Positions 1-64,000 of a DNA stretch of 64,000 bases are shown here, piece after piece. The notes beneath the pieces were generated by a model, which did not search any database, had not been told where the DNA came from, and was given only the letters and a program-made list of their open reading frames with translations. The position numbers were made by a program, and so were the translations under genes. This DNA comes from Candidatus Omnitrophota bacterium (GTDB lineage: Bacteria > Omnitrophota > Omnitrophia > Omnitrophales > Aquincolibacteriaceae). The stretch spans positions 82,149 to 146,148 of the forward strand of contig JBDRCT010000013.1 of assembly GCA_043821445.1 (NCBI GenBank), given 5' to 3'. Position 1 is the stretch's first letter, and each line of letters begins with the position of its first letter.

Positions 1-1113
1 GGTGACATCTACTTTTCCGCTGTCCCGGTTCAGCTTTACGTCGGGCACTACACGAGCGTCAATATAGCCCTCGCTGGCGTAGAATTGACGTATCTTTTCG
101 ATATCCTGCGCGACATAAAATTGCGAATAGGTCAGGCCGGGAAGCATCTCGAGCTGCTGCCAAAGCTCGGACTCCGGAAAAAGAGTGTTGTCCTTGAACT
201 TGATCTCGCCGGCAAGATAATGCTGCCCCTCGTCGATCCTGATCAGGATCCGGATCGTGTTATGGTCCTTGTCATAATCGAACTCCGGCAACACCTTCAC
301 GTCCAAATAACCTTCTTTTTGATAAAAAAAACTGATCTTCTCAAGATCTTTCTCAAAATCACCTTCTTTGAACGTTCCGAACAGGAACCATTTTTTCTCT
401 TTTGTCTTCATGAGTTTCTGAAGTTGCCGGGGTTTGAACGCGTGCGTCCCCTCGAAAGAGATCTTGGAGATCTTGAACTTTTTCCCCTCGAAGACCTTGA
501 ACGAGATCACGGCTTCTTTGGTCGACGGATCCACGTTCACTGCGACCTGAAGGTCCACGAACCGGAATCCTTTATCTGCATAAAGTTTACGGATGTCCTC
601 TTCGCCTTTTTTGACGGCCCTGCGGTCCAGGATCTGCCCCTCGATCACGCCGAACGTCTTGCGGAGTTTTTCTTCTTTAAAGGTGGTGGCGCCTTCGAAT
701 ATGATCTGCTTAACGATCGGTTTCTCGTCCACCTCCACGATCAATTTATAACCTTCGGGAAGATCTTCCACTTCCAATCTCACATCCTCAAAAAATCCGG
801 TCGCATAAAGGCGCTTGATATCTTCGTTCACGGTCTTCTGTTTGAGGGCAAGCCCTTGCTTGGTCTGGATCTTGCTCAAGATGGTGTTCGTACTCACAAT
901 GCGATTTCCACGAACATCCGTTGCCACGACTTTCTTTTCGGCCTGAGGCGCACTTTGAGAATCGGTTGCAACAGGTCCGGAGACGGGCTTCTGAACATTA
1001 GCAGCTGCAACGGCTTCAGCAGCCTTTTTCTCAGCCGTATCTTCGGCGAAGGCTACGGAAGAAGAACCCGCGCAAAAGGATAAGCTTAGAAGCAGTATGA
1101 TCAAACGTTTCAT
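1..1113 (-). CDS. bamA: Outer membrane protein assembly factor BamA, N-terminal part (signal peptide + POTRA repeats); runs past window start
   Basis: Minus-strand translation from ATG ~1113: MKRLIILLLSLSFCAGSSSVAFA... VRGNRIVSTNTILSKIQTKQG...DIKRLYATGFFEDVRLEVE...KPIVKQIIFEG, POTRA-like repeats; no stop inside window so absent from ORF track; start ATG overlaps dnaB TGA (ATGA). Confidence 0.7.
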   Translation of the reverse strand, partial: MKRLIILLLSLSFCAGSSSVAFAEDTAEKKAAEAVAAANVQKPVSGPVATDSQSAPQAEKKVVATDVRGNRIVSTNTILSKIQTKQGLALKQKTVNEDIKRLYATGFFEDVRLEVEDLPEGYKLIVEVDEKPIVKQIIFEGATTFKEEKLRKTFGVIEGQILDRRAVKKGEEDIRKLYADKGFRFVDLQVAVNVDPSTKEAVISFKVFEGKKFKISKISFEGTHAFKPRQLQKLMKTKEKKWFLFGTFKEGDFEKDLEKISFFYQKEGYLDVKVLPEFDYDKDHNTIRILIRIDEGQHYLAGEIKFKDNTLFPESELWQQLEMLPGLTYSQFYVAQDIEKIRQFYASEGYIDARVVPDVKLNRDSGKVDVT

Positions 1114-2474
1114 GCAGGCTCCTCGGATCTGAAAAATTCGGGATTATCGAAACGCGTCCATTCTTTAAGAAACACGAGCGGGATAACGCCCGTGGGCCCA
1201 TTGCGCTGTTTGGCGATGATCGCCTCGGCCTTGTTTTTGTTCTCTTCGGACGGCTGATAATACTCTTCCCGGAAAAGAAATACAACTACGTCCGCGTCCT
1301 GTTCAATGGCGCCGGACTCGCGAAGATCGGAAAGCTGCGGACGATTGCCGGTCCTGGACTCCACCGCACGTGAAAGCTGGCTCACCGCGATGACGGGAAC
1401 ACGGATCTCACGGGCAAGAGCCTTGAGAGATCTGGAGATCTCGGAGATCTCCTGCTGACGGTTCTCGGAGGATTTCGAACCTTGCATCAGCTGCAAGTAG
1501 TCGATCACGATCAGTGAAATATCGTGCTTCATTTTAAGACGGCGCGCCTTGGCCCGGATCTCGAGTACCGTCTGGCCCGGTGTATCGTCGATAAAGATCG
1601 GTGCCTCGGAAAGTTTACCGGCTGCATTCGTCAGTTTCGGCCAATCCTGATGAGAGAGATATCCCGTACGGACCTTTTGCGCGTCCACACGCGCGTGCGA
1701 ACAGAGCATTCTCTGAACAAGTTGCTCTTTACTCATTTCAAGCGAAAAAACAACGACGGGTTTCTTTAGATTGATGCCTGCATGTTCGCAGATTGCCGTG
1801 GCGAAAGCGGATTTTCCCATCGAGGGACGACCCGCCACAATGATCAGGTCCGAAGGTTGGAGTCCCGCGGTCTTCATATCGAATTCGTGAAAACCGGTCG
1901 CAATGCCTGTGACATGTTCCTTGCGCTGGAAAAGCTGGTCGATCGTTTCCATGCTCTCATGGATAATATCTTTGATCCGAACGGTCTTATTTTCGATTTG
2001 TGACTGGCCGATATCGAAGATCATTTTCTCCGCACTGTCGATCATCTCACGGGCATTGCCTTCGGCCTCGAGACTGTTCTGCACAATTTGCGTTCCGGAT
2101 TGGATGAGCTTGCGAAGGAGCGCCTTGTCTTTGACGATCCGGGCGTAATGTTCAATGTTCGCCGCGGTCGGCACGATCGTTGTCAACTGCGTCAGATAAC
2201 TGATCCCGCCCAGTTCTTCAAGCTGCTTGCGTTTCTTGAGCTCCTCGGAGACAGTGATGAGATCCACGGGGTGGTTGTTGGAAAAAAGGGTGGTCATCGC
2301 ACTGAAGATGTTTTGATGACGCTGGTCGTAGAAAAAATCGGGGGTCAGGACTTCGATGGCCTTCGTAAGCGCGATCTCGTCAAAAAACATCGCGCCCAGA
2401 ACGCTCATTTCAGCTTCGCGATTCTGGGGCGGAAGTTTTTCGTAAAGATTGACCGTTGTCTGTATTTCAGCCAC
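1110..2474 (-). CDS. dnaB: Replicative DNA helicase DnaB
   Basis: 454 aa; EAEMSVLGAMF N-terminus, Walker A GRPSMGKSAFA, RecA-like C-terminal domain; GTG start. Confidence 0.9.
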   Translation of the reverse strand: MAEIQTTVNLYEKLPPQNREAEMSVLGAMFFDEIALTKAIEVLTPDFFYDQRHQNIFSAMTTLFSNNHPVDLITVSEELKKRKQLEELGGISYLTQLTTIVPTAANIEHYARIVKDKALLRKLIQSGTQIVQNSLEAEGNAREMIDSAEKMIFDIGQSQIENKTVRIKDIIHESMETIDQLFQRKEHVTGIATGFHEFDMKTAGLQPSDLIIVAGRPSMGKSAFATAICEHAGINLKKPVVVFSLEMSKEQLVQRMLCSHARVDAQKVRTGYLSHQDWPKLTNAAGKLSEAPIFIDDTPGQTVLEIRAKARRLKMKHDISLIVIDYLQLMQGSKSSENRQQEISEISRSLKALAREIRVPVIAVSQLSRAVESRTGNRPQLSDLRESGAIEQDADVVVFLFREEYYQPSEENKNKAEAIIAKQRNGPTGVIPLVFLKEWTRFDNPEFFRSEEPA

Positions 2475-2493
2475 AAATGACCTCTAAAGAGGT

Positions 2494-2943
2494 TTAAGAC
2501 GGTTCCCGGACGAGTTCGACCGTCAGGCGCGTCTTGACCTGCGGGTAGATCTCAAGATCAACCTGATGCGTGCCCAAGGTCTTCAAAGGATCTTTGATAC
2601 GGATCTGTTTTTTTTCGAAGCTGTGTCCTTGCTTTTCGAGCGCCGCACGGAGATCCTCGGCGGTCACGGAGCCATAAAGCTTTTCGCCTTCACCCGCACG
2701 AACTTCAAGTGTGATCGTAAGGTCTTTCATCTCTTTGGCGCGTTTTTCGGCCGCTTCTTTTTCCTTAGCCTTGCGCGCGGCACTTCGGACGCGCTTTTCC
2801 GCAAAGAACTGCTTATTGGCGCGGGTCGCCGGGATCGCAAGTTCCTGCGGCATTAGAAAATTCCTTGCGAATCCGTCGCGCACACGCACGACGTCGCCTT
2901 TTTTGCCGACATCTGCCACATTTTTTAAAAGCAATAACTCCAT
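2494..2943 (-). CDS. rplI: 50S ribosomal protein L9
   Basis: 149 aa MELLLLKNVADVGKKGDVVRVRDGFARNFLMPQ... classic L9. Confidence 0.9.
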   Translation of the reverse strand: MELLLLKNVADVGKKGDVVRVRDGFARNFLMPQELAIPATRANKQFFAEKRVRSAARKAKEKEAAEKRAKEMKDLTITLEVRAGEGEKLYGSVTAEDLRAALEKQGHSFEKKQIRIKDPLKTLGTHQVDLEIYPQVKTRLTVELVREPS

Positions 2944-2984
2944 GGATCGATTCCCCTTTTTCTTTTTTAAAATGCTCCCGGTGA

Positions 2985-3305
2985 TCAGTTCGCCTGGAAC
3001 GCCAAAAGCCCCGAATGACGTGACTTTTTAATGAGACGTGTGAGCGTGCGTTGGTCCTTCGAGTTCAAACGCGTGATGCGACGAGGCAAGATTTTGCCTT
3101 TCTCAGTAATATATTTCCCGAGCGCTTCCACATCTTTATAGTCCATAGGCGGCAGCACGCGACGCATGCGCTTGCGTACGGGCCGGGAGGGACTCCGGGC
3201 CGGCGAACCGTAACCCTTTTCTCCTTTTTTGGGACCCCGGGCATTTTTGTCGAACGGTTTTTTCTTTTCGTCTTTTCCAAACCTTGAAGAGGATCTCGGT
3301 TTCAT
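2985..3305 (-). CDS. rpsR: 30S ribosomal protein S18
   Basis: [25 protein letters not shown] motif. Confidence 0.9.
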
Positions 3306-3325
3306 ATTTTTTATACCTGGCTGAT

Positions 3326-3811
3326 TTAGAAGGGAATTTCTTCGTCGGGTTTAAGTTCGTCCTTTGAAAGGGAGACGGAATCCTTTTTGGAAGGCATGCC
3401 GCCCTCCGGGGCTTCAAAAATGCTTTCATCCACGTCCATGGTCGGCACATCCGCCCCCTCGCCCCTTCCGCTGCCGGGTTTTGATCCGAGGAACTGGACA
3501 TTGTCGGCGACCACTTCCGTGGAATACCGTTTATTACCATCCGGGCCGTCCCAACTCCGGGTCTGGATCCTTCCTTCCACAAAGACGGGACGGCCTTTTT
3601 TCAGATACTCATTACAGATCTCCGCAAGACGCGCCCAAACCACGATCCGGATAAAACAAACTTCCTCTTTTTTTTCCCCGGCCTTGGAATTATACGTGCG
3701 ATTCACAGCGATCGTAAAAGTCGTCACCGCCTGTCCCGAGGGGATGTAACGAAGCTCCGGATCCCGGGTAAGATTCCCGATCAACATGACTTTGTTCAAA
3801 CTTACGGCCAT
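3326..3811 (-). CDS. ssb: Single-stranded DNA-binding protein
   Basis: OB-fold N-terminus [14 protein letters not shown], Gly-rich linker, acidic tail ...DEEIPF. Confidence 0.9.
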
Positions 3812-3842
3812 AGGTCACCCGATGTTTTGCGTGTTGGATTGA

Positions 3843-4181
3843 TTATACTTTGGACGTTGTAACAGGAGCGGCGGGAAGAGGCGCTAACGCCGGCTTCTTC
3901 GCGGGAATACTCACCATATATCTCAAAAGGTTTTCTTGAAGCTCCAGTTCTTTACGGAAATCCTGCGTCCGGGACGGGTCCATTTCAAATTCAAAAACGA
4001 ACGTCCTGCCGTCCTTGTACTTGCGGATCATGTGACCGAGCGCCCTTTTCCCAAGATCGGTCTTCTGGATCACCTTCCCTTGGAATTTCTCGATCCATTT
4101 TACAACCTCCGCGGCAGGGTCTTTGTGCCCCTCTCCTGTGATCTCCGGCGGAAAAATAAATAAACCCTCGTATTTTTTCAT
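3843..4181 (-). CDS. rpsF: 30S ribosomal protein S6
   Basis: MKKYEGLFIF... S6 family; rpsF-ssb-rpsR-rplI order. Confidence 0.9.
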   Translation of the reverse strand: MKKYEGLFIFPPEITGEGHKDPAAEVVKWIEKFQGKVIQKTDLGKRALGHMIRKYKDGRTFVFEFEMDPSRTQDFRKELELQENLLRYMVSIPAKKPALAPLPAAPVTTSKV

Positions 4182-4430
4182 CGTACACTCCCTCAGAATC
4201 TAGTACCGTTTTCCATTAATTTCTAACGGTTAACGGTGCAAGTACTGCGAACCCTTCAAATTTGAAGCAACGCGGTGCTAGATTAAAATGATAACTCTTT
4301 CCGTAAGTTTCATAAACAGAAGCTACAGAAGCAGTTATGAAGCTTTTAGGCCTTTGAAAAGGCTAAAAGAGGAGACAATGTAACATAAATGCATCGCTTG
4401 GGCAAGAAAAGTTCCAAGGCTCACAACCCT

Positions 4431-5033
4431 CTACACCACTGCGGCATTGACCCTGTTCATGGCCTTCGTCAAAGGCTCCGAGATCCAGGCGCGGCATGCC
4501 TCCATCCCTTTTCCCAGAAGCTCTTTCATTTTCTTCTCTTCTGCGACGGTGAAAGCGGAAAGCACATAATCCCGAAGCGGCCCGGCAGAGTCCGTAAGCT
4601 CTGCTCCTGCCTTATTTGCCCGGGAACCGATCCCGATCCGAAGCCTCGGATATTCACGGCCTTCGAGATGTTCTTCGATCGAGGCAAGCCCGTTATGCCC
4701 GCCCGAACTTCCCTCGCCTCGCAAACGGAACTTTCCGAACGGCAACGCGATATCATCGACCACGATCAAAAGATCTTTGTTTGCAGCGATTTTCCAGTAC
4801 TTTACGAGCGCCACGACCGCTTCGCCGGAAAGGTTCATATAGGTTAACGGATGGGCCAGATGAAACGTCTCGCCATTCCACGAGACTGAGGCTAAGGCCG
4901 CCTTCTGGGACTTTTTAAAAGCAAACTTCACTTTCTCTGTTTCGGCAATAAACTCCACGAGCCGGCGGCCGATGTTGTGCCTCGTGCGGGCGTATTCGTC
5001 CCCGGGATTCCCAAGCCCAACGATGAGTTTCAT
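4431..5033 (-). CDS. pth: Peptidyl-tRNA hydrolase
   Basis: Internal start MKLIVGLGNPGDEY; HNGL motif; ORF track entry extends further upstream into the rplY 3' region, unlikely. Confidence 0.85.
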   Translation of the reverse strand: MKLIVGLGNPGDEYARTRHNIGRRLVEFIAETEKVKFAFKKSQKAALASVSWNGETFHLAHPLTYMNLSGEAVVALVKYWKIAANKDLLIVVDDIALPFGKFRLRGEGSSGGHNGLASIEEHLEGREYPRLRIGIGSRANKAGAELTDSAGPLRDYVLSAFTVAEEKKMKELLGKGMEACRAWISEPLTKAMNRVNAAVV

Positions 5034-5088
5034 CAGAACCCTCAAGATCCTTCCGGAAGTGCTTGCGCGGTTCCCGGAAGATCCTTTA

Positions 5089-5832
5089 TTACTTTCCTTC
5101 TTTCCCCGGTGCTGCAGCAGGTTTTCCCGCGGCAGGTGCGCCTGGTTTGGCCGCAGCGGGAGCGGCTTTCGCAGGAGCGCCTTCTTCGCCTTCCTTGTCC
5201 TTCTTGCCCTTTTCCATAACCTCGGGCTCAACGGCGCCCTCTTCGGCAGGCTTTACTTCTTCTTCGCGAGGAGGATGGATCGCAAGAACCACTTCCTCCG
5301 GTGCAAGCAGGCACTTGATCCCCTGCGGGAGCGTCAAGTCCTTCACGTGGACCGCATCGTTGATCTTCATGGCCTTTGTTTCGATCTCGATCTTTTCCGG
5401 GATCTGCGTAGGCAAACACTCCACATCGATCTCGCGGTGTACAAGATCGAGTGACCCGCCCTCCTTGATGCCGGGTGCTTCTTCAATGTGAAGGAGAACC
5501 ACCGGCACTTTGACCGTGATCCTTTCGTTGAGCGAGATGACCATGAAATCGATATGGTCGATCTTGTCCGTGACCGGATTGTTCTGGATCGCCTTGATGC
5601 GACATGTCGATTCTTTCATCTTCACACCTTCGACCTGAAGCGTGATCAGAACGTTTGCGCCGGCCTTCGTATGGATCGCTTTGAGAAATGCCCGGTCCGG
5701 CACTTCGATCGCGAGCGGTTTCATGCCGTGGCCGTAGACCACGGCCGGAAACATTTCGTTGCGGCGGACCGCGCGTGCCTTGCGGGTCCCGTCGGCATTA
5801 CGTGTCTTGGCTTGTAATTCAAAAGTTTGCAT
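5089..5832 (-). CDS. rplY: 50S ribosomal protein L25 / general stress protein Ctc, long form with Ala/Pro/Lys-rich tail
   Basis: MQTFELQAKTRNADGTRKARAVRRNEMFPAVVYGHG... L25/Ctc family. Confidence 0.85.
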   Translation of the reverse strand: MQTFELQAKTRNADGTRKARAVRRNEMFPAVVYGHGMKPLAIEVPDRAFLKAIHTKAGANVLITLQVEGVKMKESTCRIKAIQNNPVTDKIDHIDFMVISLNERITVKVPVVLLHIEEAPGIKEGGSLDLVHREIDVECLPTQIPEKIEIETKAMKINDAVHVKDLTLPQGIKCLLAPEEVVLAIHPPREEEVKPAEEGAVEPEVMEKGKKDKEGEEGAPAKAAPAAAKPGAPAAGKPAAAPGKEGK

Positions 5833-5891
5833 TTCAAATTCCTCCTTGATGTCCTTTGATTAAGACGGAAACGACTTCCCTCTTGTTCGGT

Positions 5892-6869
5892 TTATGCTTC
5901 AACCCCTGCGCTCGAAAAAAGTGTGCTGATCGACTCGTTGTAATGGATCCGATAGATCGCGTCCGCCAAAAGCGAGGCGATCGAAAGCTGGGTGATCTTT
6001 TTGATCCGTTTTTCCTTCCCGAGCGGAATACTGTTCGTTACGATAAGCTCCTTGATGACGGAACCCCGGATCCTCTCCACGGCCTTTCCGGCCAAGACAG
6101 GGTGCACAATGTTAGCATAGATATCCAATGCCCCTGCTTTCTTGAGGGCCGTGGCAGCTTCCACAAGCGAGCCGCCCGTCGAGATCATATCATCGATGAT
6201 GATGACATTCTTCCCGGCCACGGAACCGATAATGTGCATCACATGCGTCTGGGACGCGCTCTCACGGCGCTTGTCTACGATCGCGAAAGCACAATGAAAA
6301 AGTTTGGCGTATCCCCGTGCCATCTTGATCCCGCCCACGTCGGGCGAAACGACTACGAGATCCTTAATCTTCTTTTTCTTAAAATAGCTCCCCATCACAT
6401 TGATCGAATAGAGATGGTCCACCGGGATATCGAAGAATCCTTGGATCTGTCCCGCATGAAGGTCCATCGCAAGCACACGATTCGCGCCGGCGCTCACGAT
6501 CAGGTTTGCCACAAGTTTCGCGGTGATTGGAACGCGCGGTTTGTCCTTGCGATCCTGGCGGGCATAGCCAAAAAATGGCAACACCGCCGTGATCCGCTTG
6601 GCTGAAGCACGCCGCGCGGCGTCGATCAAGATCAAAAGTTCCATCAGGCTTTCGTTGGGAGGCGTGCAAGTCGGCTGAACGATAAAAACATCTTTGCCCC
6701 GGATATTATCGCGGATCTGGAGCTGGATCTCCCCCTCCGGGAAACGGCCGAGCAGTACATCGCCTAGCGGAATGCCGAGATACTTGGCGATCTCCCTGGC
6801 GAGCTCCGGATGAGAGCTCCCCGTTAAAAGGACCATATCCCCATTCTGCTTTTTCTGGATCTTTTTCAT
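5892..6869 (-). CDS. prs: Ribose-phosphate pyrophosphokinase
   Basis: PRPP synthetase motifs DLHAGQIQGFFDIPVDHL, VVVSPDVGG, IIDDMISTGGS. Confidence 0.9.
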   Translation of the reverse strand: MKKIQKKQNGDMVLLTGSSHPELAREIAKYLGIPLGDVLLGRFPEGEIQLQIRDNIRGKDVFIVQPTCTPPNESLMELLILIDAARRASAKRITAVLPFFGYARQDRKDKPRVPITAKLVANLIVSAGANRVLAMDLHAGQIQGFFDIPVDHLYSINVMGSYFKKKKIKDLVVVSPDVGGIKMARGYAKLFHCAFAIVDKRRESASQTHVMHIIGSVAGKNVIIIDDMISTGGSLVEAATALKKAGALDIYANIVHPVLAGKAVERIRGSVIKELIVTNSIPLGKEKRIKKITQLSIASLLADAIYRIHYNESISTLFSSAGVEA

Positions 6870-6878
6870 AAGAATACC

Positions 6879-8135
6879 CTACCTTTTCTTCTTTGAGACG
6901 GGCCGGGCCGGAACGCCGACGACCACATCTCCTTTTTTAATTTTTATCTTTGGGATCACCACCGACCCCGCGCCAGTCCTCACCCCGTCCGGGATCCGGA
7001 CGGGCGCTACAAAAACGGTATTGGATCCGATCATCACGTTTTTTCCGATCAGTGTTTGATGCTTTTTCTTTCCGTCAAAATTCGCGGTAATGGTCCCGGC
7101 CCCGACATTGGTTCCGTCGCCGATCACCGCATCCCCCAAATAAGTCAAATGCTTGGCCAAAACCTTTTTCCCAAGACGGCTCCGGTTCACTTCCACAAAA
7201 CTTCCGATCACCGCTCCGTCGCCGATCACGGTGTTGTGACGGATTTTCGCAAACGGCCCGATCTCACTATCCTTACCGATCTCCACCCCGCTTTCAATAA
7301 AACACCACGGATAGATCGTGGTACCTTTGCCGATCTTCACGCCCGGCGCTACAAAAGTTTGCTCTGGCGCTATAAACGTCACGCCTCCCTCCTGATGTTT
7401 CGTGATCTCCCGCTCGTTTATTTTTTTTGTCACGGTGGCCAGATCTTTCTGGGAATTGATCCCCTGCCCCTCCTCCGCGCTCGCAAGTGAAAAAGCTTCT
7501 ACGCAATAGCCTTCGCGCCGCAGGATCTCAATGGTATCCGTCAAATAATATTCGCCTTTTTCGTTATCCTGTCCGACCCCCTCCAGGGCTTCGAATAAAA
7601 CTTTCTTATCAAAAAGATAGATACCGGTATTCACTTCCCGGATCGTACGCTCCTCAGGAGTAGCGTCCGTTTCTTCGCGGATCGCAGCAAAATGTCCCTC
7701 TTCCCTCACGATCCTTCCATATCCGGACGGGTCTTCTTGAACACAGGATAACACGCTGACATGCGCCCGCGATTTTTTATGCTCCGCCAGGAACTTCGCC
7801 AGCGTCTCCGGCTTCACAAGCGGCATATCGCCCGGCCATACGAGCACGGGACCTTGTGTGTTCTTGAGCGCCGGCCCGGCTACTCTGACCGCGTGCCCGG
7901 TCCCCTTTTGCTCGCGCTGAAGCACCGGGGTCGCGCCAGACACCTTCAAAAATGACCGCACTTTTTCGGCCTTGTAACCTACCACCACAAAAGGATTTTT
8001 CATTCCGGCCCCGGCCAGAGTTTCGAGCACATACCCAAGCACGGGCTTCCCGAACACCGGGTGCAGGACCTTCGGCAATTCAGAGCGCATCCGGGTCCCT
8101 TTCCCCGCTGCGAGAACAATGGCTTCCATGGTCAT
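6879..8135 (-). CDS. glmU: Bifunctional UDP-GlcNAc pyrophosphorylase / GlcN-1-P acetyltransferase GlmU
   Basis: LAAGKGTRM nucleotidyltransferase N-terminus + left-handed beta-helix hexapeptide C-terminus; likely start MTMEAIV/MEAIV (8135 or 8129) with AAGGA SD, not the track start 8183 which overlaps repeat element A. Confidence 0.85.
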   Translation of the reverse strand: MTMEAIVLAAGKGTRMRSELPKVLHPVFGKPVLGYVLETLAGAGMKNPFVVVGYKAEKVRSFLKVSGATPVLQREQKGTGHAVRVAGPALKNTQGPVLVWPGDMPLVKPETLAKFLAEHKKSRAHVSVLSCVQEDPSGYGRIVREEGHFAAIREETDATPEERTIREVNTGIYLFDKKVLFEALEGVGQDNEKGEYYLTDTIEILRREGYCVEAFSLASAEEGQGINSQKDLATVTKKINEREITKHQEGGVTFIAPEQTFVAPGVKIGKGTTIYPWCFIESGVEIGKDSEIGPFAKIRHNTVIGDGAVIGSFVEVNRSRLGKKVLAKHLTYLGDAVIGDGTNVGAGTITANFDGKKKHQTLIGKNVMIGSNTVFVAPVRIPDGVRTGAGSVVIPKIKIKKGDVVVGVPARPVSKKKR

Positions 8136-8176
8136 CCTTGTTTTAAATTTTATTTCTTTAATGGTTAACAAGAATT

Positions 8177-8220
8177 GTCCCAATTTCAGATTCTCTGAAA
8201 TTGATAAAAATTGGGACTAC
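8177..8220. repeat. Dispersed palindromic element, copy A: GTCCCAAT-ttcagattctctgaa-attgataaaa-ATTGGGAC-tac
   Basis: Terminal inverted repeats GTCCCAAT/ATTGGGAC, internal perfect hairpin; its terminal GTAG (minus strand) supplies the TAG stop of the upstream permease; see copies at 10925, 51291, 51374, 52236. Confidence 0.6.
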
Positions 8221-9173
8221 CCCTTGATCCCGGTCAATTTGATACCTTCGACGAAAAACCGCTGATTGAATAAAAAGACGATCAAGATCGGCAGGATCAT
8301 CATCATCGACGCGGCCATAAGAAGCGTCCAATCCGTACCGTGCACCCCTTGAAAATAAGCGAGTCCGACCGGCAGCGTATATTTGGTATGCGTGTTCACC
8401 ACGATCAAGGGCCACATCAAATTCATCCACGATCCCATGAATGTAAAAGTGGTCAAAGTCGCTAAGGCCGGTTTTGAAAGCGGAAGAATGATATGCCAGA
8501 AGATCCGGACATACGAGCATCCGTCGATCTTTGCGGCATCTTCCAGGTCTTTAGGCAGCGTCAAAAAAAACTGCCGCAGCATGAACGTCCCGTAAGCGGT
8601 AAAGATCCCCGGGAGGATCAGCGCTTTATAAGTGTCGATCCAGCCAAAATGACGGAGCAGGATGAATACCGGGATCATGGTCACCGCGCCCGGGATCATC
8701 ATGGTCGCGAGATAACTAAAAAAGAGCCTGTCGCGACCCGGAAAATTCAAACGCGCAAACGCGTACGCGGCCATCGCGCTTGTGGCAACCTGTCCGAACG
8801 TAATACAAAAGCTCACCAAAATGGAATTCAGATAGAACTGCGCAAACGGAACCACGGACCAGACCTTCACATAATTCTGCCAGACAAAACTAGTCGGCAA
8901 CCATTCCTGCCACCAGGAACGATTCTCCGAAAAAATTTGTCCCGCATCGGAAAGTGAAGTCGAGACCATCCAAAGGAACGGCGCCGCCATACTCACCGCG
9001 CCTGCGAGCAGGGCCATAAAAAGCACCGCTCTTTGTAATCTTCGCTTTAGGGGCGACTTTTCCTTGAGCTCAGTCACCACCTTCACCACTTTTTTTCTTT
9101 TTGAACGGGAGGCGGACGCGGCGATCTCCTGCTTCATTTCCTCTTGGATCAACGAATCAATGTGATGTCCCAT
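8217..9173 (-). CDS. Carbohydrate ABC transporter permease (MalG-like)
   Basis: 6 TM segments, EAA loop AKIDGCSYVRIFWHIILPLSKPAL. Confidence 0.8.
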   Translation of the reverse strand: MGHHIDSLIQEEMKQEIAASASRSKRKKVVKVVTELKEKSPLKRRLQRAVLFMALLAGAVSMAAPFLWMVSTSLSDAGQIFSENRSWWQEWLPTSFVWQNYVKVWSVVPFAQFYLNSILVSFCITFGQVATSAMAAYAFARLNFPGRDRLFFSYLATMMIPGAVTMIPVFILLRHFGWIDTYKALILPGIFTAYGTFMLRQFFLTLPKDLEDAAKIDGCSYVRIFWHIILPLSKPALATLTTFTFMGSWMNLMWPLIVVNTHTKYTLPVGLAYFQGVHGTDWTLLMAASMMMILPILIVFLFNQRFFVEGIKLTGIKG

Positions 9174-9182
9174 GACTCTCTC

Positions 9183-10119
9183 TTAAGCGTAATGAACAGC
9201 CTTGCCAAAAAAACGCCATTTCACGACCGTGACAGCAAAAATGATCAGGAATAGGACCCATGAAATGGCGGCCGCGTATCCCATACGGTACCATTCAAAC
9301 GCGTTATTAAAGATGTAATAGATGATCGTCGTGGTGGACCCGTTTGGCCCGCCACCCGTCATGATATACGCTTGATCGAATCCCGCCTGAAACCCGCCGA
9401 TTAAGCTCATTGTCGCGATAAAAAAAGTCGTCGACGAGATCTGCGGCCAGGTGACATTCCAGAATTTTTGCCAATTGTTCGCGCCGTCCACTTCTGCGGC
9501 ATCATAAAGATCGCGCGGCACTCCCTGCAACGCCGCTAGATAAAGGATCATATTGTAGCCACCGATCGATTGCCACACGCTCATGATGATAAAAGCCGGC
9601 TTCGCCCACGCTTCGTCCGTAAGCCAGTTCGGTCCGGTCAACCGCAAACCCAGTATATCCCCGAACTGAGCGATCATTGAATTTAAGAAACCGAAATTCG
9701 GATTGTAGATCAACCGCCAGAGCATAAAGATCGCAACGCCCGAACAGATCGTCGGGAGAAAATAAATAGTCCTGAAAATGACCGTTCCCCGGAGCTTTTG
9801 GTTGAGAGCGATCGCCAAAAGGAGCGACCCCGCCATGCTGATTGGAATGGCCGTCATTAGAACGAGCGTGTTCCAACAGTACTTCCCGAAGAACGGATCT
9901 TTGGTTAACTCGATAAAGTTCGTGAGTCCTGCGAATTGCGGACTAGCCGATAAAAGATCCCACTTCACGAAACTTAAGCCCAAGGACGCCAGCACCGGGA
10001 TCGATGTGAATAGAAGGAACCCGAGCAGATTCGGCATAAGAAACCCATACGCCGCGATCGTCTCTTTCGTTTTATCTTTCAATCCGTTTTTCATTTTTAT
10101 TTTCCTGATGTCCCGCATT
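9183..10119 (-). CDS. Carbohydrate ABC transporter permease (MalF-like)
   Basis: EAA loop AAEVDGANNWQKFWNVTWPQIS; track ORF (to 10190) reads through the tRNA, so real start is the internal ATG (MRDIRK..., ~10119) or MKNGLK (~10095). Confidence 0.8.
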
Positions 10120-10126
10120 TCAGATC

Positions 10127-10197
10127 TGCCCCGCCTGGGCTCGAACCAGGAACCTTGCCTCCAAAGGGCAGTGTGATACCATTTCACCACGGGGCAA
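10127..10197 (-). tRNA. tRNA-Gln (anticodon UUG), no encoded CCA
   Basis: TGCCCCG...CGGGGCA 7-bp acceptor stem with U1-A72 and G73 (both typical of bacterial tRNA-Gln), D-arm GTGA/TCAC, anticodon loop CTTTGGA, T-arm CCTGG-TTCGAGC-CCAGG; cloverleaf folded by hand; 27-43 pair is a C/A mismatch. Confidence 0.75.
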
Positions 10198-10202
10198 TAA
10201 CT

Positions 10203-10445
10203 TTACAAAATCGTTCTTAAAAATTTCCTACCAGCCGTACTTTTCAAATAACGCTCACGGATAACGGCCTGCGACCTTGACCCTACGGTTTCATGATACC
10301 CAAGCGCCCAAGGTCTATGGGGTTTTGTTGATCGGCAAAACCCTTGATTATGCACTAAAATCCGCTTCTCTAAGCTGGCTGTCTGCCCAATGTAAATACG
10401 CCCATTTTTTTGGCTAACTAGCACATAAACAAAGTGCTTTTTCAT
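10203..10445 (-). CDS. Small GIY-YIG nuclease family protein
   Basis: MKKHFVYVLVSQKNGRIYIGQTASLEKRILVHNQG...ERYLKS; GIY-YIG (here FVY...IYIG) motif; sits between tRNA-Gln and a tRNA 5'-end duplicate. Confidence 0.8.
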   Translation of the reverse strand: MKKHFVYVLVSQKNGRIYIGQTASLEKRILVHNQGFCRSTKPHRPWALGYHETVGSRSQAVIRERYLKSTAGRKFLRTIL

Positions 10446-10454
10446 AATTTCACT

Positions 10455-10530
10455 CCGCCTGGAAATCTTTGATTTCCAGGACGGATCCGTCCTCAGGCCT
10501 TTGCCTGAGGCGGACACGGGGCAATAACTT
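10455..10530 (-). repeat. Duplicated tRNA-Gln 5' end (TGCCCCGTG + 7-nt flank) followed by three hairpins with AAAG/GAT loops; 5' leader of the GIY-YIG gene
   Basis: 16-nt direct repeat cacggggcaataactt at 10189-10204 and 10515-10530; minus strand reads TGCCCCGTG-tccg-CCTCAGGC-AAAG-GCCTGAGG-ACGGATCCGTCC-TGGAAATC-AAAG-ATTTCCAGG-cGGAGTGAAATtATG, i.e. tRNA-like GTGAAAT resumes just before the GIY-YIG ATG. Confidence 0.55.
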
Positions 10531-10547
10531 ATTTATTTTAAAAAAAA

Positions 10548-10856
10548 TCAACGCTCGAACGGATCGCCATCGCGGAGTGCTTGCGCCTGGGGCTCATGTT
10601 CGATAAAAAGCTCGTAGGCGTTCAGGACCTCTTTTTGGATATAGTCCTTGAACTCCGCTGTAATAGGATGCGCCACGTCCCGGTAATCGTCGCCTTTGAC
10701 CTTGCGGGAAGGCATCACCACGAAAAGGCCCTTCGATCCCTCGAGCACCTTCAGCCCGCGCACTACGAAACAACCGTCGAAGGTGATATTGGCAAAAGCA
10801 CACAGCTTGTTTTCTTTATTCGCTTGGGGAAAAATGCGAATTTCCGTGATCTTCAC
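10548..10856 (-). CDS. spoVG: Septation protein SpoVG
   Basis: MKITEIRIFP...KLCAFANITFDGCFVVRGLKVLEGSKGLFVVMPSRK. Confidence 0.85.
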   Translation of the reverse strand: MKITEIRIFPQANKENKLCAFANITFDGCFVVRGLKVLEGSKGLFVVMPSRKVKGDDYRDVAHPITAEFKDYIQKEVLNAYELFIEHEPQAQALRDGDPFER

Positions 10857-10924
10857 TTCCCAACCTCATAATCTTATGTACTATCCTGACTTTTATTTTC
10901 TTCTCATCAACGGCAGTCGGGATT

Positions 10925-10968
10925 GCCCCAATTTCCGCTTCGCTTCAATTGATAAGTATTGGGACTAC
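10925..10968. repeat. Dispersed palindromic element, copy B: GCCCCAAT-ttccgcttcgcttcaa-ttgataagt-ATTGGGAC-tac
   Basis: Same architecture as copy A; terminal GTAG on minus strand is the TAG stop of ispE. Confidence 0.6.
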
Positions 10969-11840
10969 AATGAGTGACAAATCACCTTGCGAAAAGGAAA
11001 GGGAACTTCTTTCAATCTCTTCGATAGGTCTAAAGCTTCTTTCCGGCTGGAGAACGCTGCGAAGACCGTAGCCCCGCTTCCGCTCATAAGAACGAAGGGA
11101 GCTCCCAGGCCTTTGAGAACCGCCACGGCTTTGGGAATGGACGGCATCAGACGAAATGCCGGGATTTCCAGATCATTCCGCGCAAGCGTCGCCGCTTCCC
11201 AGATCCACTTTTTATTAAGAAAAGAGCGCAGAATTCTAGCAATACGCCTTTCCTTTGTCAAGGAGAGGGGCCGCCCGCCCCAGGAGAGCATTTGGTAGAC
11301 TTTTTTCGTAGGAAGTCCCTGATCCGCCACAAGCAAAAGGAACTCGAGGCGGGTACCCAACGGCGCTTTTTGGAGCCTATCCCCGATGCCCCAAGCCATG
11401 GCTTGCCGCGTGTTCGAAAGAAAGAACGGCACATCCGCACCGAGCTTTTCCCCTATAGAGAAAAGCTCCTTGCGGGAGATCTTGAGCCGGAAAAGTTTTT
11501 TCATGCCTAGTAAGAAGGAAGCCGCGTTGCTAGAGCCACCTCCAAGCCCGGCACCTAGAGGAATACGCTTGGTGAGCCGCACGGAAACTCCTCCCAACCC
11601 TTGGAATTTCCCTTGAAGCGCCCGGTAGGCCTTGGTGATGAGATTGCCTTCCCCGGTTTTGAGAGCGGAAATGTTCGTGGTAAGTTTAAAGCCCCCGGAG
11701 TTTTTTCGAATGACAAGGGTATCTGCAAGCGAGATGCGGTGGAAAAGCGTCAAAAGTTCATGATACCCGTCCGGTCGCTTACCGAGAATACGCAGATGAA
11801 GATTGAGTTTTGCGGGACTTCTAACAGTAAGGTTATTCAT
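10965..11840 (-). CDS. ispE: 4-diphosphocytidyl-2-C-methyl-D-erythritol kinase IspE
   Basis: GHMP kinase; AKLNLHLRILGKRPDGYHEL, IPLGAGLGGGSSNAA. Confidence 0.85.
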   Translation of the reverse strand: MNNLTVRSPAKLNLHLRILGKRPDGYHELLTLFHRISLADTLVIRKNSGGFKLTTNISALKTGEGNLITKAYRALQGKFQGLGGVSVRLTKRIPLGAGLGGGSSNAASFLLGMKKLFRLKISRKELFSIGEKLGADVPFFLSNTRQAMAWGIGDRLQKAPLGTRLEFLLLVADQGLPTKKVYQMLSWGGRPLSLTKERRIARILRSFLNKKWIWEAATLARNDLEIPAFRLMPSIPKAVAVLKGLGAPFVLMSGSGATVFAAFSSRKEALDLSKRLKEVPFPFRKVICHSL

Positions 11841-11946
11841 TTCAGGAATACGGATGGAGGATGGCGGATGGCGTCAAACAACATCTTGCCTTGCGTTCTT
11901 CGCCATCCGCTATCCGCTTCCCGTAACGCGGGACTGGTCCCGCGTT

Positions 11947-12045
11947 TTAGGACCAATCTTTTTTCTTGTGGCGGTGCTTGCGCAACTTCTTCTTGCGCTT
12001 ATGCTTGTTCATCTTCTTCTTGCGCTGTTTACGAGCCCAAGGCAT
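11947..12045 (-). CDS. Very small highly basic protein, possibly ribosomal protein bS22-like (not in ORF track: 32 aa)
   Basis: MPWARKQRKKKMNKHKRKKKLRKHRHKKKDWS; strong SD GGAGG 6 nt upstream of ATG; K/R pattern around M-x-KHK-KKLRK resembles bS22/AURKAIP1-type peptides from memory; a 7-bp hairpin cgcggga-ctgg-tcccgcg directly follows the stop. Confidence 0.45.
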   Translation of the reverse strand: MPWARKQRKKKMNKHKRKKKLRKHRHKKKDWS

Positions 12046-12122
12046 TGTTTCCTCCGGTTGTCAATCATAAGCGGTAAGCGACAAGTTTCTTACAACCTAT
12101 CCCTTATCGCTTTTCGCTGCAT

Positions 12123-12995
12123 TTATGGAATAACTTTATTGAGCGGATATTCGATGATGCCTGAGGCGCCGGCCTTCTTGAGCGCCGGGATCAATTCCCG
12201 GACCACGGACTCGTCAATGATGGTCTCGACGTCGAGCCAATTCTTGTCCGTAAGGTTCGCGATGGTCGGTTTCTTCATGGCCGGAAGGAGGCTCAGGACC
12301 TTTCGCAGGTTCTTCTTCTCGACGTTCATTTTGAGGCCGACTTTCTCCTGGGCGCGCATCGCACCCTCAAGAAGCATAATGAGATTATCCATCTTGTGTT
12401 TCTTCCAGGGATCCTTCGCGCTCTGTTTGTTCGCAATGAACTTCGGGATGGAAACAATCACGGTATCGATGATCTTAAGCCTGTTCGCGCGAAGACTGGA
12501 CCCGGTCTCGGTCGCCTCCACAATGGCGTCCGCAAGGCGCGGCGGTTTGGCTTCCGTGGCACCCCAGGAAAACTCCACTTCCGCGGTCACCTTGTGTTTT
12601 TTAAGATAACGCTTCGTGACGCCCACAAGCTCGGTCACGATCTTCTTCCCGTTCAGGTCTTTGACGCTTTTAAAAGGCGAGGTTTCGTGCACGGCCAGGA
12701 CCCAGCGAACGGGGTTGGAAGTGCGTTTAGAATATTGGAGCTCGCAAAGTTCCACGACCTTGGAATCGTTCTCCACGATCCAGTCATGTCCGGTCAGGCC
12801 GCAGTCCACGATGCCGTCTTCCACATAGCGGGACATTTCCTGAGGGCGGAAAAGCGCCACCTCGATCTCGGGATCATCGATGGAGGGAATGTAGGAGCGG
12901 GGATTGACGCTGATCTTGAAACCGGCCCGCTTGAAGAGATTATAGGTCGCTTCTTCGAGACTGCCTTTGGGTAATGCGATCTTGAGCTTATTCAT
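12123..12995 (-). CDS. hisG: ATP phosphoribosyltransferase, long form with C-terminal regulatory domain
   Basis: [10 protein letters not shown]...[12 protein letters not shown]; 290 aa. Confidence 0.85.
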
Positions 12996-13004
12996 AGAGG
13001 GCGG

Positions 13005-13033
13005 ATTCTAGCTTTTTGCTCCCGGAGTGTCAA
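13005..13033 (-). promoter_or_regulatory. Candidate sigma70 promoter for hisG: -35 TTGACA / 17 bp / -10 TAGAAT, 9 nt before the ATG (near-leaderless)
   Basis: Minus strand reads TTGACActccgggagcaaaaagcTAGAATccgccctctATG. Confidence 0.3.
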
Positions 13034-13050
13034 TCCAGGAAAATAAACTT

Positions 13051-13509
13051 TTATCCGCCTTGCTGCTTTTTGGGAAGCATATTACGTTGGACCTTGGAGA
13101 ACAGCACCAGGATTATCAGCACAAGGATCGTGGTCATCACGGCTTGTTTGTAAAGTCCCAGTCCGCAAGACAAACCGATCGCACAAGCAGCCCATATCCC
13201 CGCGGCAGTGGTCAGCCCCTTGACGCTCCCCGCCTGCGAGCGGATGATCGCTCCGGCGCCCAGAAATCCGATCCCGGTCACGGCCTGCGCTGCGATACGT
13301 CCCGGATCCACGGTAGCGACTCCTTTGAAGATCTCAAAAACGCCAATGGATACGATCATCATGAGCGCCGAACCCAGGCACACGAGCGAATAGGTCTTGA
13401 AACCGGCTTCTTTCCCGTGGACCTCCCGTTCAAGGCCGATCAGAGCCCCTAGCAATGTCGCAACGCTCAATTTGATCGCAAAATCAATGTCCTGCGGCGT
13501 CAAACCCAT
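13051..13509 (-). CDS. mgtC: MgtC/SapB family membrane protein
   Basis: LIGLEREVHGKEAGFKTY...GIGFLGAGAII; start probably MGLTPQD (13509). Confidence 0.75.
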   Translation of the reverse strand: MGLTPQDIDFAIKLSVATLLGALIGLEREVHGKEAGFKTYSLVCLGSALMMIVSIGVFEIFKGVATVDPGRIAAQAVTGIGFLGAGAIIRSQAGSVKGLTTAAGIWAACAIGLSCGLGLYKQAVMTTILVLIILVLFSKVQRNMLPKKQQGG

Positions 13510-13605
13510 AAAGGAACACATGAAAACCCTCCCTCATTCAAATGCGTGTCAAAGTGTCAATGTATCAAAGTATCATGAAACTCTGACACTTTGATACCCT
13601 GATAC

Positions 13606-14604
13606 TTATTTTATTTGAAGTGCCGGATCGCCGGTCATATTAAGTTTCGACCGTTTCCCGTTTTGATAAAGTTCAAAACCCCGGCGTGCGATCATGGCCG
13701 CATTGTCCGTGCTGAGCACAAACGGCGGGAACCAGACCTTGATCCCTAACTTACCGGCGTCCTGCGTGAGTTTTTCGCGCAGATAGGAATTCGCGCTTAC
13801 GCCTCCGCCGACTACGATATCGGACACGCCTTTGAATTGGGCGGCGTCGAGCGCCTTCTCGACGAGCCAGCCGATCACGGCATGCTGAAAACTCGCAGCC
13901 ATATCTTTCTGCGAAGGTGCCAAGGGGTTCGGCTTCCCGGTCTTGGGGTCCCGGAACTGATAGAGCACGGCCGTTTTCACGCCGCTGAAACTGAAGTTGA
14001 ATCGCTTGTCCTGTTTGGGTCTTGTAAAATGAAAAGCCCGCGGGTTCCCTTCTTTCGCGAGTTTATCCAGAATGGGCCCGCCGGGGTAACTGAGCCCCAT
14101 GATCTTCGCGACCTTGTCGTACGCCTCGCCCACTGCGTCATCGACGGTCTCGCCCAGGATATGGACCTTCTCTTTTTCGCAGAATGTGAGCATCGTATGC
14201 CCGCCCGAGACCAGAAGTCCGATAAAACGCTTGGGTTCCCGGGCTCCGAAGAAATTGGCGACCAGATGTGCTTCCATGTGATGGACCCCCACCACCGGGA
14301 TCTCTAGTTGATACGCGAGTGCTTTGGCGAATGCGACGCCGACCAAAAGAGAACCGATGAGCCCCGGGCCTTGGGTTACGGCGATGAGATCGAGATCCCG
14401 GGGTTTGATCCTGGCTTCACGAAGCGCCTCCTCGAACACGCATTGGATCTGTTCCATGCAGTGCCGGGACGCGATCTCGGGCACCACACCGCCGAATTTC
14501 TTGTGCCGGAAAAGACTGGAGGAAACAACATTGGAAAGGATCGTATCTTTGCCGCGCAGGACCGAGCACGACGTTTCGTCGCAGGAGGTTTCGATGCCGA
14601 GCAT
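13606..14604 (-). CDS. tsaD: tRNA N6-adenosine threonylcarbamoyltransferase TsaD
   Basis: MLGIETSCDETS..., HHMEAH, GGGVSAN motifs; real start is the internal ATG at 14604; the track ORF extends upstream through a repeat. Confidence 0.85.
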   Translation of the reverse strand: MLGIETSCDETSCSVLRGKDTILSNVVSSSLFRHKKFGGVVPEIASRHCMEQIQCVFEEALREARIKPRDLDLIAVTQGPGLIGSLLVGVAFAKALAYQLEIPVVGVHHMEAHLVANFFGAREPKRFIGLLVSGGHTMLTFCEKEKVHILGETVDDAVGEAYDKVAKIMGLSYPGGPILDKLAKEGNPRAFHFTRPKQDKRFNFSFSGVKTAVLYQFRDPKTGKPNPLAPSQKDMAASFQHAVIGWLVEKALDAAQFKGVSDIVVGGGVSANSYLREKLTQDAGKLGIKVWFPPFVLSTDNAAMIARRGFELYQNGKRSKLNMTGDPALQIK

Positions 14605-14608
14605 GTAA

Positions 14609-14674
14609 TGCGCACAACGTGCAGGGCGCAACGCTCCCTTTTGTTTTGTTGTGCGTTGAGCGTTGCGCGTTGCG
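14609..14674. repeat. CAACG/CGTTG-rich palindromic intergenic element, copy 1, filling the gatB-tsaD spacer exactly
   Basis: gcgcacaacgtgcagggcgcaacgctccc-ttttgttttgtt-gtgcgttgagcgttgcgcgttgcgc; similar elements at 24781 and 58701. Confidence 0.5.
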
Positions 14675-16177
14675 CTAACTCGCGAGTTTTTTCTGGAGGA
14701 TTTCATTGACGATCTTCGGATTCGCTTTCCCCTGCGTCTCTTTCATCACCGCGCCGACAAGAGCGCCGAGGGCCTTTTGTTTCCCGGTCTTGAACTCCGC
14801 GACCGCGGCGGGGTTCGCGGCGATGGCCTTCTCGACCGCCTTCTCGATCAACCCCGTGTCCGAGACTTGCGTAAGGCCTTTTTCTTTGACGATCGCTTCC
14901 GCGGCCTTGCCGGTCGCCGCCATCTCCTGAAGTACGTCCTTGGCAGTCTTTCCGCTCAAGGTCCCCTGTTCGACAAGACGGATCAGCCCTGCAAGCGCGT
15001 GCGGTGAGACGGAGCAATCCTCGATCGCAATATTTTTCGCGTTCAAGAGGGCGAGAAGCTCGTTCTGAACCCAGTTGCTCGCGAGTTTAGCGGGGGCCCC
15101 TTCGCGAACACAGGACTCAAAATATCCCGCGAGTTTCTTCTCCTGCACCAGCACATAGGCGTCATATTCCGGAATGCCGAATTCCCTGATGAACCGCTTC
15201 GCGCGTTCAAGCGGCAACTCGGGCAAAGTCTTGCGGACCTCTTCGACGGTCTCGCGGGTGAGCGTGAACGGGACAAGATCCGGCTCCGGGAAATAGCGGT
15301 AATCATGGGCTTCTTCTTTGGAGCGCATGGAAAACGTCGTGCCTTTGGCATCATTCCAAAGCCGCGTTTCCTGGACGATCGTTTCCCCGTTCTTGAGCGC
15401 TTCGGTCTGCCGCTCAATTTCATACTGAATGGCTTTTTGCACCATCTTAAAAGAATTCAGGTTCTTGATCTCGACCTTGGTGCCTAATTTTTCCTGGCTC
15501 ACGGGCCGCACCGACACGTTCGCGTCACAGCGAAGGCTCCCCTTTTCCATATCACAGTCGCTCACTTCCAGATATTGAAGAATAGCCTTTAGCGCGGTGA
15601 GGTAATCGTAAGCCTCCTGCGGGCTCCCGAGGTCCGGCTCGGAAACGATCTCAAGAAGCGGAATGCCGCCCCGGTTATAATCCACCAGGCTCCCGTCCGC
15701 AATGCCTTCATGAAGGAGTTTTCCCGCGTCCTCTTCCAGATGCGCGCGTGTGATGCCGATCCGTTTTAAGACCACGGACGACAGACCACAGTCTACAGCC
15801 CCTGCTTTTTCCTTTTTTGCTGCGGTCTTCGGTCTGCAGTCTGCAGTCTGGGTTTCGATATCGACGAAACCTTTACCGTTCACCGGCATGTCAAATTGCG
15901 AGATCTGGTAGGCCTTGGGAAGGTCCGGATAAAAATAATTCTTCCGGTCGAATTTGAGCCGCTCCGCCACCTTGCAATTGAGCGCAAGCCCGACCCGTAT
16001 CGCAAGCTTCAAGGCCGCTTCGTTTAGGACCGGCAACGATCCCGGCCAGCCAAGACACACCGGACACGTATGCTTGTTCCCCTCCGCTCCAAACTCCGTG
16101 GAGCATGAGCAGAAGAGCTTCGACTTCGTTTTCAGTTGTACGTGGACCTCAAGCCCAATGACGGGTTCGTAGTTCAT
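14675..16177 (-). CDS. gatB: Asp/Glu-tRNA amidotransferase subunit B
   Basis: MNYEPVIGLEVHVQLKTKSKLFCSC...; full-length GatB with a ~25-aa palindromic in-frame insert (15781-15860); ATG has no SD. Confidence 0.9.
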   Translation of the reverse strand: MNYEPVIGLEVHVQLKTKSKLFCSCSTEFGAEGNKHTCPVCLGWPGSLPVLNEAALKLAIRVGLALNCKVAERLKFDRKNYFYPDLPKAYQISQFDMPVNGKGFVDIETQTADCRPKTAAKKEKAGAVDCGLSSVVLKRIGITRAHLEEDAGKLLHEGIADGSLVDYNRGGIPLLEIVSEPDLGSPQEAYDYLTALKAILQYLEVSDCDMEKGSLRCDANVSVRPVSQEKLGTKVEIKNLNSFKMVQKAIQYEIERQTEALKNGETIVQETRLWNDAKGTTFSMRSKEEAHDYRYFPEPDLVPFTLTRETVEEVRKTLPELPLERAKRFIREFGIPEYDAYVLVQEKKLAGYFESCVREGAPAKLASNWVQNELLALLNAKNIAIEDCSVSPHALAGLIRLVEQGTLSGKTAKDVLQEMAATGKAAEAIVKEKGLTQVSDTGLIEKAVEKAIAANPAAVAEFKTGKQKALGALVGAVMKETQGKANPKIVNEILQKKLAS

Positions 16178-16293
16178 AAACTAGTACGGGGTACGGAGTA
16201 CGGCGTCTCGCGTTCTTTTTTCATGTGCGCCGCACACCTTCCGCCTCTCGCAGTTTTCCGGACTTCAAGTCCAATGACCGGTTCGCAATTCAT
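16174..16293 (-). CDS. 39-codon bridging ORF whose first 11 codons are a diverged duplicate of the gatB start (MNCEPVIGLEV...)
   Basis: ATG overlaps the TGA of the 341-aa ORF (ATGA) and its TGA overlaps the gatB ATG (ATGA); 28/33 nt identical to gatB 5' end, 4 of 5 substitutions synonymous. Confidence 0.4.
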   Translation of the reverse strand: MNCEPVIGLEVRKTARGGRCAAHMKKERETPYSVPRTSL

Positions 16294-17315
16294 ATTTTTT
16301 CACCATCAACCAGCAACTTCTTCTTTGAAGATTTCCCTCTTTTCTTTGACATTTCCAGAAGCCACTGATCAACATACTTGATTAAACTGCAACCAGCCCT
16401 TGCCACCTCGTTAAAATATCGCGTTGTTTGGATATGACTGATAGTTAGTTTTGTTCCCACTTTGAGTCTTGTCTTGTTTTTGTCCTTATATTCAGAGTCG
16501 ATAATACCGCCCCGATGAGCAATTAAATGCCGAATGCTTTCCATTCTTTTTAAAACAGTCCCATCTTGAAATGCTGTATTCAGGAAGTCTTCATCGCTCT
16601 TAGAGCCTATCCTAATAGCCTTGTAAGCTTTTCTCATACCCTTCAAGCTCGTAAAATCAAACTTCTCGGACAGCAATGCTCCCAAGTATTTCTTGATATT
16701 AAAATCATACTTTGATAGAAGCCCAACGCTAAACCCCTTCTTTGTAATCTTGTCTTCATCCTCATCTTTATCTGTTGCGCCCAACACCTTTTCAACCAAC
16801 AGAGTTGGGTTAGCATTAACCATTAAAATCCAGGCGTCTTTCACCAGCGATTCGAACGCTACCCAACTATTCATCACGCCAGATAAATACAGCGCTCGTA
16901 TCGCTGTTTTAAGCTTTTGATCTTTTTTGATTTTTTGATCTAGGCTACGAAAAGCCGCATCGATCACATCTTCCTTTGTAAAACCTTTTTGTTTTTGAAT
17001 TTTTTCGATTTCTTCTTTTAAGAAACTATTATTTTGCTCCTCAGAATCTTTGTTTCTTCTTGGAAAACTGCGTACCTCAGCTAACGTTTGTATTGCGAAA
17101 TGTTGAATTTCATAAGATGCTAGCGTAGAAAAATGCAGGGGCAGCATTTCCAGACTTAAGACATCTTCTAAGTTAACTGAGAAAGCCTTAGCAGCCCCGC
17201 GCAAAGCTTTTGATTGAATGCCGGCAACAACAGCTTCAATTTCATCGCTAACAATTTCTGTTTTCCTTCCTATAGACAAATAATGTCTCCGCACCACGCT
17301 TTGTGCTTTCTCCAT
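16290..17315 (-). CDS. Hypothetical 341-aa protein, AT-rich; possible HEPN-type (Rx4H) nuclease domain
   Basis: Motif MESIRHLIAHRGG (R-[NH]-x3-H as in Abi_2/RiboL-PSP HEPN families) near the C-terminal third; Lys/Glu-rich, much lower GC than flanks. Confidence 0.5.
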   Translation of the reverse strand: MEKAQSVVRRHYLSIGRKTEIVSDEIEAVVAGIQSKALRGAAKAFSVNLEDVLSLEMLPLHFSTLASYEIQHFAIQTLAEVRSFPRRNKDSEEQNNSFLKEEIEKIQKQKGFTKEDVIDAAFRSLDQKIKKDQKLKTAIRALYLSGVMNSWVAFESLVKDAWILMVNANPTLLVEKVLGATDKDEDEDKITKKGFSVGLLSKYDFNIKKYLGALLSEKFDFTSLKGMRKAYKAIRIGSKSDEDFLNTAFQDGTVLKRMESIRHLIAHRGGIIDSEYKDKNKTRLKVGTKLTISHIQTTRYFNEVARAGCSLIKYVDQWLLEMSKKRGKSSKKKLLVDGEKI

Positions 17316-17640
17316 ATTTTTTATGCCCCCATAAAAGTATGTATAAAGTAGGTGTCCTCCGCCATAAAACTTTGGCGGACAAGTGCAGCTGGACGCCCTA
17401 TAAAGTAGGCGTCCTACAACTGAACACCCTACGTATTTTCTTCCAATATTTCCGTCGACGGAAATATTGGCCGGTCACTTCGATTCATCGGACGTCCGAT
17501 AAATCTACCGAACGCCCAATTCTCAATTTTTCCGCATGCGGAAAAATCTGCCGAGACCCTCAACCCTTCAATTTTCCCGCATGCGGGAAAATCTGCTGCT
17601 TATCCCAATTTCCCCACATGCGGGGAAATCGTTCTGCACC
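17316..17640. repeat. Array of different perfect palindromes (28, 14, 20, 22, 20 nt) and CCCAATT + hairpin modules upstream of the 341-aa ORF
   Basis: ccaatatttccgtcgacggaaatattgg (17443-17470), atcggacgtccgat (17487-17500), tttttccgcatgcggaaaaa (17527-17546), attttcccgcatgcgggaaaat (17571-17592), tttccccacatgcggggaaa (17609-17628); direct repeat tataaagtaggYgtcct at 17342 and 17399. Confidence 0.65.
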
Positions 17641-17644
17641 TCAG

Positions 17645-17851
17645 CTATAAGCTATGGCCTTTGCCGTACTTCGCGTCTTCTTCACGGACAAGGTCGAATG
17701 CCTTGGCCGCGGCGTCAAACCGGTCGGAAAAATCGATCCGCTCCTCCCTCATCTTCGCCATCAGAAGCTCGTGATACTTGGTCCGGAGGGCATGGACCTT
17801 TTCCTTGGCGTGCGGCTCTTCCTCAGATATCTCCCGCTCCGCCTTGACCAA
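17645..17851 (-). CDS. Small hypothetical ORF (68 aa) inside the island
   Basis: ORF only; helical, charged; no recognizable motif. Confidence 0.3.
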   Translation of the reverse strand: MVKAEREISEEEPHAKEKVHALRTKYHELLMAKMREERIDFSDRFDAAAKAFDLVREEDAKYGKGHSL

Positions 17852-17883
17852 ATCTGTATAAATTCTTGCGATCTCAAGAACCG

Positions 17884-18114
17884 TTATAGCTCACCATGTG
17901 CGATCCGTATGGCGATCCGGGTCGCATGCTCTCTGTCCTTGTACTTGATCCCCTGTTTCTTGAGCAATTCAATGAATTTCCAGCGCAGGTCGATCTGCTT
18001 CTCCTCGAGAACCTGTAATTCCTCGGGGTTTGTCGTTTTTTCGATCTTTTCGATCACTTCAACATATTTTTTGGCTACGAGATACAGGTTATTCGTCATT
18101 ACTTCAGTCTCCAT
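17884..18114 (-). CDS. Small hypothetical ORF (~76 aa from METEV...) inside the island
   Basis: Ends ...KDREHATRIAIRIAHGEL (an Rx6H-G tail); start trimmed to METEV because the track start overlaps repeat cluster B. Confidence 0.35.
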   Translation of the reverse strand: METEVMTNNLYLVAKKYVEVIEKIEKTTNPEELQVLEEKQIDLRWKFIELLKKQGIKYKDREHATRIAIRIAHGEL

Positions 18115-18120
18115 GTAAAA

Positions 18121-18262
18121 ACGGACGTCCTGCAACAGAACAATTCATTCCCAATTGTTCGGCATGCCTTCCTAACCCTTCGATTTTGCCGCATGCGGCA
18201 AAATTCATTCCCAATTTCCTGGCCCGCCGGGCAATTCATCCGCTTGACAAAGGAATTAGCGG
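18121..18262. repeat. Second array of CCCAATT + palindrome modules between the RhuM-Fic gene and the small ORFs
   Basis: ggacgtcc, caattcattcccaatt-gttcGGCATGCC, attttgccgcatgcggcaaaat (22-nt perfect palindrome, 18183-18204), aaattcattcccaatt-tcctGGCCCGCCGGGC. Confidence 0.65.
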
Positions 18263-18266
18263 CCTA

Positions 18267-19241
18267 TCAGCCTAACAAATTCAAGATCACTTTAGTCATG
18301 ACATCTTTTTCGGATGCTTTGCTGGCCGCGACCATCAAGGTCAATGCCACAAGGGCATTGTCATCGATCCGCCGAGTTCCATCCTTACACAAGAGAATGC
18401 CATTTCTCTGCAGAAAACAGACGAACAACGCCGCAGCGATCCGCTTATTCCCGTCCACAAAGCTGTGGTTCTTGGTCACGAAGTACAAAAGATGCGCGGC
18501 TTTTTCCTCGACTGTCGGATACACGTCCTTGCCGCCGAAGGTCTGATAAACAGCTCCGATGGAACTTCGGAAACCAGCGTCCTTTTCCCTGCCCACGAGC
18601 GCCGAATCATGAAACTTCTTTTTCATGGTCTCGATGATCTTTCGGGCTTCTTCATAAGTCAGTTCGAATCTGGCTTTTTTTGTCCCCTTGGGTTTTGAGA
18701 GCTTTTCGTGGTCAAAATCGTCGAGGATGTCCAACGCACGGGAATACTCCGTAATTACCTGGGCGATCCCTGCCGCTTCTGGAGCCAAGCCTTCGACCGC
18801 CGCGACATTCCCGATAAGAGCTATCGCCTTTCGAAGTTCCAGGTATTTGCCTTGAGCCGCCCGTAACCTCTTTTCGTTAAGGGTATATCCCTCGATCAAA
18901 TGCTTTTTCAGCACCTGAGTGGCCCAAATCCGGAATTGCGTTCCCCTCTTGGAATTGACCCGATAACCAACGGAAATGATCATATCGAGGTTATAAAATG
19001 TTACGGGTTTATCGGAGTTAGCAATGTGCATTTTTTGCACATTGCTTTTTTGCTCTAATTCCCCCGTATTGAATATGTTATGAATATGCTTCGTAATAAC
19101 ACTCCGTTCTATTTCGAAAAGTTCGGACATTTGTTTTTGCGTAAGCCAAACAGTGTCCTTATCAAGACGGACCTCAAATCGATCCTTATAGAGGATGACC
19201 TCTCCGCCCTTTACTTCGTTATTATTTTCAAGGCCGCTCAT
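18267..19241 (-). CDS. RhuM-family N-terminal domain fused to Fic/Doc (death-on-curing type) domain
   Basis: N-term VWLTQKQMSELF...FYNLDMIISVGYRVNSKRGTQFRIWATQ (RhuM); C-term HSFVDGNKRIAAALF (Fic/Doc HxFx[DN]GNKR motif); ATG overlaps gatA TGA. Confidence 0.8.
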   Translation of the reverse strand: MSGLENNNEVKGGEVILYKDRFEVRLDKDTVWLTQKQMSELFEIERSVITKHIHNIFNTGELEQKSNVQKMHIANSDKPVTFYNLDMIISVGYRVNSKRGTQFRIWATQVLKKHLIEGYTLNEKRLRAAQGKYLELRKAIALIGNVAAVEGLAPEAAGIAQVITEYSRALDILDDFDHEKLSKPKGTKKARFELTYEEARKIIETMKKKFHDSALVGREKDAGFRSSIGAVYQTFGGKDVYPTVEEKAAHLLYFVTKNHSFVDGNKRIAAALFVCFLQRNGILLCKDGTRRIDDNALVALTLMVAASKASEKDVMTKVILNLLG

Positions 19242-20698
19242 AATTGAGGCTTCCGCTTGTAAAATTCCGTTTCCTGCTCAAAGGCGTGGGCGGCGCGGAG
19301 CATGGTGGATTCGTCGAACGGACGGGCCATGAGCTGCATGCCGATGGGAAGACCGCCGCTTGTGAATCCGCACGGGACCGACATCGCCGGAATTCCCGCC
19401 AGGTTCGCCGGGATCGTAAAAATATCAGACAAGTACATCGCAATCGGGTCCGCGGCCTTCTCACCGATCTTGAACGCCGCGGTGGGCGACGTAGGCGAAA
19501 GGATCACATCCACTTCTTTAAACGCCTTTTCGAAATCTTGGCGGATGAGCGTGCGGACCTTCTGCCCTTTCAGGTAATACGCTTCGTAATAACCGGCCGA
19601 GAGGACAAAGGTGCCGAGCAGAATGCGGCGTTTCGCCTCCTGTCCGAACCCACGGTCGCGTGTCTCAAAATACATCTCGCGAAGATCTTTCGCATGGACC
19701 CTCAAACCGTATTCCACGCCGTCAAAGCGGCCGAGGTTTGAACTCGCCTCCGCCACGGCGACAATATAGTAAACAGCGACCGAATACTCCGTGTGCGGAA
19801 GACTGATCGTCCTGATCTCGGCGCCGAGCTTCTTATAGATCTCCGCGGCCTGGTGCACGCTTTTTTCGATCTGAGGATCGATCCCCGCGATGAAATATTC
19901 TTTCGGGAGACCGATCTTAAGACCCTTCACATTGCGCGTGAGCGCCTGCGTAAAATCCGGAACGTTCTCGGGCGAAGAAGTGGAATCCTTCGGATCATGA
20001 CCGCACAGGATATTCATCAGAATGGCCGCATCTTCCACGGTTTTGGTGAGAGGACCGATCTGGTCAAAGCTGGAGCCGAATGCGATAAGCCCGTAGCGCG
20101 ACACGCGTCCGTAGGTGGGTTTCACGCCGACCACGCCGCAAAGTGCCGCGGGTTGACGGATCGAACCGCCGGTATCGGACCCCAAAGCCGCAACCGTCAT
20201 GTCCGCCGCGACTGAAGCCGCCGAGCCGCCGCTGGAGCCGCCCGGCACGCGCTCCAGGTCCCAGGGATTCCGGCACGGACCGAACGCGGAAGTCTCACAG
20301 GAGGAACCGAACGCGAATTCATCCATGTTGCACTGCCCGAAAAGCGTCGCGCCCGCATTTTTAAGTTTCGTGATCACGGTCGCATCGTAGGGGGGCACGT
20401 GCTTCGCCAGGATCTTCGACGCGCAGGTCACTTCCCTGCCATCAATGCAAATGTTGTCCTTGATGGAGATGGGAACGCCGTAAAGCGGCCCTTTACCAAT
20501 CACCCTGCGTGTCGCACTGCGTAAGTCTGATTCATCACCGTTATCCAGTGCAATGGGATGATCCGAGCGTAGAAACGCATTTATTTTCGGATTCAGGGCT
20601 TTGACGCGTTTTTCGAAAGCTTTAAGAATGGTCGGCGGGCCGACTTGTTTAGAGATCCCGATCGCTTCTTTGAGAGTCAGAGAACAGAGGTCGGTCAT
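19238..20698 (-). CDS. gatA: Glutamyl-tRNA(Gln) amidotransferase subunit A
   Basis: Amidase signature GGSSGGSAASVAA, 486 aa. Confidence 0.9.
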   Translation of the reverse strand: MTDLCSLTLKEAIGISKQVGPPTILKAFEKRVKALNPKINAFLRSDHPIALDNGDESDLRSATRRVIGKGPLYGVPISIKDNICIDGREVTCASKILAKHVPPYDATVITKLKNAGATLFGQCNMDEFAFGSSCETSAFGPCRNPWDLERVPGGSSGGSAASVAADMTVAALGSDTGGSIRQPAALCGVVGVKPTYGRVSRYGLIAFGSSFDQIGPLTKTVEDAAILMNILCGHDPKDSTSSPENVPDFTQALTRNVKGLKIGLPKEYFIAGIDPQIEKSVHQAAEIYKKLGAEIRTISLPHTEYSVAVYYIVAVAEASSNLGRFDGVEYGLRVHAKDLREMYFETRDRGFGQEAKRRILLGTFVLSAGYYEAYYLKGQKVRTLIRQDFEKAFKEVDVILSPTSPTAAFKIGEKAADPIAMYLSDIFTIPANLAGIPAMSVPCGFTSGGLPIGMQLMARPFDESTMLRAAHAFEQETEFYKRKPQL

Positions 20699-20976
20699 CG
20701 TTGCACGATCTTGGGGACCTTGAAGAAAGGACCCTCGGTCTGCGGGGCGTGTTCGAGGGCCTTGGGGGCGGCGTCCGAGGGCTTTACTTCATCGGCGCGG
20801 AACACGTTCTCCATATTGAGGACATGGCTCGTGGGCTCGACATCCTTCGTGTCCAAGGCGTCCAGCTTTTGGACATAGGCAAGAATGGCGTCGAGATCTT
20901 TTGCGAGCTTCTGTTTTTCTTCGGGTTTCAGATTGAGCCGCGCGAGTTCGGCGACCCTTTCGATATTGAATTCCAT
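20695..20976 (-). CDS. gatC: Asp/Glu-tRNA amidotransferase subunit C
   Basis: 93 aa, LARLNLKPEE...FFKVPKI; AGGAGG SD. Confidence 0.85.
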   Translation of the reverse strand: MEFNIERVAELARLNLKPEEKQKLAKDLDAILAYVQKLDALDTKDVEPTSHVLNMENVFRADEVKPSDAAPKALEHAPQTEGPFFKVPKIVQR

Positions 20977-21003
20977 CGGGCCTCCTTTAAACAGATGGCG
21001 ACA

Positions 21004-21031
21004 TTCTGCCCGAAGGCGAAGGGAGTGTCAA
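21004..21031 (-). promoter_or_regulatory. Candidate promoter for gatCA(B): -35 TTGACA / 16-17 bp / -10 CAGAAT
   Basis: Minus strand TTGACActcccttcgccttcgggCAGAATgtcgccatctgtttaaAGGAGGcccgATG. Confidence 0.3.
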
Positions 21032-21170
21032 TGGAAGGGGCCGGCCGGTATTTTTTTATTTCTAGAATGCGACCTGAACACGGCTGATGAAGGCGTTTTC
21101 AATCGGCCGGGTACTGGTTCCGTATTGGGTCAAACCGCCCGTATTAAAAAATGTTTCTTCAAAACCGGTC

Positions 21171-22604
21171 TTAGAATTTCAGATTCAAATCCAGGATAAA
21201 TTTCCGGTGCTCCTGATCAAGAATGCCGTAGCTCCCGGTATTCAGAGAATTTGTAAAAAAGCCTGCCGCGTTCACCGTAACGTTGTCAGTAAGTCCATAA
21301 CCCAACCTGATGACGCTTCCCCGTTGTCCGGCCGTTCCGTTGCCGAAATCGCCGTCCGTGAAGGCTCCGACGACGGAATTCGCGCCGATCCATTTGTAGG
21401 CATAGCTGGCTTCCAAATCGTGTTTTTTCTTGACCTTGCCGAGCGCGAGCCCGACCGACCACGCGTCCGAACCGTCCATGATCATGTTGGAGCGGTCCGT
21501 CATGTTCCTGGCCCAATCAAAAAAAGGCTTCATTGGGATCCCCCGGGGATAAAAAGTGATCGAGGAATAGGATTCGAAAACATTGAATCCTTGGGCGTTC
21601 AATTCGGTCGTGTTCCAGGGAGTAACGGGATTGCCTTTCGCGAAGCTCGTCCCGAAAATCGTGAAGTTGCTATGCTTGGCATAACCGGCGTAGTTGTAGA
21701 AAGAAAGCGCTGAAAATGCTTTCACCGGTTTCTGGGTGATCCCGAGGTCCAGGGTCGGGCTCAACGCCACTTGATAAGCGAAAAGCTCGGCATCACGGCC
21801 TCCTTTGGCCGCATCCTCGTCCAGGACAAATTGCCCGGCCTGGGCATACCCCTTGAGGTCCACTTTGTCGTTCTTGAAGATATTAAAATCCACCTTTTCG
21901 TAGATACCCTCCGGCGTCACGTCGCGGTCCCAGATCATGTCCGTTGAACCTTCCTCGAACGGATTTTGGACCTTTCCGGCCGTGATGTTCAGACCCGCGA
22001 CCGGCCCGACCTTGGCCCACTCGGGAAGATAGGTCACAAATATCTTGTTGATCCAGAGGTTCTTGAAATTGAAATTGCTATCCATGTTCTGGTTGTTCGA
22101 GGTGGGGGCCACATTGTTCCCATTCGCAGCGCTCTGTGGACCGGAAGCCAGTTCAAATCCCGTTTTGATCTCCGGAGAGAACGCTTTTTCAAACCCAAAA
22201 CGCAAACGGAAAAAGAAAGCATTGCGGTCCGGCGTCTCGGACTGGCTCCCGCTCGTGTAATCCGATCCCGAATAGCGCAGCCGCGTATCCCCCTTGAATA
22301 CAAGCCCGTCAAGCCACTTGTTCGCGCCCCCCAGGGATTTTCCAAGTCTTTCCGAGAATTCTTTCTCAGACATCGGCGCCACTGCCTGCCCTTGCTCCGC
22401 ACCCTGCCCCCCGATCTGGATCGCAGCCTCGTGTTTCTCGATCTGGCCAAGCCTCTGACTTTGCGCATCGATCACGCTCTGCATCTGCATCATCTGTTTC
22501 TGCAGATTCTGGATCATGGCCATCATCTCCGCCTCACCCGCCAGGGCGGATCCGGCATTCAGGGTCAGTAAAAAGACCAGCATTATCAAAAAGTTTCTTT
22601 TCAT
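21171..22604 (-). CDS. Putative outer-membrane porin with N-terminal coiled coil
   Basis: Signal peptide MKRNFLIMLVFLLTLNAGSALA, Q/M-rich coiled coil, beta-strand-rich body, C-terminal ...LDLNLKF; GGAGG SD before MKRNF start. Confidence 0.55.
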   Translation of the reverse strand: MKRNFLIMLVFLLTLNAGSALAGEAEMMAMIQNLQKQMMQMQSVIDAQSQRLGQIEKHEAAIQIGGQGAEQGQAVAPMSEKEFSERLGKSLGGANKWLDGLVFKGDTRLRYSGSDYTSGSQSETPDRNAFFFRLRFGFEKAFSPEIKTGFELASGPQSAANGNNVAPTSNNQNMDSNFNFKNLWINKIFVTYLPEWAKVGPVAGLNITAGKVQNPFEEGSTDMIWDRDVTPEGIYEKVDFNIFKNDKVDLKGYAQAGQFVLDEDAAKGGRDAELFAYQVALSPTLDLGITQKPVKAFSALSFYNYAGYAKHSNFTIFGTSFAKGNPVTPWNTTELNAQGFNVFESYSSITFYPRGIPMKPFFDWARNMTDRSNMIMDGSDAWSVGLALGKVKKKHDLEASYAYKWIGANSVVGAFTDGDFGNGTAGQRGSVIRLGYGLTDNVTVNAAGFFTNSLNTGSYGILDQEHRKFILDLNLKF

Positions 22605-22639
22605 GGGATCCTCCACGGGTTAATAAAAGGTTGTTTTTC

Positions 22640-22680
22640 AAAAAAAAGGGCGGCCGATTCTAAGAAAAATCTGCCCGCCC
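22640..22680 (-). terminator. Intrinsic terminator-like hairpin (GGGCGGCC...GCCCGCCC + U8 on minus strand) 36 nt upstream of the porin ATG
   Basis: Plus strand a8-GGGCGGCC-gattctaagaaaaatct-GCCCGCCC; on the minus strand the hairpin is followed by UUUUUUUU. Confidence 0.55.
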
Positions 22681-22915
22681 TTTGATGGTATCAAAAACGG
22701 AAGTTACAAGAAGCGATTTCGAAAGCAACGGCCAATTCCTTTTCATGACTTTTCTGTCAAATATCGCTTGGCTCATGGCTCTTCTTTCCGTAAATTAGCA
22801 TCGACAAATCGTTTGTAAAACTTAAAAAATTCCTCATCCTTAACGGGGTAGATCCTCCATGAGGGATTAAAAGTGATGACATTCTGTCGGAATTTTCAGG
22901 AAGTGTTTAAAAGGT

Positions 22916-23791
22916 CTAAGACGGTTCGCCAGCTTTGGGAAGCGGAAGGATGCGGTATTTTTTCAGGACCTTGTCGGGATGGTAGGAGGATTTCGCGATG
23001 CGGAGGGCAAGTTTCCCTAAGTCTTGTTCGAAGTTCAAAAAAGCGTATTGCTTCGGCAATATCTTCGTGAAGTGGTTATCCATGTATTGGTAGAGCCCTT
23101 TGAACTTCCGCTTCCCTTTCGCAAAATGGAGCGTGAACATGTCCGGACGAACCTCCTCGCCGATGATGAACCCTGCCGCTTCCCCTTCGACATAATAGAT
23201 CCCGCCGCAGAGGATCAGTTCGTCATAACGTTCGAACGCTTCACGGCACGGAAAATAATCCGTGGCCGGCTTTTCCTCCCCTACATCCTCCTGCCAAGCC
23301 TCCAGGACCTTCCGCGCATCGTCCATGCGGTCCTGCGTCAAGGGCCGGGCCTCGGGCGCGTACCGCGAAAGGAACTGGTTCAGGAGGTTCTTCTGACCGT
23401 GCAGTTTTTGTCCTTGATAAGTCGAAAGCTTCTCGACCGTATAGATATAATCCGAATCATCTTCCGAGGATTTAAACGAAACTTTCTTTTCATCAAAGGC
23501 TGGGAGCCATTCCTCCGGGACAGGGAAAATAAATTCCCCTTCTTTCAAAAGCCGTAACACGGCGTCCGCCTCTTCTTTACGGATCTCCGCTGCCGGCATC
23601 AGGAACCGGCGGCTGTCGTAAGCCCTGCCGCTGATAAAGATCCCTTCCGGAATGGTGACGACGTGGTAGTCATGAACTTCGCGAAAAAGATAAAGGTTCG
23701 CGAAACTGAATTCGGAAAGGAATGAACCGGCATTCTTCAGGCGGTCGCGGAGAAGGGTTTGGTGTTCCAGTCCGAGTTTTTCGGAGATCAT
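22916..23791 (-). CDS. DUF2156-like protein (MprF C-terminal-domain-like fold)
   Basis: 291 aa; pattern recalled as DUF2156-like; weak call. Confidence 0.4.
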   Translation of the reverse strand: MISEKLGLEHQTLLRDRLKNAGSFLSEFSFANLYLFREVHDYHVVTIPEGIFISGRAYDSRRFLMPAAEIRKEEADAVLRLLKEGEFIFPVPEEWLPAFDEKKVSFKSSEDDSDYIYTVEKLSTYQGQKLHGQKNLLNQFLSRYAPEARPLTQDRMDDARKVLEAWQEDVGEEKPATDYFPCREAFERYDELILCGGIYYVEGEAAGFIIGEEVRPDMFTLHFAKGKRKFKGLYQYMDNHFTKILPKQYAFLNFEQDLGKLALRIAKSSYHPDKVLKKYRILPLPKAGEPS

Positions 23792-23815
23792 GGCTATCCG
23801 CTCAGAGGAGCGTTC

Positions 23816-24487
23816 TTATTTCTTCCATTTGATTGAACAACCGACCGCGTGTTTCTGGTCCGCGGACACGGGTTCTCCGGCGAGCACCGCGGCCACCGCG
23901 GCCCGGACATCCTTGCCAGTCACGGGTAACGCGTTGCCCGGACGGGCGTCATCATACTGGCCCCGGTAGACGAGTTTGCGGTCTTTGTCAAAAAGAAGGA
24001 AGTCCGGCGTGGCGACCGCGGTGTAGGCCTTCGCCACCTCTTGGCTCCCGTCAAAGAGGACAGGGAACGTAAAACCTTCGCTTACGGCCATATCTTTTAG
24101 GCTTTCCGGGCTGTCATCCGGATAGGCGCCGGGATCGTTTGAACTGATCCCGACGATCGCGAGCCCTTTACCTGCATAATCCTTGCCCAGACCCGCGAGG
24201 TCCCGGCGGATATGTTTCACGTAGGGACAGTGCCGGCACAAGATCACGACCAGGAACGCTGTTTGGTCCTTGAAATCGTCGCGCCGGACGATCTTCCCGG
24301 TCACAACATCCGGGAGCGCGAAATCCGGGGCCTGGCTCCCCATTTCGAGAAGTCCTTTTTTCTCTTCCGTGCTGGCCGCCGCCCGCGCCGCGGGAACGCC
24401 CACAAAACCGGCCGCAATGGCGACCGCGGCGATCAGGACCGTGAAATAGAAAAAGCGTGTCTTATTCATCGCCAGCCTCCTTTTCAA
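23816..24487 (-). CDS. Membrane-anchored thioredoxin-fold thiol-disulfide oxidoreductase (TlpA/redoxin-like)
   Basis: N-terminal TM anchor, CxxC LCRHCPYVKH. Confidence 0.65.
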   Translation of the reverse strand: MKRRLAMNKTRFFYFTVLIAAVAIAAGFVGVPAARAAASTEEKKGLLEMGSQAPDFALPDVVTGKIVRRDDFKDQTAFLVVILCRHCPYVKHIRRDLAGLGKDYAGKGLAIVGISSNDPGAYPDDSPESLKDMAVSEGFTFPVLFDGSQEVAKAYTAVATPDFLLFDKDRKLVYRGQYDDARPGNALPVTGKDVRAAVAAVLAGEPVSADQKHAVGCSIKWKK

Positions 24488-24555
24488 TGTCAGGGATCCC
24501 CCGCTAAATTATTTCACCGGCGGGGCTGACCGGCCCTTGCCCGCGGATTGAATAT

Positions 24556-24765
24556 CTACTCAGGCCGGGAACAGCAACTGCCCTTGACGCCGAACTTCTT
24601 CAGGATGATCTCGGCAAGGCACCAGCCGGTAAACGCGGACTGAACGAGATTTACGCCGATGAGCGTGGTCCAGATCAGCCACCAAGGGCTTACCCAGATC
24701 GCGAGCGCGACGCTCATGAGAATAAAAGTCCCCGCGATGATACGAATGTATTTTTCCATGGTCAT
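24556..24765 (-). CDS. DUF2892 (YgaP-like) small membrane protein
   Basis: 69 aa, RIIAGTFILMSVALAIW...GWCLAEIILKKFG. Confidence 0.55.
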   Translation of the reverse strand: MTMEKYIRIIAGTFILMSVALAIWVSPWWLIWTTLIGVNLVQSAFTGWCLAEIILKKFGVKGSCCSRPE

Positions 24766-24780
24766 AGTTTTCTCCTTAGC

Positions 24781-24863
24781 TCAACGTGCGACGCGCAACG
24801 CGCAACGTTTTTTTACTTGGTTTTTTACGTTGTGCGTTGCCCGTTGAGCGTTGCGCTTTTTTT
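24781..24863. repeat. CAACG/CGTTG-rich palindromic element, copy 2; right arm encodes the last 11 aa + stop of the RND pump
   Basis: tcaacgtgcgacgcgcaacgcgcaacg-tttttttacttggtttttta-cgttgtgcgttgcccgttgagcgttgcgc-ttttttt. Confidence 0.5.
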
Positions 24864-27800
24864 AGCCATCATGTAATAAAAGACAGGTACGGCTGTGCGC
24901 GAAAGAAGGGTCGACGCAATTTCTCCTGCCATCAAAGCCACCGCCAATCCCTGAAAGATCGGATCGAACAGGATCACGGAAGCTCCGACCACCACCGCCG
25001 CGGCGGTCAGAAGCATGGGCCGGAACCGTTGCACGCCCGCTTCGATCACCGCTTCTTCAAGCGGCATACCGTCCGCGCGTTTCAATTCGATAAAATCCAC
25101 CAGGATAATAGAATTACGGACCACGATCCCTGCACCCGCGATCATCCCGATCATCGACGTCGCGGTAAAGAACACACCTCCGAGCCAGTGTGCCGGCAAA
25201 ATGCCGATCAGCGTGAGCGGGATCGGTAGCATAATGATCCACGGCGTCTTGAACGACTGGAACCAGCCGACCACCAGGACGTAGATCAAAAGCAGAACAA
25301 ACGCAAATGCTATCCCCAGATCGCGGAACACTTCGAAGGTGATCTGCCACTCCCCGTCCCACTTGAGGGTCCAACGGTCTGTCGCGGACGGCTGGCCGTT
25401 GAAAAGCTGATCGAGCGTTTTCTGGCCTTCATGGTTTTCCGGTGCCGGCATCTTCGCGATATTCTTTTTGAGTTTCAGGATCGCGTAAGCCGGGCTCTCG
25501 AATTTGCCTCCCACGTCCGCGATCACATAGGAAACCCGCATGAGATTTTTGTGATAGATCGCACGGTCCTTGAACCTATCCTGGATCTCCACAAGATCTT
25601 TAATCGGGATAGGGCTCCCGTAACGAGAAAGAAGCGTCATGTTGAGCACAGCATCCAGCGTCTTCCTTTTCTCCTCCGGCAACCTCACCAGGATCTCGAC
25701 CGGCTCATATTCACCGGAGAGATGCGCAAGATCCACGGCCTTTCCCCCGATCGCGGTCGTGATGGCCTCCGCGATGTGTGTCACAGGAATACCGTTCAGG
25801 GAAGCTTTTTGAGTGTTCACTTTCAGACTTGCCAGTTTTTCCTCGGCCTGAACATAGGTGTCGATGTCGGTGATATCTTTATCCTCGGAAAGCATTTTTT
25901 CGATCCGGCCAGTAAGCTCATTCTGTCCTTCCTGGGTCGGACCATAGACCTCAAGAACAAGGGTCGAAAGCACCGGCGGCCCCGGCGGAACCTCGGCTAC
26001 TTGAACGTGCCCGCCATATTTTTTCACGATTTCATGGACTTTCGGCCGCACGGCTTTGGCGATATCATGACTTTGACGCTTACGGTCATGCTTGCCCGCC
26101 AAATTCACCTGAAGGTCCGCTTGGTGCGGTTTGGAGCGCAGGAAATAATGACGCACGAGCCCGTTAAAGTTATAAGGGGCCGCCGTCCCCACGTACATTT
26201 CAATGTCCTTCACCTCCGGGACCGTGACCAGATAATCCGCGATCTCCGTGATCGCAGCCTGAGTCCGGGCCTTGGGCGTTCCTTCCGGCATATTGAGGAC
26301 CACTTGGAACTCATTTTTATTATCAAAGGGAAGCATTTTCATCCGGACAAGTTTCAAGGGCACCAGCATCACGACTGCTAAAAGAAGGATCCCCAGCGCC
26401 CAAAGGAATTTTTTACGGATCTTCGGGTTATGGATCAAAGGATTCATGTATGAGCGGTAAAGACGCGTCAGGAAATCCTCTTTTTCGCCTTCATGATGGA
26501 CCTTGAGCTTGCCCTGAGCGAACGCCCGGCCCAGGATCTGATAAGCGGCCCACGGTGTCGCCACGAACGCCACGAACATCGAGAACATCATGGCTGCGCT
26601 CGCCCCAATCGGAATGGGGCGCATATAGGGTCCCATAAGACCGCGCACGAAGGCCATAGGAAGGATCGCCGCGATCACCGTGAGCGTCGCGAGGATCAAA
26701 GGGCTCCGGACTTCGTTGACGGCCTCGATCGTGACATCCAGGATGTTCTTGCCCTTGTTCTCAGGCATCCGGAGATGACGGACAATGTTCTCTACGTCCA
26801 CGATCGGGTCATCGACCAGGATCCCGATGGAAAATATAAGCGCAAAAAGTGTGATGCGGTTCAGCGTAAACCCGAGAAAATAGAACGTCGCAAGCGTGAG
26901 CGCGAGCGTCATCGGGATCGCGATCGCCACCACGCCCGCCTCCCGGCTCCCGAGCGCCCAGGCGATCAAGAGACTGACCCCGAATACCGCGATCCCCATA
27001 TGAAACAAAAGTTCGTTGGATTTTTCCTTGGCCGTTTCGCCGTAGTCACGTGTCACGGTCATCTGGACGTCCTTGGGAATCACTGCTTCGGGTATTTTTT
27101 TGATCGTATGGAGGATCACGTCCGACAAATGAGCGGCGTTCGCTCCCTTGCGCTTGGAAATGGCGAGCGTCACCGCATCGAAGGGCCCCTTTTTTTGATC
27201 CTTGGCGGCCGGGCCAAAAAGGATCTGCGTCGAGCGTTCTTCCTGATCGGGACCGTCCACAATTTGCGCGATATCCTTAAGCATTACGATGTTTCCGGCG
27301 TTCACTCCGACCACAAGGTTTTCAAGGTCCGACTTTGTTTTGAAGAAAGAGTTCGCCTCCACCGATTCCAGCGCCGGTTCGCTTTCCAAATGGCCGGCAT
27401 TCTGTTTCACATTTGCGGCGCGTATCAACTGCCCGATCTCAAGAGGATTCAAAAGCCTCGCTTTTAATTCTTCCTCATCAAAAAAGACCTGAAATTGCCG
27501 CTTGCGACCACCCGTGATGTGCGTTCTCGAAACTTCGGGAATCGCATTCACGATATTTTGAAGATGGGCCACGGTCCTGCGTAGCGCCATCGGGTCCTGC
27601 TTTTCACTATGGAACGTAAGCGTCAGGATGGGCACGTCGTCGATCGATCGGACTTTGATGAGCGGCTGCGTCGCACCCTCGGGAAGAAAATCGAGATTGG
27701 AATGGACCTTGGTGTAGAGCTTGATCAGGCTTCTTTCGACATCTTCCCCCACTTTGAACCGGACAATGATCAGTGCGCCTTCGGGCTCGATCGTGGAATA

Positions 27801-28064
27801 GATGTACTCCACGCCCGGGATCTCCCAAAGTTTCCGTTCCCCGAGATTCACGATCCTTTGCTCGACTTCTTTGGAATCCGCGCCGGGATAAGAGACGAAA
27901 ATATCGAACATCGGCACCGAGATCTGGGGTTCTTCTTCGCGGGGAAGGTTCATGACCGCAAAAAGTCCGATGATGAACGACGCCGCGATAATCAGCGGTG
28001 TGATCTTCGACTTCGCGAAGTAGCTGACAGTACTGCTGATCAAGTCGGAGTGGTGGGTTTTCAT
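24825..28064 (-). CDS. RND efflux transporter permease (AcrB/CzcA superfamily)
   Basis: 1079 aa, 12-TM RND architecture. Confidence 0.9.
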   Translation of the reverse strand: MKTHHSDLISSTVSYFAKSKITPLIIAASFIIGLFAVMNLPREEEPQISVPMFDIFVSYPGADSKEVEQRIVNLGERKLWEIPGVEYIYSTIEPEGALIIVRFKVGEDVERSLIKLYTKVHSNLDFLPEGATQPLIKVRSIDDVPILTLTFHSEKQDPMALRRTVAHLQNIVNAIPEVSRTHITGGRKRQFQVFFDEEELKARLLNPLEIGQLIRAANVKQNAGHLESEPALESVEANSFFKTKSDLENLVVGVNAGNIVMLKDIAQIVDGPDQEERSTQILFGPAAKDQKKGPFDAVTLAISKRKGANAAHLSDVILHTIKKIPEAVIPKDVQMTVTRDYGETAKEKSNELLFHMGIAVFGVSLLIAWALGSREAGVVAIAIPMTLALTLATFYFLGFTLNRITLFALIFSIGILVDDPIVDVENIVRHLRMPENKGKNILDVTIEAVNEVRSPLILATLTVIAAILPMAFVRGLMGPYMRPIPIGASAAMMFSMFVAFVATPWAAYQILGRAFAQGKLKVHHEGEKEDFLTRLYRSYMNPLIHNPKIRKKFLWALGILLLAVVMLVPLKLVRMKMLPFDNKNEFQVVLNMPEGTPKARTQAAITEIADYLVTVPEVKDIEMYVGTAAPYNFNGLVRHYFLRSKPHQADLQVNLAGKHDRKRQSHDIAKAVRPKVHEIVKKYGGHVQVAEVPPGPPVLSTLVLEVYGPTQEGQNELTGRIEKMLSEDKDITDIDTYVQAEEKLASLKVNTQKASLNGIPVTHIAEAITTAIGGKAVDLAHLSGEYEPVEILVRLPEEKRKTLDAVLNMTLLSRYGSPIPIKDLVEIQDRFKDRAIYHKNLMRVSYVIADVGGKFESPAYAILKLKKNIAKMPAPENHEGQKTLDQLFNGQPSATDRWTLKWDGEWQITFEVFRDLGIAFAFVLLLIYVLVVGWFQSFKTPWIIMLPIPLTLIGILPAHWLGGVFFTATSMIGMIAGAGIVVRNSIILVDFIELKRADGMPLEEAVIEAGVQRFRPMLLTAAAVVVGASVILFDPIFQGLAVALMAGEIASTLLSRTAVPVFYYMMAKKSATLNGQRTT

Positions 28065-29464
28065 GACGCCCTTCCCTTCAAGCGGGTATTTACTAAGCGG
28101 ATCCCGTTCTCATCCAGCTGACCGGAAAGAAAAAGCAGCTTTGCGTATTCCACTTCTAAGCCGAAAAGAACCTGTGTAAGTTCTGTCATTGTGGAAAGAT
28201 AAGCACGGCGCATTTCGAGAAGATTCGCGATGGATTTGCGCCCTTCTTGATAGAGTTTGGCGGTAAGATTGCTCGCCTGTTCGGCGTCCTTCGAAGCTTG
28301 TTTCAGCACCGGAAGGTCCATGATGACGGTTTCAAACCGTGTCAACTCACCGGCGAGCCCTTTGGCGATCTCATCACGCAGAGCCTGCCGGTCCGCTTTC
28401 AATTCTTCATAACGATGTTTGGCTCCCTTAATACGGCCGGGAAGGGTCGGATCAAAAAGGTCCATGGTCCCTTTGAACCCCACCGAAAAATCCTGACCGC
28501 CTGTATGCCAATCCGGGGTATGTTCATTAAGGCTCCCAAAACCATAAAACTTCGGGAGAAAAGAAGTCTTCTGCCGAAGGGTTTCAATGCGCTGAGCGTC
28601 GATCATTTGATCCATGGCCGCAAGGTCCTTGCGCTCCTGATAAGCCTTCGCGATCCAGGCCCGAACCTCGCCTTTGTCCTGCACATACTCCGGCAATTTC
28701 CCAGCCGGCTCCCAAATCATTTCCAGGTCTTCGCCCATAAGAATATTCATGAGCATTCTGGAGCTTTTCAACATCGCCTGAGCCCTGTTCCTTTCGCGTT
28801 CGATCCCGGCCGCGATGACCTTTGCGGCATAAAAATCCGCTCCCAAGATCAGGCCTTTCTGATTCAGGTCCTCGGCTTGCTTAAGATCCTTGTCGCTTTG
28901 ATCTTTCATAGCGGCAGTCACTGTAAGAATTTCTTTCGCAAGCAAAATACCCAGGTAGCTCTCAAGCGTCACGATCCCGGCTTCCATCTCAGTAAAATCC
29001 GCTTCGAGGTCCGCGCTTTTGACGAGCCGGCGCGCGGAACGGATCTTGGAGATCGTGTTGAAGGAATCAAAAAGCAGCATCTCCCCTTGCAGCCCGAAGT
29101 GATAGTCCGTGCGGTGGCGAGGATTGTTGAGCTCGCTTAACACAAAATCGTTTTGTGTGAATTTGTTCTGCTGCAGGAGCATGCCAAACACGCCGACCGG
29201 ATCATTGGTGGTCGTCATGGACGCCACGCCTTGGATGTGAGGAAAAAGATCGGCGATGGCAATGTTCCGACCTGCCTTCGCTTGTTCAAGTTGTTCGTAT
29301 CTTTTCTTTAAGGCGGGATAATGCGCCAAAACCTTCCCGTAACAGTCGAGAAAGGTCAGAGCCTCGAACCCCGCCTGCTGCGTCGGCAACCCGGTCTCCT
29401 GCGCAGACACGACCGGAATGGTCAAAAAACAGAGCGCCAAAAAAAAGATGGGTATTTTTTTCAT
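28061..29464 (-). CDS. Outer membrane efflux protein (TolC-like OMF)
   Basis: Signal peptide MKKIPIFFLALCFLTIPVVSA, two OEP repeats; stop overlaps RND start; no periplasmic adaptor gene adjacent. Confidence 0.8.
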   Translation of the reverse strand: MKKIPIFFLALCFLTIPVVSAQETGLPTQQAGFEALTFLDCYGKVLAHYPALKKRYEQLEQAKAGRNIAIADLFPHIQGVASMTTTNDPVGVFGMLLQQNKFTQNDFVLSELNNPRHRTDYHFGLQGEMLLFDSFNTISKIRSARRLVKSADLEADFTEMEAGIVTLESYLGILLAKEILTVTAAMKDQSDKDLKQAEDLNQKGLILGADFYAAKVIAAGIERERNRAQAMLKSSRMLMNILMGEDLEMIWEPAGKLPEYVQDKGEVRAWIAKAYQERKDLAAMDQMIDAQRIETLRQKTSFLPKFYGFGSLNEHTPDWHTGGQDFSVGFKGTMDLFDPTLPGRIKGAKHRYEELKADRQALRDEIAKGLAGELTRFETVIMDLPVLKQASKDAEQASNLTAKLYQEGRKSIANLLEMRRAYLSTMTELTQVLFGLEVEYAKLLFLSGQLDENGIRLVNTRLKGRAS

Positions 29465-29496
29465 AACATTAACTTTCATTTTAGAAGAAATACTCT

Positions 29497-30543
29497 TCAG
29501 TTGCCATAGTATTTCCGTTTGAACCAAAGCGCCACACTCACGAGGCCGATCAGTACCGGCACTTCCACGAGTGGGCCGATCACCGCTGCGAACGCGACCC
29601 CGGAGTGGATGCCGAACACCGCGACCGCTACCGCGATAGCAAGCTCGAAATTGTTGCTTGCGGCGGTAAAGGACAGCGTGGCAGACTGGCCGTAAGAAGC
29701 GCCTATTTTTTTACTCATAAAAAAAGAGATCAAGAACATGACGACGAAATAAACGAGGAGCGGAATTGCGATCCGCACGACATCCATCGGGATCTTCACG
29801 ATATATTCCCCTTTCATGGAGAACATTACGGCGATCGTAAATAAAAGCGCGGCAAGCGTGATGGGGCTGATCGCCGGAATAAATCTTGTCTCATACCAGG
29901 TTTTGTCTTTGATCTTGAGAAGGACGAATCGCGTCAGCATCCCTGCAAGAAATGGGATGCCGAGATAGATAAAAACGCTTTTGGCGATTTGACCGATTGT
30001 GATGTCCACCACCGCACCGTGCAAACCGAACCAGCGCGGCAGGACCGTGATGAAGACCCATGCGTAAAGGGAGAAAAAAAGCACCTGGAAGATCGAGTTG
30101 AACGCCACGAGCCCCGCACAGTATTCCGTATCCCCTTCGGCCAAGTCGTTCCAGACAATGACCATCGCAATGCAGCGAGCGAGGCCGATCATGATGAGCC
30201 CGATCATGTATTCCGGATAGCCGCGCAGAAACGTGATCGCCAGCACGAACATCAAAATGGGACCGATCACCCAGTTCTGGACGAGGGACAGCAGCAGGAC
30301 TTTCGTGTTCTTGAACACATCACCGAGCTCTTCATATTTCACTTTGGCGAGAGGAGGATACATCATCAAAATGAGCCCTATGGCGATCGGAATATTGGTC
30401 GTGCCCACCTGGAACTTGTTCCAGAATCCCACGACCGGCGGATAAAGATACCCCGCCGCGACACCGATCCCCATGCTGAGAAAGATCCAAAGTGTCAAAA
30501 ACCGGTCTAAAAATGACAGCTGCTTCTTATGACATTCGCTCAT
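29497..30543 (-). CDS. acr3: Arsenite efflux transporter, ACR3 family
   Basis: [13 protein letters not shown]...; 10-TM Acr3; start MSECHKK (30543). Confidence 0.85.
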
Positions 30544-31238
30544 AAGTTCCCTCCTTGGAGCCAATAAGCCCAGACGTAATAAATACCCGCGCCGATGAAG
30601 ATCACGCCTGTCATCTTGCGCGTATAAAGTTCGATCTTGGTCAACCTGTGGAACCAATGGCTCAAAGATGTCACGCCAAGAGCTATCGCCACGGCAAACG
30701 CCAACACAGGCAGGCCGGTGCCAATTCCATAAATGAACGGCAGGAGTGCGCCCACCGGATGATTAAGCGCCAAAGGAATGAGACTTCCGAAAAAAAGCGC
30801 CGCAGACACGGGACAGAACGCGAGAGCGAAAATAAAACCGAGCAGAAAAGCTCCAGGCGCACCGGACTCGGCGAGTTTATTGTGATGCTTTTGGGAAAGA
30901 GAAAGGCCGGGCAAGCGGACAGTCATGATCTCAAGAAGCAGCAATCCCGTTACGATCAAAAGCGGTCCTAGCACCTTCCCCATGTATCTCTGGAGAAATA
31001 GAGCGGTCTGCGGGACGCTCACAAGAGAATGTATAATGATCCATCCCAGGACGGCGTAGGAGACCACTCTTCCGAACGTATACGCCAAACCCGAAATGAA
31101 AACGGCAGCCGGATGCGCGATCTTTTTTGACAGAAAAGAGACCGCCGCGATGTTCGAGGCCAAAGGACAGGGACTGATCGAGGTTAGAATCCCCAGCCAA
31201 AGCGCAGAAAACCAGCCGACCCAGAATTGATCCATCAC
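30540..31238 (-). CDS. Cytochrome c biogenesis CcdA / DsbD transmembrane-domain protein
   Basis: [12 protein letters not shown] ... [12 protein letters not shown] (paired TM Cys). Confidence 0.75.
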
Positions 31239-31669
31239 GCCTCCTTCAGGAAGGCGGCGACTTCATCCCGCACATAATTCTCGTACCGGTCTTTATTGCG
31301 AACATATTCCCAGATCTTGTCGAGGTTCTTGGAACGGATTTCTTTGCCATCTTTTGTGAGAGAGAGAATAACGGATTTGGTGTAGAGCTGATAATCCTTC
31401 GCAAAATGCTCGTTGCCCTTACTCTCGACATTCACGACCCTAAACGCGAGCTTCCCGGAAGCCAAAGCTTCCTTAAAATTACTCTCAATGGCCTCTTGGG
31501 CATACTGCTCCAATTTTTTGCAAGTCGGACAACGAAAAGTTCCGTGAAAATAATAAGCTGTGACAACACCGCCTGCGGACACTTCCTCGGCCATGACAGG
31601 AGAAGTCCCGAAGCATAAATGACTTGCCAGTGCAACAGCTATCAGCAAAAGGAGAGTGTGTTTTTTCAT
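31235..31669 (-). CDS. Secreted thioredoxin-like protein
   Basis: Signal peptide, CPTC motif. Confidence 0.6.
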   Translation of the reverse strand: MKKHTLLLLIAVALASHLCFGTSPVMAEEVSAGGVVTAYYFHGTFRCPTCKKLEQYAQEAIESNFKEALASGKLAFRVVNVESKGNEHFAKDYQLYTKSVILSLTKDGKEIRSKNLDKIWEYVRNKDRYENYVRDEVAAFLKEA

Positions 31670-31678
31670 GGGTCCCTT

Positions 31679-31912
31679 TTATTTCGCAAGGATCTTTTTG
31701 ATCTCGTTTGTGTTTAACAGCTTTCCCGTCGAAACCACCGTGCCGTCGACCACCACGGCAGGAGTCATCATTACGCCATAGCCGGTAATCGCATCGATGT
31801 CTGTCACCTTAACGATCTCAGCCTGAATGTTAAGCTCCTTAACCGCCGCTTCCGCGTTCGCGGTAAGTTGTTCGCATTTCGGACAACCTGTTCCAAGAAT
31901 TTCTATTTTCAC
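31679..31912 (-). CDS. Small thioredoxin-fold redox-active disulfide protein
   Basis: MKIEILGTGCPKCEQL...; 77 aa, common in ars operons. Confidence 0.7.
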   Translation of the reverse strand: MKIEILGTGCPKCEQLTANAEAAVKELNIQAEIVKVTDIDAITGYGVMMTPAVVVDGTVVSTGKLLNTNEIKKILAK

Positions 31913-32712
31913 AGCCCACCTCCGGTGTTTTTTTCTTTTACAGCTGAAACTTTGATGCTAGCTACTGTGCCTTCAGCATTTCTGAGATCTTCGAACATCG
32001 TATCCACGGGATAACTTGCTTCGCTGATCACCTTAACATTCTGGAATCCCGCCACTTCGATGCACCTCAAATATTGATCCTTTTTGATCGCCCCGGCAAG
32101 GCACCCTACATAAGCATTGATCGATTCTTTCAGAGCCTTCGGCAGTTCCCGAGTCAGCACCAGATCGGAAACCATCAGCCTACCCCCGGGTTTTAACACC
32201 CTAAAAGCCTCTTTAAAGACTTTCTCTTTTTCCGGAGAGAGGTTAATGACGCAATTGGAGATAATGAGATCCACGGACTGATCTTCAACGGGAAGCACTT
32301 CGATCTCGCCCAAACGGAACTCCACGTTCTCATACTCCCCTTTCCCGGCATTTTCTTTGGCCTTCGCAATCATTTCGGGCGTCATATCAACACCGATCAC
32401 GCGGCCGGCTTTACCGACCTTCTTCGCCGCAAGAAAAACATCGAATCCGGCCCCACAACCAAGATCCAGCACCACATCGCCCTCTTTAATAGCCGCAAAA
32501 GCTACGGGATTGCCGCACCCGAATCCCAAATTCGCGCCTTTGGGAACCGCATTTATGTCTGTATCGCTATACCCGATCTTTTCGCTTATCGCCTTTGCCT
32601 GACTTACGTTTCCGCAGCACGAACCGGACGAACAACACCCGATATGCTGTTCAAGAGCCTTGGCATAACCCTTGCGGACTATTTTTTTTATTTTGTCAGT
32701 GCTTTTTCCCAT
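31909..32712 (-). CDS. arsM: Arsenite S-adenosylmethionine methyltransferase ArsM
   Basis: N-terminal CC/CC Cys pairs (IGCCSSGSCCG), SAM motif VLDLGCGAGFD, C-terminal Cys. Confidence 0.8.
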   Translation of the reverse strand: MGKSTDKIKKIVRKGYAKALEQHIGCCSSGSCCGNVSQAKAISEKIGYSDTDINAVPKGANLGFGCGNPVAFAAIKEGDVVLDLGCGAGFDVFLAAKKVGKAGRVIGVDMTPEMIAKAKENAGKGEYENVEFRLGEIEVLPVEDQSVDLIISNCVINLSPEKEKVFKEAFRVLKPGGRLMVSDLVLTRELPKALKESINAYVGCLAGAIKKDQYLRCIEVAGFQNVKVISEASYPVDTMFEDLRNAEGTVASIKVSAVKEKNTGGGL

Positions 32713-32721
32713 AGTTTTCTC

Positions 32722-33894
32722 CTAAATAACAATAGCGCCGAAAATCATGCCGCTAATCGTTGCCATCACTACGACGAGACAGACATAAACGGCGGTCTTT
32801 TTGGTTCCGATCACACTGCGAATCACGAGCATGCTGGGAAGGCTCAACGCAGGCCCCGCAAGAAGAAGCGCCAATGCGGGACCTTTCCCCATTCCGGAAC
32901 CGATGAGACCTTGGAGAATAGGCACTTCGGTCAGCGTGGCGAAATACATGAACGCCGCGACGATGGATGAAAAGAAATTGGCTCTCAAGGAGTTTCCGCC
33001 CACCAGGGCCGCTACATATTTCGAGGGAATGACACCTTCGTGCCCCACCCGCCCAAGCAAGAAACCGGAGATCAGGACACCTCCCAAAAGAAGCGGTAGA
33101 ATTTGAAGCGCGAAAGTCCAGGAGGCAGAGGTCCATTCCTTCAGTTCTTCTTTTTCGAACCACTTAATGAGCATGATCGCAAGCACGGCCAGGGAAATCC
33201 CGGAGATCCACCACCTATATTGGTAGATCAGGGCCCACGTTCCATGATCTCCTTCAAGGGGCTTGCCCCAATTCGCAAAAACAAGAAACGCGATCATCGA
33301 AAAAAAATAAAGGACCGTTTTGCCTAAGGACCGTGTTTCTTTGACCTCTCCTACATTAAAATCACCGCTTACCTGACGCGCTTGTTCTTCTTTGAGAAAG
33401 ATAAAATGCATCAAGAGCCCGATCACGACGCTAAAGATCACAGCCCCCACAGCTCTTGCCAATCCGAGCTGCCAGCCGAGAATACGGGCTGTCAGGATGA
33501 TCGCAAGAACGTTGATGGCAGGACCCGAATAAAGAAAGGCTATCGCCGGGCCGAGGCCCGATCCCCTTTTATAGATCCCCGAAAAAAGCGGCAGAACGGT
33601 GCAAGAACAGACGGCCAAGATCGTTCCCGAAACCGAGGCAACGCTGTAAGAAAGAAATTTATTGGCTTTGGCTCCGAAGCATTTCATGACGGATGCTTGG
33701 CTGACGAACACAGAAATGGCACCGGCAATAAAAAACGCCGGAACAAGGCAAAGGATCACGTGCTCACGAGCATACCATTTGACAAGAGCGAGAGCTTCAA
33801 AGATAGCGTTCGTGAAACGAAGATTTTCGACCGGAAGATAAAAACACGCTAAAAATCCTGCTAAGACATAAAGAACTTTTTTCCATTCATTCAT
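32722..33894 (-). CDS. arsP: DUF318-type permease, ArsP-like (organoarsenical efflux)
   Basis: Two-repeat permease; AVCSCTVLP resembles the ArsP TPFCSC motif; ars context. Confidence 0.6.
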   Translation of the reverse strand: MNEWKKVLYVLAGFLACFYLPVENLRFTNAIFEALALVKWYAREHVILCLVPAFFIAGAISVFVSQASVMKCFGAKANKFLSYSVASVSGTILAVCSCTVLPLFSGIYKRGSGLGPAIAFLYSGPAINVLAIILTARILGWQLGLARAVGAVIFSVVIGLLMHFIFLKEEQARQVSGDFNVGEVKETRSLGKTVLYFFSMIAFLVFANWGKPLEGDHGTWALIYQYRWWISGISLAVLAIMLIKWFEKEELKEWTSASWTFALQILPLLLGGVLISGFLLGRVGHEGVIPSKYVAALVGGNSLRANFFSSIVAAFMYFATLTEVPILQGLIGSGMGKGPALALLLAGPALSLPSMLVIRSVIGTKKTAVYVCLVVVMATISGMIFGAIVI

Positions 33895-34196
33895 GATTTA
33901 CTCCTTCGAACGGCCTGGCAGCAGCCCCCTTCGATTTTAATGCCATGGTGGTGGACAAGGGCGTTCGCGATTTTTTTTCGAGCTGCGGTCAGAATGCGGG
34001 AAACTGTGGAGCGATGCACTTTCATTTTCCGGGCGGCGGCGTCCTGCTCAAGACGCTTACCATCGCAAAGCCACAGGGCCTCAAGTTCATCCAAAGTGAT
34101 CTTCGTTACAATAATATCCTTGCATGGAACATGGACCGGGCGGAAACACCGGTCCCCCGGCTTACAGCCAACGTATCTTGTTTTCTTAGGACGCAT
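33891..34196 (-). CDS. DUF134 (UPF0251) predicted DNA-binding protein, paralog 1; first gene of the ars/efflux operon
   Basis: MRPKKTRYVGCKPGDRCFRPVHVPC...LDELEALWLCDGKRLEQDAAARKMKVHRSTVSRILTAARKKIANAL; Cys-rich N-term + sigma-r4-like HTH. Confidence 0.8.
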   Translation of the reverse strand: MRPKKTRYVGCKPGDRCFRPVHVPCKDIIVTKITLDELEALWLCDGKRLEQDAAARKMKVHRSTVSRILTAARKKIANALVHHHGIKIEGGCCQAVRRSKS

Positions 34197-34208
34197 AGAA
34201 CACCTTAG

Positions 34209-34228
34209 TTATGCACATATGTGCATAA
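34209..34228. promoter_or_regulatory. Perfect 20-nt palindrome TTATGCACATATGTGCATAA 13 nt upstream of the DUF134-1 start (candidate operator)
   Basis: 15/20 positions identical to the palindrome upstream of DUF134-2 (38366-38385); consensus TTATnnnCATATGnnnATAA. Confidence 0.5.
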
Positions 34229-34273
34229 TACAAGGGCAAGATGATTTGTCAAATATTTTTGAAATTTAAAAGG

Positions 34274-35188
34274 TCAGGTTAGGAATGCGACGCTGAAAAT
34301 GCCGGATGTGGTCTGGGTCTTGTTGCTCCCAAGAACATCCTGCTGGACGCCCAGTTCAAACCGCAAATGATCGCCCAGTGGCATAATGACGCCCAGCACC
34401 AAGCTCACCAGATTGGCGGTCTGTCCTTGCCCTGCGAAATCGTGCAGATAGATCAATTCGGCTTCCGGCTGCAACCACCAGAACACCTGATAGCCTGCCG
34501 CGAAATTCGCGTGTGCCGTCCCATAATAATGATTCGTCCGCTCCCAATGCGCGAGCGGAGCATTGTAACCCAGATTCACGGTCCCGTTCCACCGGCCGAT
34601 GTCTTTGGTGAACGCGAAGGAGTTATCCAGGCTGGTGTAACCCTGGCTGGCGCCGAGGTGATCGAGATTGCTGCGCCGTCCGGTGGGAATGAAGATCGTG
34701 GGCATATACGCGATCTCGAGTTTCTTCTCTGCGGAATCATAGAAACGCCACTTGCCAGCCACGCCGAGATCGCCCCAGCCGAACCCGTGCGAAGGCCCCT
34801 CGGTCTCATCTTCCAGTCTCTCCCCCGTATCCGGGTCCGACAGATCCCTGAACTCATCATAGTTGTTCTCTTTGTCCAAAGTATGCTGGAACCAATTGAT
34901 GATCCCGACATCGATATCTTTATAGACCCCGACCGTTACCTGGCTTTCCCATACCTGGGCCAGATAAGTTCCCCGGTTCTCTCTCGCGCCGTTCGACTTC
35001 CAGGCGAATTTGCCTCCCTGGAGCACATAAGAGCCCCACACCTCGACTTGCCCGGGATCATTTGGCGTGGCATCCGTGGTCACGACTTTGGAATGTTCCT
35101 CGATCGCCAGATTGTCCGCAACGTGCGTCGCGTAAAGAGGGCTTGAAACGGTAAGCAGCAAGCATAGAAAAAGAAGGTTTCGCGTCAT
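34274..35188 (-). CDS. Outer-membrane beta-barrel-like protein, paralog 1 (last gene of the fur-feoAB operon)
   Basis: Signal peptide MTRNLLFLCLLLTVSSPLYA, conserved TGRRSNLDHLG, C-terminal ...SVAFLT; 48% identical paralog at 41570-42511. Confidence 0.55.
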   Translation of the reverse strand: MTRNLLFLCLLLTVSSPLYATHVADNLAIEEHSKVVTTDATPNDPGQVEVWGSYVLQGGKFAWKSNGARENRGTYLAQVWESQVTVGVYKDIDVGIINWFQHTLDKENNYDEFRDLSDPDTGERLEDETEGPSHGFGWGDLGVAGKWRFYDSAEKKLEIAYMPTIFIPTGRRSNLDHLGASQGYTSLDNSFAFTKDIGRWNGTVNLGYNAPLAHWERTNHYYGTAHANFAAGYQVFWWLQPEAELIYLHDFAGQGQTANLVSLVLGVIMPLGDHLRFELGVQQDVLGSNKTQTTSGIFSVAFLT

Positions 35189-35358
35189 GTTTTTTCCTCC
35201 GGTTTTGAGGTGCTGTCTTTTTTTTCTAATTTTTGCCTGCCCGCGGGCAGGCAATCGGGGCCGCAGCGCCCTCCGCCCTTTTTGCCAAAAAAACAACGTA
35301 GCGCAAGAAGAGCCGCCAATGCCACAACGCTTAATGCAATGGTCTCATTAGTTTCCAT
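35185..35358 (-). CDS. FeoB-associated Cys-rich small membrane protein (57 aa; not in ORF track)
   Basis: METNETIALSVVALAALLALRCFFGKKGGGRCGPDCLPAGRQ...; one TM + Cys cluster; AGAGGA SD; TGA overlaps barrel ATG. Confidence 0.45.
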   Translation of the reverse strand: METNETIALSVVALAALLALRCFFGKKGGGRCGPDCLPAGRQKLEKKDSTSKPEEKT

Positions 35359-35379
35359 AGTTGTCCTCTTTTCTGTTTA

Positions 35380-37605
35380 TTATTCGAATCCCAAAAGCCG
35401 ACCGCCTTGGTAGACTACAAAAGAAGCCGACCATGCAAGGCCGGTCATGTAAAGAATCATGAAGAACATCCAGCCCCAAGACCCGGTTTCGCGCTTCACG
35501 ATCGCAAAGGTCGAGAAACACTGACAGGCTAGCACGTAGAAGACCATGAGAGAAAGCGCCACAAGCGGCGTGTAACTAGGTTTTCCGGTGATAGGCGAAC
35601 GCTGCTTTTGAAGCGCCTGAATGAGACCGACGGTCATACCCTCGCCTTGGGTCTCGACGTGATGCACGATCGCAAGCGTACTGATCAAAAGCTCGCGCGC
35701 CGCGAACGAAGCCACGATCCCGATGCCGATCTCCCAGTTAAAACCCAAAGGGCGGATGGCCGGTTCGATGGCTTTCCCGAGAGACCCGGCAAAACTTGAC
35801 CGGATCTGAAGATTCTTTTGCTCATGCTCGATGGCATCAAGACGCTCCTCTAGGGCTTCTCCGCTCAGCACTGATGAAGCTTGCTGCTGCGCGAGCTCAA
35901 AACGTGTCTGGGCTGCGGGATCTTTCGGATAGCTCACGCAAAACCAGAGCACGATCGACAGCAGGAAAATGATACCGCCCGCCCGGGTGATGAATTCCTT
36001 GGCGCGGTCCCACATGGTACCCAACACGGTTTTGAGATGCGGAACGCGGTAAGGCGGCAGTTCAAACACGAACGGCATCCTGTTCCCTTTGAGGAATGTT
36101 TTCCTGAAGAGCGCGGCGATCCCCAGTCCGGCTCCGATACTCAAGAGATAAAGCCCGAGAAGCGTCACTCCTTGGAGATGCAAAAGATGGAACACGTGAA
36201 TGTTCGGGATGAATGCCGCGATCAAAAGCGTGTAAACGGGAAGCCTGGCGCTGCAACTCATAAGAGGTGCCACGAGGATCGTCGCGAGCCGGTCGCTGCG
36301 GTCTTCGATCGTACGTGTCGCAAGCACTCCGGGGACCGTGCACGCAAAAGAACTCAAGAGCGGCAAGAACACCTTTCCGTTCAGCCCTACTTTTTTCATA
36401 AGCTTGTCGAGCACGAACACTGCGCGTGCCATATAGCCCGTATCTTCAAAAAGCGCGATAAAAAAGAAAAGCAGGAAAATCTGCGGCAAAAAAACGATCA
36501 CATTCCCGACGCCCGCGATGATACCGTCCACCACAAGGCTTCGAAGGGCCCCCTCCGGAAGCCACGCTTGAGCGAGACCGCCCAGCTTTTCAATAACCCG
36601 GGAAAGAAGGTCCATCGGCGCTTGCGCCCAGGAGAAGATCGATTGGAAGATGACACCCATGATCACGATGAAAGCTCCAAGGCCCCAAACGCGGTGCGTC
36701 AGGATCCTGTCAAGCCGATCCGAAAAAGCCGGGACCTTGCGGGACGCGCGCCGGACGACTTGAGCACAAAGATCATCGATCGCCCGGTACCGGCATTCCG
36801 GTTCCACGGAGGTCCAATCGATCCCGCTTTGCTTGAGTGAGGACCGGACGCTCAAAACCTCCGTCCTCAAAAGATCCCCCGTTTTCATGTCTTTGAAAAA
36901 AGGGCTCCGAAAAAGTCGGTCCGGCAAAAGCCTCAAGGCCTCCCCAAAAACCGCCCCCGGACGGTCCCTCAAACGGCTTTCGATCAGGGCTACGATTTTA
37001 TCGAGTTCGGTCTTCAGCCCCTCGGGTAAGAACGGCCCCAGGGAAAACTTTGCCTGCTGAGCGACCGGATTAAGAAGTGTCAGCGCGATCGTCTGCTGAA
37101 GTCTTGCGATCCCTTCACGCTCCATGCCAATAGTCGCCACACAAGGGACGCCCGTGAGCTCTGATAACCTTTCGAGATCGACCGCCATTCCGTTCCTTTG
37201 AGCCATATCCCACATATTCAGCACTAAAATCGCGGGGATCCCGGTTTCCAAGACTTGCGTCGCCAAATAAAGATTTCTCTCGAGATTATTGGCGTCGAGG
37301 ATCACGAGCACGAGATCCGGAGGCGGCGTATCCTTCCTTATCCCCAACAAAACATCATGAACGACCTCCTCGTCCAAGGAACGCGGCAAAAGACTGTAAG
37401 CGCCCGGAAGGTCCAGTACCGCTATCTCTTCACCTCCGGGGAATTGCATCCGTCCCATTCTCTTCTCGACCGTCACGCCGGGATAATTGGCCGTGCTATG
37501 ACGGAGACCGGTCAGGGCGTTAAAGATCGTGGTTTTCCCCGTGTTCGGATTCCCGACCAGAGCGATCTCCCTGCGTTTTTCTCCCGGATCATTTTCCGTC
37601 ATCAT
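35380..37605 (-). CDS. feoB: Ferrous iron transporter FeoB
   Basis: G-domain IALVGNPNTGKTT, DLPG, NMWD, membrane domain; start MMTEND. Confidence 0.9.
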   Translation of the reverse strand: MMTENDPGEKRREIALVGNPNTGKTTIFNALTGLRHSTANYPGVTVEKRMGRMQFPGGEEIAVLDLPGAYSLLPRSLDEEVVHDVLLGIRKDTPPPDLVLVILDANNLERNLYLATQVLETGIPAILVLNMWDMAQRNGMAVDLERLSELTGVPCVATIGMEREGIARLQQTIALTLLNPVAQQAKFSLGPFLPEGLKTELDKIVALIESRLRDRPGAVFGEALRLLPDRLFRSPFFKDMKTGDLLRTEVLSVRSSLKQSGIDWTSVEPECRYRAIDDLCAQVVRRASRKVPAFSDRLDRILTHRVWGLGAFIVIMGVIFQSIFSWAQAPMDLLSRVIEKLGGLAQAWLPEGALRSLVVDGIIAGVGNVIVFLPQIFLLFFFIALFEDTGYMARAVFVLDKLMKKVGLNGKVFLPLLSSFACTVPGVLATRTIEDRSDRLATILVAPLMSCSARLPVYTLLIAAFIPNIHVFHLLHLQGVTLLGLYLLSIGAGLGIAALFRKTFLKGNRMPFVFELPPYRVPHLKTVLGTMWDRAKEFITRAGGIIFLLSIVLWFCVSYPKDPAAQTRFELAQQQASSVLSGEALEERLDAIEHEQKNLQIRSSFAGSLGKAIEPAIRPLGFNWEIGIGIVASFAARELLISTLAIVHHVETQGEGMTVGLIQALQKQRSPITGKPSYTPLVALSLMVFYVLACQCFSTFAIVKRETGSWGWMFFMILYMTGLAWSASFVVYQGGRLLGFE

Positions 37606-37849
37606 ATTCCGCCTTTTGAACAAGTATTTTTGAGGCGTCCTGCTTCCGGATCGAGAGGCTGTACCCCCGGAGCACGACCTCCATGGGGTCGCCCAGCGGC
37701 GCAAAACGCTTCACCAGGATCCTCGTGCCATGGACGAGGCCGAGCTCTTTAAGCCGGTAGTGGAGGTCTTCTTCTCCTTGGTAGCCCTGGACAACACCCC
37801 ACTCCCCGGCTTTCAATTGATCGAGAGTGATGCGATTCATTTCCGGCAT
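37589..37849 (-). CDS. feoA: FeoA
   Basis: SH3-like FeoA: LDQLKAGEWGVV...LKELGLVHGTRILV. Confidence 0.8.
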   Translation of the reverse strand: MPEMNRITLDQLKAGEWGVVQGYQGEEDLHYRLKELGLVHGTRILVKRFAPLGDPMEVVLRGYSLSIRKQDASKILVQKAEYDDGK

Positions 37850-38265
37850 TTTTTGCAAAGCCCCACAAGTTGATGACAATGGTGCTCCAATTTAAAACGG
37901 TACTTTTCCGCAACGCGGCGTTGCGCCTTCTCGATCTGGGGGTCCTTGAACTCCACGATCTTCTCACACTCGCGGCAGATCAAGTGATCGTGGTGGGCCT
38001 TGAAATACCCGCATTCATAATAAGTGTCGCGACTCGTCCGGAAACTTTGCGCGACCACACCTGCCTCAAGAAGGATCGGAAGATTCCGGTAGACCGTGTC
38101 CCGCGAGACCTTCAGCCCTTGCTTCTTCAGACAGGAAACAAGGATATCCACGTTGAAATGCCCGCGCTGATGCCTGATCCCCTCGATCAGTTTGAGCCGT
38201 TCCCCCGTCAGACGGCATCCTTTGCCTCGGATAAACCCTTCGAATTCTTTTTGATTTTTGATCAC
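37837..38265 (-). CDS. fur: Fur family transcriptional regulator
   Basis: HHDHLICRECEKIVEF, CxxC pairs; GTG start. Confidence 0.8.
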   Translation of the reverse strand: MIKNQKEFEGFIRGKGCRLTGERLKLIEGIRHQRGHFNVDILVSCLKKQGLKVSRDTVYRNLPILLEAGVVAQSFRTSRDTYYECGYFKAHHDHLICRECEKIVEFKDPQIEKAQRRVAEKYRFKLEHHCHQLVGLCKKCRK

Positions 38266-38282
38266 GGAGAGAGGATCCTCTT

Positions 38283-38338
38283 ATTAAGATTAAGTCTGAA
38301 TAAGCGGGAGTGTAGCGGAAGGACCGCGGTATGTCAAC
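38283..38338 (-). promoter_or_regulatory. Candidate fur-feoAB promoter (-35 TTGACA / 17 / -10 TACACT) with tandem ATTAAG hexamers downstream (Fur-box-like)
   Basis: attaagattaag at 38283-38294 between -10 and the GTG start. Confidence 0.3.
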
Positions 38339-38340
38339 GC

Positions 38341-38385
38341 TTGACAAAGATACACCTCTTGACTATTATTGGCATATGCTAATAA
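38341..38385 (+). promoter_or_regulatory. Promoter of the DUF134-2 operon: -35 TTGACA / 17 / -10 TATTAT overlapped by the palindrome TTATTGGCATATGCTAATAA
   Basis: Divergent from fur; palindrome 38366-38385 matches the DUF134-1 operator. Confidence 0.5.
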
Positions 38386-38400
38386 CCTCTGAAGAAGCCC

Positions 38401-38703
38401 ATGCCAAGACCTTTTAAATGTAGACGCGTTTGCGGAACGCCCGGAACAGACTATTTTAAGCCCAGAGGTATTCCTCTCTCCAATCTCCAGGAAATCGGCC
38501 TAACGATTGATGAGTTTGAAGCGATCCGCCTTGCGGACTTGGAAGGCCTTTACCAGGAGGACGCCGCCAAGAAAATGGACATCTCCCGTCAGACATTCGG
38601 AAACATCATTGCGTCCGCTCATAAGAAGATCGCAGATGCCATTGTGAATGGTAAAGCCCTTAAAATCTCGGAAAACAAAGATATTAAGGAAACACAGACA
38701 TGA
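38401..38703 (+). CDS. DUF134 (UPF0251) predicted DNA-binding protein, paralog 2
   Basis: MPRPFKCRRVCGTPGTDYFKPRGIP...IDEFEAIRLADLEGLYQEDAAKKMDISRQTFGNIIASAHKKIADAIV. Confidence 0.8.
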   Translation: MPRPFKCRRVCGTPGTDYFKPRGIPLSNLQEIGLTIDEFEAIRLADLEGLYQEDAAKKMDISRQTFGNIIASAHKKIADAIVNGKALKISENKDIKETQT

Positions 38704-38873
38704 TAAAGATCGAAGGAAAACTGTGCAACGGCTGTGGAATCTGCAAAGAAATTTGCCCAGTAGACGGGATCAAGATTATAGACGGTAAGGCTGTAGCTAA
38801 TGAACAATGCATTGATTGCGGGACCTGCATCGCATCCTGTGCGTCCGGAGCGATCTCTCCGGCTGAAAATTGA
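38700..38873 (+). CDS. 4Fe-4S ferredoxin (57 aa; not in ORF track)
   Basis: MIKIEGKLCNGCGICKEICPVDGIKII...CIDCGTCIASCASGAI; two CxxCxxCxxxCP motifs; ATG overlaps DUF134-2 TGA. Confidence 0.7.
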   Translation: MIKIEGKLCNGCGICKEICPVDGIKIIDGKAVANEQCIDCGTCIASCASGAISPAEN

Positions 38874-38886
38874 TCCGGTATTGATT

Positions 38887-39480
38887 ATGGACTCAGTGCT
38901 GCTGTCACTCAGGAAAAGGACAAGGCAGTTCAAGCGATACGGCTACGACCTCCCTGCCTCCCGCCGGTTCATCTGGAAACTATCAGGTATTTGTCACGGG
39001 GAAGTCCTCGAAATCGGAACCGGCAAGGGGCATTTGACCGCCCTGCTGGCCCAGAAAGGTCTCAAGATCATCTCGGTCGATCTTGATGGAGAGGTTCTCA
39101 AGACCGCAAAAACTCACCTGTCCGCGCTAAAACTCAGTAAACGCGTTTCGCTCCGGAAGATGAATGCGGAAAGACTCCGGTTCAAGTCAAGGAGTTTTGA
39201 CAACGTGATCTCCATAGATTTTTTTCATCACGCCCGAAACCCGCTCCGTTGCCTCCGGGAAATGATGCGAGTAACTCGAAAGACCTTAACAATCGCGGAT
39301 TTGAACCAAAACGGTATGCGGATCATGGACCTTGTTCATAAAAGTGAAGGAAAGAGACACGAAACCCCCAAGATCCCATTTGGAGACCTAAAAAAGCATT
39401 TTCTCGCACATCATTTTAACGTCAAAAGTTATCGTCACCCATGCCACCAAATTTTTGTGGCGCAAAGGAGGAGTTCATGA
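38887..39480 (+). CDS. Class I SAM-dependent methyltransferase
   Basis: VLEIGTGKGHLTALLA motif I; start MDSVLL (track ORF begins earlier, overlapping the ferredoxin). Confidence 0.7.
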   Translation: MDSVLLSLRKRTRQFKRYGYDLPASRRFIWKLSGICHGEVLEIGTGKGHLTALLAQKGLKIISVDLDGEVLKTAKTHLSALKLSKRVSLRKMNAERLRFKSRSFDNVISIDFFHHARNPLRCLREMMRVTRKTLTIADLNQNGMRIMDLVHKSEGKRHETPKIPFGDLKKHFLAHHFNVKSYRHPCHQIFVAQRRSS

Positions 39481-39842
39481 AGATCTGCATCCCCACAACA
39501 ACCAAAGACGGAAAGTCCGCCCAAGTTTACGAACATTTCGGAAGTGCGCCTTTTTTTACTATTTGTGATTCAGATAAAAACACTATCGAGATCATCGACA
39601 ACGCAAACCAGCACCACTCCCACGGCATGTGCCAGCCCATGAGCGCGCTCGTCGGAAAAGAAATCGATGCGGTCGTTACCGGAGGCATGGGAGCCAGAGC
39701 TGTCCAGAAACTGAACGAAGGCAGGATCAAAGTCTACCGCGCCATCCCCGGAACTGTCGAAAATATCTTGAAGCAATTTTCAAAAGGTGGTCTTCAGGAA
39801 CTGACTATTGAGAATGCCTGCGCTCAACACGGGTGCCATTAA
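39477..39842 (+). CDS. NifB/NifX-type dinitrogenase FeMo-cofactor-binding domain protein
   Basis: MKICIPTTTKDGKSAQVYEHFGSAPFFTICD...AVVTGGMGARA; ATG overlaps methyltransferase TGA. Confidence 0.7.
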   Translation: MKICIPTTTKDGKSAQVYEHFGSAPFFTICDSDKNTIEIIDNANQHHSHGMCQPMSALVGKEIDAVVTGGMGARAVQKLNEGRIKVYRAIPGTVENILKQFSKGGLQELTIENACAQHGCH

Positions 39843-39875
39843 ACATTCCGGTGTGAGGATCTGTAGACTAAACAT

Positions 39876-40343
39876 ATGCGACAAACCCAAGAAAAGCTTA
39901 AATCATTACAAAGCCGTTTTCATGCGGCCTGCGTAGTTTGCGGAAGAGAAAATCCTCAAGGCATGAAATTGCCTTTTCACACCTGCAAGGACGGCTCGGT
40001 CAAAGCATGGTTCTTCTGCGATCAGCTTTTGCAGGGATATCCCGGATTGATGCATGGTGGCGTGATCGCGGCGATCCTCGACGGAGCGATGATGAATTGC
40101 CTTTTTGCCCAGGGTAGAATAGCCGTGACAGGGGTTTTGACGGTTTGTTTTGTGTCCCCCCTTGCCGTAAAACAGACTGCGACCGTCCGGGCACGGGTGA
40201 AAAAATCTATTTCCTCGTGTCATATCTTGGAATCAGAACTCTTGCAAGGCAGGCGCACCGTTGCGAAAGCGACGGCCAAATTCATGGAATGCACGGAACA
40301 TTTTCTCAGACAACATAAAATAGCGGAGGAGGAAAGAAAATGA
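39876..40343 (+). CDS. PaaI-family hotdog thioesterase
   Basis: LMHGGVIAAILDGAMMNC. Confidence 0.65.
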   Translation: MRQTQEKLKSLQSRFHAACVVCGRENPQGMKLPFHTCKDGSVKAWFFCDQLLQGYPGLMHGGVIAAILDGAMMNCLFAQGRIAVTGVLTVCFVSPLAVKQTATVRARVKKSISSCHILESELLQGRRTVAKATAKFMECTEHFLRQHKIAEEERK

Positions 40344-40513
40344 ACTTGTGGATCCGGCTGCTGGCCTTTGTGTGTGAAATCTGCCCTTTATGTATCACGG
40401 CGAGGTGTTTCCCAAATTCCAAATTCGCCGCGAGCATGAAGCGACTAGAAAAGTTTTGCCCTTTTTGCAGCGCCCACGAAAAGTTAAAACAAGATAACGA
40501 AAAATCTCAATAA
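40340..40513 (+). CDS. Cys-rich 57-aa peptide (CxxCPxC...CPFC), not in ORF track
   Basis: MNLWIRLLAFVCEICPLCITARCFPNSKFAASMKRLEKFCPFCSAHEKLKQDNEKSQ; GGAGGAGGAAAG SD; ATG overlaps thioesterase TGA. Confidence 0.4.
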   Translation: MNLWIRLLAFVCEICPLCITARCFPNSKFAASMKRLEKFCPFCSAHEKLKQDNEKSQ

Positions 40514-40516
40514 ATC

Positions 40517-40861
40517 ATGAAAGAGACGGCTAAAGCTTATTTTTTAGGAAAAAAAGGATCCCGCAGGCTGAATTGCGCTCAATCGGTGGCTGAGACATTC
40601 CGGGAGAAATACCCTCTGGACGAGAAAAAAACGACTATTCTCTCCGCATGCGGTGGGGGCATGGCCCCGGAGGGATACTGCGGCGCGTTTTACGCAGCAA
40701 AATGCCTTCTGGACTATCATTCCCCCCATCGCACCCAAGAAAGCATGGCGCAGCTTCATTCTGCCGCAGGCTCCCTCAAATGCCGGGAGATCAAAGCTTT
40801 AAAAAAACTGCCGTGCGTCGGCTGCGTTGAAAAAGCCGCGGAAGTGGTCGAAGAAAAATGA
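40517..40861 (+). CDS. C_GCAxxG_C_C family redox protein
   Basis: LNCAQSVAETF ... CGGGMAPEGYCGAFYAAKC. Confidence 0.75.
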   Translation: MKETAKAYFLGKKGSRRLNCAQSVAETFREKYPLDEKKTTILSACGGGMAPEGYCGAFYAAKCLLDYHSPHRTQESMAQLHSAAGSLKCREIKALKKLPCVGCVEKAAEVVEEK

Positions 40862-41565
40862 AAATTCGGCTTATTGCCGAAGGCTCAACAAGACGCGAAC
40901 GAAAGATCCTCCGGTGGGGCCTGGCCTTTCTTGTCGGGAACGTTCTCTTTGACACCTTCGGCCGGAAAGATATTTTTAAAAGAAACATCAGGCGCTTCGG
41001 GATTGATCTGTCCCGCGTCAAACATGTCGTGATCTCACATGAAGACTGGGACCACATCGCCGGGCTTGAGAATTTTCTTAAAACTCATCCTAAAACACCT
41101 GTTTATGTCTGCAGGAAATCCGGTAACGCGTTAAGAAAAATAATCCGCAGCAACGGCGGCTCACTTATCGAAGTCGACAAACCCCGAAAGATAAGCCGCA
41201 ATATTTTCTCTCTCGGTCAAATGCGGGCCGATACAGGCCGAGGCATTCTTTATGAGCAGGCTCTCGTTGTGAAGTCGCGACATGGTTTTTCCGTGATCAC
41301 GGGCTGCGCCCACCCAGGGATCTTCCGGATCATCAGACAGGCCATCAAGATATTCGGGAATAAAATTTACACCATTTGCGGCGGATTCCACATGAAGGAC
41401 AATACGCAGGAAGAGAATTAAAAAATCATCGAAAAACTTCAAGCGCTCGGCATTAAAAAGGTCATCCCCCTCCACTGCACTGGCGCAACTGCCCGCCGAT
41501 TATTCCAAAAAACCTACGAAAGGAATTTTGTGACCTTACGCGAAGGCAATACGCTTACCCTCTAA
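40858..41565 (+). pseudogene. MBL-fold metallo-hydrolase interrupted by an in-frame TAA (41419-41421)
   Basis: ISHEDWDHIAGL ... GGFHMKDNTQEEN*KIIEKLQALGIKKVIPLHCTGATA: the C-terminal PxHCTG motif continues in frame after the stop. Confidence 0.6.
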
Positions 41566-41569
41566 ACGG

Positions 41570-42511
41570 TCAGGTCGCGAAGGCGACTCGAAAGATACCT
41601 GTGGTAAGCTGGTCTTGATTGCTGCCCAGGACGTCCTGCTGAACGCCGAGGTCGAAGCGGAGATGATCGCCCGCCGGAATGATCGCGCCCGCTACCACAC
41701 TCACAAGCTTTCCGCCTTTGCCGGGGTTTTCAAAACTATGGTTATAAATAACCTCCATCTGAGGGTGAAGCCAGGAAAGCAACTGGTAACCCGCCGCCGC
41801 ATTAAAATTCCAGGTGCCGCGGTAGTTCCCCGTTTTTTTCGAATTCGCAAGCGGTACGTTGTAACCCGTGTTCAAAGTCCAGCAGAACCGTTTGTATTCC
41901 TGGGTGTAGATCAGATTGTTCGCAAAACTTACATAACCCGCCCCCGGCCCCAGATGATCAAGATTGCTGCGTCGGCCCGTCGGCAAATAGACCGTCGGGC
42001 TATAAGCCAGTTCGAATTTTTTCTCCTTATTCTCGTAAAACCGCCAACGACCCATAACCCCAAGGTCCCCGCGGCCGCCTCCGTGTGTCGGCCCGCCGAT
42101 CGTATCTTCCATTGCCTCGCCGGTCAACGGATCGATCTCGTCGGCGACTTCATTATCATTATTGTTTTTGTCGAAAAGATGATAAAAGCTCTGGAAGATC
42201 GCCATATCAATGTCCTTATAGAGTCCGATATAGGTCTCGACATCCCAAGCGTGAGTGAGATAGGTTCCCCGGTGATAACGCTCTGCATCCGTTTGCCAAG
42301 CGAATTTCCCGCCACGAAGCGAATAGGCAAGATCGACCTCGACATGGCCGGGATCCGTAGGTGTAGCATCTAAGGTCAGCAGCTTGGAATGGCATGCTTC
42401 TGTTTCTTCCTCATTTTGAATGGCAGGATCAACACGTATTTGTTCTGACGCTAGGGCAACGGATGTGAAAACTACGCTAAAAAAAAAGATGGGGAAAAAT
42501 CGCGCCTTCAT
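41570..42511 (-). CDS. Outer-membrane beta-barrel-like protein, paralog 2 (downstream of nikMN-nikR)
   Basis: Signal peptide MKARFFPIFFFSVVFTSVALA, TGRRSNLDHLG, ...RVAFAT. Confidence 0.55.
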   Translation of the reverse strand: MKARFFPIFFFSVVFTSVALASEQIRVDPAIQNEEETEACHSKLLTLDATPTDPGHVEVDLAYSLRGGKFAWQTDAERYHRGTYLTHAWDVETYIGLYKDIDMAIFQSFYHLFDKNNNDNEVADEIDPLTGEAMEDTIGGPTHGGGRGDLGVMGRWRFYENKEKKFELAYSPTVYLPTGRRSNLDHLGPGAGYVSFANNLIYTQEYKRFCWTLNTGYNVPLANSKKTGNYRGTWNFNAAAGYQLLSWLHPQMEVIYNHSFENPGKGGKLVSVVAGAIIPAGDHLRFDLGVQQDVLGSNQDQLTTGIFRVAFAT

Positions 42512-42516
42512 AGTCG

Positions 42517-42912
42517 TTATTCCGTCGAACAAGCAATCAAGTCTCCGCCCTTGATCCCTTTCAATCCGATCAGCTTTTTTGACAGACCATTCAGCTCTTT
42601 CGCATGGCCCTTCACGAGAATGGTTTCGAGACAATTGTGGTGGTCCAGATGCACATGCTGGCCCGAAAGAATGAGGTGATGATGGCCATGCTGGATGGTC
42701 ATGAGATTGTTAAGAAGATCGCGCCGGTGATGGTCATAGATCAGCACGATGCAGCCGGCCACCAGCCGGTTGTCCTTCCATTTGTCCTGGAGTAAATTTT
42801 TCCGTACGAGAAACCGTATCGCCTGCGAACGGTTGGGAAGTTTGTGTTTGGACACGAGGCGGTCCAATTCTTTCAAAAGAGAATCTTCTAAAGAAACTCC
42901 GAATCGTTTCAT
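42517..42912 (-). CDS. nikR: Nickel-responsive regulator NikR
   Basis: RHH N-term (VSLEDSLLKELDRLV) + C-terminal His cluster HGHHHLILSGQHVHLDHHNC. Confidence 0.8.
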   Translation of the reverse strand: MKRFGVSLEDSLLKELDRLVSKHKLPNRSQAIRFLVRKNLLQDKWKDNRLVAGCIVLIYDHHRRDLLNNLMTIQHGHHHLILSGQHVHLDHHNCLETILVKGHAKELNGLSKKLIGLKGIKGGDLIACSTE

Positions 42913-42925
42913 TGTTCTTCTCCGA

Positions 42926-43840
42926 TTACGCTGCGGTTTTGAGTTTCATGCCGGTAAAGCATCGGGCCAAAAGCCAGCCCATGGCAAAAGTCAACAATAC
43001 GCCGATCAAACCGGCCAATCCTATGGACAGAATCCCGTTTTGCAGCGCCGGAACAGCATAATCCGACAACGGGCTCACGAATGCGGGTGCGGCTTCGTGC
43101 AAGAACTGATATTTTTCAGCAACCCATTCGAGCCCGTCTGGAAATCCGCTGGCAAAAGGACTCCACAAAGCTCCGATTGTCACGGCCGCCAAAAGCGGTA
43201 CTCCAACATTCCACTGTGGAGAACGGCTTAAAGCTTTCGATGAAAGAACGCGGTAAGCTGCCACAGCAATCAATCCTTCACCGACCCCGATCAAGGCATG
43301 AACGCTTAACATCGTACCGGCAACCCTTGCAAAAGGGATCGCTCCCGAAACTCCCAGTTCGATACTGCACGCCAGCGCCGCCAAGATCACGGAAAGCCAT
43401 CCCGCCACACCAAGCGATGACAAGCAGAAGACCGAATCTTTTGCAGAAGCCCCTGCAAATCGCTTAAAAAGGAATCCTCCCGCCCCCGCTCCGATCAAGG
43501 CCATGTTCAGGATGTTGGCGCCAAGGACCGATGCGCCGCCGTCGGAAAATACAAGACACTGGATAAGAAGGACAAGCGTGATCGCCAGAATACCGAAAGG
43601 AACGCCGAGCAAAGCGGATGCGAGCACGCCCCCCAGGAGATGACCAGATGTGCCGTTCTGGATGGGAAAATTCATCATTTGTGCCGCAAAAATAAATGCC
43701 GCGACCGCTCCGAAACGGGATGCCGCAGGTTTTTCTTTGGACCTCAATGCCATGATCGCGGCGGCGGCAATGCCGAGCGCGCTTACGGTGGCAGTAACGG
43801 GACAAATCTGACCGTTGAGCATATGATCCGGAATGTGCAT
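42926..43840 (-). CDS. ECF-type Ni/Co transporter substrate-capture component, CbiM/NikM with C-terminal extension (NikMN-like)
   Basis: Starts MHIPDHML (CbiM signature MHIPDGxL); ~305 aa. Confidence 0.7.
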   Translation of the reverse strand: MHIPDHMLNGQICPVTATVSALGIAAAAIMALRSKEKPAASRFGAVAAFIFAAQMMNFPIQNGTSGHLLGGVLASALLGVPFGILAITLVLLIQCLVFSDGGASVLGANILNMALIGAGAGGFLFKRFAGASAKDSVFCLSSLGVAGWLSVILAALACSIELGVSGAIPFARVAGTMLSVHALIGVGEGLIAVAAYRVLSSKALSRSPQWNVGVPLLAAVTIGALWSPFASGFPDGLEWVAEKYQFLHEAAPAFVSPLSDYAVPALQNGILSIGLAGLIGVLLTFAMGWLLARCFTGMKLKTAA

Positions 43841-43973
43841 GCAAGACCTCCTTGAATTAGCGTGAAAAGAAATAGGTGTTACGTTTCTTAGGAAGATGCT
43901 ACTCAAAAAGATGTGGCTGTCAATCTTTTTTAGATTACTCGTCTAATGCTTGAGTTGACCCTTCCAGAAAGTT

Positions 43974-44804
43974 TTATTGTTTTGACAATCTAGGAAGCAA
44001 AGTTCTTATTAGCGCGAGTAAGATCAAGAGCCCTCCGAAAACGCATACCACCGCTGCTCCGGTCGGAAGATCAAAGCAATAGGAAAGCCCAATCCCTGCA
44101 AGGCTCGCAAGGATCCCAAAACCCCACCCTAAAAAAAGCCTGCCGGATATTTTATCCGAAAAAAGGATCGCTCCGACCGCCGGGATGATCAGAAAAGCAA
44201 AAACCAGAAGCACGCCCGCGATACGCACCGAGCTCGTTACCACGAGACCAAAGGTCAGATAAAAAAGGATGTCCCACCATCGGACCTTGATCCCTTTTTG
44301 AGAAGCCACTTCGGGTTGGGTCGAGATCAGAAGAAACGTCTTACGGAAATACCAGTGGAATAAACCCACGATGCCGTAAAGGACCGCCATCGTCACAATC
44401 TCGGGAAAACCCACCAAAAGGATATTGCCCACAAGCATGTGCCGGATCTCTTCATCCCCTTCCGCCGCCCGACTCAGGATCAAGACGGCTGCGGCAGCAG
44501 CGACCGCATAGACGATCCCAATAATGGCCTCCTGGGGGATCTTTTCTCTGCGGGTTCGCGTCACGGAAAAGATGATGGCTCCGACAAAAGTCGCACCGAG
44601 GGAGAACCAATAGGTTGCATGTCCGTGAAGACTGAACCCGAACATGAAGGCAAGAACCGCGCCCAAAGCCGCGATCTGTGCCAGAGCCAGGTCCACAAAA
44701 ATGACCTTCCTTTCAACGACATGGACCCCCAGATAGGTATGGATCCCCGTCAGGATGAAGCAAGCCAACAAAGGTTTCCACATCAAAAGAAAAAAATCAC
44801 TCAT
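43974..44804 (-). CDS. Metal ABC transporter permease (ABC-3, ZnuB/MntB-like)
   Basis: 8 TM, 276 aa. Confidence 0.8.
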   Translation of the reverse strand: MSDFFLLMWKPLLACFILTGIHTYLGVHVVERKVIFVDLALAQIAALGAVLAFMFGFSLHGHATYWFSLGATFVGAIIFSVTRTRREKIPQEAIIGIVYAVAAAAAVLILSRAAEGDEEIRHMLVGNILLVGFPEIVTMAVLYGIVGLFHWYFRKTFLLISTQPEVASQKGIKVRWWDILFYLTFGLVVTSSVRIAGVLLVFAFLIIPAVGAILFSDKISGRLFLGWGFGILASLAGIGLSYCFDLPTGAAVVCVFGGLLILLALIRTLLPRLSKQ

Positions 44805-45742
44805 GAAGCACTGCCTTTCTGCTCACCCAATGCGCCTTCGAGCAGGCTGATGTCTTGTTCCATAAGGGATATATAGTCTTTCGCGTTCTCTGGTTCGCCA
44901 ACTGCTTGTGACAAATTGACGATCCGAATACCCGTTTCTTCTGCTATTTTCTTGGGGGTTCTGTTCTCCTCGAAGTATTCCTTGATGATCACCTTCGCGC
45001 TTTTGTCTTTTATTTGCTGAATAAGTCCCGCAAGATGTTTTGCCGTAGGAGGAATGCCGGGCTTGGGTTCCACCTCTCCGATCACTGAAAGACCGAACCG
45101 CTTAACGAAATAGGACCAACTACGGTGATAGGTCACGACCGGGGCGCCCTGGAATCCTGCCATTCGCTCTTCCCAATCTTTGATCTTTGCATCCAGTCGC
45201 TCATTAAAATTCACTGTGTTTACCCTGTAGAAAGCCGCGTTTTTGGGATCCACACTCGCCAATCCTTCGGCAATATTCGAGGCAATGACCTTCGCATTCT
45301 CGGGATCGCCAATGTAATGAGGATTACCGAAAATATGGATGTCTCCTTCGGCCCGCGATAAGGCAGCGGGGATCTCAAGGAGCGAGATCCCTCTGGAGAC
45401 ATCAATAGAAGATTTTCCCTCTCCTAAAAAACGGGGGTTGCCAGCGGCATCCAGTAACGGCTGACGCCAGGCTTCCAGATCCAGCCCTTCGTGAATGAAC
45501 ACATCCGCCCGTTTGACCCTGAAAACATCCTTGGGGGTCGGTGCATAATGATGGATGTTCTGTTTGGGCGAAGCGATCGCTTGAAGGCGGATCTTATCCT
45601 GGGCCACTTCCTTGGCGATACTGGCCAGAGTGGTGGTCGTCGCGACGACACTCAGTTTTTCCGCTCCGAAAAGAGTCCCTGAAAAAAGCAGCAAAAAGCT
45701 TAGGCCCAAAGTTAATGCGATATTTATCTTTTTAGTAAGCAT
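44801..45742 (-). CDS. Metal ABC transporter substrate-binding protein (ZnuA/TroA-like)
   Basis: Signal peptide, LSVVATTTTLASIAKEV..., His-containing metal site; no ATPase gene adjacent. Confidence 0.75.
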   Translation of the reverse strand: MLTKKINIALTLGLSFLLLFSGTLFGAEKLSVVATTTTLASIAKEVAQDKIRLQAIASPKQNIHHYAPTPKDVFRVKRADVFIHEGLDLEAWRQPLLDAAGNPRFLGEGKSSIDVSRGISLLEIPAALSRAEGDIHIFGNPHYIGDPENAKVIASNIAEGLASVDPKNAAFYRVNTVNFNERLDAKIKDWEERMAGFQGAPVVTYHRSWSYFVKRFGLSVIGEVEPKPGIPPTAKHLAGLIQQIKDKSAKVIIKEYFEENRTPKKIAEETGIRIVNLSQAVGEPENAKDYISLMEQDISLLEGALGEQKGSAS

Positions 45743-45767
45743 AACAATTCTCCTGTAATTAAAAGAT

Positions 45768-47108
45768 CTATTGAATGGCATGTTTGTGGTTGCCCGCTAA
45801 AAAATCCACTACGAAAAACGCGGCATTGTCCGTTTTTTCGCCGCCCGCATAGACCGTGTGCGAATATTGCAATTTCACATCTACATACTCGCTTTGCCAG
45901 AAGATCAAATAAGGCGAAACCGATGTGGTGCCATGCTGACCGGAGACATCGAGCGGATTAACATAATCAAAACGGACTCCAGGGCTTAACCTCGGGGAGA
46001 GCTTGTACTCCACAAGCGAATAAAAACCCCATGGCTTTGCATTGGTGGAATTAACAAGATCCGGTCTGTTCTGAAAATAAATCTCGTTCTGCCATGTCAT
46101 CTGTTTCCCCTCAGGCAGGAACCAATTAAAGGTGGCATCTCCCCCATACACCTTTACACCATACCAATCGGTTCCTTCCGGTCGTGTCCATTCCGTGGTC
46201 GTTCCGCTACCGTCATCGATCGTTAACGGCGGATTGACGGTCCCGAACATTGTCGTCCAGCCTAATTCCAGATTTGTATCGGACGATGGCTCAAAGAAGG
46301 TTTTGAGGTGCGTATTGAAAATAGGACGTCTCGAAACCCCGGCAAAACTCGCGCCGTTATTTCCCCGCAAGATTTCTCCGGTAACCTCTAAAGGCAGATC
46401 CCAGGGATTCGGAATGTTGTTCCTAAGACGCAGCCCGGATGAAGACAATCCTTCGTCCCCGAAAAAGTTCTGGATAACTAGCGGATAGTCCGCCGCGGGT
46501 AGTGCGTGGGCATGCATGAGATTCGCTTTTCCGATGTTGGCGCGGAATTTGCCGATCTGTCCCGTGAACCCAAGTGGCAATCCCCATCGGGTGTAATATG
46601 CCTCTTCGAGATGAATGACATGCTCCTCGATATGATCGTTAAGACTGATCGTTGCATCAAACCGGGAGTAGGGATCCACCACTTGCCCCAGAGTAATTTC
46701 AAACTCTTTCAGCGCGGTCGCGTTATTGCCCTCCGTGTCCGACTTGTTCTGGGTCAATTTTGTTTGCACCGTCCCCGCAATCCCGATATCCGGGTTCCAT
46801 CCTGCATTGGCCTTGGGATTTGCCAGCGTAGGGGTTTGCGGTATCGCTGCGGCTTGGAGAGGGAGCAAAGTCTGTTTTTTCTCAAACACCTCGATCCGAT
46901 AATTTTGCCGCTCGATAATTTCGTTTTGGGCCCGGACTGTCGATTTCAGGACTTCCATATTGCTTTCCATGGTGGCAACCATCCGTTTGATGTCCGCCAT
47001 TTCCTGCACAAGGTTTGGCCTGCCATTGGGTTCAGCCAATGCAGTTCCGATAGGGCCGAGGTAAAAAAGAGACAATAAAAGAGAAAATATCCATAGATGA
47101 AGTCGCAT
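45768..47108 (-). CDS. Putative outer-membrane porin with N-terminal coiled coil, upstream of znuA/B
   Basis: Signal peptide, coiled coil (MESNMEVLKSTVRAQNEIIERQN), beta-rich body. Confidence 0.5.
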   Translation of the reverse strand: MRLHLWIFSLLLSLFYLGPIGTALAEPNGRPNLVQEMADIKRMVATMESNMEVLKSTVRAQNEIIERQNYRIEVFEKKQTLLPLQAAAIPQTPTLANPKANAGWNPDIGIAGTVQTKLTQNKSDTEGNNATALKEFEITLGQVVDPYSRFDATISLNDHIEEHVIHLEEAYYTRWGLPLGFTGQIGKFRANIGKANLMHAHALPAADYPLVIQNFFGDEGLSSSGLRLRNNIPNPWDLPLEVTGEILRGNNGASFAGVSRRPIFNTHLKTFFEPSSDTNLELGWTTMFGTVNPPLTIDDGSGTTTEWTRPEGTDWYGVKVYGGDATFNWFLPEGKQMTWQNEIYFQNRPDLVNSTNAKPWGFYSLVEYKLSPRLSPGVRFDYVNPLDVSGQHGTTSVSPYLIFWQSEYVDVKLQYSHTVYAGGEKTDNAAFFVVDFLAGNHKHAIQ

Positions 47109-47150
47109 AGTGACACTCCTTTCCTGCGTTGTGAATCGGAAGAAAAATGC

Positions 47151-47450
47151 TTAGAAAAGGACGGGGGGCGCTCGGCCGTGTATCGGGGAAAGGAATTTAA
47201 ACGGTAATGATTGTCTAAATTCTGAGAGGTTAAATCGTTCTTGCTGCATCCTGAGAAAAAGAAGAAAAACACAGAAAAGAATGAATCCAAGCGCAATAAC
47301 AAATTGGCATAAGGGGCAACGATCCCCGTCATCCTTATCACCGTCATGATGGGACGCGTGGATCAGAGGATGGAAGGCGAGCGCAGCAAATCCTATCAAT
47401 AGAAGGATTGCTGCAAAATGGAACGCTTTATTTCTTTGGAATAGAATCAT
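47151..47450 (-). CDS. Small His/Cys-containing membrane protein (hypothetical)
   Basis: 2 TM; HASHHDGDKDDGDRCPLC; overlaps an alternative-frame ORF, weak. Confidence 0.3.
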   Translation of the reverse strand: MILFQRNKAFHFAAILLLIGFAALAFHPLIHASHHDGDKDDGDRCPLCQFVIALGFILFCVFLLFLRMQQERFNLSEFRQSLPFKFLSPIHGRAPPVLF

Positions 47451-47520
47451 AATTCCCCCAAATGAGAAGGAAGATTACACCCTACAAGAGCAGCCATCAA
47501 TAAAAAATGCGCCCCAAAAC

Positions 47521-48243
47521 CTAGGTCGATTTTTCGGCCATGCGGGAGTGTATGGTCTCGCTCAATTTTGAGAAATCGCCGGGCTCGAGATGGGCCGTCT
47601 CGACGGGCTCCAGAACGGTCAGGTTGCAAAAGACCTTGGACTTCATAATCCAATCCCCTTTAGGGATCGCATGCCTCGTTCCGCTGATGACGACCGGAAG
47701 AACCGGGACTTTTTCGGAAATGGCCAGTTTGAAAGCCCCAGCCTGGAAAGGGTTCATCTCCTCCGTTTCGCTGCGCGTCCCTTCCGGAAAAAAAAGAACG
47801 GACATCCCCGACCGGAGATACCGGATCGCTTCCCGGTAAACATCGCGGATGCTGGCCCGGTCATTGCGCTTCAAACGGATGTGTCGGCAAAGCCCGAGAC
47901 ACCATCCCAAAAAAGGAACACTGAAAAGACTTTCTTTCGCCACCCACTTGAACTGCAGGTGAAGCTGGTATAGAACCACGATGTCCGCCAAACTCTGGTG
48001 ATTGGCCACGATCACATAGGTGCGTTTGGGGTCCGCATTCCCGAGACCGTTCACCTTCAGTTTCCAATACGGACTCAGGCCGATCACGGCGTTTGACCAC
48101 CAGAAACACTGCCGGTGCAGGATCTTTCTCTGTTGATCAAAAGGAAAACAGACGGCAAGAAGGGCCAGCTGGACCAGATAAAGAAGCGCGATCAGCAAAA
48201 CACAGCTGACCCAGAAAAAAATAGATAGTAACGCGTTCAGCAC
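47521..48243 (-). CDS. plsC: 1-acyl-sn-glycerol-3-phosphate acyltransferase (PlsC-like)
   Basis: NHQSLADI and FPEGTRS motifs. Confidence 0.8.
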   Translation of the reverse strand: MLNALLSIFFWVSCVLLIALLYLVQLALLAVCFPFDQQRKILHRQCFWWSNAVIGLSPYWKLKVNGLGNADPKRTYVIVANHQSLADIVVLYQLHLQFKWVAKESLFSVPFLGWCLGLCRHIRLKRNDRASIRDVYREAIRYLRSGMSVLFFPEGTRSETEEMNPFQAGAFKLAISEKVPVLPVVISGTRHAIPKGDWIMKSKVFCNLTVLEPVETAHLEPGDFSKLSETIHSRMAEKST

Positions 48244-48250
48244 AAACTCC

Positions 48251-48514
48251 TTAGCGGCGGTGAAAGATCATAAAAAAAATGGCCAGACTTAAAGCTGCGA
48301 GAATGGCACCGAGGATCCGGGTATTCCGGACTTCGCGCGGTTCATCGATCGGGGCCACCTTCCAGTTGAAGCGCTCCATGATCCATTGATAAAGACCTAT
48401 CGACCGCTTGGGCCAACCCACTGACAAAGCACCCACGGCGAGACCCAAACAACCGATCCCGAGAAAAACAAGTTTTGTAGCCATGAAACAACAACTGCTA
48501 AGCGGACATTGCAT
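48251..48514 (-). CDS. Small hypothetical membrane protein
   Basis: 2 TM segments; ORF only. Confidence 0.3.
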   Translation of the reverse strand: MQCPLSSCCFMATKLVFLGIGCLGLAVGALSVGWPKRSIGLYQWIMERFNWKVAPIDEPREVRNTRILGAILAALSLAIFFMIFHRR

Positions 48515-48669
48515 ATTCTTCTCCTTTCAATCTGGCGTTCCTACGCGAGAACCTCCGCGTAATTCCGAATCCTCTTGATAGGGTTTAGCGTTCAGGATAT
48601 AGGGTATAGGAAAATCACGACTGCCTCAACGCCAAACTCTTTCTATCCTCTATTCTCTAAACCTATACC

Positions 48670-50721
48670 TTATTTTGTGTCTTCCCACGCGCTACGATAA
48701 CCATTCACGGATTCGACGTAGCGAAGCAGCTCTTCGAAAAAGGCGTGGTTGGAAAGGGTTGCGCTGTCCCCGATCATGATGAGCTTGCGCTTGGCACGCG
48801 TCATGGCAACGTTCATGCGGCGCGTATCGGTCAAAAAACCCAGCTTCCCTTCCCGGTTGGAACGGATCAGCGAAACGATCACCGCTTCTTTTTCCCGGCC
48901 TTGGAACGCGTCCACGCTGTCGATCTCCAGCGCCGCTAAGTCGCCCGAATCACCTTTTTCGCCAAGGATCATCCCCGTCAGGAGCTTCACCTGCGCGCTG
49001 TAGGGGCTGATGATCGCAATTTCTTCCGGCGGCACGCCGGCTTTGATCAGACGGCTGAGCTCCTTCACCACAAGCTTCGCCTCCTGGGAATTAGAGCGGC
49101 TCTCGGTCCCCTCCTCGACCTCCTCCTCATACCCCAGCCCGGCAGTGTCCAGAAAAACAACGGGCGTTCCATCCAGGCCTTCAGTCTTCACATTCGAAAG
49201 GTCTTTCAGCTCGTGTCCCGCAACCGACGGATCGGCCGTGAGCGCGCTATCGTAGAATTCCCGGGATGAGAAATTCATGATGTCCTTATGCATCCGGTAT
49301 TGCCGCTCCAGCCGTACCTTGAACTTTGCGTCCAGGACTTCATGCAACCGCTCGAAAAGCGTGAACCCCAGGCCTCGTTCGCCGGGACGCGACCGGAAGA
49401 CCGTTGGCGGAAGCTGACAATGGTCCCCCGCCAGAATGACCTTGCCCCCGTGACGCATCGGGATCCAGGTCGCAGGTTCGATCCCCTGCGTCGCCTCATC
49501 CAGGATCACCCAGTCGAAGGCCTTGGCGCGAATGAGCGGATCGCCGCAAACCGTATGCGTTGCCACGATCACGTCGGAAGCGTTCCAGACCTGTTTGAAG
49601 ATCTGCGTCTTGAGATCGCGGATATCGTCGCGAAGCCTGTTCACCTCGTTGCGCATCTCGTTACGTTCTTCCCACGACATGACCCGCCGGTCCTGCCGCC
49701 TTTCCTTTTGACGGACAAACTGTTCGAGCTGTGCCTCATGAGCATCGATCATTTTTGCGTAGGGATGCGCGGCAAGCTTATAGCTCAAGGTATGCTCACG
49801 GACCCGTTCGGTAATACGCGCCGGATGGCCGAGACGCGTCACGGGGACCTTTTTTTTCACGAGACACTCCACCAAGTGATCGCATGCGGCGTTGCTCGGG
49901 GCCGAAACAAGAACGGTCTGGCCTTTTTGAAAAGCCTGATGAATGATCTCGGTCAACACCCGCGTTTTTCCCGTCCCCGGAGGCCCGTGAATGAGTAGCA
50001 TATCTTCGGCCTCAAGCGCCATCGCGACGGCTTTTTTTTGGTCACTATTGAGCGTCGGATCAAAACTCCGGAATACTTCTGCAGGGACAGGATCCCCCCA
50101 AAGGGGTTTTTTGAGACCGAGACTGATATCCCTGAGCCGGGCGACCTTGGAATGTTCCGCGGTACGCGTCATTTGCAAAGCTTCATACATGCGCTGATAC
50201 GTGGTTCGGTTTTCGGAAAGGTTGAGTTGGTAACTTTTTTCACTCTCGACCCACCCCGGGATCCTGCCACTGAAAGCGACCGTGATGCTGGAACGGTCTT
50301 TTTCATAGATCGTCCCAGAGGGGCAATCCTCCGGGGGTGTTTGGAAACCGGAAAGTGAAACGACGTCGCCTGGATCCAGCGAATAACGCGGCAAAGACCG
50401 GCCGTTCTGGAGCGCAAAGGTAAGAAGCTTCTGGCCTGAAGGGTTGTAATGGGTTTCCAGAAGATCGAGCCGGAAAATGGCTTTGCCTCTTTTTTCACGC
50501 TCTTCGGGTTTTCGATCCAGAAAATCCGTCTTGAAGCGGCCCTGCTCTTCGCGTTCTTCGTCACGGAGAAGGCGTGTCAGACGGAGAAAATGCTTTTCGA
50601 TGACGGCCTCGTCGCCGACCCAGATCCTCCGCTCTTCTTTTTTCTCGACTCTCGGAGGAAGAGGCGGTTTGGAAAATTTTTTTTTGAATTTCCGCGGTCT
50701 ATCACGATAGGTGTGGGCCAT
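48670..50721 (-). CDS. Superfamily I helicase, Upf1/DNA2-like (AAA_11/AAA_12)
   Basis: GPPGTGKTRV, ILDEATQ, LAGDHCQLPPTV, RRMNVAMTRAKRKL. Confidence 0.8.
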   Translation of the reverse strand: MAHTYRDRPRKFKKKFSKPPLPPRVEKKEERRIWVGDEAVIEKHFLRLTRLLRDEEREEQGRFKTDFLDRKPEEREKRGKAIFRLDLLETHYNPSGQKLLTFALQNGRSLPRYSLDPGDVVSLSGFQTPPEDCPSGTIYEKDRSSITVAFSGRIPGWVESEKSYQLNLSENRTTYQRMYEALQMTRTAEHSKVARLRDISLGLKKPLWGDPVPAEVFRSFDPTLNSDQKKAVAMALEAEDMLLIHGPPGTGKTRVLTEIIHQAFQKGQTVLVSAPSNAACDHLVECLVKKKVPVTRLGHPARITERVREHTLSYKLAAHPYAKMIDAHEAQLEQFVRQKERRQDRRVMSWEERNEMRNEVNRLRDDIRDLKTQIFKQVWNASDVIVATHTVCGDPLIRAKAFDWVILDEATQGIEPATWIPMRHGGKVILAGDHCQLPPTVFRSRPGERGLGFTLFERLHEVLDAKFKVRLERQYRMHKDIMNFSSREFYDSALTADPSVAGHELKDLSNVKTEGLDGTPVVFLDTAGLGYEEEVEEGTESRSNSQEAKLVVKELSRLIKAGVPPEEIAIISPYSAQVKLLTGMILGEKGDSGDLAALEIDSVDAFQGREKEAVIVSLIRSNREGKLGFLTDTRRMNVAMTRAKRKLIMIGDSATLSNHAFFEELLRYVESVNGYRSAWEDTK

Positions 50722-50840
50722 GATCAATCCTCAAACCGTTGCAACAAGTTAAGGCATGTTGCAGGACGTTACATGAAAAGCGATAAATGCATCTTGACGT
50801 AACCTGAGGCAACCTCCTGCAACCCCTTGTAACCTGATCA

Positions 50841-51257
50841 TCATTCTCCAAGGATCTTGACGAGCACGCGTTTCCGACGGCGGCCGTCGAACTCGGCATA
50901 AAAAATACGCTCCCAAGTCCCGAAATCAAGGCATCCCTTCGTGATGGCGACCATGACCTCGCGACCGAAAAGCTGGCGCTTGACATGGGAGTCGCCGTTA
51001 TCCTCGCCGGTCCGGTGATGACGATACCCCTTGAGATCGTAGGGCGCCATACGCTCGAGAAAATCGTCGAAATCCTGAATCAGACCTGGCTCGTCGTCAT
51101 TGATGTAAACGCTTGCGGTGATGTGCATGGGGTTGACCAGGCAAAGGCCCTCCTGAACGCCGCTTTTCATGACCGCGGCTTCGACTTGGGGCGTGATATT
51201 GATGTAATCGCGTTTTTTCTTTGTTTCGAACGAGAGATATTCGGTGTGTGTTTTCAT
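50841..51257 (-). CDS. yjbQ: YjbQ/UPF0047 family protein
   Basis: 138 aa; sequence pattern recalled as YjbQ family. Confidence 0.7.
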
Positions 51258-51290
51258 GGCTTACCTCCTTGATAAAGGAATGTGGGTAAT

Positions 51291-51600
51291 CTAGTCCCAA
51301 TACTTATCAATTTCATCCTTAATGAAATTAGGGCAATCCTTGTCACCCTTTGGTAAAAAATCCAAGACAAGGATAGTCCCAATACCTATCAATTTCAATG
51401 AAGTTGAAATTGGGGCCGTCCTGACTACCATTCGGAAAAAGAAAATAAAAGTCAGGACCGTCCTTGTCCCAACCCTGTAAAAAACTTAAAGGTGGTTGGG
51501 ACTATACTGATTACCATTAATTTTGGATAAAAATCAGTATGCCGACCATTTGAGAAAAAATCCGAGGCAAGGATAGCACGAAGACGGGGGCGAACAAAAA
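51291..51600. repeat. Dense cluster of the GTCCCAAT...ATTGGG palindromic elements (copies D 51291-51337, E 51374-51416, degenerate copies) plus nested inverted/direct repeats
   Basis: ctaGTCCCAATacttatcaa-tttcatccttaatgaaa-ttagggcaat; atAGTCCCAATacctatcaa-tttcaatgaagttgaaa-ttggggc; GTCCCAA..23 nt..TTGGGAC (51466-51502); direct repeat aaaaaatccRagRcaaggatag at 51355 and 51555. Confidence 0.55.
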
Positions 51601-51679
51601 AGACCTCCGCCCCATCTTTGTCTGGATGGGGCAAAGGTCAATGATCTGAAACTCCGAGCTTTTTACGGGAACGTCCGGT

Positions 51680-52057
51680 TTATACCGGAAGTGCTTGACT
51701 TATGGTGGTCTCAGAGAATTTTTCGGCGATCGTTTCCGGTTTCATGATGGGCTTATAGTCGGTCGAACCGGGAAAAGGAAAGGTCGCGACGTCATAGATC
51801 CCGGCCCCGACCCTCAAGAGTGCATACCCGATCCCCCGCCCGATGCTCACGACAAATCCTGTGAGATAATCCGGACTCTTCTCCATCGCGGTGGGCACTT
51901 GCATCACGAGTTCTCCCGGACCGGTCACAATATTCGTCACTCCGCGACCGAACTTGTCGAGCGCCTTAGTGGAATTCATTTTTTCTGCAAGAGCGGCTTC
52001 GGCGTGAGCGCCCGAAAACACCCATACGACGGCGAGGAATAGAGCAAATTTTTTCAT
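51680..52057 (-). CDS. Small secreted protein, possibly exosortase-associated TIGR04073-like
   Basis: Signal peptide; FGRGVTNIVTGPGEL motif; weak. Confidence 0.35.
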   Translation of the reverse strand: MKKFALFLAVVWVFSGAHAEAALAEKMNSTKALDKFGRGVTNIVTGPGELVMQVPTAMEKSPDYLTGFVVSIGRGIGYALLRVGAGIYDVATFPFPGSTDYKPIMKPETIAEKFSETTISQALPV

Positions 52058-52235
52058 TTTAAGATTCTCCTTTTCTCATTCAAACCCATTCGTTCCATCC
52101 CTAGGTATCGACCATTTTATGTCTTTTTTAATTTTTTTTGAACACTCTTCTTCAGCGCCGTTCTCCAATTAATTTGATGGGTTAACGGTACAGCCCAAGT
52201 CTCTTGTTTCATTTCCAGAAGGGTCGACTTGGACA

Positions 52236-52279
52236 GCCCCAATTTCCGCTATGCGGAAATGGATAAGTATTGGGACTGC
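52236..52279. repeat. Dispersed palindromic element, copy C: GCCCCAAT-ttccgctatgcggaaa-tggataagt-ATTGGGAC-tgc
   Basis: Internal hairpin ttccgc-tat-gcggaa is nearly the same module as the island arrays (ttccgcatgcggaa). Confidence 0.55.
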
Positions 52280-52319
52280 ACTGCGAACCATATGATATGA
52301 AATCAACAGTAACGCAGTG

Positions 52320-52856
52320 CTAGTCCTCAAACCCCTCCGTTTGAAAGATCTCGATCGTGGCCTTCGGAAGCTCCTGCTCCGAAAGCCCCGCTTTCTCCAA
52401 CGCGCAACTCTCAAAAAAAGTTTTGGGGCCCCAACCGGTCTCCGTCGCGACTTCGGGAAGGTAAACTCCTTTTTTCCATCCGCAGGTCACGATGATACCG
52501 TCCGTTCCGATCCGGATATCTTTGTAGCTCTTCACCGGCGCAGGTTCCGTGAGGAGCGAAATGTGAAGCTTAAGGCCCTCCAATTCGTTCAAGGCAAGAG
52601 GCGGGAACCGCGGATCCTCGAACGCCGCGGCAAGGGTCATAGAACGTATGCTCTTTCCAAGAGGTTCGTCTCCCAGGATATGCCCGATACAACCCCGGAG
52701 ACGGCCCCCGTGCTTGAGCGTGACAAAGACCCCGCGCTTTTTTTCCAGGACTTCCCGGCTGAGCTCGAGTTTGGGCCCGGGTCCACCCGTCAAACGCGCC
52801 TTCAAAAGTTCCCGCGCATAGGCCAATATCTTTTTTGTCTCTTCCGCACCTAACAT
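52320..52856 (-). CDS. AMMECR1 domain protein
   Basis: GCIGHILGDEPL motif; start MLGAEETKK. Confidence 0.75.
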   Translation of the reverse strand: MLGAEETKKILAYARELLKARLTGGPGPKLELSREVLEKKRGVFVTLKHGGRLRGCIGHILGDEPLGKSIRSMTLAAAFEDPRFPPLALNELEGLKLHISLLTEPAPVKSYKDIRIGTDGIIVTCGWKKGVYLPEVATETGWGPKTFFESCALEKAGLSEQELPKATIEIFQTEGFED

Positions 52857-53686
52857 GCCGCCCCCCTGTAAGCCATGGCCGCATAACCCACGACAGAACT
52901 CCTTTCCCCCGTGACATCTCCCGAATTCGCGTACCGGATCAGATGAGGACCTGACCATTTCATTTTCCTGGCCAGCAGGATCGAAGTCAGAACAGGCCCC
53001 ATGCCGCAGGCTTCAGCCTCCTCCCTGACATAAGCATCATAGATCGCTTCGGCATTCCCTTTTTCGAACAGAGCGATCAAAGCCTTGTCTTTTCCGGACG
53101 CTGCTTCATAAGAATAAAAGTGGGAAAGATCCGTGGTCGCCACCACAAGTAAGTTCCGACCCGCGAGGATCTTGGTTAAAGCCTCCGCGAGGATCGTGCT
53201 GTTTGTGATCTCCTGAATGCCGATGTAGACGGGAACGATCTTAAGGCCGGGGACCGTTTCTTGGAGGAATGGGATCTGGACCTCCAGGGAATGTTCTTCA
53301 AGCCGGTCGGGCATCGTATTTTGAAAAATGGGATGGAACATCCGGATCTCCCGGGCAAGTTCACGATTTACGGGAACACGGCCCAGTGGCGTTTCATAAG
53401 CGGCGACATCGTCTACGAACACGCCTTGCAAGAACAGTCGATGGAGAAAGGCGATAATGATCACGCTGTCGAATGTTCGCCCTTCGACCAATTTGTAGGC
53501 CTCGGCCGCGATCTGCCCCGAGTAGTCATAACCTGCGTGTGGGACGATCAGAGCCCGGACATCCGGGGCAGGAGTGCCCTTGGCTTCGGTTAAGAACCGC
53601 CGGACCTTTTTTTTGAGGAGTTCGGGCCCTTCGGGATAGAATTGTCCGCTCACCACCGCTGCACGGACTTTTTCCTGGACATTCAT
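52850..53686 (-). CDS. AmmeMemoRadiSam system protein B (MEMO1 family)
   Basis: ALIVPHAGYDYSG, TDLSHFY. Confidence 0.8.
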   Translation of the reverse strand: MNVQEKVRAAVVSGQFYPEGPELLKKKVRRFLTEAKGTPAPDVRALIVPHAGYDYSGQIAAEAYKLVEGRTFDSVIIIAFLHRLFLQGVFVDDVAAYETPLGRVPVNRELAREIRMFHPIFQNTMPDRLEEHSLEVQIPFLQETVPGLKIVPVYIGIQEITNSTILAEALTKILAGRNLLVVATTDLSHFYSYEAASGKDKALIALFEKGNAEAIYDAYVREEAEACGMGPVLTSILLARKMKWSGPHLIRYANSGDVTGERSSVVGYAAMAYRGAAC

Positions 53687-53821
53687 ACCTGTCCCTCAGC
53701 TTAAAGTTCCGAGGTTATTCTACACCCAAAAAAGACCGGGAAAACCCTTAAAATTTTAAGCGAGGGATGTCTGGAATTCGGCGTGACCCCGTATTATAAT
53801 TTAAGAAAAGAGAGGCCTCCC

Positions 53822-54886
53822 ATGGAAAGTAAAATCCTTAATTCCGTCAAGATCGCGTTCTTTGATGCCAAACCCTACGACATTGAGTCTTTTGATGATG
53901 CGAATAAGAATTTTGGGGGTAAGATCACCTATTTCAAAAACCATCTTACGCTCGAGACTGCTTCTCTGACCCAAGGTTTTCAGGTCGTTTGTGTTTTCGT
54001 AAACGATAATGTCCAAAAAGATGTCATCGAGATCCTGGCCCAAAACGGGGTCCGGCTTATCGCGATCCGTGCCGCCGGATACAATAATCTCGACTTGAAA
54101 GCTCTCTTCCAGAAGATCCACACCGTCCGTGTCCCGGCTTATTCCCCCTACGCCGTAGCCGAACACGCGGTCGCCCTCATGCTGGCTCTGAACCGCAAAG
54201 TCCACCGGGCCTATTACCGAACCCGCGATAGTAATTTCACATTGAACGGTTTGTTAGGCTTTGACATGCATGGGAAAACCGCGGGCGTCATCGGCACGGG
54301 AAAGATCGGAAAGGTCTTGATCGAGATCCTCAAAGGTTTTGGGATGCGCATCCTGGCTCACGATACCTTTCCTGACCCGGAGTATCAGAAAAAAACGGGG
54401 TTCGAGTACGTAGACCTCGATACCCTTTACAAAAATTCCGACATTCTTTCACTCCATTGCCCGCTCACGAAGGAAACCTACCATTTGATCGACGAGACGA
54501 GTATCTCGAAAATGAAACAAGGCGTGATGATCATCAACACGAGCCGGGGCATGCTGATCGATTCCAAAGCTCTCATCAAGGGGCTCAAAACAGGCAAGAT
54601 CGGCTTCGCAGGCCTGGACGTTTACGAGGAAGAAAGCGATTATTTCTTTGAAGATTTTTCCAACAAAGTCATCACAGACGACGTCCTCGCTCGCCTCCTC
54701 TCTTTTAATAATGTGGTCATCACGTCGCATCAAGGATTTTTCACCCGGGAGGCACTTCGGAATATCGCGTCCACCACGCTTGAAAACGTCCGGGAATTTT
54801 TCACGGAAGGGAAAATACCGAATGAGATCTGTTACAAGTGTTCCACGAGTTCATGTCCGCGCAAAACCACAGGAAAGTGTTTTTAA
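53822..54886 (+). CDS. ldhA: D-lactate / D-2-hydroxyacid dehydrogenase
   Basis: GVIGTGKIGKV NAD motif, catalytic RGxxID...H triad region; start MESKILN. Confidence 0.85.
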   Translation: MESKILNSVKIAFFDAKPYDIESFDDANKNFGGKITYFKNHLTLETASLTQGFQVVCVFVNDNVQKDVIEILAQNGVRLIAIRAAGYNNLDLKALFQKIHTVRVPAYSPYAVAEHAVALMLALNRKVHRAYYRTRDSNFTLNGLLGFDMHGKTAGVIGTGKIGKVLIEILKGFGMRILAHDTFPDPEYQKKTGFEYVDLDTLYKNSDILSLHCPLTKETYHLIDETSISKMKQGVMIINTSRGMLIDSKALIKGLKTGKIGFAGLDVYEEESDYFFEDFSNKVITDDVLARLLSFNNVVITSHQGFFTREALRNIASTTLENVREFFTEGKIPNEICYKCSTSSCPRKTTGKCF

Positions 54887-54901
54887 TCAAAGGAGTCTTT
54901 T

Positions 54902-55255
54902 ATGAAGCGATCTTCAGGATCTTCAGCCGCCCGGCCCGGAAATTTCACCGGCATGACGCTTGCGATCGCAAGCTTGGTGGAGTATCAGGCACATTCGGTC
55001 GTCAGCAAGCAGATCCTAAGCAAAAAAACGGGATCGCTTACGCTCTTCGCCTTCGATAAAGGCGAAGGTTTAAGCGAACACACCGCGCCTTACGATGCGT
55101 CGGTCCTTATCCTCGACGGAAAAGCCACGATCATGATCGATGGAAAACCGCACAAACTGGAGAAAGGCGAGATGATCATCATGCCCGCGGGCGTCCCGCA
55201 TTCGCTCAAAGCCGCTAAACCTTTCAAAATGCTCCTCATCATGATCCGGTCTTGA
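54902..55255 (+). CDS. Cupin domain protein
   Basis: 117 aa, GEMIIMPAGVPHS. Confidence 0.6.
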   Translation: MKRSSGSSAARPGNFTGMTLAIASLVEYQAHSVVSKQILSKKTGSLTLFAFDKGEGLSEHTAPYDASVLILDGKATIMIDGKPHKLEKGEMIIMPAGVPHSLKAAKPFKMLLIMIRS

Positions 55256-55308
55256 ACCCGGATAAATAGCCGGACGATTTCGGTGCTTTATTTTCCGTTT
55301 GAGCTGTG

Positions 55309-55348
55309 AAAAAAAAAAGGGCGAACCGGCCCTTAAGCCAGTTCGCCC
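55309..55348 (-). terminator. Rho-independent terminator for the 55400-55936 gene
   Basis: Plus strand a9-GGGCGAAC-cggcccttaagcca-GTTCGCCC; on minus strand stem-loop then U9. Confidence 0.7.
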
Positions 55349-55399
55349 CACCTTCCCGAAGAGTTTTGACGTTTATTGCCTTATCAAACTTTATCTGCC

Positions 55400-55936
55400 C
55401 TAACGCCCTTTTTTTCGATCGGGACTTGCTCCGGGACCGCCCTTAGGACCCGGGGGATTTTCCCAGTTGGTCCCCGGACCACCTTTGGATCCAGGAGGAT
55501 TATTGTCCTTGTCCCTTTTGCCGGCCATTTTCTTTTCTTTTCTGTCTACAACGCCATTGTTATTCCGGTCAACCCGTTCTTTCCGGAGTTCCTTTTTAGC
55601 ATCACCCAGTTCTTTCCTGTCCTGATGTCTCTCCTGGGCATTTTCCTTATATATCGTTTGCAACTGCGCCTGGAGTTCCTTGACCTTCGCGGTATCTCCG
55701 GCTGCCTCAGCCTCCTTGATCTGTTTTTTCAGACTCTTCCCTTCCGTCCGAGCGGCTTGAGCGTGGGTCTTCATCTCTGCCTTCTGGGCTTTGATCGCTT
55801 CTTTGTCCGCCGCGAGCTCCTCCTTTTTAAGACCCGGCGCCGTGGAAGCGCCACTCTCTTCCGCATGGACCTTTGCGGCACAGAGCAAGGAACCGCAGAA
55901 AATAACCGCCACAAACACCCACAGCATCTTTCTCAT
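55400..55936 (-). CDS. Secreted Lys/Glu/Ala-rich low-complexity protein (hypothetical)
   Basis: Signal peptide MRKMLWVFVAVIFCGSLLCAAKVHA; coiled-coil-like KE repeats, Gly/Pro tail. Confidence 0.45.
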   Translation of the reverse strand: MRKMLWVFVAVIFCGSLLCAAKVHAEESGASTAPGLKKEELAADKEAIKAQKAEMKTHAQAARTEGKSLKKQIKEAEAAGDTAKVKELQAQLQTIYKENAQERHQDRKELGDAKKELRKERVDRNNNGVVDRKEKKMAGKRDKDNNPPGSKGGPGTNWENPPGPKGGPGASPDRKKGR

Positions 55937-56043
55937 GCTAGTTTCTCCTTTTTAAAAAAGTTGACCGCTATCAAATTCCGACCGCGTTCATTTTATACCT
56001 TAGAAAACTATCGGGCAAGCATTCAAAAAATCTCCAAGCCGCT

Positions 56044-56601
56044 CTAAAACTGGATCTTAACATCTGCGGTTTCTTCCTTCGGGATTTCGAGCATGGAGCG
56101 GCGCGCGTACCCCATCGAATTCGCTACAAAAACGTCAGGCATTTGCTGGATACGGATATTGTAGATATTGACACTTTCGTTGAAAAACTCGCGACGGTCC
56201 GCGATCTCGTTCTCAAGCCCTGAGATGCGGCCCTGAAGCTGAAGAAAACTCGCATTCGCCTTAAGGTCCGGGTAGTTCTCGGAGACCGCGAAAAGAGTTT
56301 TGAGCCCCGCCGTGAGCTGATTCTCCGCTTTGGTTTTGTCTTCGATCGAGGTCGCGTTCATAAAAGCCGTCCGCGCCTGCGTGATCTTCTCGAGCACGGA
56401 TTGCTCGTATTTCATATAACCCTTGCAGGTCTCGATCAGCTTCGGCAATTCGTCATGCCGCTGCTTCAGAAGCACATCAATATTCGCCCACGCCTTATCC
56501 ACATTGTTCCGTACCTGGATCAGGCCGTTGTAGATCCCGACAAAATACCCGATAAGCCCGAGCACCACAAAAACCGCTACCGCCAGAACCACAAGTTCCA
56601 T
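56044..56601 (-). CDS. lemA: LemA family protein
   Basis: N-terminal TM + LemA consensus (ADRREFFNESVNIYNIRIQQMP). Confidence 0.8.
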   Translation of the reverse strand: MELVVLAVAVFVVLGLIGYFVGIYNGLIQVRNNVDKAWANIDVLLKQRHDELPKLIETCKGYMKYEQSVLEKITQARTAFMNATSIEDKTKAENQLTAGLKTLFAVSENYPDLKANASFLQLQGRISGLENEIADRREFFNESVNIYNIRIQQMPDVFVANSMGYARRSMLEIPKEETADVKIQF

Positions 56602-56615
56602 GATCCCCTCCTTTT

Positions 56616-57389
56616 TTAAAACAGGTGTTTGAAAAAATGCCCGATCAGAATAAAAAGGCAGACGACGGTGAGAATGGGCCCCCCATAAAGGAAAAGATAC
56701 ATCCGCCCGCTGAATTCGCCAAGAACATGTTTTTCACTTTCACTTGAGAGAAGAAAGAAAGCGCCGGGCTGAGCCGCCACGCAAAGATTCTCAAACCCTT
56801 GCGCGGACCCCCGAACCACCGGATTCGGCTGCACCGTTCCGATCACATAAAGCTCGTCTCCCGGAACGATATACGCTTCTTCGCACCGGAGTTGTTTGCC
56901 AAAACCGAATGTTCCACTCGCCGCGATCCCCATGGAGTCCAGTTGCGCCAGGAACAAATTCTTATCTTTCGTGCCTATGCCGTTACTGTACTTACGATCC
57001 ATATGGACGTGAAGCTCGGCCCCGGCCGGACAAATGAGTACACGTCCCGTTTTATCTTCCAGATAGAAATACTCCGTGCTTGTGTGCTCCGCGAGCGTGA
57101 CCCAACTGCCACTTTTCCCGGAGCTTCTGTACTCTTCAACTTTATAGTGGTAAAAAACACACGGGGTTTTTGAAAAATCACTGGTCAAAAGCTTCTGGGA
57201 TTCCCGCGCCGTCCCGCTGACTTCCGCCAGTCCCAAGGCAAGGGCGCGAACGGTCGAAGTGGGAATATCCTCGATCAATTTTTTTCTCTTACGCAATTGG
57301 AATCCCCGGAAAAATCCCACGATGCCGAGCACAAAGCCCACACAAAGATACATGAAAAATTTTCCTTCGGAATCATCCGACGAACTCAT
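56616..57389 (-). CDS. Membrane protein co-located with LemA (two TM segments flanking a globular domain; possibly GIDE-like)
   Basis: TM at N- and C-termini; weak. Confidence 0.4.
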   Translation of the reverse strand: MSSSDDSEGKFFMYLCVGFVLGIVGFFRGFQLRKRKKLIEDIPTSTVRALALGLAEVSGTARESQKLLTSDFSKTPCVFYHYKVEEYRSSGKSGSWVTLAEHTSTEYFYLEDKTGRVLICPAGAELHVHMDRKYSNGIGTKDKNLFLAQLDSMGIAASGTFGFGKQLRCEEAYIVPGDELYVIGTVQPNPVVRGSAQGFENLCVAAQPGAFFLLSSESEKHVLGEFSGRMYLFLYGGPILTVVCLFILIGHFFKHLF

Positions 57390-57619
57390 GCAAGACCTCT
57401 TTCTGTTCCAACCTTTACAGGACCGATCTCCCCAGTGCCATTTCGAAGGCTATCGGCTATTTCGATAAAAACCTTCTATCTCCCGGCGGCCTCTATTTTC
57501 TCATAGGCAAACCATTAAAAACTAGTGCAGAATAGAGGCGTCCTGGTTCACTTTCGATCTTTACCAAAACCAGGACTGCATTGATCTTCGATTGAAAAAT
57601 TTATGGAGGATCAAGCGCT

Positions 57620-58699
57620 ATGGATCCGATCGTTCCGGCAAAATACTGGCATAAACTCGAAGACGGCAAGATCCAATGTGATCTTTGCCCTCGCCATTGC
57701 AAACTCGTGGAAAGTCAGCGGGGGTTTTGTTTTGTGCGCGCCTGCCAAAGTGGCCGGATCGTTCTCACTACCTACGGACGCTCGAGCGGTTTCTGCGTAG
57801 ATCCCATAGAAAAAAAACCTCTCTTTCATTTTCTTCCCGGCACGCCGGTCCTTTCTTTCGGCACGGCCGGCTGCAACCTGGGCTGTAAATTCTGCCAGAA
57901 TGCGGATATCAGCCATTCCCGGGAAATGGACACCCTCGCAGATTCCGCCTCGCCCGGGCTTATCGCGAAAACCGCCGAGAGACTCCGCTGCCGGAGCGTG
58001 GCCTTCACCTACAACGAGCCGCATATCTTCCATGAATACGCCGTCGACACGGCCAAGGAATGCCGCAGGCTCGGGATCAAAACGGTGGCCGTAACGGCAG
58101 GTTACGTGTGTGCCGAACCCCGGCAAGAGTTTTATGAGTGGATGGACGCGGCGAACGTGGACTTGAAGGGATTCACGGAAACATTCTACAAAAAATACAC
58201 GGATAGTTCTCTCGAACCCGTGCTTGAAACGCTTCTTTATCTCAAGAAAGAAACGAAGGTCTGGCTTGAGATCACCACGCTTCTTATTCCGGGTCTGAAT
58301 GATTCCGAAAAAGAACTGCAGGCTCTGACGTCCTGGATCGTCAAAAACTTAGGGCAGGACGTTCCTCTTCATTTCACGGCATTTCATCCCGCGTATAGGC
58401 TTTTGGAGCCTCCCCCGACCCCGGCCTCAACACTTCAAAAGGCCCGCGAGATCGCTCTCGCAAACGGAATCCGTTATGGTTACACCGGAAATATCGAAGA
58501 TCCCGAAGGCGAAACGACTTTTTGCCATGCCTGCGGCAAAAAACTGATGGGCCGGAGCAGTTATGAAATAACCGGCTGGCATTTGAAGGGAACCGGCCTT
58601 TGCGAATTTTGTGACACACTCTGCGCTGGAGTTTTTGAGCCCACCCCCGGAAACTGGGGATCCAAATGCCTGCCTGTCAGGCTTGGGGATTTTACCTGA
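57620..58699 (+). CDS. AmmeMemoRadiSam system radical SAM enzyme
   Basis: CDLCPRHCKL...GFC zinc-ribbon-like start then CNLGCKFCQN radical-SAM cluster motif; ~4 kb from AMMECR1/Memo. Confidence 0.8.
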   Translation: MDPIVPAKYWHKLEDGKIQCDLCPRHCKLVESQRGFCFVRACQSGRIVLTTYGRSSGFCVDPIEKKPLFHFLPGTPVLSFGTAGCNLGCKFCQNADISHSREMDTLADSASPGLIAKTAERLRCRSVAFTYNEPHIFHEYAVDTAKECRRLGIKTVAVTAGYVCAEPRQEFYEWMDAANVDLKGFTETFYKKYTDSSLEPVLETLLYLKKETKVWLEITTLLIPGLNDSEKELQALTSWIVKNLGQDVPLHFTAFHPAYRLLEPPPTPASTLQKAREIALANGIRYGYTGNIEDPEGETTFCHACGKKLMGRSSYEITGWHLKGTGLCEFCDTLCAGVFEPTPGNWGSKCLPVRLGDFT

Positions 58700-58700
58700 A

Positions 58701-58770
58701 ACCGTACTACGCGCAACGCGCAAGGCGCAACGTACGGTTTTTACGTCGAGCGTTGTGCGTTGAACTTTGC
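58701..58770. repeat. CAACG/CGTTG-rich palindromic element, copy 3, including a plus-strand terminator hairpin (accgtac...gtacggt + TTTTT)
   Basis: accgtac-tacgcgcaacgcgcaaggcgcaacg-tacggt-ttttt-acgtcgagcgttgtgcgttgaac; on the minus strand it encodes the last ~16 aa of the CYTH protein. Confidence 0.5.
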
Positions 58771-59285
58771 ACCATTTTTAAAAGTTGATCGCTATAAGAA
58801 TCCGCCACAAGCTCTTGGGTCCGGATTCCCAAAAGCTTTTGGTAGAACTTGCATTGCTTCCTGAGCTTTGCCACGCCGGGGCTTTCCTTCCGGCCGAAAA
58901 CTTCGATCTCCACGAAATTTCCGAGACGTTCGACGCGATCAATATGGAACTTTGTGTTTTGAATGAAATAGATCTCACGCTTTTTATCGACCACGGTCAG
59001 AACACCGAACGCAACGGTCAGAAGTTTTTTAAGAGGGGTTTTTTTCTTGCAAGGAAAAAGCGTGGCATCACACTTTTTGGATCTCTTTTGATCGACGCGC
59101 TTGTAATAGATGAGGGCGTTCTCGATATTTCCTTCACGAAGCTTTAACCGGCCGGAGGGAACGCGGAAATACGTATCGACCTGGCAATCCAGACCCTTAA
59201 AAGACGCGCCCCGGGCGAGGAGGATCTTCCGGATGCGGCTTGGGTCGGGACACCGCGCCTTGATCTCAAAACTCAGGGAATCCAT
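58707..59285 (-). CDS. CYTH-domain protein (CyaB-like class IV adenylyl cyclase / triphosphatase)
   Basis: SFEIKARC...EIEVF pattern; C-terminal tail ...HNARRKNRTLRLARCA is read from the palindromic element. Confidence 0.65.
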   Translation of the reverse strand: MDSLSFEIKARCPDPSRIRKILLARGASFKGLDCQVDTYFRVPSGRLKLREGNIENALIYYKRVDQKRSKKCDATLFPCKKKTPLKKLLTVAFGVLTVVDKKREIYFIQNTKFHIDRVERLGNFVEIEVFGRKESPGVAKLRKQCKFYQKLLGIRTQELVADSYSDQLLKMVQSSTHNARRKNRTLRLARCA

Positions 59286-59292
59286 CAAGAAC

Positions 59293-60516
59293 TCAAGAAG
59301 GCTTCAGGGGAAGCGTGAAGGTGAATGTGGAGCCTTTCCCCGGTTCGCTTTCGACTCCGATCTTTCCGCCATGGGTTTCCACCATGCGCTTGGCGATCGC
59401 GAGCCCCAGCCCAGTGCTTTTTTCTCCGGCGGTCGGAAGAACATCGGTCTTTCCAAAATATTGGAACATTTTTGAGATCTCTTCAGGGGGAATACCCTGC
59501 CCCTGGTCCGTGACCGAGATCGCGACCGCCCCTTCCGAAAGAACGGCCCGCAGAATGATCCGGCTTTTGGGCGCCGAAAATTTGATCGCGTTCGTAATAA
59601 GGTTGTTGATCACCTGATCGATGCGAGAGGGGTCCATCCAAACCTTGGGAAGGGCTTCCGGTGCCTCTAAAGCAAGTTCGATCGATTTAGATCTGGCCAT
59701 AAGCGCGTTATTCCTATGGACCTCCGCCAAATAGGCTCCCAGATCAACCTCCCGCATCTCCATCGTCAAATGGCCCGATTCGATCGCACTGACGTCCAGA
59801 AGATCATTGATCAAAGCGAGCATTTTGTCACAAAGCCCGGCAATGGCTCGTATCGGCTCTTTCTGGGTCGTATTAAGATCCCCCATCAGACCGTCCGTAA
59901 AAAGATCCGTATAACCTTTGATCGCCGCAATGGGGCTTCGAAGATCATGCGCTGCGATCCCGAGGAACTTGTTCTTCAGATCGTTGAATCGGACCACCTG
60001 CTCGTAAAGCCGGCTCTTTTCAAGGGTCAAGGCAAGCTGGCCCGCGATCTCCCGGAAGAGCTCCACGTGCGCGTTCTGATATCGATAGGGCTCCCTGCTT
60101 GAAAAAAAAAGAAAACCGATCGGTTTCCTGGAAGCGATCAAGGGGCATGTCAGGCTTGAGCGCATCCCTTCCATCATAATGTCTTTTGTAGATTTCGAAT
60201 CCGGGTGGTCTTTGAGGTAGGCCTCCAGATCATTCAGAATACGCGGCTCCCGTGTCTGAAGAACTTTTTCAAGACTGCTGCCTTTCATGGCCGCAGAATA
60301 GCCCTTCCCGATCTTCATCATGGACGCTTTTGAACGCGCCCAGTACGCCCGCAGAATTGTATCGTTCTCCTCTAAAAGCGAGAATCCGATCCGGTCATAA
60401 GGAATAATAACGTGCAGGGTCTTATAAGCGTAATCCAGAACCTCCTCGACCGTCAGCCCCGTATTGATCTGATGCGTGATGCAAAGAAGTACCCTAAGCT
60501 CTTTTTCCCGGCTCAT
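59293..60516 (-). CDS. Sensor histidine kinase with GAF domain
   Basis: H-box [15 protein letters not shown]1/G2 boxes ([27 protein letters not shown]). Confidence 0.8.
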
Positions 60517-60561
60517 TAGAGACTTGCCTTTTATCTGAAGTGAGGATCAAGAATCGCTTTT

Positions 60562-61446
60562 TCAAAATGGGAGTTTCAATTTATTCTTAAGACTGCTCGC
60601 GGCGTTCTTAACGCCGCCCGTCACCGTTGTTACCGTGCTCTCGGCAGCACCCGAAGTATCTTTGAGCACACCTCCGACCTGACCCGCGATCGCGCTCGGA
60701 TCCCCTGCTGCGGTCTTCAAAGCATCCAGACTTTGTGCCGCGGCCTGGGCCGCAAGTTTCGTGGAAGTATTAAAAGCCCCCGCGAGGGTCCCTTCAAGAC
60801 TTCCGATATCGAAATTCACAAGATTCGAGATCCCGGAGCTTAGCATGGCTTTCAGAACGATCAAACGCACAACGCTATTGAGGTCCGTGATGTTCTCATA
60901 GCTTTGATCGAGATTGATGCGGAATTCCTTGGTCGAGGGCTGACCGCCGGAATAATCCGCATAAACGACTTTGCCGATCTTAAGGTGCATCATATCGATC
61001 TGGATCGGCATGGGTTTTGCGGGGGCTTTGGGTTCCCGTTGGGTCGTCTGGGCGGGCGCCTGTTGGGTTCCCTGAAGCGCTTTCAAGCGGTCCAAATTGA
61101 GTTCGCCTCTTTCGTTCTTCACAACCGTGAACTGTTTCATATCAAACTGGATATGATTGAGATGAACGTTCCCTTTCAGGATATCGGAAAGGTTATAGCC
61201 CACGAAGATCTTGGGGATCTCTACCAAAGAAGTATCATGGAAGCCCGAAGGATTTTTTACAACAAGATCCTCGAGATCCACGAACGAATTTTGGAAATTA
61301 AGGTCGAGTTTTCCCAAGGAGAGCGGCATACCGGTCACCATCTTCACGCCATTCTCCACCGCTGCTTTCACCACGACATTACGCGCGAGCACCAAAACGA
61401 CCAACACCACGACCAATGACACCACCAGCTTTATGAGCAGCTTCAT
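60562..61446 (-). CDS. Membrane-anchored hypothetical protein (AsmA/DUF748-like?)
   Basis: N-terminal TM; low-complexity C-terminus; weak. Confidence 0.3.
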   Translation of the reverse strand: MKLLIKLVVSLVVVLVVLVLARNVVVKAAVENGVKMVTGMPLSLGKLDLNFQNSFVDLEDLVVKNPSGFHDTSLVEIPKIFVGYNLSDILKGNVHLNHIQFDMKQFTVVKNERGELNLDRLKALQGTQQAPAQTTQREPKAPAKPMPIQIDMMHLKIGKVVYADYSGGQPSTKEFRINLDQSYENITDLNSVVRLIVLKAMLSSGISNLVNFDIGSLEGTLAGAFNTSTKLAAQAAAQSLDALKTAAGDPSAIAGQVGGVLKDTSGAAESTVTTVTGGVKNAASSLKNKLKLPF

Positions 61447-61513
61447 ATTGACCTCCTGAATGTTAATGATTGATTGGATCCCAGACCGAAGAAAACCGTT
61501 TACCGCGAACGCA

Positions 61514-63274
61514 TTAATCTATCATTGATCTTTTTCCCGGGATAGCCGTTTTGGCGGGCCGCCGGAAGATCGCATTTTCGACCGCGATCTCCTTGCGCGA
61601 GCGGATGCGGTCGAGATGATATTCGATCCTTTCCCTGGAAATATTCAATTGCCCGAGAACCAGGCGATTCAGTTCGTGGCCTGCTTCCCACTCTTCGGTC
61701 ACCACGATATCGGCCCCCAGTTCAAAGAGCTTCGGCATCTGTCCTTCGTAACGAGCCCGGACTGCGAGGGTCACATCCGGATTGAGGCCCTGCACCACAC
61801 GGATGATTTGTGTGATACCAAGCGGATCGGGAAAACTTACAATGACCGCTCGCGCACGACTGATCCCGACCCTTTTCAGGACCTCTTGATTGGCTGCATC
61901 TCCGTATATAGCCTTCATGTGCAGCTTCTTGGCCTCGCGCATCCTGACCGGATTCATTTCAATGATCACGAACGGGATCTTTTCTTCTTGAAGAGATATG
62001 GCCAGGTCCCGGCCCGTAGGCCCGAACCCGCAAAGAATCACATGTCCCGTGAGAGAGGAAAGTGCGCGATCCTGTTTGGTCCAACTCGTGGGGGGCACAC
62101 CAAAGATCATGAACCGGCTCAGGACCTTCAGGACGAATGGGATCGCCGCGAAAAGAAGCGGCGTCATCAACATGGTCATAAACGCCGTCGAAAGCAGGAC
62201 CTGGTAAAGTTCGGGTGTAATACGTCCCGACCCGCGCGCCATTTCGATCAAAAGGAACGAGAACTCCCCGATCTGTGAAAGGATGATCCCGGTGATCACG
62301 GCCACTCGTGGCGGAAATCCGAAGGCCATGATCAGGAACGTCATGATGAAGAAATTGATAAAGAGCACAAGGCTCACCACCGAAAGCACGAGGAAGATAT
62401 GGCCCAGGAAGAAGTGGATGTCGAATAAAAGCCCGATCGAAACAAAGAAAATGCTCACGAAAAGATGGCGGAACGGAATAATGTCACCGATCAGCTGATG
62501 CGAAAATCCGGTGTTCGCGAACATGAAACCGGCCAGAAGCGCCCCGATGGCCATGGAAAGCCCGAGGGCGCCGCTCCCCCACGCCATGCCCAGACACACC
62601 ACGACCGAAAAGAGGAAAAAGATCTCGCGATTCCGGATCGCGGCTACGCGATAAAGAAGTTGGGGGAGAAGAAAACGCGAAAAAACGAAAGCGCCGGCCA
62701 GGAGCAGGAATGTCTTAAGGAATGCGAGCCCGAGCGCCGGCCCCACCGAGCTCATGGACTGTCCGAAGGCCGAGAGAAAGATCATGAGCGGTACGACTGC
62801 AAGATCTTGAAAGATCAGGATTGAGATCGCGACACGGCCATGCGGCGAATCGATCTCGCCGCGATCCATCAGATATTTCAACACGATCGCCGTCGAGCTG
62901 AGCGCGATGACCGAGCCCAGGAAAAACCCTTCGTAAAAGGTCCAGCCGCGCCACCAGCCGAAGGCCATTGAGACGCCGATCGAGACGAGGATCTGCAGGG
63001 CCCCGCCGACCACCGCGATATTTTGCATCCCGCGCAAACGCTCGACCGAGAACTCCAGCCCGATCGTGAGCATGAGAAGCACCACTCCGAGCTCCGCCAG
63101 CATCCGGATATGTTCATTATTCGAAAGGATGCCGAGACCTTGGGGCCCGATGATCACGCCCGTCAGAAGAAATCCGAGGATTGTCGGAAGACGGAATTTT
63201 TCGAAGATCACGGCCACCACTGTGGCCATTAGAAGAACCAGGAGGATTTCGGTTAAAAACGAAGGGGTTTGCAT
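61514..63274 (-). CDS. CPA2 cation:proton antiporter (Kef-type) with C-terminal TrkA-N/TrkA-C domains
   Basis: 12-13 TM Na_H exchanger domain + Rossmann VILCGFGPTGRDLA; start MQTPSFL. Confidence 0.85.
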   Translation of the reverse strand: MQTPSFLTEILLVLLMATVVAVIFEKFRLPTILGFLLTGVIIGPQGLGILSNNEHIRMLAELGVVLLMLTIGLEFSVERLRGMQNIAVVGGALQILVSIGVSMAFGWWRGWTFYEGFFLGSVIALSSTAIVLKYLMDRGEIDSPHGRVAISILIFQDLAVVPLMIFLSAFGQSMSSVGPALGLAFLKTFLLLAGAFVFSRFLLPQLLYRVAAIRNREIFFLFSVVVCLGMAWGSGALGLSMAIGALLAGFMFANTGFSHQLIGDIIPFRHLFVSIFFVSIGLLFDIHFFLGHIFLVLSVVSLVLFINFFIMTFLIMAFGFPPRVAVITGIILSQIGEFSFLLIEMARGSGRITPELYQVLLSTAFMTMLMTPLLFAAIPFVLKVLSRFMIFGVPPTSWTKQDRALSSLTGHVILCGFGPTGRDLAISLQEEKIPFVIIEMNPVRMREAKKLHMKAIYGDAANQEVLKRVGISRARAVIVSFPDPLGITQIIRVVQGLNPDVTLAVRARYEGQMPKLFELGADIVVTEEWEAGHELNRLVLGQLNISRERIEYHLDRIRSRKEIAVENAIFRRPAKTAIPGKRSMID

Positions 63275-63668
63275 TTTCCCTTTCCCGTTGAAAACAATGC
63301 CGGCGCTTTTTATAAGTATACAAAATTCCATGCCCAATAATCCAGAAGTATGCGCCTTCATAAAAAGTAAATAAAGCGGATCACTCGGACGACTTTGATT
63401 CTAAAATCGTGTTTTACCGAAATCCTGTGGTTAAAAAGCTCTGCTCATGATGGTTCTAAGAAAGGGGACAGAATTTCCTGAGGTTTTCTCTTCAGATTTG
63501 AAAATTTTTGAGCTCCTTTTTGTTGAGGCTAAAATGTTAGTAATTGACAAAATAAAGACTTTCTACAATAATAATGATCGTTTTTGCTAGTTAAACGAAG
63601 TTGTGGAATTCTCTGTATAGCCCTATACTTATAGTAAGGATAGGAACAAGAGGAACTTATAAGGAGAA

Positions 63669-64000
63669 ATGATGATGAATGAAAATGTGTCCCCAAGGGG
63701 CCAGGCAGGGTTCACGTTCGCAGAACTGATGATCGCGCTTGTGGTTGTTGCTCTTGTGATCGGCGGCTACGTAGCTGCCAATGTAAAAGCTCAGCAGAGC
63801 GCCGAGGCCATGCATGAGCGGACTCTCGCGATCCAGGACGCAAACCAGGTCATCGAACAAATGAGGGATGCTTCAAAAACCGGCACGTTCCCAGCCAATG
63901 TTGTCTCCGCATATCCGGACGCCAGCACACCGACGGGATTTGCAAATCTGCCCAATGAAACGATCACGGTCTCTTATGCGAATGCAACGGCCGATCCGTT
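63669..64000 (+). CDS. Prepilin-type N-terminal cleavage/methylation domain protein (type IV pilin / T2SS pseudopilin), partial
   Basis: MMMNENVSPRGQAGFTFAELMIALVVVALVIGG (GFTxxELM signature); AAGGAG SD; runs past window end; possible promoter TTGACA-17-AATAAT at ~63544. Confidence 0.65.
   Translation, partial: MMMNENVSPRGQAGFTFAELMIALVVVALVIGGYVAANVKAQQSAEAMHERTLAIQDANQVIEQMRDASKTGTFPANVVSAYPDASTPTGFANLPNETITVSYANATADP

Follow-up and report, generated by a model that had tools for sequence, protein, structure and literature searches.

Analysis of a 64,000-nucleotide stretch of DNA from a Candidatus Omnitrophota MAG (hereafter the window, to which all positions refer) revealed two palindrome arrays in which, as has largely been shown, one hairpin module, (R)ATT-N16-AAT(T/C)G, is repeated in tandem and always in the same orientation. 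Minus-strand genes flank both arrays, which occupy a variable slot of the defence type within the gatCAB operon, and the N16 module was also found in frame inside Omnitrophota DUF1016_N-SNase genes. With regard to function, we tentatively read the arrays as a hairpin-forming cis element of defence-island passenger genes.

Geometry, enrichment and folding of the arrays

Both rows of differing perfect or near-perfect palindromes reported in a preliminary description were recovered, at 17316-17640 (array 1) and 18121-18262 (array 2). They are non-coding: a stop codon occurs within a few codons in the frame of the units, and no minus-strand ORF of at least 50 aa crosses the arrays. In the whole window, 14 palindromes reached a score of at least 9, compared to 2.7 +/- 1.4 expected from Markov simulations, and five of these 14 fell in the 947-nt region 17316-18262. 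In each unit, the 16 nt between the flanks form a near-perfect palindrome with a GC-rich core and a unit-specific sequence. A strict census (ATT-N16-AAT with at least 7 of 8 inner pairs; chance expectation about 0.1 in 323 kb) returned five modules in the window, all of them in the two arrays and each with a different stem. The spacing between the flanks was exactly 16 nt in 16 of 16 tabulated array units from the window and from the related loci L012, L021, and L022, while the flanks (R)ATT ... AAT(T/C)G were present in all 24 units tabulated, the units of these family statistics having been collected, and hence ascertained, by palindrome search. The perfect 22-nt palindromes at 17526-17547, 17571-17592, and 18183-18204 share the pattern ATTTT-N-CCGCATGCGG-N'-AAAAT, where N/N' is, respectively, T/A, C/G, and G/C. 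All units have the same orientation and are joined by G-rich linkers on the minus strand, which is the gene-sense strand; linkers of 7-22 nt are the only repeated parts of the arrays, the variable 16-mers being self-complementary.

The palindromes had been described as built on a CCCAATT module. Four of the 11 CCCAATT occurrences in the window do fall in the arrays, but the motif was not enriched window-wide (11 found vs 14.8 expected) and directly precedes only some of the units; the constant feature is the AATT/GATT...AATT flank with its 16-nt spacing. The claim that dyad symmetry is kept while the stem sequence changes was borne out within the arrays, in the homologous arrays of related genomes, and at the orthologous intragenic site.

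RNA folding of array 1 gave -94.6 kcal/mol (z -8.6) for the sense strand and -68.5 (z -6.0) for the antisense strand, showing a sense-strand preference. Array 2 was much weaker, with a single strong hairpin, and as a whole was no more structured than its shuffles (z-score +0.3). Stem mismatches on the sense strand were G-T in 12 cases and A-C in three, counts that come from partly homologous units and are not independent. On both strands, each stem has a T-run on its 5' side and an A-run on its 3' side. The search of the window with Rfam covariance models returned only one tRNA above the gathering score (best match in 16100-19300, E = 1.2), blastn of the arrays against plasmids gave no match, and literature searches on Omnitrophota palindromes and on DUF1016, yhcG or RhuM palindromes yielded nothing relevant.

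Table 1. Coordinates of the array units, neighbouring genes and dispersed element copies in the window.
Feature	Position	Strand	Description
Dispersed two-hairpin element, copy A	8172..8224	+	carries CAATT-N13-AATTG
Dispersed element, other copy	10884-10972	+	
Dispersed element, other copy	51293-51351	-	
Dispersed element, other copy	51375-51457	-	
Dispersed element, other copy	52219-52283	+	
Degenerate copy of gatB 5' end	16260..16293	-	34 nt, 29/34 nt matching
ORF341, variable cargo gene downstream of array 1	16290..17315	-	no Pfam domain; RHLIAH (Rx4H) motif
Array 1, portion adjoining ORF341	17319..17414	-	looped inverted repeats 17319-17336, 17358-17379, 17391-17414
Array 1, unit U5	17443..17470	-	perfect 28-nt palindrome CCAATATTTCCGTCGACGGAAATATTGG
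Array 1, unit U4	17482..17505	-	GATT-TATCGGACGTCCGATG-AATC; 24 nt, 1 mismatch
Array 1, unit U3	17524..17548	-	GATT-TTTCCGCATGCGGAAA-AATTG; 17526-17547 perfect, 22 nt
Array 1, unit U2	17569..17593	-	GATT-TTCCCGCATGCGGGAA-AATTG; 17571-17592 perfect, 22 nt
Array 1, unit U1	17606..17630	-	sense GATT-TCCCCGCATGTGGGGA-AATTG, N16; palindrome 17607-17629, one central mismatch
About 80-aa member of conserved small-gene pair	17645..17887	-	ATA in place of ATG
Conserved 71-aa gene	17884..18099	-	model is a three-helix bundle, pLDDT 94
Array 2, degenerate part	18122..18168	-	GGCATGCC (18161-18168), linker AATTGGGAATGAATT, CGGACGTCC (18122-18130)
Array 2, unit V2	18183..18204	-	perfect 22-nt palindrome ATTTTGCCGCATGCGGCAAAAT
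Array 2, unit V1	18213..18236	-	AATT-GCCCGGCGGGCCAGGA-AATT, imperfect palindrome, core GCCCG-G-CGGGC
RhuM/Fic-Doc gene	18267..19241	-	PADLOC PDC-S23; own in-frame palindrome at 19020-19046

Several array units proved to equal in-gene segments of other genomes over 22-25 nt. The 25-nt string of U2 recurs without change as the in-gene palindrome of the L005 DUF1016_N-SNase gene, and V2 is identical to an in-gene palindrome in L009; U1 is nearly identical to that of L057, and U4 matches that of L054 at 23 of 25 nt. The same 24 nt as in U3 were found inside tmk in L010. Unit V1, which contains the short palindrome GCCCG-C-CGGGC (18222-18232), is homologous to the L012 unit GAATTCATCGGCGGGCCGATGAATTC. 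The portion of array 1 next to ORF341 holds two copies of GGAC(R)CCTACTTTATA, and its inverted-repeat and GGAC(R)CCTACTTTATA motifs are shared with the L012 spacers and, inverted, with L029. The degenerate part of array 2 is directly upstream of the 71-aa gene.

A variable slot inside the gatCAB operon

The gene order is gatA, RhuM/Fic, array 2, the conserved pair of 71-aa and about 80-aa genes, array 1, the 341-aa cargo gene, and gatB, in agreement with the earlier placement of the arrays between ORFs of an inserted region. The ORF of the about 80-aa gene was called from TTG at 17851, because its ATG is replaced by ATA. The 71-aa protein has 116 homologues, and those with a source name are from Omnitrophota; a fold search with its model gave no significant match and no informative or DNA-binding fold, and a viral scan for the protein found nothing. 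ORF341 is possibly a HEPN protein, judging from its Rx4H motif and a weak match (E = 0.08). Its AlphaFold model was unusable (pLDDT 37), its only two homologues (P0002 and P0003) are distant and neither is accompanied by an array, and exact-protein look-ups of ORF341 and GatB returned no match. In relatives, the cargo of the slot varies (HEPN_AbiU2, Fic, DUF2971, RhuM/Fic).

The degenerate copy of the gatB 5' end overlaps the stop codon of ORF341 in an ATGA arrangement, and equivalent 25-codon gatB remnants were found in L022 and L036. A recombinase domain was detected neither in the ORFs of the island nor, in related loci, between gatA and gatB. The palindrome within the RhuM gene has its loop flipped between the window and a B. 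fragilis plasmid.

Homologous arrays and the dispersed element

Arrays homologous to those of the window, with the same unit order and different stems, were found in L012, L021, and L022, and such conserved order persists across genomes whose GatA proteins differ by about 15%. In these three loci an extended -10-like TATA palindrome lies 3' of the arrays; this promoter-like element is absent from the window. The entire array block is an indel between L022 and L023. In L029, L031, L035, and L038, the small-gene pair is physically linked to a DUF1016_N-SNase gene, which in L035 and L038 lies directly downstream of the about 80-aa gene, in the same orientation, at the position that array 1 has in the window. 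The window itself lacks this gene, and tblastn detected no trace of it around the arrays.

A connection between the arrays and a dispersed element of the same genome (copy C) had been noted previously and holds, as the element carries CAATT-N13-AATTG. It is largely established that this N13 version of the module sits in a mobile two-hairpin element of about 85 nt; at the start of hisG, the element accounts for an 84-nt presence/absence difference between L012 and the window. Relative to the genes next to them, copies of the element point in either direction.

The same module inside DUF1016_N genes

A pattern scan across genomes for ATTTTNCCGCATGCGGNAAAAT gave eight matches and no arrays, and the intragenic sites were recognised through these matches; the corresponding viral scan gave none. 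The in-gene module occupies the loop that precedes the L-[ST]-W motif of the DUF1016_N domain. The array units share its N16 geometry and, being non-coding, do not share its in-frame loop position. Among seven Omnitrophota orthologues, 95.6% of cells were paired and compensatory double changes affected six of the 13 stem pairs; covariation was 0.564 against 0.212 +/- 0.048, with none of 500 shuffles as high. The palindromes are therefore not unique to the locus of the arrays, and covariation is found elsewhere. The loop is hypervariable, with 94 distinct variants in 110 proteins, and 56 of these 94 peptides can be encoded by a perfect 26-nt palindrome, compared to 5-6% in controls; this result is register-specific, a test for the longest palindrome anywhere in the protein being too permissive.

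In Omnitrophota the module is of the N16 size; in the other phyla sampled it is N19, and E. coli (yhcG), Pseudomonas, Citrobacter, Persicobacter (Bacteroidota), and Nostoc (cyanobacterium) have this longer version in their DUF1016 genes. The module replaces the loop and adds no residues, except in E. coli and Burkholderia, where in-gene units occur in tandem. In E. coli K-12, yhcG has three to four units in tandem; two units separate natural alleles, with unit gain or loss seen as a 78-nt difference between strains, and the NJS001 allele lacks this two-unit block. A DUF1016 gene of P. aeruginosa contains a perfect 27-nt palindrome. The codons ATT, GTA, TCA, ATA, CGA, and TTG are rare in P. aeruginosa and serve here to keep this palindrome perfect. 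Since one design is found both in non-coding arrays and in nuclease genes of many phyla, a nucleic-acid hairpin appears to be preserved within the DUF1016_N coding sequence. The Omnitrophota DUF1016_N-SNase proteins have signal-peptide-like N-termini.

Proposed explanation and alternatives

We propose that the arrays are a self-maintaining, hairpin-forming cis element of defence-island passenger genes, here in a non-coding tandem form and acting through template switching and sense-strand stem-loops; this proposal is tentative, being close to probable and still short of it. A change in one arm would be copied to the other by intrastrand template switching, so that the palindromes would drift and yet stay perfect, and the same copying would explain both the symmetry through the very centre and the flipped RhuM loop. 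Alongside template switching, selection would act to keep a stem-loop on the sense strand. The stem-loops would form in the read-through transcript of the operon and may work in cis between the genes upstream and the cargo gene downstream, as hairpins for processing, stabilisation or insulation; in relatives, the cargo gene has a promoter-like element of its own. They would not terminate transcription, and gatB could therefore still be expressed. A stem-loop RNA signal, one of the roles suggested in the preliminary description, is possible and is the one we favour. Several observations count against this reading: the unremarkable fold of array 2, the two orientations of the dispersed copies, and the promoter-like palindrome missing from the window. 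In addition, an RNA hairpin does not require central symmetry, a feature indicative of a process at the DNA level. No trans-acting factor was identified, the 71-aa protein having no informative fold match.

Recombination sites for cassette exchange, that is, structure-specific, attC-like hairpins where the gatA-gatB cargo was inserted or swapped, are an unlikely alternative to this cis element. The arrays do lie exactly at junctions of conserved and variable genes, the cargo differs among close relatives, as in attC the structure is kept and the sequence varies freely, the gatB 5' remnants (window, L022, L036) show repeated insertion beside gatB, and the whole block is an L022/L023 indel. However, no integrase or HUH gene was detected in the window slot or in any of the related loci, RYYYAAC/GTTRRRY cores are absent, the perfect palindromes have no extrahelical bases and number 3-5 per junction and not one, and the module also lies inside coding genes that are no cassette borders. 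We give a similarly low probability to non-functional relics, in which the hairpin-bearing loop region of a decayed DUF1016_N-family gene, once located after the small-gene pair, would survive only by template switching. The gene in the place of array 1 in L035 and L038, the tandem in-gene units of E. coli and Burkholderia, and the sequence space common to units and gene loops agree with such a decay, but tblastn found no further trace of the gene, one locus holds two paralogous arrays, the unit order is kept across a GatA divergence that is long for neutral relics, and the N16 length is strictly kept in every tabulated array unit.

It is improbable that the array units are a template library, rewriting the hypervariable, palindrome-encoded DUF1016_N loop as ectopic templates through microhomology of the AATT flanks. 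Length and flanks are identical in array units and gene segment, several units match gene segments of other genomes exactly or nearly so, the loop is highly diverse, and the small-gene pair is linked to the nuclease gene in four loci. Against this, random perfect palindromes matched for column composition were as close to the family loops as the real units (mean distance 1.77 vs 1.81), and therefore the matches between units and loops need no exchange; moreover, the nuclease gene is not in the window, and ordinary recombination would need flanks longer than 4-6 nt. Quite improbable, too, are REP/BIME-type repeats served by a RAYT/Y1 (HUH) transposase, even though extragenic palindromes are clustered between co-directional genes and a related dispersed element shows presence/absence polymorphism. 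Such a Y1/HUH (RAYT/IS200) link had been suggested earlier, but tblastn with approximate query sequences detected no such gene in the searched DNA, which comprised the window (64 kb of the MAG) and about 45 related loci; furthermore, the units have no GTAG head or alternating orientation, all differ where many near-identical copies would be expected, and in strict form are confined to the arrays within 64 kb. Perfect dyads that extend through the centre and have AT-rich arms, AATT flanks at constant spacing, and the constant proximity to the small-gene pair would suit an operator or decoy array for a dimeric DNA-binding protein, e.g., the 71-aa/80-aa pair or the DUF1016_N domain. This is very improbable, because cores as different as GCATGC, GACGTC, GTCGAC, and GGCGGGCC occur within one array; a protein reading only the flanks would not need the inner symmetry, the 71-aa model matches no DNA-binding fold, and the Omnitrophota DUF1016_N-SNase proteins begin with signal-peptide-like sequences. 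Taken together, the earlier interpretation was supported in part, and it did not include the fixed N16 geometry, the gatCAB hot spot or the DUF1016_N occurrence.

A broader form of the proposed cis element, which we consider rather doubtful, is that (R)ATT-palindrome-AATTG and the analogous RhuM hairpin represent an ancient cis element of operon-embedded passenger defence genes (DUF1016/YhcG, RhuM/Fic). It might be either a device for local hypermutation, driven by the palindrome and diversifying a specificity loop, or an expression switch in which a host or phage factor reads the hairpin, and the Omnitrophota arrays would be its free-standing, amplifiable form.

If the module is functional, it would represent a class of cis element defined by geometry and self-complementarity and not by sequence, that non-coding arrays would share with the coding sequences of a gene family very common in defence islands. 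The in-gene case would be nucleotide-level selection overriding codon choice, and is directly testable in E. coli K-12 yhcG. Within gatCAB, an essential operon, the analysis also exposed a slot for defence cargo that is conserved in Omnitrophota and variable in content, a finding that bears on how small, host-dependent bacteria carry immunity genes.

Comparison with known systems

The arrays were compared with known systems of repeats and hairpins. A CRISPR array or mini-array was rejected, since the arrays contain no constant repeat as long as that of a CRISPR and their variable 16-mers are self-complementary. Intrinsic (Rho-independent) terminators were likewise rejected, since the polarity of the T-runs and A-runs is wrong and a terminator scan does not call the units. 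As in type III TA systems (ToxI), short structured units stand in tandem immediately before a gene for a possible RNase-type toxin (ORF341, which has the Rx4H motif), but ToxI repeats are near-identical while the array units all differ; ORF341 as the toxin of such a system was discarded, given that P0002 and P0003 have no arrays and that arrays also occur upstream of unrelated cargo.

Rickettsia palindromic elements, or "protein-coding palindromes", are described as in-frame palindromic DNA that does not destroy genes and is also intergenic, as is the case here, and as insertions of 100-150 nt dispersed among many genes within a single genus (Ogata et al. 2000, 2002, as cited in PMC4316617). 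In contrast, the present module measures 24-27 nt and occupies one conserved codon position of one domain family across phyla. REP/BIME elements of Enterobacteria and Pseudomonas resemble the arrays in being short palindromes clustered in tandem in transcribed intergenic operon regions, with defined linkers, a dispersed relative in the genome, and stem-loops that are not terminators. The arrays differ from them in having no GTAG/CTAC head and no RAYT gene detected in the loci searched, in the common orientation and different stem of all units, and in the inner length fixed at 16 nt, the central symmetry, and the in-frame occurrence inside genes.

Integron attC sites and CALIN share with the arrays a structure kept with free sequence, a location at borders of variable cassettes, and a different sequence at each site. 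The R'' (RYYYAAC) and R' (GTTRRRY) cores that bracket an imperfect attC hairpin of 57-141 nt were absent from the units, which are only 24-28 nt long, lack extrahelical bases, stand several to a junction, and have no integrase, and attC was rejected; the only GTTAGGC in the region falls where the RhuM/Fic gene stops and has no conserved counterpart in L012. Finally, template switching at quasipalindrome hot spots and in hairpin-loop mini-inversions, known from E. coli quasipalindrome mutagenesis and from chloroplast hairpin inversions, perfects imperfect palindromes, introduces paired changes in one event, and flips loops. All three were seen here; quasipalindrome hot spots, however, are mutational and lie at arbitrary sites, whereas in the present case the site is specific and phylogenetically deep and, like the fixed geometry, is maintained.

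Palindromes of the two arrays

Reading of the region on both strands confirmed that the palindromes named in the preliminary description are present at the places it had given. The three 22-nt palindromes share the form ATTTT-N-CCGCATGCGG-N'-AAAAT, in which the sixth position shows complementary swaps (T/A, C/G, and G/C). A scoring search of the 64-kb window recovered 14 palindromes with a score of at least 9, compared to 2.7 ± 1.4 in Markov simulations, and five of the 14 fell within the 947-nt array region; the array palindromes are real and not due to chance. The heptamer CCCAATT was not enriched window-wide (11 observed, 14.8 expected), and four of its 11 copies lie inside the arrays. The sense strand of array 1 folded at -94.6 kcal/mol (z = -8.6 vs. 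shuffles) and the antisense strand at -68.5 (z = -6.0), array 2 as a whole folded no better than shuffles (z = +0.3), and the arrays had no match in Rfam.

Positions of the arrays, their palindromes and neighboring features in the window
Feature	Position	Description
Array 1	17316-17640	
Palindrome (unit U5)	17443-17470	28 nt, perfect
Palindrome (unit U4)	17482-17505	one mismatch
Palindrome (unit U3)	17526-17547	22 nt, perfect
Palindrome (unit U2)	17571-17592	22 nt, perfect
Palindrome (unit U1)	17607-17629	one mismatch, central
Array 2	18121-18262	additional shorter palindromes
Palindrome (unit V2)	18183-18204	22 nt, perfect
gatA	19238-20698	
gatB	14675-16177	
Degenerate gatB-start copy	16260-16293	34 nt
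RhuM in-frame palindrome	19020-19046	
Chained hairpins	10458-10510	three, overlapping

Read on the minus strand, which also carries all the neighboring genes, every unit is (R)ATT-N16-AAT(T/C)G, and a G-rich linker (GGRRATG or GAAGGGTTGRGG...TCGGCA) comes next. The inner length was 16 nt in all 16 tabulated array units of the window and the related loci L012, L021, and L022, imperfect palindromes included. When ATT-N16-AAT sites were counted strictly, requiring 7 or more of the 8 inner positions to pair, the window gave five, every one of them in the arrays; chance predicts about 0.1 in all 323 kb covered. In a set of 24 array and in-gene units, Watson-Crick pairs made up 254 of the 288 stem cells (156 ± 9 after right-arm shuffles) and stem positions 2-8 carried two to five pair types each, figures that describe the family rather than prove it, because the units were picked by palindrome search. 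Intrinsic terminators were ruled out, since no stem is followed by a T-run on either strand.

Genomic context and homologous arrays

The region sits between gatA and gatB, with tsaD downstream (Pfam), and, on the minus strand throughout, the interval carries a RhuM/Fic-Doc gene (PDC-S23 candidate in PADLOC, E = 4e-129), array 2, a 71-aa gene, a gene of ~80 aa, array 1, the cargo gene ORF341, and the gatB-start copy. The 71-aa protein has 116 homologues (56-100% identity), those with a named source all being from Omnitrophota, and their contexts revealed a conserved slot of gatC, gatA, optional RhuM/Fic, 71-aa gene, ~80-aa gene, variable cargo, and gatB. Cargo in relatives includes HEPN_AbiU2, Fic/Doc, and DUF2971 proteins. 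ORF341 matches a protein of a Candidatus Omnitrophota MAG at 100% identity. It is a putative HEPN protein judging by an Rx4H motif and a weak match, and it has only two distant homologues, neither with an array. In genomes further removed, the two small genes are found either between sufB and sufC or beside a DUF1016_N-SNase gene. The sufB/sufC placement was seen in L026 and L027 (pair at 4001-4437 in L027), and the pair itself therefore appears mobile into essential operons.

In relatives, the stop of the 71-aa gene (TGA) and the start of the gene that follows it (ATG) overlap as ATGA. In the window, a single G>A gives TAA and ATA and leaves the ~80-aa gene without a start codon (17884-17887); this ORF may be untranslated or use a non-canonical start. 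Degenerate remnants of the gatB 5' end, spanning its first 11-25 codons, occur upstream of the real gatB in the window and also in L022 (5848-5922) and L036 (5110-5184); in the window and L022 the remnant and the final cargo gene's stop codon overlap as ATGA. These remnants suggest recurrent insertion or recombination at the gatA/gatB junction. Runs of AGAC with a 7-nt period (e.g., CAGACTG AAGACGA CAGACAA TAGACAA CAGACTG GAGACTA) were observed in spacers and immediately 5' of the 71-aa gene in L012 (5655-5700), L016 (4965-5000), and L022 (3965-4000), the window having one or two copies only.

Arrays occupy the same junctions in L012 (five near-identical loci), L021, and L022, with unit order kept and stems different (GAATTCGTCCGGCGCCGGACGAATT vs. 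CATTTGTGCGGCGCCGCACGAATT; GATTCATCGGACGTCCGAAGAATC vs. GATTTATCGGACGTCCGATGAATC). These arrays end in GGCGGTTCGGG plus a TATA-rich palindrome resembling an extended -10 element, and the start of the following gene lies 50-130 nt farther along. In other relatives, the ~80-aa gene is followed by one hairpin at most. Compared to L012, the window at 17385-17425 has a small hairpin, GGACGCC-TACTTTATAG-GGCGTCC, that looks inserted into GTGTCCAGTTGCACTTGTCC, with CAGTTG/CAGCTG flanking both sides, and the difference may be the footprint of hairpin insertion or template switching.

The window also holds five copies, in both orientations relative to neighboring genes, of a dispersed element carrying CAATT-N13-AATTG. 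Extended comparison defined it as a two-hairpin unit of ~85 nt, and nhmmer located it in L010 and L012/L013 as well. A two-hairpin dispersed element of 84 nt is inserted exactly between the upstream region and the hisG ATG in L012 (9755-9840) and is absent from the window (12996-13000), with no clear target-site duplication visible; the element has therefore been gained or lost between relatives. Adjoining dispersed copy B, between two co-directional minus-strand genes, are the chained hairpins CCTGGAAATC..GATTTCCAGG, AGGACGGATCCGTCCT, and CCTCAGGC..GCCTGAGG. In L029, a distant Omnitrophota locus, the small-gene pair is bracketed by two copies, in direct orientation, of a sequence related to the element (GGGGACAC..AATTCGGAATT..GTGTCCCC; 3745-3800 and 4488-4540).

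Coding form of the module

The same module occurs in coding form at a conserved DUF1016_N site across phyla. Scanning species-representative genomes for the exact pattern ATTTTNCCGCATGCGGNAAAAT yielded eight matches. The three in Omnitrophota all fell within coding sequence, and two of them occupy orthologous positions of a DUF1016_N-SNase gene (N/N' = C/G and G/C). A palindrome search of related loci showed the same site to be palindromic, with quite different stems, in L029, L031, L035, and L038, and L054 and L057 added two further in-gene palindromes. The palindrome encodes P-I-x5-[KEQ]-L, immediately before an L-[ST]-W motif. The preliminary description had called for a covariation analysis of stems across copies. 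In an ungapped alignment of seven DUF1016_N-SNase orthologues, 95.6% of cells were paired, 6 of 13 pairs had both-sided changes, and the covariation score was 0.564, compared to 0.212 ± 0.048 in shuffles (0 of 500 as high), slid controls pairing at 51% or less. Of 94 distinct loop peptides in the family, 56 are compatible with a perfect 26-nt palindrome as their coding sequence in that exact register, against 6% with halves recombined and 5% with residues permuted.

Beyond Omnitrophota, the module has an N19 form in the phyla sampled. The yhcG gene (DUF1016) of E. coli K-12 contains four tandem in-frame palindromes in the same loop (L058 13116-13237; gene nt 289-410), three of them of the form (R)ATT-N19-AAT(T/C). 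In E. coli (L058, L059, and L061) the block is single-copy per genome, strain NJS001 lacks 78 nt (two units), and the first unit is perfect in strain EC42405; among 12 matches listed from across the 3,945 matching records, five covered less than the full query. The site is a perfect palindrome in a P. aeruginosa plasmid (AATTCTCGTATCACTGATACGAGAATT), palindromic in Citrobacter, Persicobacter (Bacteroidota), and Nostoc, and weakly so in Singulisphaera, with tandem peptide units seen in Burkholderia.

The RhuM domain of the island's RhuM/Fic gene has an analogous in-frame palindrome (sense strand, AGCAATGTGCA-AAAAA-TGCACATTGCT), found at one codon position across phyla (window, L012, L062, and L063). 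The palindrome of a B. fragilis plasmid is the exact reverse complement of that of the window, i.e., the 5-nt loop is flipped (HFL vs. QKM in the protein), the arms of the window palindrome recur in a P. aeruginosa plasmid, and the L012 palindrome at this codon (3999-4023) is a different one. DUF1016 and RhuM genes are enriched beside restriction-modification loci (PMC9881135). Literature searches on DUF1016, yhcG, RhuM, or Omnitrophota palindromes yielded no description of these palindromes.

Interpretation

The module family is defined by its flanks, inner length, and self-complementarity, and its members show coupled changes in the two arms, flipped loops, and units gained or lost. Template switching would copy arm to arm and so keep the palindromes perfect. 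This would account for symmetry through the center, which is not required for an RNA hairpin or by a protein that reads only the flanks. The geometry would be preserved by selection for a stem-loop on the sense strand, and in the arrays the stem-loops may serve the operon transcript in cis as hairpins for processing, stabilization, or insulation, without termination. This combined statement is put forward tentatively, at somewhat less than even confidence, and its identity part is much firmer than its functional part.

The tandem non-coding arrays stand at cargo junctions, and the whole L022 block is an insertion relative to L023, a position that would suit cassette-recombination sites; such a role is nonetheless rated unlikely. 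Similarly doubtful is that the arrays are self-maintaining relics of a decayed DUF1016_N gene. A template library for loop diversification would fit the finding that U2, U3, and V2 match segments within genes of other genomes exactly over 22-25 nt, and U1 and U4 nearly so. These matches need no exchange, because perfect palindromes drawn at random from the units' column composition are equally close to the family loops; one restricted sequence space is thus common to arrays and genes, with no support for a donor relationship, and the library is considered improbable. The U3 24-nt string also occurs in frame within a gene for thymidylate kinase in another Omnitrophota MAG (L010 476-497; peptide RFFRMRKN), adding no length relative to other Tmk proteins. 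Still smaller is the chance that the units are REP/RAYT repeats, and an operator array, to be read by a protein, appears the most improbable.

When tested, the arrays lacked the defining features of attC, CRISPR, and type III antitoxin arrays, and of REP/BIME they lacked the GTAG head, the alternating orientation, and, within the 64 kb, the many near-identical dispersed copies. Among known systems, they would work most like REP/BIME clusters, and the closest likeness for the in-gene form is the protein-coding palindromes of Rickettsia. The arrays belong with the palindromic repeats, and they have an unexpected link, apparently not described before, to a coding palindrome that defense-island genes share across phyla.

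Follow-up and report, generated by a model that had tools for sequence, protein, structure and literature searches.

A DUF134 protein as the predicted repressor of an arsenic operon in Omnitrophota, with a conserved palindromic operator

Introduction

Bacterial arsenic regulation is usually taught as ArsR/SmtB biology. A further participant in ars regulation is ArsD, which acts as an arsenic metallochaperone and, weakly, as a repressor in trans and binds As(III) via vicinal cysteine pairs. The arsenic sites of known ArsR proteins consist of three-coordinate cysteines, often including a vicinal pair, e.g., C95/C96/C102 in AfArsR and C15/C16/C55 in CgArsR (PMC11868830).

The current study deals with an arsenic operon that is headed by a gene of the family DUF134 and is located in a 64-kb stretch of DNA, the whole of which was analyzed and is termed the window here. 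A literature search on DUF134/UPF0251/COG1342/PF02001 retrieved no paper on the function of the family; what matched were other DUF134x numbers or brief mentions in tables. Like ArsR (R773 ArsR, AfArsR, and CgArsR), the DUF134 protein is small, encoded first in an ars operon and, judged by comparison, autoregulated; a palindromic operator is located at the promoter of its gene, and the presumed mechanism is derepression by As(III). It also shares with AfArsR and CgArsR the conservation of three or more cysteines, among them a vicinal pair that is located in a flexible terminal segment. Unlike ArsR, to which it is not homologous, it has a three-helix HTH of the sigma-70-region-4/SorC type on a small sheet without a winged helix, its operator has a different sequence, and there are no data on ligand binding. 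With respect to ArsD, cysteine chemistry is the sole likeness, since ArsD has a thioredoxin-like fold without an HTH and homology is not expected. On balance we favor, with some reserve, the interpretation that the 101-aa protein is a dedicated, autoregulated repressor of the ars operon that has the role of ArsR with an unrelated fold and is released by arsenic.

Gene organization of the ars operon

The gene of the 101-aa ars-type DUF134/UPF0251 HTH protein, a predicted repressor (positions 33891 to 34196, minus strand), opens a tight minus-strand string of arsP, arsM, arsE/F/G-like genes, acr3, and OMF and RND genes, with successive intergenic gaps of -4, 9, -4, 9, -4, -4, about 17, and -4 nt. 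Its stop codon is overlapped by 4 nt by the ATG of an ArsP_1-family permease gene (32722 to 33894; PF03773, E = 7e-77), which is followed on the same strand by the genes of the arsenite methyltransferase ArsM (31909 to 32712; NCBIfam NF008823, 354 bits versus a cutoff of 263), an MTH895/ArsE-family thioredoxin-like protein (31679 to 31912; TIGR00412, 105 bits versus 62), an ArsF-family protein (31235 to 31669; NF040494, 116 bits versus 60), a DsbD_2-type transporter of the ArsG family (30540 to 31238; NF040495, 279 bits versus 200), and the ACR3 arsenite efflux transporter (29497 to 30543; TIGR00832, 456 bits versus 283), which probably starts at the ATG at 30543, with AAGGAGG as the ribosome-binding site. 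The profile matches and gaps agree with the gene order given in a first-pass annotation of the same DNA, which had placed the DUF134 gene first, but the genes listed there as "thioredoxin-like" and "ccdA" actually belong to the ArsF and ArsG families. An AhpC/TSA-like protein is encoded downstream in the operon.

The last two members of the string, also on the minus strand, encode a TolC-like outer-membrane factor (OMF; 28061 to 29479; PF02321 [OEP], with TIGR01844 below its cutoff) and an RND permease (24825 to 28064; PF00873, E = 3.5e-141), which overlaps the OMF stop codon by 4 nt. The OMF gene follows acr3 only in the closest relatives, with synteny in six loci (L001, L002, and L004 to L007). 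That OMF and RND share a transcript with the ars genes is inferred only from the spacing and this close-relative synteny.

Operator and promoter of the DUF134 gene

The perfect 20-bp palindrome TTATGCACATATGTGCATAA, which had been reported 13 nt upstream of the DUF134 start codon, was found at positions 34209 to 34228. It is fully self-complementary, and 12 nt separate it from the ATG at 34196, which puts its last base at -13; the ribosome-binding site AAGGTG (34201 to 34206, minus strand), as read from the sequence, is located in between. The palindrome extends over the final 4 nt of the -10 box as well as the predicted start of transcription of a sigma-70-type promoter (34225 to 34252, minus strand), which consists of TTGACA (34252 to 34247), a 16-nt spacer, and TATTAT (34230 to 34225) and matches the consensus at 11 of 12 positions. 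The promoters of this gene and of a second DUF134 gene in the window are the two best promoter-like sites between 22.5 and 39 kb. When up to two mismatches were allowed, the consensus TTATNNNCATATGNNNATAA matched only the two DUF134 operators in the 64-kb window, compared with a chance expectation of 0.08, and none of 100 shuffles contained two or more matches. A search of the 64 kb with ATGCACATATGTGCAT and up to three mismatches recovered the known site only, without a second target. A hairpin or terminator was also considered and was rejected because the sequence is conserved beyond mere pairing, even among proteins of about 50% identity, and because the site is located within the promoter.

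Conservation in related genomes

More than 130 related loci were compared overall, and orthologues of the ars-type protein (47 to 88% identical) were collected from 80 other species-level genomes, mostly of Omnitrophota. An operator match was defined as at least 16 of 20 positions within 150 nt upstream of the orthologue. By this measure the palindrome itself or a variant of it (TGAAC or TGCAT) precedes the orthologue in 76 of the 80 genomes, mostly 10 to 19 nt before the start. A lack of such conservation had been named beforehand as the result that would refute regulation by DUF134, and the outcome of the motif search was the opposite. The layout seen in the window, i.e., a DUF134 gene in first position with the operator at its promoter (here over the -10 box), recurs in 76 of 80 genomes, and at least four of six TTGACA positions at a spacing of 16 to 18 nt accompany 46 of the 76 operator sites. 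Elsewhere in 1.13 Mb only three further operator matches occurred, one of which is the paralog operator.

The reverse test started from the operator: among 65 exact copies of the 20-mer in metagenomes, 55 are located directly before a DUF134 gene. Another copy (L139) is found at a DUF134 gene cut short by the end of its contig, and copies without an adjoining DUF134 gene occur at targets typical of the family, namely Mrp/NBP35 (L090) and DUF5320 with NifX (L122). About eight copies inside longer, unrelated palindromes were set aside as chance occurrences or other elements.

An arsenic gene set is headed by the orthologue in at least 76 of the 80 loci, and these sets are of three different kinds: arsP-(arsM)-arsEFG-(acr3), acr3-(arsC), and arsC-aquaporin. 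The "ArsR position" that had been ascribed to the DUF134 gene is occupied by it over three different arsenic gene sets. The relatives are anaerobes from anoxic habitats, as far as can be judged from source names. No ArsR/SmtB homologue was detected in the 64-kb window by tblastn with four ArsR/SmtB-family queries (E <= 0.01). These queries did recover ArsR-like genes from other loci, and near the DUF134 gene they occur in only 6 of 80 loci (e.g., L005 and L021) and are absent from 74. The earlier statement that no ArsR is present accordingly holds for the window; 64 kb are too little to rule out an ArsR in the remainder of the genome.

Fold and cysteines of the ars-type protein

Both DUF134 proteins of the window belong to PF02001, with 67.3 bits for the ars-type protein and 76.5 bits for its paralog versus a gathering cutoff of 27; NCBIfam PRK04217 was matched only below its cutoff. 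Beyond DUF134, Pfam yielded a weak, subthreshold HTH_29 match (19.7 bits versus 28.1), and neither HTH_5 nor HTH_20 was found in the DUF134 protein, so that membership in ArsR/SmtB is not met. The AlphaFold2 (AF2) model (pLDDT 81.7) predicts a three-helix HTH resembling sigma-70 region 4, packed on a small sheet (strands 16 to 18, 30 to 34, and 85 to 89) and followed by a disordered tail (residues 92 to 101). The best sequence and fold matches, covering residues 35 to 80, are the N-terminal HTH of DeoR/SorC proteins and sigma-70 region 4 (rmsd 0.6 Å over 40 to 49 residues; PDB profile E = 4.5e-6), and no ArsR was among the matches of the PDB profile and fold searches. The HTH is thus like that of SorC/DeoR-type regulators (B. 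subtilis DeoR, 7bhy/8r7y) and sigma-70 region 4, whereas the sugar-binding effector domain of SorC/DeoR regulators is missing. A full-length structural relative of DUF134 was found neither by PDB profile search nor by Foldseek; the HTH alone aligns. Membership in the sigma factors is not met either: the protein has 101 aa, a single HTH in the model and no sigma region 2, and the region-4-like matches remained below their cutoffs (Sigma70_r4_2 for the paralog only; TIGR02937 with 22 bits versus 43).

The ars-type protein of the window contains Cys11, Cys17, Cys92, and Cys93, which are conserved in 79, 75, 78, and 81 of 81 aligned orthologue proteins, respectively. At least three of the four are retained in all 81 proteins, and in the 11 natural variants that hold only three the missing one differs. 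Compared with DUF134/UPF0251/COG1342 (PF02001) at large, the ars-type proteins, which make up about seven leading clusters among 2458 family representatives at 50% identity, have their own Cys11/Cys17...Cys92-Cys93 signature and an arsenic gene context. A C-terminal CC was found by regular expression and inspection in about ten of the best 150 of the 2458 representatives, and the CC-bearing proteins inspected among the top-scoring ones have an HRST helix. The C11/C17 plus CC signature hence appears, within the best 150 of 2458 representatives, to be confined to the arsenic-linked subfamily.

Covariation of recognition helix and operator

The recognition helix of the ars-type protein comprises H61-R62-S63-T64-V65. 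Across the orthologues, R62 pairs with C at half-site base 8 in 146 of 146 half-sites and Q62 with T in 12 of 12, whereas H61/S63/[V,I]65 occurs with C at half-site base 6 (97/98) and S61/P63/F65 with A (50/52). In other words, the HxS[V/I] helix tracks the TGCAC operator and the SxPF helix tracks TGAAC, while intermediate helices (SRSTV and SRSTF in L003, L028, and L061) have mixed half-sites. Mutual information is highest at alignment columns 50, 65, 61, and 63, all of which are located within the HTH. The helix class predicts the operator class in 78 of 81 proteins, a value that was reached by none of 2,000 permutations. Outside the HTH, proteins of the TGAAC class are 73% similar to those of the TGCAC class, the same as within the TGCAC class itself.

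Since the operator classes are clade-like, common descent is a partial confounder of this covariation; a masked tree suggests about 12 independent changes and rests on only about 68 alignment columns. Moreover, a 151-aa DUF134 subfamily without the cysteine triad, which has the helix SRSTF and heads nonarsenic clusters (DUF5320, MinD-Fer4, and NifX), uses the identical 20-mer. The helix-to-base code is therefore not one-to-one, and the operator alone would not imply arsenic. As operator variants covary with residues of the recognition helix, the site is tied to the DUF134 protein and not to another factor. The predicted recognition code leads to the expectation that H61S/S63P/V65F would shift the preference to TTATGAACATATGTTCATAA and R62Q to TAATGCATATATATGCATTA.

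Proposed mechanism and alternatives

The comparison showed that the site is conserved, specific to DUF134 promoters, and covarying with the recognition helix, and that the regulator is linked to arsenic genes. Operator binding and autoregulation by DUF134, which the first-pass annotation had suggested for both operons, are very well supported on this basis by conservation and helix covariation, albeit without binding data. A dimer would set two sigma-70-region-4-like HTH units on the half-sites TTATGCACAT and ATGTGCATAA, and with the -10 box and start point of a strong promoter lying within the site, the bound protein would block RNA polymerase. As(III), and possibly also methylarsenite, could be held by three thiolates from Cys11/Cys17 in the N-terminal segment and Cys92-Cys93, the vicinal pair in the flexible C-terminal tail; arsenic binding would alter the protein, which would then leave the DNA and permit transcription of arsP-arsM-arsEFG-acr3 (here plus OMF-RND). 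Arsenic sensing is inferred from gene context and the three to four subfamily-specific cysteines without ligand data. The mode of action (repression, not activation), the dimeric state, the identity of the ligand, and the function of the cysteines are likewise inferred. The evidence for the regulator is as yet wholly comparative; binding, induction, and ligand data are lacking.

The nature of the signal is the point at which other explanations deserve attention. DUF134 might bind the operator while its four conserved cysteines, which could hold Zn or an Fe-S cluster in a structural role, report iron-sulfur, redox, or metal-cofactor status rather than arsenic directly, which may also be what the family at large does; other DUF134 subfamilies are Cys-rich at the N terminus (PCKCRRVCG) or carry a Zn ribbon, head NifX/orange-protein-like, Mrp/MinD-Fer4, and DUF5320 clusters, and adjoin Fur and FeoB. 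We regard this as improbable, though worth keeping in mind, given the apparent confinement of the C11/C17 plus CC signature to the arsenic-linked subfamily, the near-universal association with three unrelated arsenic gene sets, and the 11 three-cysteine variants, which are easier to reconcile with three-coordinate binding plus one spare ligand than with a cluster or Zn site that has four ligands. Release of the repressor by cysteine oxidation, with arsenic acting indirectly via thiol stress, would suit the capacity of vicinal cysteines to form redox switches and the thiol-redox proteins of the operon (the thioredoxin-like ArsE, the DsbD_2-type protein, and the AhpC/TSA-like protein downstream). 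It is a rather poor fit to the acr3-only, acr3-arsC, and arsC-aquaporin operons, which have the same regulator at their head and no redox enzymes beyond ArsC, and to organisms that by their source names are anaerobes of anoxic habitats, and we consider such a switch distinctly unlikely.

That DUF134 binds as an activator or a sigma-region-4-like accessory factor instead of a repressor is suggested by little more than the resemblance of its HTH to sigma-70 region 4, and is very improbable for a protein without sigma region 2 whose site is located over the -10 box and start, not at the -35 or upstream region, of a promoter that is near consensus unaided (11/12). The palindrome could finally be bound by a protein encoded elsewhere, such as ArsR or Fur, with DUF134 as a passenger in first position; only 64 kb of the genome have been seen, and a few related loci have an ArsR-like gene adjoining DUF134 (L005 and L021). 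Such a binder could hardly account for operator bases that covary with DUF134 helix residues or for a site that follows DUF134 genes into different operon types, subfamilies, and phyla, and no ArsR is encoded in the window or in 74 of 80 loci. Because of the covariation and the absence of ArsR, ArsR or a neighboring Fur was judged unlikely as the operator binder, and we give this explanation almost no weight.

Implications

If the arsenic-released DUF134 repressor proves true, a second, unrelated repressor family would do the job of ArsR across a whole candidate phylum, and surveys that use ArsR as a marker of regulated ars operons would miss these lineages. DUF134/UPF0251 (COG1342), a family of about 2458 clusters at 50% identity, would thereby gain a concrete and testable function for the first time; the current analysis offers an operator along with predictions of the recognition code and the regulon. 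The 101-aa predicted sensor with its defined 20-bp operator is a candidate arsenic biosensor part, and its linkage to arsM and arsP could make the regulator useful in finding a methylarsenite-responsive switch in anaerobes. With confidence only a little above even, we extend the proposal to DUF134/UPF0251 as a large family of autoregulatory HTH repressors with one operator architecture and a readable code (Arg62-G:C and Gln62-A:T), one branch of which would have independently evolved a tri-cysteine As(III)/methylarsenite sensor that replaces ArsR across Omnitrophota and neighboring candidate phyla and would represent a second, nonhomologous class of arsenic-sensing repressors.

The second DUF134 paralog and the wider family

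The paralog of the window (38401 to 38703, plus strand) has the helix ISRQTFGNII and lacks the C-terminal CC. It heads a cluster of a methyltransferase gene, a NifX/orange-protein-like gene, 4HBT, C_GCAxxG_C_C, and MBL, and most DUF134 members likewise head NifX/orange-protein-like or MinD-Fer4 clusters. Its operator TTATTGGCATATGCTAATAA (38366 to 38385, no strand assigned) is self-complementary at 18 of 20 positions and overlaps the -10 box of the promoter TTGACA-17-TATTAT (38341 to 38369), in the same register as the ars-type operator. The overlap had been pointed out before, but the match to the first palindrome amounts to 14 of 20 positions and not to the 15 of 20 then given. The paralog would act likewise on its own operator, in response to an unknown signal. 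The operator architecture shared by the family is TTAT-N3-CATATG-N3-ATAA over the -10 box, and the paralog-type operator TTATT[AG]GCATATGC[CT]AATAA is conserved in loci L002, L004, L010, and L081 to L088, spanning the three phyla Omnitrophota, Sedimentisphaerales, and Elusimicrobia.

An arsenic gene string headed by DUF134

Both small HTH proteins of the window are members of DUF134 (PF02001). The ars-type gene (33891..34196, minus strand, 101 aa), whose product is 100% identical to an annotated protein of a Candidatus Omnitrophota MAG, is the first of a minus-strand string encoding an ArsP_1 permease (arsP; Pfam, E = 7e-77), an arsenite methyltransferase (arsM; 354 bits, cutoff 263), an ArsE-family thioredoxin (105, cutoff 62), an ArsF-family protein (116, cutoff 60), an ArsG-family transporter (279, cutoff 200), an ACR3 efflux transporter (acr3; 456, cutoff 283), a TolC-like outer-membrane factor (OMF; Pfam OEP), and an RND permease (E = 3.5e-141). 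Assuming the most plausible start codons, the intergenic gaps are -4, 9, -4, 9, -4, -4, about 17, and -4 nt. Placement of the OMF and RND genes (24825..29527) after acr3 is restricted to the closest relatives (L001, L002, and L004 to L007; L numbers denote related loci, the higher ones including further relatives and metagenomic loci). No periplasmic adaptor (MFP) gene was found among the ORFs scanned between and beside them; beyond RND lie genes for a YgaP-like TM protein (24556..24765) and an AhpC/TSA-like protein (23816..24487). Of two MetA-pathway-like outer-membrane protein genes (Phenol_MetA_deg), one (34274..35296) directly adjoins the ars promoter on its upstream side and keeps this place in close relatives, and the other (41570..42634) lies past the cluster of the DUF134 paralog.

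The first-pass annotation had stated that no ArsR is present and that DUF134 takes its position. Within the window, the absence was borne out, as tblastn with four ArsR/SmtB-family queries (E <= 0.01) retrieved no homologue, and the search was sensitive enough because it detected ArsR-like genes in some related loci. The position is likewise corroborated by orthologues from 80 loci (one genome per species, mostly Omnitrophota, 47 to 88% protein identity to the query), at least 76 of which head an arsenic gene set, while the remaining four contigs stop too early for a judgment. Three sets occur, i.e., arsP-(arsM)-arsE-arsF-arsG-(acr3), acr3 with or without an LMWPc-type arsC, and arsC with a MIP aquaporin, and ArsR-like genes are found near DUF134 in only six loci. 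By analogy, a DUF134 gene heading unrelated arsenic genes can be regarded as behaving like the ArsR of other phyla. The proposed likeness is one of function and not of membership, since the ars-type protein lacks an HTH_5/HTH_20 domain and has a different fold. In one DUF134-headed operon (L028), an Rrf2-family regulator gene (6348..6749) directly follows the ArsP_1 permease gene.

A conserved palindrome, the probable operator

The minus-strand intergenic region upstream of the ars-type gene reads TTGACA-16 nt-TATTATGCACATATGTGCATAA-CTAAGGTGTTCT-ATG. The perfect palindrome noted earlier was confirmed at 34209..34228; this 20-mer, TTATGCACATATGTGCATAA, overlaps the -10 hexamer by four bases (its own first four, the hexamer's last four), and 12 nt separate it from the start codon (34196). 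The paralog (38401..38703, plus strand) is preceded by TTGACA-17 nt-TATTATTGGCATATGCTAATAA in the same register. Its palindrome is self-complementary at 18/20 positions and agrees with the first at 14/20 positions, one fewer than initially reported. In a promoter scan of 22.5 to 39 kb, the two DUF134 promoters ranked first with 11/12 consensus matches each, and the common consensus TTATNNNCATATGNNNATAA (<=2 mismatches) occurs in the 64-kb window at these two sites only (expectation, 0.08; two sites in 0/100 shuffles).

The operator TTATG[C/A]ACATATGT[G/T]CATAA (>=16/20 matches, <=150 nt upstream) was retained in 76/80 loci, as expected for a cognate site, usually 10 to 19 nt before the start codon and mostly overlapping or abutting a TATAAT/TATTAT box downstream of TTGACA. 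Three of the four loci below the threshold carry recognizable variants and one a half-site only (TTGTGCATAA; L017, about 9970..10000), despite a normal HRSTIS helix and downstream ars genes. Only three further sites (>=16/20) were detected in the 1.13 Mb of these loci, one of them being the paralog operator of L004. In six loci (L001, L072, L094, L097, L101, and L103), the operator is located 78 to 93 nt before the start instead of 10 to 19 nt, which suggests that the leader is longer or the promoter arranged differently. L069 has a second DUF134-type palindrome, TTATGACCATATGTTCATAT (15482..15501, 18/20), at a distance of 5.5 kb from the DUF134-ars operon of the same genome. It precedes by about 40 nt an ArsR-family (HTH_5) gene, with AdoMet_dc and GNAT genes after that (15542..17317); cross-regulation may occur here.

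In the reverse direction, a search for the exact 20-mer in metagenome contigs yielded 65 loci. In 55 of these, the gene directly after the 20-mer is a DUF134 gene; in two others, it is followed by Mrp/NBP35 or by DUF5320 plus NifX-like genes, the kind of neighbor typical of the DUF134 family. The remaining ones (about eight; L100, L111/L131, L115/L124, L141, and L123/L149) sit within longer perfect palindromes of unrelated sequence and unknown origin, with no DUF134 nearby.

Covariation of recognition helix and operator

The operator variants form symmetric classes, each paired with one variant of helix residues 61 to 65: half-site TGCAC with H-R-S-T-[V/I], TGAAC with S-R-P-T-F, and TGCAT with H-Q-S-T-[I/V]. 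Counted by half-site, base 8 is C in 146/146 cases when residue 62 is Arg and T in 12/12 when it is Gln; base 6 is C in 97/98 cases for H61/S63/[V,I]65 and A in 50/52 for S61/P63/F65. Pairing of Arg with G:C and of Gln with A:T corresponds to the usual amino acid-to-base preferences. The intermediate helices SRSTV and SRSTF (L003, L028, and L061) have one half-site of each kind. The alignment columns with the highest mutual information to the operator class (50, 65, 61, and 63) all fall in the predicted HTH, and the helix class predicted the operator class in 78/81 proteins, which was equalled by 0/2,000 shuffles. Shared ancestry inflates these counts. Outside the HTH, TGAAC-class proteins are 73% similar to most TGCAC-class proteins, i.e., as similar as the latter are among themselves, and the clade of the window's protein, at only 53% identity to most TGCAC-class proteins, nevertheless has the same helix and operator.

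Conserved cysteines and predicted structure

Among 81 proteins, Cys11 is conserved in 79, Cys17 in 75, Cys92 in 78, and Cys93 in all. Seventy proteins have all four residues, and eleven have exactly three, each without a different one, and none has fewer, a pattern that a three-coordinate site with one spare ligand would predict. An exhaustive search of 1.84 billion representatives retrieved 2,458 DUF134 members, of which the ars-type subfamily represents only about seven leading clusters. The C-terminal CC is present in only about ten of the best 150 of these 2,458 (regex and inspection), and the CC proteins inspected among the top matches carry the HRST helix. An AlphaFold2 model (mean pLDDT, 81.7) places strands 16-18, 30-34, and 85-89 around a three-helix HTH (35-46, 51-58, and 62-81), with Cys17 in the first strand and Cys92/93 just past the last one, where a disordered tail starts at residue 92; inter-cysteine distances were not measured. 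PDB fold and sequence searches aligned the HTH alone (DeoR/SorC N terminus and sigma-70 region 4) and returned no solved structure covering the whole fold.

Proposed mechanism and alternatives

A dimer, inferred from the symmetry, would occupy the 20-bp palindrome, with a spacing of about 9 bp between the half-site cores that would bring its two HTH units into successive major grooves. The promoter is strong in itself, and bound DUF134 would occlude its -10 box and start site; binding of trivalent arsenic by three thiolates would release the protein. Site conservation and specificity, helix covariation, and the arsenic context are supported by comparison of sequences alone. The palindrome could instead be bound by a foreign protein; the matched helix and operator classes are strong comparative evidence for DUF134 as the cognate binder, and we consider both its binding to the palindrome and its control of the operon very probable.

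The direction of control and the signal are less certain. Repression is inferred from the site position, and DUF134 might act as an activator. The ligand and the role of the cysteines are inferred as well, and an Fe-S, Zn, or cofactor sensor or a thiol-redox switch would be alternatives. The cysteine motif is absent from the window's paralog and from a 151-aa Zn-ribbon subfamily. In characterized ArsRs, As(III)-binding S3 sites evolved at different places, often with a vicinal pair, e.g., C95/C96/C102 in AfArsR and C15/C16/C55 in CgArsR (PMC11868830). With some reserve, we favor the full reading, in which the protein also senses arsenic directly by means of its cysteines. This reading would mean that the arsenic repressor-operator switch has been rebuilt on an unrelated, uncharacterized scaffold; no functional study of the DUF134/UPF0251 family was found in the literature searched.

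The DUF134 paralog and its family

The recognition helix ISRQTFGNII is shared by orthologues of the paralog from Omnitrophota (L002, L004, L010, and L087/88), Sedimentisphaerales (L081-83), and Elusimicrobia (L084-86). In all of them, TTATT[A/G]GCATATGC[C/T]AATAA lies across the -10 box, and a NifX/orange-protein-like gene comes next. Retention of the operator in three phyla supports the earlier proposal that the paralog is an autoregulator as well, and the whole family appears to consist of autoregulators with the same operator architecture. What the paralog responds to is unknown. Its cluster (37837..41421) comprises methyltransferase, NifX-like, 4HBT, C_GCAxxG_C_C, and MBL genes, and the NifX-like gene has its match in the C-terminal part of MrpORP, an Fe-S carrier. 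A Fur gene is oriented divergently to the paralog, and FeoB lies on its far side; the recurrence of the Fur/DUF134/NifX-like arrangement in a Sedimentisphaerales genome (L081-L083; Fur divergent) hints at an iron- or Fe-S-related regulon. The 151-aa subfamily (L102, L112, L117, L120, and L121), which has a C-terminal zinc ribbon, the helix ISRSTFSRLV, and no Cys triad, heads DUF5320, MinD/ParA-Fer4, and NifX-like genes. The identical TTATGCACATATGTGCATAA is located about 30 nt upstream (e.g., L120, 69..88; gene, 119..574), indicating that the operator is also in use outside arsenic contexts.

Follow-up and report, generated by a model that had tools for sequence, protein, structure and literature searches.

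Paralogous 12-stranded barrels encoded in the feo and nik operons of an Omnitrophota bacterium are candidate outer-membrane channels for metal entry

The passage of free Fe2+, Ni2+, Co2+ and Zn2+ across the outer membrane is usually credited to unspecified general porins, and we know of very few dedicated outer-membrane metal channels that work without TonB. Bradyrhizobium MnoP is an experimentally supported outer-membrane Mn2+ channel. Francisella FupA, which works with FeoB, likewise has experimental support as an outer-membrane metal channel (PMC4905997). For Geobacter and Desulfuromonas, Fur-regulated genes for Fe2+ porins were predicted, namely psp and an OprB-like gene that precedes feoAB (Rodionov et al. 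2004, PMC545781), while FrpB4, FecA3 and ZnuD are TonB-dependent receptors for nickel, cobalt or zinc under NikR or Zur regulation (PMC11247825). As for the COG4313 family, hydrophobic compounds are the presumed substrates of its characterised members TcpY, SphA and Pput2725, and an occluding N-terminus has been argued to make these proteins poor hydrophilic channels (PMC4493636).

The window analysed here, 64,000 nucleotides of an uncultured Candidatus Omnitrophota bacterium (contig JBDRCT010000013.1), carries two paralogous barrel genes, OMP-A and OMP-B, each in a metal-uptake operon (Table 1). Both reading frames were found on the minus strand exactly where an earlier note on this DNA had placed them. 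Like MnoP and FupA, their products would be non-TonB outer-membrane proteins paired or co-regulated with an inner-membrane divalent-metal importer; however, the sequence families are unrelated, MnoP and FupA are not known to be encoded inside an importer operon as these two are, and they have experimental support, whereas OMP-A and OMP-B are known from sequence and prediction alone. The porins of Rodionov et al. follow the same logic, in that a barrel encoded within a Fur regulon or a feoAB operon is proposed to admit ferrous iron, and are predictions as well, but they belong to other families (PF07396-like and PF04966) and nickel-linked paralogs were not described (PMC545781). The TonB-dependent receptors have 22 strands, draw their energy from TonB and mostly import chelates, whereas the barrels of the window have 12 predicted strands and no TonB-receptor domains.

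Table 1. Coordinates and supporting matches of the features described in the window
Feature	Position	Strand	Basis or remark
OMP-A, 304 aa, COG4313/PF13557 subfamily 12-stranded barrel (predicted)	34274..35188	-	last gene of the feo operon
FeoB-associated Cys-rich membrane peptide, 57 aa	35185..35358	-	weak PF12669 match, E 0.0098
feoB	35380..37605	-	FeoB_N, Gate and FeoB_C domains
feoA	37589..37879	-	PF04023, E 1e-17
fur, ferric uptake regulator family	37837..38265	-	PF01475, E 1.8e-28
25-bp palindrome CTTATTCAGACTTAATCTTAATAAG, candidate Fur-family (7-1-7 type) operator	38280..38304	-	just 3' of the -10 element
Sigma-70-like promoter of the fur-feo operon, TTGACA-17-TACACT	38309..38337	-	consensus scan; same -35/-10 layout in orthologous loci
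OMP-B, 313 aa, paralog of OMP-A	41570..42511	-	last gene of the nik operon; PF13557, 27.5 bits
nikR	42517..42912	-	NikR_C, E 1.3e-27, and RHH_1
nikMN, fusion of CbiM and PDGLE/CbiN-like parts, Ni/Co ECF S-component	42926..43840	-	PF01891, E 5e-45; PF13190, E 1e-14
GTAACAC, single NikR-box half-site within conserved AAACGTAACACCT	43876..43882	-	downstream of the -10 element
Promoter-like site of nikMN-nikR-OMP-B, TTGACA-16-TAGCAT	43896..43923	-	kept in loci L020 and L021
znuB-like, ABC-3 metal uptake	43974-44804	-	NCBIfam AztB/ZnuB-type match, below cutoff
znuA-like, ABC-3 metal uptake	44801-45781	-	NCBIfam AztC/ZnuA-type match, below cutoff
446-aa signal-peptide protein, possible OmpL/BBP2-type barrel	45768..47108	-	first gene before znuA-znuB

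The estimate that the two paralogs share about half their residues was borne out by BLASTP, which gave 152 identities in 273 positions (56%), 71% positives, no gaps and an E value of 1e-106, and the block PTGRRSNLDHLG is common to both, letter for letter. Sec-type signal peptides, also noticed before, were read by eye on both N-termini (MTRNLLFLCLLLTVSSPLYA/T in OMP-A and MKARFFPIFFFSVVFTSVALA/S in OMP-B). The aromatic C-termini claimed for them hold at position -3 and not at the last residue, which is Thr in both paralogs (...VAFLT and ...VAFAT); in more distant family members the last residue is F or W. Both proteins match PF13557 above the Pfam gathering score of 22 (34.7 bits for OMP-A and 27.5 for OMP-B), a precomputed PF13557 assignment is present on most homologs, and the AF2 model from a 41-sequence run, which superseded a poor run on 26 close homologs (pLDDT 61), reached a pLDDT of 87.7 and a pTM of 0.79 with the 12 strands that characterise the COG4313/PF13557 fold. 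The periplasmic or cytosolic location that the earlier note had set against its own proposal is thus not borne out. In addition, a diderm envelope is indicated by genes for an RND pump and a TolC-like OEP elsewhere in the window.

The structure of Pput2725 (PDB 4rl8), about 10-13% identical to this subfamily, was reached by the family profile only, a PDB sequence search with OMP-A having returned no match. The profile places GDL and PTG on 4rl8 residues 86-155, spanning D92/T94 and P119-T120-G121, so that the conserved loop cluster of COG4313 (the D..T and P-T-G motifs of loops L2-L4) is present. Compared with Pput2725, TcpY and SphA, the two paralogs are strongly acidic (net charge -15 for mature OMP-A and -8 for loop L2, with an acidic L2 insertion as a feature of the Omnitrophota members), and they carry motifs of their own, namely EHxKLxTxDAxPxxPG, the block shared by the two paralogs, WLQPExE and GVQQ. 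They form a separate small subfamily, just 302 of 1.84 billion cluster representatives matching the family profile at E <= 1e-3. Moreover, residues 30-47 are a highly conserved, non-beta N-terminal segment that is modelled with confidence by AF2, and the barrels are probably plugged by it; both the plug and a polar lining of the lumen are suggested by the secondary structure and by how residues alternate along the strands. From sequence and the AF2 model, OMP-A and OMP-B are outer-membrane 12-stranded barrels of a small and distinct COG4313/PF13557 subfamily.

The gene order given for the first operon, fur-feoA-feoB-57-aa Cys-rich peptide-OMP-A, proved correct, and a distinct promoter is located downstream of OMP-A. 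The real start of feoA is probably an internal ATG, and feoB, whose open reading frame extends to 37704, likely starts at the ATG of MMTEND... The peptide has one transmembrane helix and a CGPDC motif, and relatives keep its gene in this place, after feoB and ahead of the barrel gene. The ATG of OMP-A overlaps the peptide stop codon (ATGA) and has GGAGG 8 nt upstream, and OMP-A is predicted from this sequence to be translationally coupled to the peptide gene. The palindrome CTTATTCAGACTTAATCTTAATAAG is a single copy in the window, with a chance expectation of 0 matches, and a comparison of 15 regions upstream of orthologous fur genes found it kept in 14, with diverged flanks. It differs from the canonical Fur box, and Fur may bind there.

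OMP-B likewise follows nikMN and nikR as described, its ATG lying 5 nt past the nikR stop. The NCBIfam CbiM and CbiN matches of nikMN are under their cutoffs. A canonical NikR box with two half-sites was sought in the window, and only one half-site was found; the assignment of a NikR operator there is tentative because the second is absent. No homologs of CbiQ, CbiO or ZnuC were found across the window, and the znuA/znuB-like pair has no ATPase gene nearby. A search for cobalamin and NiCo riboswitches in the window and seven related loci returned none, one tRNA being the only RNA match. The third gene of the earlier note does precede znuA and znuB and is unrelated to the two paralogs; calling it porin-like rests on a BBP2 (PF07642) match below threshold (15.1 bits, E 0.014, cutoff 26.2) and on the PF07642 carried by a few of its homologs. 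Its family is different and weakly assigned, and a PDB sequence search gave no match. The order porin-like gene-znuA-(znuC)-znuB is nevertheless kept in loci L012, L099 and L100.

Linkage of the barrel gene to metal transporters recurs in other genomes. The locus scan was based on alignment A4, alignment A3 being too diverse. In 23 of 24 related genome loci the barrel gene adjoins feo, nik or znu genes, and the fur-feoA-feoB-(peptide)-OMP arrangement accounts for 16 of the 24. The nikMN(-nikR)-OMP arrangement is found in L020, L021 and the Victivallales locus L028, L036 has the order nikR-nikM-nikN-nikQ-nikO-OMP, L029 and L031 have OMP-cbiM/nikM...Q-O, and in L012 and L027 znu genes adjoin the barrel gene, which may thus open or close the arrangement, whether nikR is present or absent. 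A distant clade, at about 25-35% identity, contributed 62 metagenome loci, of which 35 have such neighbours: Ni/Co ECF genes in 19, feoAB in 9, Znu or Fur-family genes in 4 and BtuF/CbiC or TonB/CbiK genes in 3; a metal link is absent from 16, half of which (8) lie on contigs shorter than 2.5 kb. The linkage is conserved well beyond the genome of the window and its phylum, and the earlier proposal, which had been staked on such conservation, therefore withstands this comparison.

Operator-like sequences of the NikR, Fur and Zur types accompany these loci. NikR-box-like sites number 11, where shuffles gave 1.25, and several of them separate nikR directly from the barrel gene; Fur-box-like matches number 23, where shuffles gave 1.2, and 16 of these are found where barrel genes begin, at the 5' end. 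One Zur-like palindrome is present in L056. The trait of a metal-regulon class, control by a metal repressor or membership of a metal-uptake operon, is thus seen in the operons and the predicted boxes, and regulation of the barrel genes by Fur and NikR is suggested by these sites.

No positions were found that consistently separate Feo-linked from Nik-linked members, and the two groups interleave on a neighbour-joining tree without support values. An ancient split between iron and nickel members was considered and rejected on this interleaving. Since the contexts interleave and discriminating residues are lacking, a generic divalent-cation channel, repeatedly recruited into different metal regulons, is more likely than pores that have long been metal-specific.

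The proposal that these co-operonic barrels provide a metal entry route is supported by the conserved linkage and the predicted barrel fold, and together with the signal peptides, operon position and conserved operator-like palindromes, all established by sequence and prediction, it makes OMP-A and OMP-B strong candidates for dedicated outer-membrane metal entry channels. Passage of divalent transition-metal cations through operon-encoded plugged barrels is the reading we consider most likely, with fair rather than high confidence; from the same features we infer the plug, the permeation of cations and the direction of transport. Each barrel would be transcribed and translated as the final gene of its operon, OMP-A together with Fur, FeoA, FeoB and the FeoB-associated peptide, and OMP-B together with NikMN and NikR, so that it would be made only when the matching inner-membrane importer is derepressed. 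Cations would then pass the outer membrane into the periplasm, Fe2+ for Feo and Ni2+ or Co2+ for the ECF S-component, and the strongly acidic surface and extracellular loop may help to concentrate them at the pore.

The family precedent is hydrophobic, and detergent was bound within Pput2725 (PMC4493636), so what the barrels import might instead be metal in a small organic or hydrophobic complex (a metallophore, chelate or corrinoid precursor, for instance a Ni- or Fe-ligand complex), taken in by the lateral or hydrophobic route proposed for other COG4313 channels. Genes for a BtuF-like binding protein and CbiC, or TonB/TBDR/CbiK genes, adjoin the barrel gene in 3 of the 62 distant loci. However, the main partners, FeoB, the NikM/CbiM ECF S-components and ZnuABC, take free periplasmic ions, no metallophore synthesis genes stand beside the barrel genes in the window, and the character of the protein is strongly acidic, not hydrophobic, so we regard import of a complex as unlikely.

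The barrels could also be envelope proteins co-regulated under metal starvation without forming a permeation route, serving in surface metal binding or sensing, as anchor or partner of the Cys-rich peptide, or as a metal-sparing replacement of another outer-membrane protein. The N-terminal segment may close off the barrel completely. In addition, the peptide gene stays with the barrel gene even where a 5 kb insertion separates the latter from feoB, and in L033 peptide and barrel are annotated as a single in-frame product. Yet the nik-linked copies lack the peptide, and the barrel accompanies three mechanistically unrelated importers (Feo, ECF and ABC-3) that have only the need for periplasmic metal in common; such a role seems improbable to us. 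Already disfavoured, and very improbable, is a lineage-specific accident of gene order around proteins that take up hydrophobic compounds like other COG4313 members: most close homologs come from one phylum and the synteny could be inherited, but the linkage recurs in differing gene orders, in clades at 25-35% identity and in Victivallales, metal-regulator boxes lie directly upstream of barrel genes, and aromatic or lipid catabolic genes are absent next to the barrel.

With divalent-cation passage as the preferred reading, the genomic context, metal uptake here and aromatic or sphingosine metabolism for TcpY, SphA and Pput2725, argues for a different substrate class from the hydrophobic small molecules proposed for COG4313. 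No prior description was found in the literature for COG4313/PF13557 with metals or for Omnitrophota with FeoB, Rodionov et al. 2006, which could mention it, lying outside the search; Zhang et al. 2009 makes no mention of outer-membrane components. The family itself is known, and its metal-uptake context, as read from gene neighbourhoods, appears new.

A compact, recognisable barrel subfamily is thus found in Fur-, NikR- and Zur-type loci of Omnitrophota, Victivallales and other uncultured lineages, and its own sequence signature and confident structural model make it a concrete protein for experiment. For the clade of OMP-A and OMP-B, the annotations 'transporter' and 'phenol meta-pathway' are probably misleading, and metal homeostasis appears to make use of a channel family whose presumed substrates are hydrophobic. 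A bolder and rather doubtful version would make these barrels a widespread, previously unrecognised COG4313 class of dedicated outer-membrane channels for divalent transition metals, gated by a conserved N-terminal plug bearing His, Asp and Glu, with the Feo version coupled through the Cys-rich peptide to FeoB as an envelope-spanning Fe2+ route. If true, this class would provide many non-model diderms with a specific route for Fe2+, Ni2+ and Co2+ across the outer membrane.

OMP-A and OMP-B, the paralogous predicted outer-membrane barrel proteins of the feo and nik operons, are encoded at the ends of two metal-uptake gene strings, and domain matches and coordinates bear out the gene orders put forward in the earlier note, fur-feoA-feoB-(Cys-rich peptide) before OMP-A and nikMN-nikR before OMP-B. 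Both genes are the terminal cistrons of their operons, because the OMP-A start codon shares bases with the peptide gene's stop in an ATGA overlap (GGAGG 8 nt upstream), the OMP-B ATG follows the nikR stop by 5 nt, and directly downstream of OMP-A the next gene has a strong promoter-like site of its own. The window belongs to a metagenome-assembled genome of Candidatus Omnitrophota, and a database protein with the annotation 'MAG: transporter [Candidatus Omnitrophota bacterium]' matches OMP-A at 100% identity. The window's nikMN is present without nikQ or nikO and its znuA/znuB without znuC, and tblastn with CbiQ, CbiO and ZnuA-ZnuC queries found no match anywhere in the 64 kb window, so the genes for the ATPase and T components must lie elsewhere, or these components must be shared; relatives L036 and L100 carry in-operon copies of the missing genes.

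Features of the feo and nik/znu region, in window coordinates
Feature	Position	Strand	Remark
fur	37837-38265	minus	feo gene string
feoA	37589-37879	minus	feo gene string
feoB	35380 to about 37605	minus	feo gene string
57-aa Cys-rich single-TM peptide gene	35185-35358	minus	weak PF12669 match
OMP-A gene	34274-35188	minus	end of feo gene string
446-aa signal-peptide protein gene (third, porin-like)	45768-47108	minus	start of second gene string
znuA-like	44801-45781	minus	second gene string
znuB-like	43974-44804	minus	second gene string
nikMN (CbiM + PDGLE)	42926-43840	minus	second gene string
nikR	42517-42912	minus	second gene string
OMP-B gene	41570-42511	minus	end of second gene string
99-aa membrane protein gene	47151-47450	minus	just upstream of porin-like gene
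Detoxification-type cluster	24825-33894	minus	downstream of OMP-A
Divergent cluster	38401-41421	plus	between feo and nik operons
25-bp palindrome CTTATTCAGACTTAATCTTAATAAG	38280-38304		just past -10 of fur-feo promoter
nikMN promoter	43896-43923		
Palindrome TATGCACATATGTGCATA	34210-34227		promoter of a DUF134 gene
Palindrome TTATTAGCATATGCCAATAA	38366-38385		promoter of a DUF134 gene

The linkage of barrel genes to metal uptake is strongly conserved, and co-occurrence with metal transporters in other genomes was found in both a genome and a metagenome scan. The genome scan covered 24 distinct loci, of which 2 belong to Victivallales and the other 22 to Omnitrophota or unnamed MAGs; fur-feoA-feoB-(peptide)-OMP is the order in 16 of them. 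In addition, feoAB lies 5 kb upstream of the barrel gene in L026, nikMN(-nikR)-OMP occurs in L020, in L021 and, within Victivallales, in L028, znu genes adjoin the barrel gene in L012 and L027, and the C-terminus of an ABC ATPase is directly upstream in L024. Single look-ups gave nikR-nikM-nikN-nikQ-nikO-OMP in L036 (barrel 47% identical to OMP-A), znuA/C-znuB-methyltransferase-OMP-nikMN-nikQ-nikO in L029 (34% identity) and OMP-DUF4198-cbiM-HI_1622_C-cbiQ-ATPase, with larA nearby, in L031 (37% identity). L034 and L035, looked up singly, had no transporter neighbour, L035 being at a contig end. In the metagenome scan, which was seeded from a distant clade and gave 62 loci, the barrel gene adjoins Ni/Co ECF genes in 19, often with nikR just upstream, feoAB in 9 (in the reversed order OMP-feoA-feoB), Znu or Fur-family genes in 4, and BtuF-like/CbiC or TonB/TBDR/CbiK genes in 3; a Fur-box-like sequence is the only metal link in 10, the link is ambiguous in one (L044, with upstream ABC ATPase genes and nikR 4 kb off), and no metal link was seen in 16, 8 of them on contigs under 2.5 kb. 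The Cys-rich peptide travels with the barrel, not with feoB. In L033 (8001-9083, P0088), as also in L026, peptide and barrel are called as a single in-frame product, of 360 aa in L033, in which the peptide is followed by the barrel with its own Met and its signal peptide. The fusion may be real or may come from a read-through call; fur-feoAB is 5 kb further upstream, on the far side of inserted glycosyltransferase genes.

OMP-A and OMP-B align without gaps at 56% identity over 273 residues (E 1e-106), in keeping with the earlier estimate of about half, and the identical block PTGRRSNLDHLG and the signal peptides, both Sec-type, were likewise recovered. The aromatic C-termini held in part, as Phe stands at -3 and the final residue is Thr (...VAFLT, ...VAFAT); F or W is the last residue in more distant family members. 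Both proteins score above the gathering threshold of PF13557 (Phenol_MetA_deg, COG4313 family), while no NCBIfam model matched either. An AlphaFold run limited to 26 close homologs reached a pLDDT of only 61, and 41 more diverse homologs gave a model with 12 beta-strands (pLDDT 87.7, pTM 0.79), agreeing with the beta-barrel reading. Residues 30-47 form a confidently modelled N-terminal, non-beta segment, and loops lie at 106-133 (long) and 168-185, the latter bearing PTGRRSNLDHLG. The subfamily is a small, distinct clade: of 1.84 billion cluster representatives its profile reaches only 302 at E <= 1e-3, and 112 at the stricter E <= 1e-30, and it has its own motifs, an N-terminal EHxKLxTxDAxPxxPG followed by WLQPExE and GVQQ. 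An RND pump and a TolC-like OEP are encoded in the window as well, in line with a diderm envelope.

Upstream of fur, the palindrome CTTATTCAGACTTAATCTTAATAAG occurs once in the window and is kept in 14 of 15 compared orthologous regions while the surrounding sequence diverges; it is a putative operator for the operon's own Fur-family repressor. L020 and L021 keep both the nikMN promoter and AAACGTAACACCT, and only one NikR half-site is present in the window's promoter region. Sites are clearer in relatives: two perfect GTGTTAC-N13-GTAACAC boxes, in the form given for delta-proteobacterial NikR by Rodionov et al. 2004, precede nikMN-OMP in L028. Over all loci, NikR-box-like sites numbered 11 versus 1.25 in shuffles; those of L041, L053 and L062 have nikR on one side and the barrel gene on the other, and those of L029 and L064 immediately precede the barrel gene. 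Fur-box-like matches numbered 23 versus 1.2, 3 of them false positives within coding sequence (DKENNY motif); 16 of the 23 lie at barrel-gene 5' ends, including those of the OMP-feoAB operons L066-68 and L091-93 and of a clade of stand-alone barrel genes. That clade has GATAATGAGAATCATTATC, which differs from the E. coli consensus by a single mismatch, its Fur boxes representing only one or two independent events. A Zur-like TGTTATAATGTAACA adjoins znuCB and a Fur-family gene in L056.

As separate observations, stand-alone barrel genes of L075, L077, L078, L080-L083, L085, L086 and L088 have a near-consensus Fur box over the start codon, a placement implying that the 5' leader is very short or missing; the signal peptide there begins with MRIIL, encoded by AATA-ATG-AGA-ATC-ATT-CTC, and the operator is itself coding sequence. 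In L029, a perfect palindrome GTATTAC-N13-GTAATAC (3618-3644) stands ahead of a long operon encoding a prepilin-type N_methyl protein, ZnuA-ATPase fusion, ABC-3, methyltransferase, barrel and nikMN-Q-O, with an imperfect second copy (7794-7820) immediately ahead of the barrel gene; the ABC-3 and the ECF importer of this locus may both be under a single NikR-like regulator.

The third gene does precede znuA/B as the earlier note had it, and its porin-like character is weak: the protein has no significant Pfam match (BBP2 E 0.014), and no PDB relative was found. It is common in Omnitrophota, with PF07642 on some homologs, and its place ahead of znuA-(znuC)-znuB is kept for homologs of 49-55% identity and in L012. 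It is another candidate of this sort, separate from the two paralogs, with a weak barrel assignment. The 99-aa membrane protein with a HHDGDKDDGDRCPLC motif (weak DUF2946 match only) keeps its position in L012, is found near nikMN in L020, and may be a metal-binding accessory.

The divergent cluster encodes a DUF134 regulator, SAM methyltransferase, NifX/Nitro_FeMo-Co-like, PaaI-like thioesterase, C_GCAxxG_C_C and MBL-fold proteins, is syntenic with feo or barrel genes in many Omnitrophota loci, and possibly handles metal cofactors. The detoxification-type cluster encodes a DUF134 regulator, an ArsP_1 permease (SO_0444-like), a SAM methyltransferase whose N-terminal segment is Cys-rich, DsbD_2, an SBF/ACR3-type transporter, the TolC-like OEP, the AcrB-type RND pump and a 144-aa protein that has a signal peptide and a CPTC motif but no Pfam match; a similar cluster lies behind the barrel gene in L034. 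Candidate DUF134 operators are TATGCACATATGTGCATA and TTATTAGCATATGCCAATAA, with the common core GCA(C)ATATG(T)GC, TTATTAGCATATGCCAATAA being identical in L009.

Feo, the ECF S-component and ZnuABC have a common need for free metal in the periplasm, and in operons with these importers the barrel is the only outer-membrane component. Mature OMP-A has a net charge of -15 and its long extracellular loop L2 one of -8, and strand alternation in the model suggests that many conserved acidic, basic and His residues point into the lumen. The likeliest model has the barrel as a narrow, cation-attracting channel, which would be produced only under metal limitation. The main argument against it comes from the parent family, where TcpY, SphA and Pput2725 point to hydrophobic substrates and where, as has been argued, the occluding N-terminus precludes a classical hydrophilic channel (PMC4493636); it is therefore possible that the barrel imports a metal-ligand complex or has an envelope role other than that of a channel. 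As to the specificity of the cation channel, Feo-linked and Nik-linked members interleave in an NJ tree (without support values), OMP-B nesting among Feo-linked L018 and L019, and no alignment column consistently separates the two groups. Tree and alignment thus favour a generic divalent-cation channel, which would have been repeatedly recruited into different regulons, and disfavour ancient metal-specific paralogs.

Among known systems, MnoP is a Mn2+ channel. Fur-regulated porins of Geobacter were also proposed for Fe2+ uptake in 2004 (PMC545781), but belong to protein families other than the COG4313/PF13557 barrels; Francisella FupA works with FeoB (PMC4905997), and TonB-dependent receptors are the known outer-membrane route for nickel (PMC11247825). 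The literature searched, which did not take in Rodionov et al. 2006, showed no link between COG4313/PF13557 and metals. The candidacy of OMP-A and OMP-B for outer-membrane metal entry is supported by comparative genomics and structure prediction, and with transport as a prediction they would be a functional variant that is new for a known channel family.
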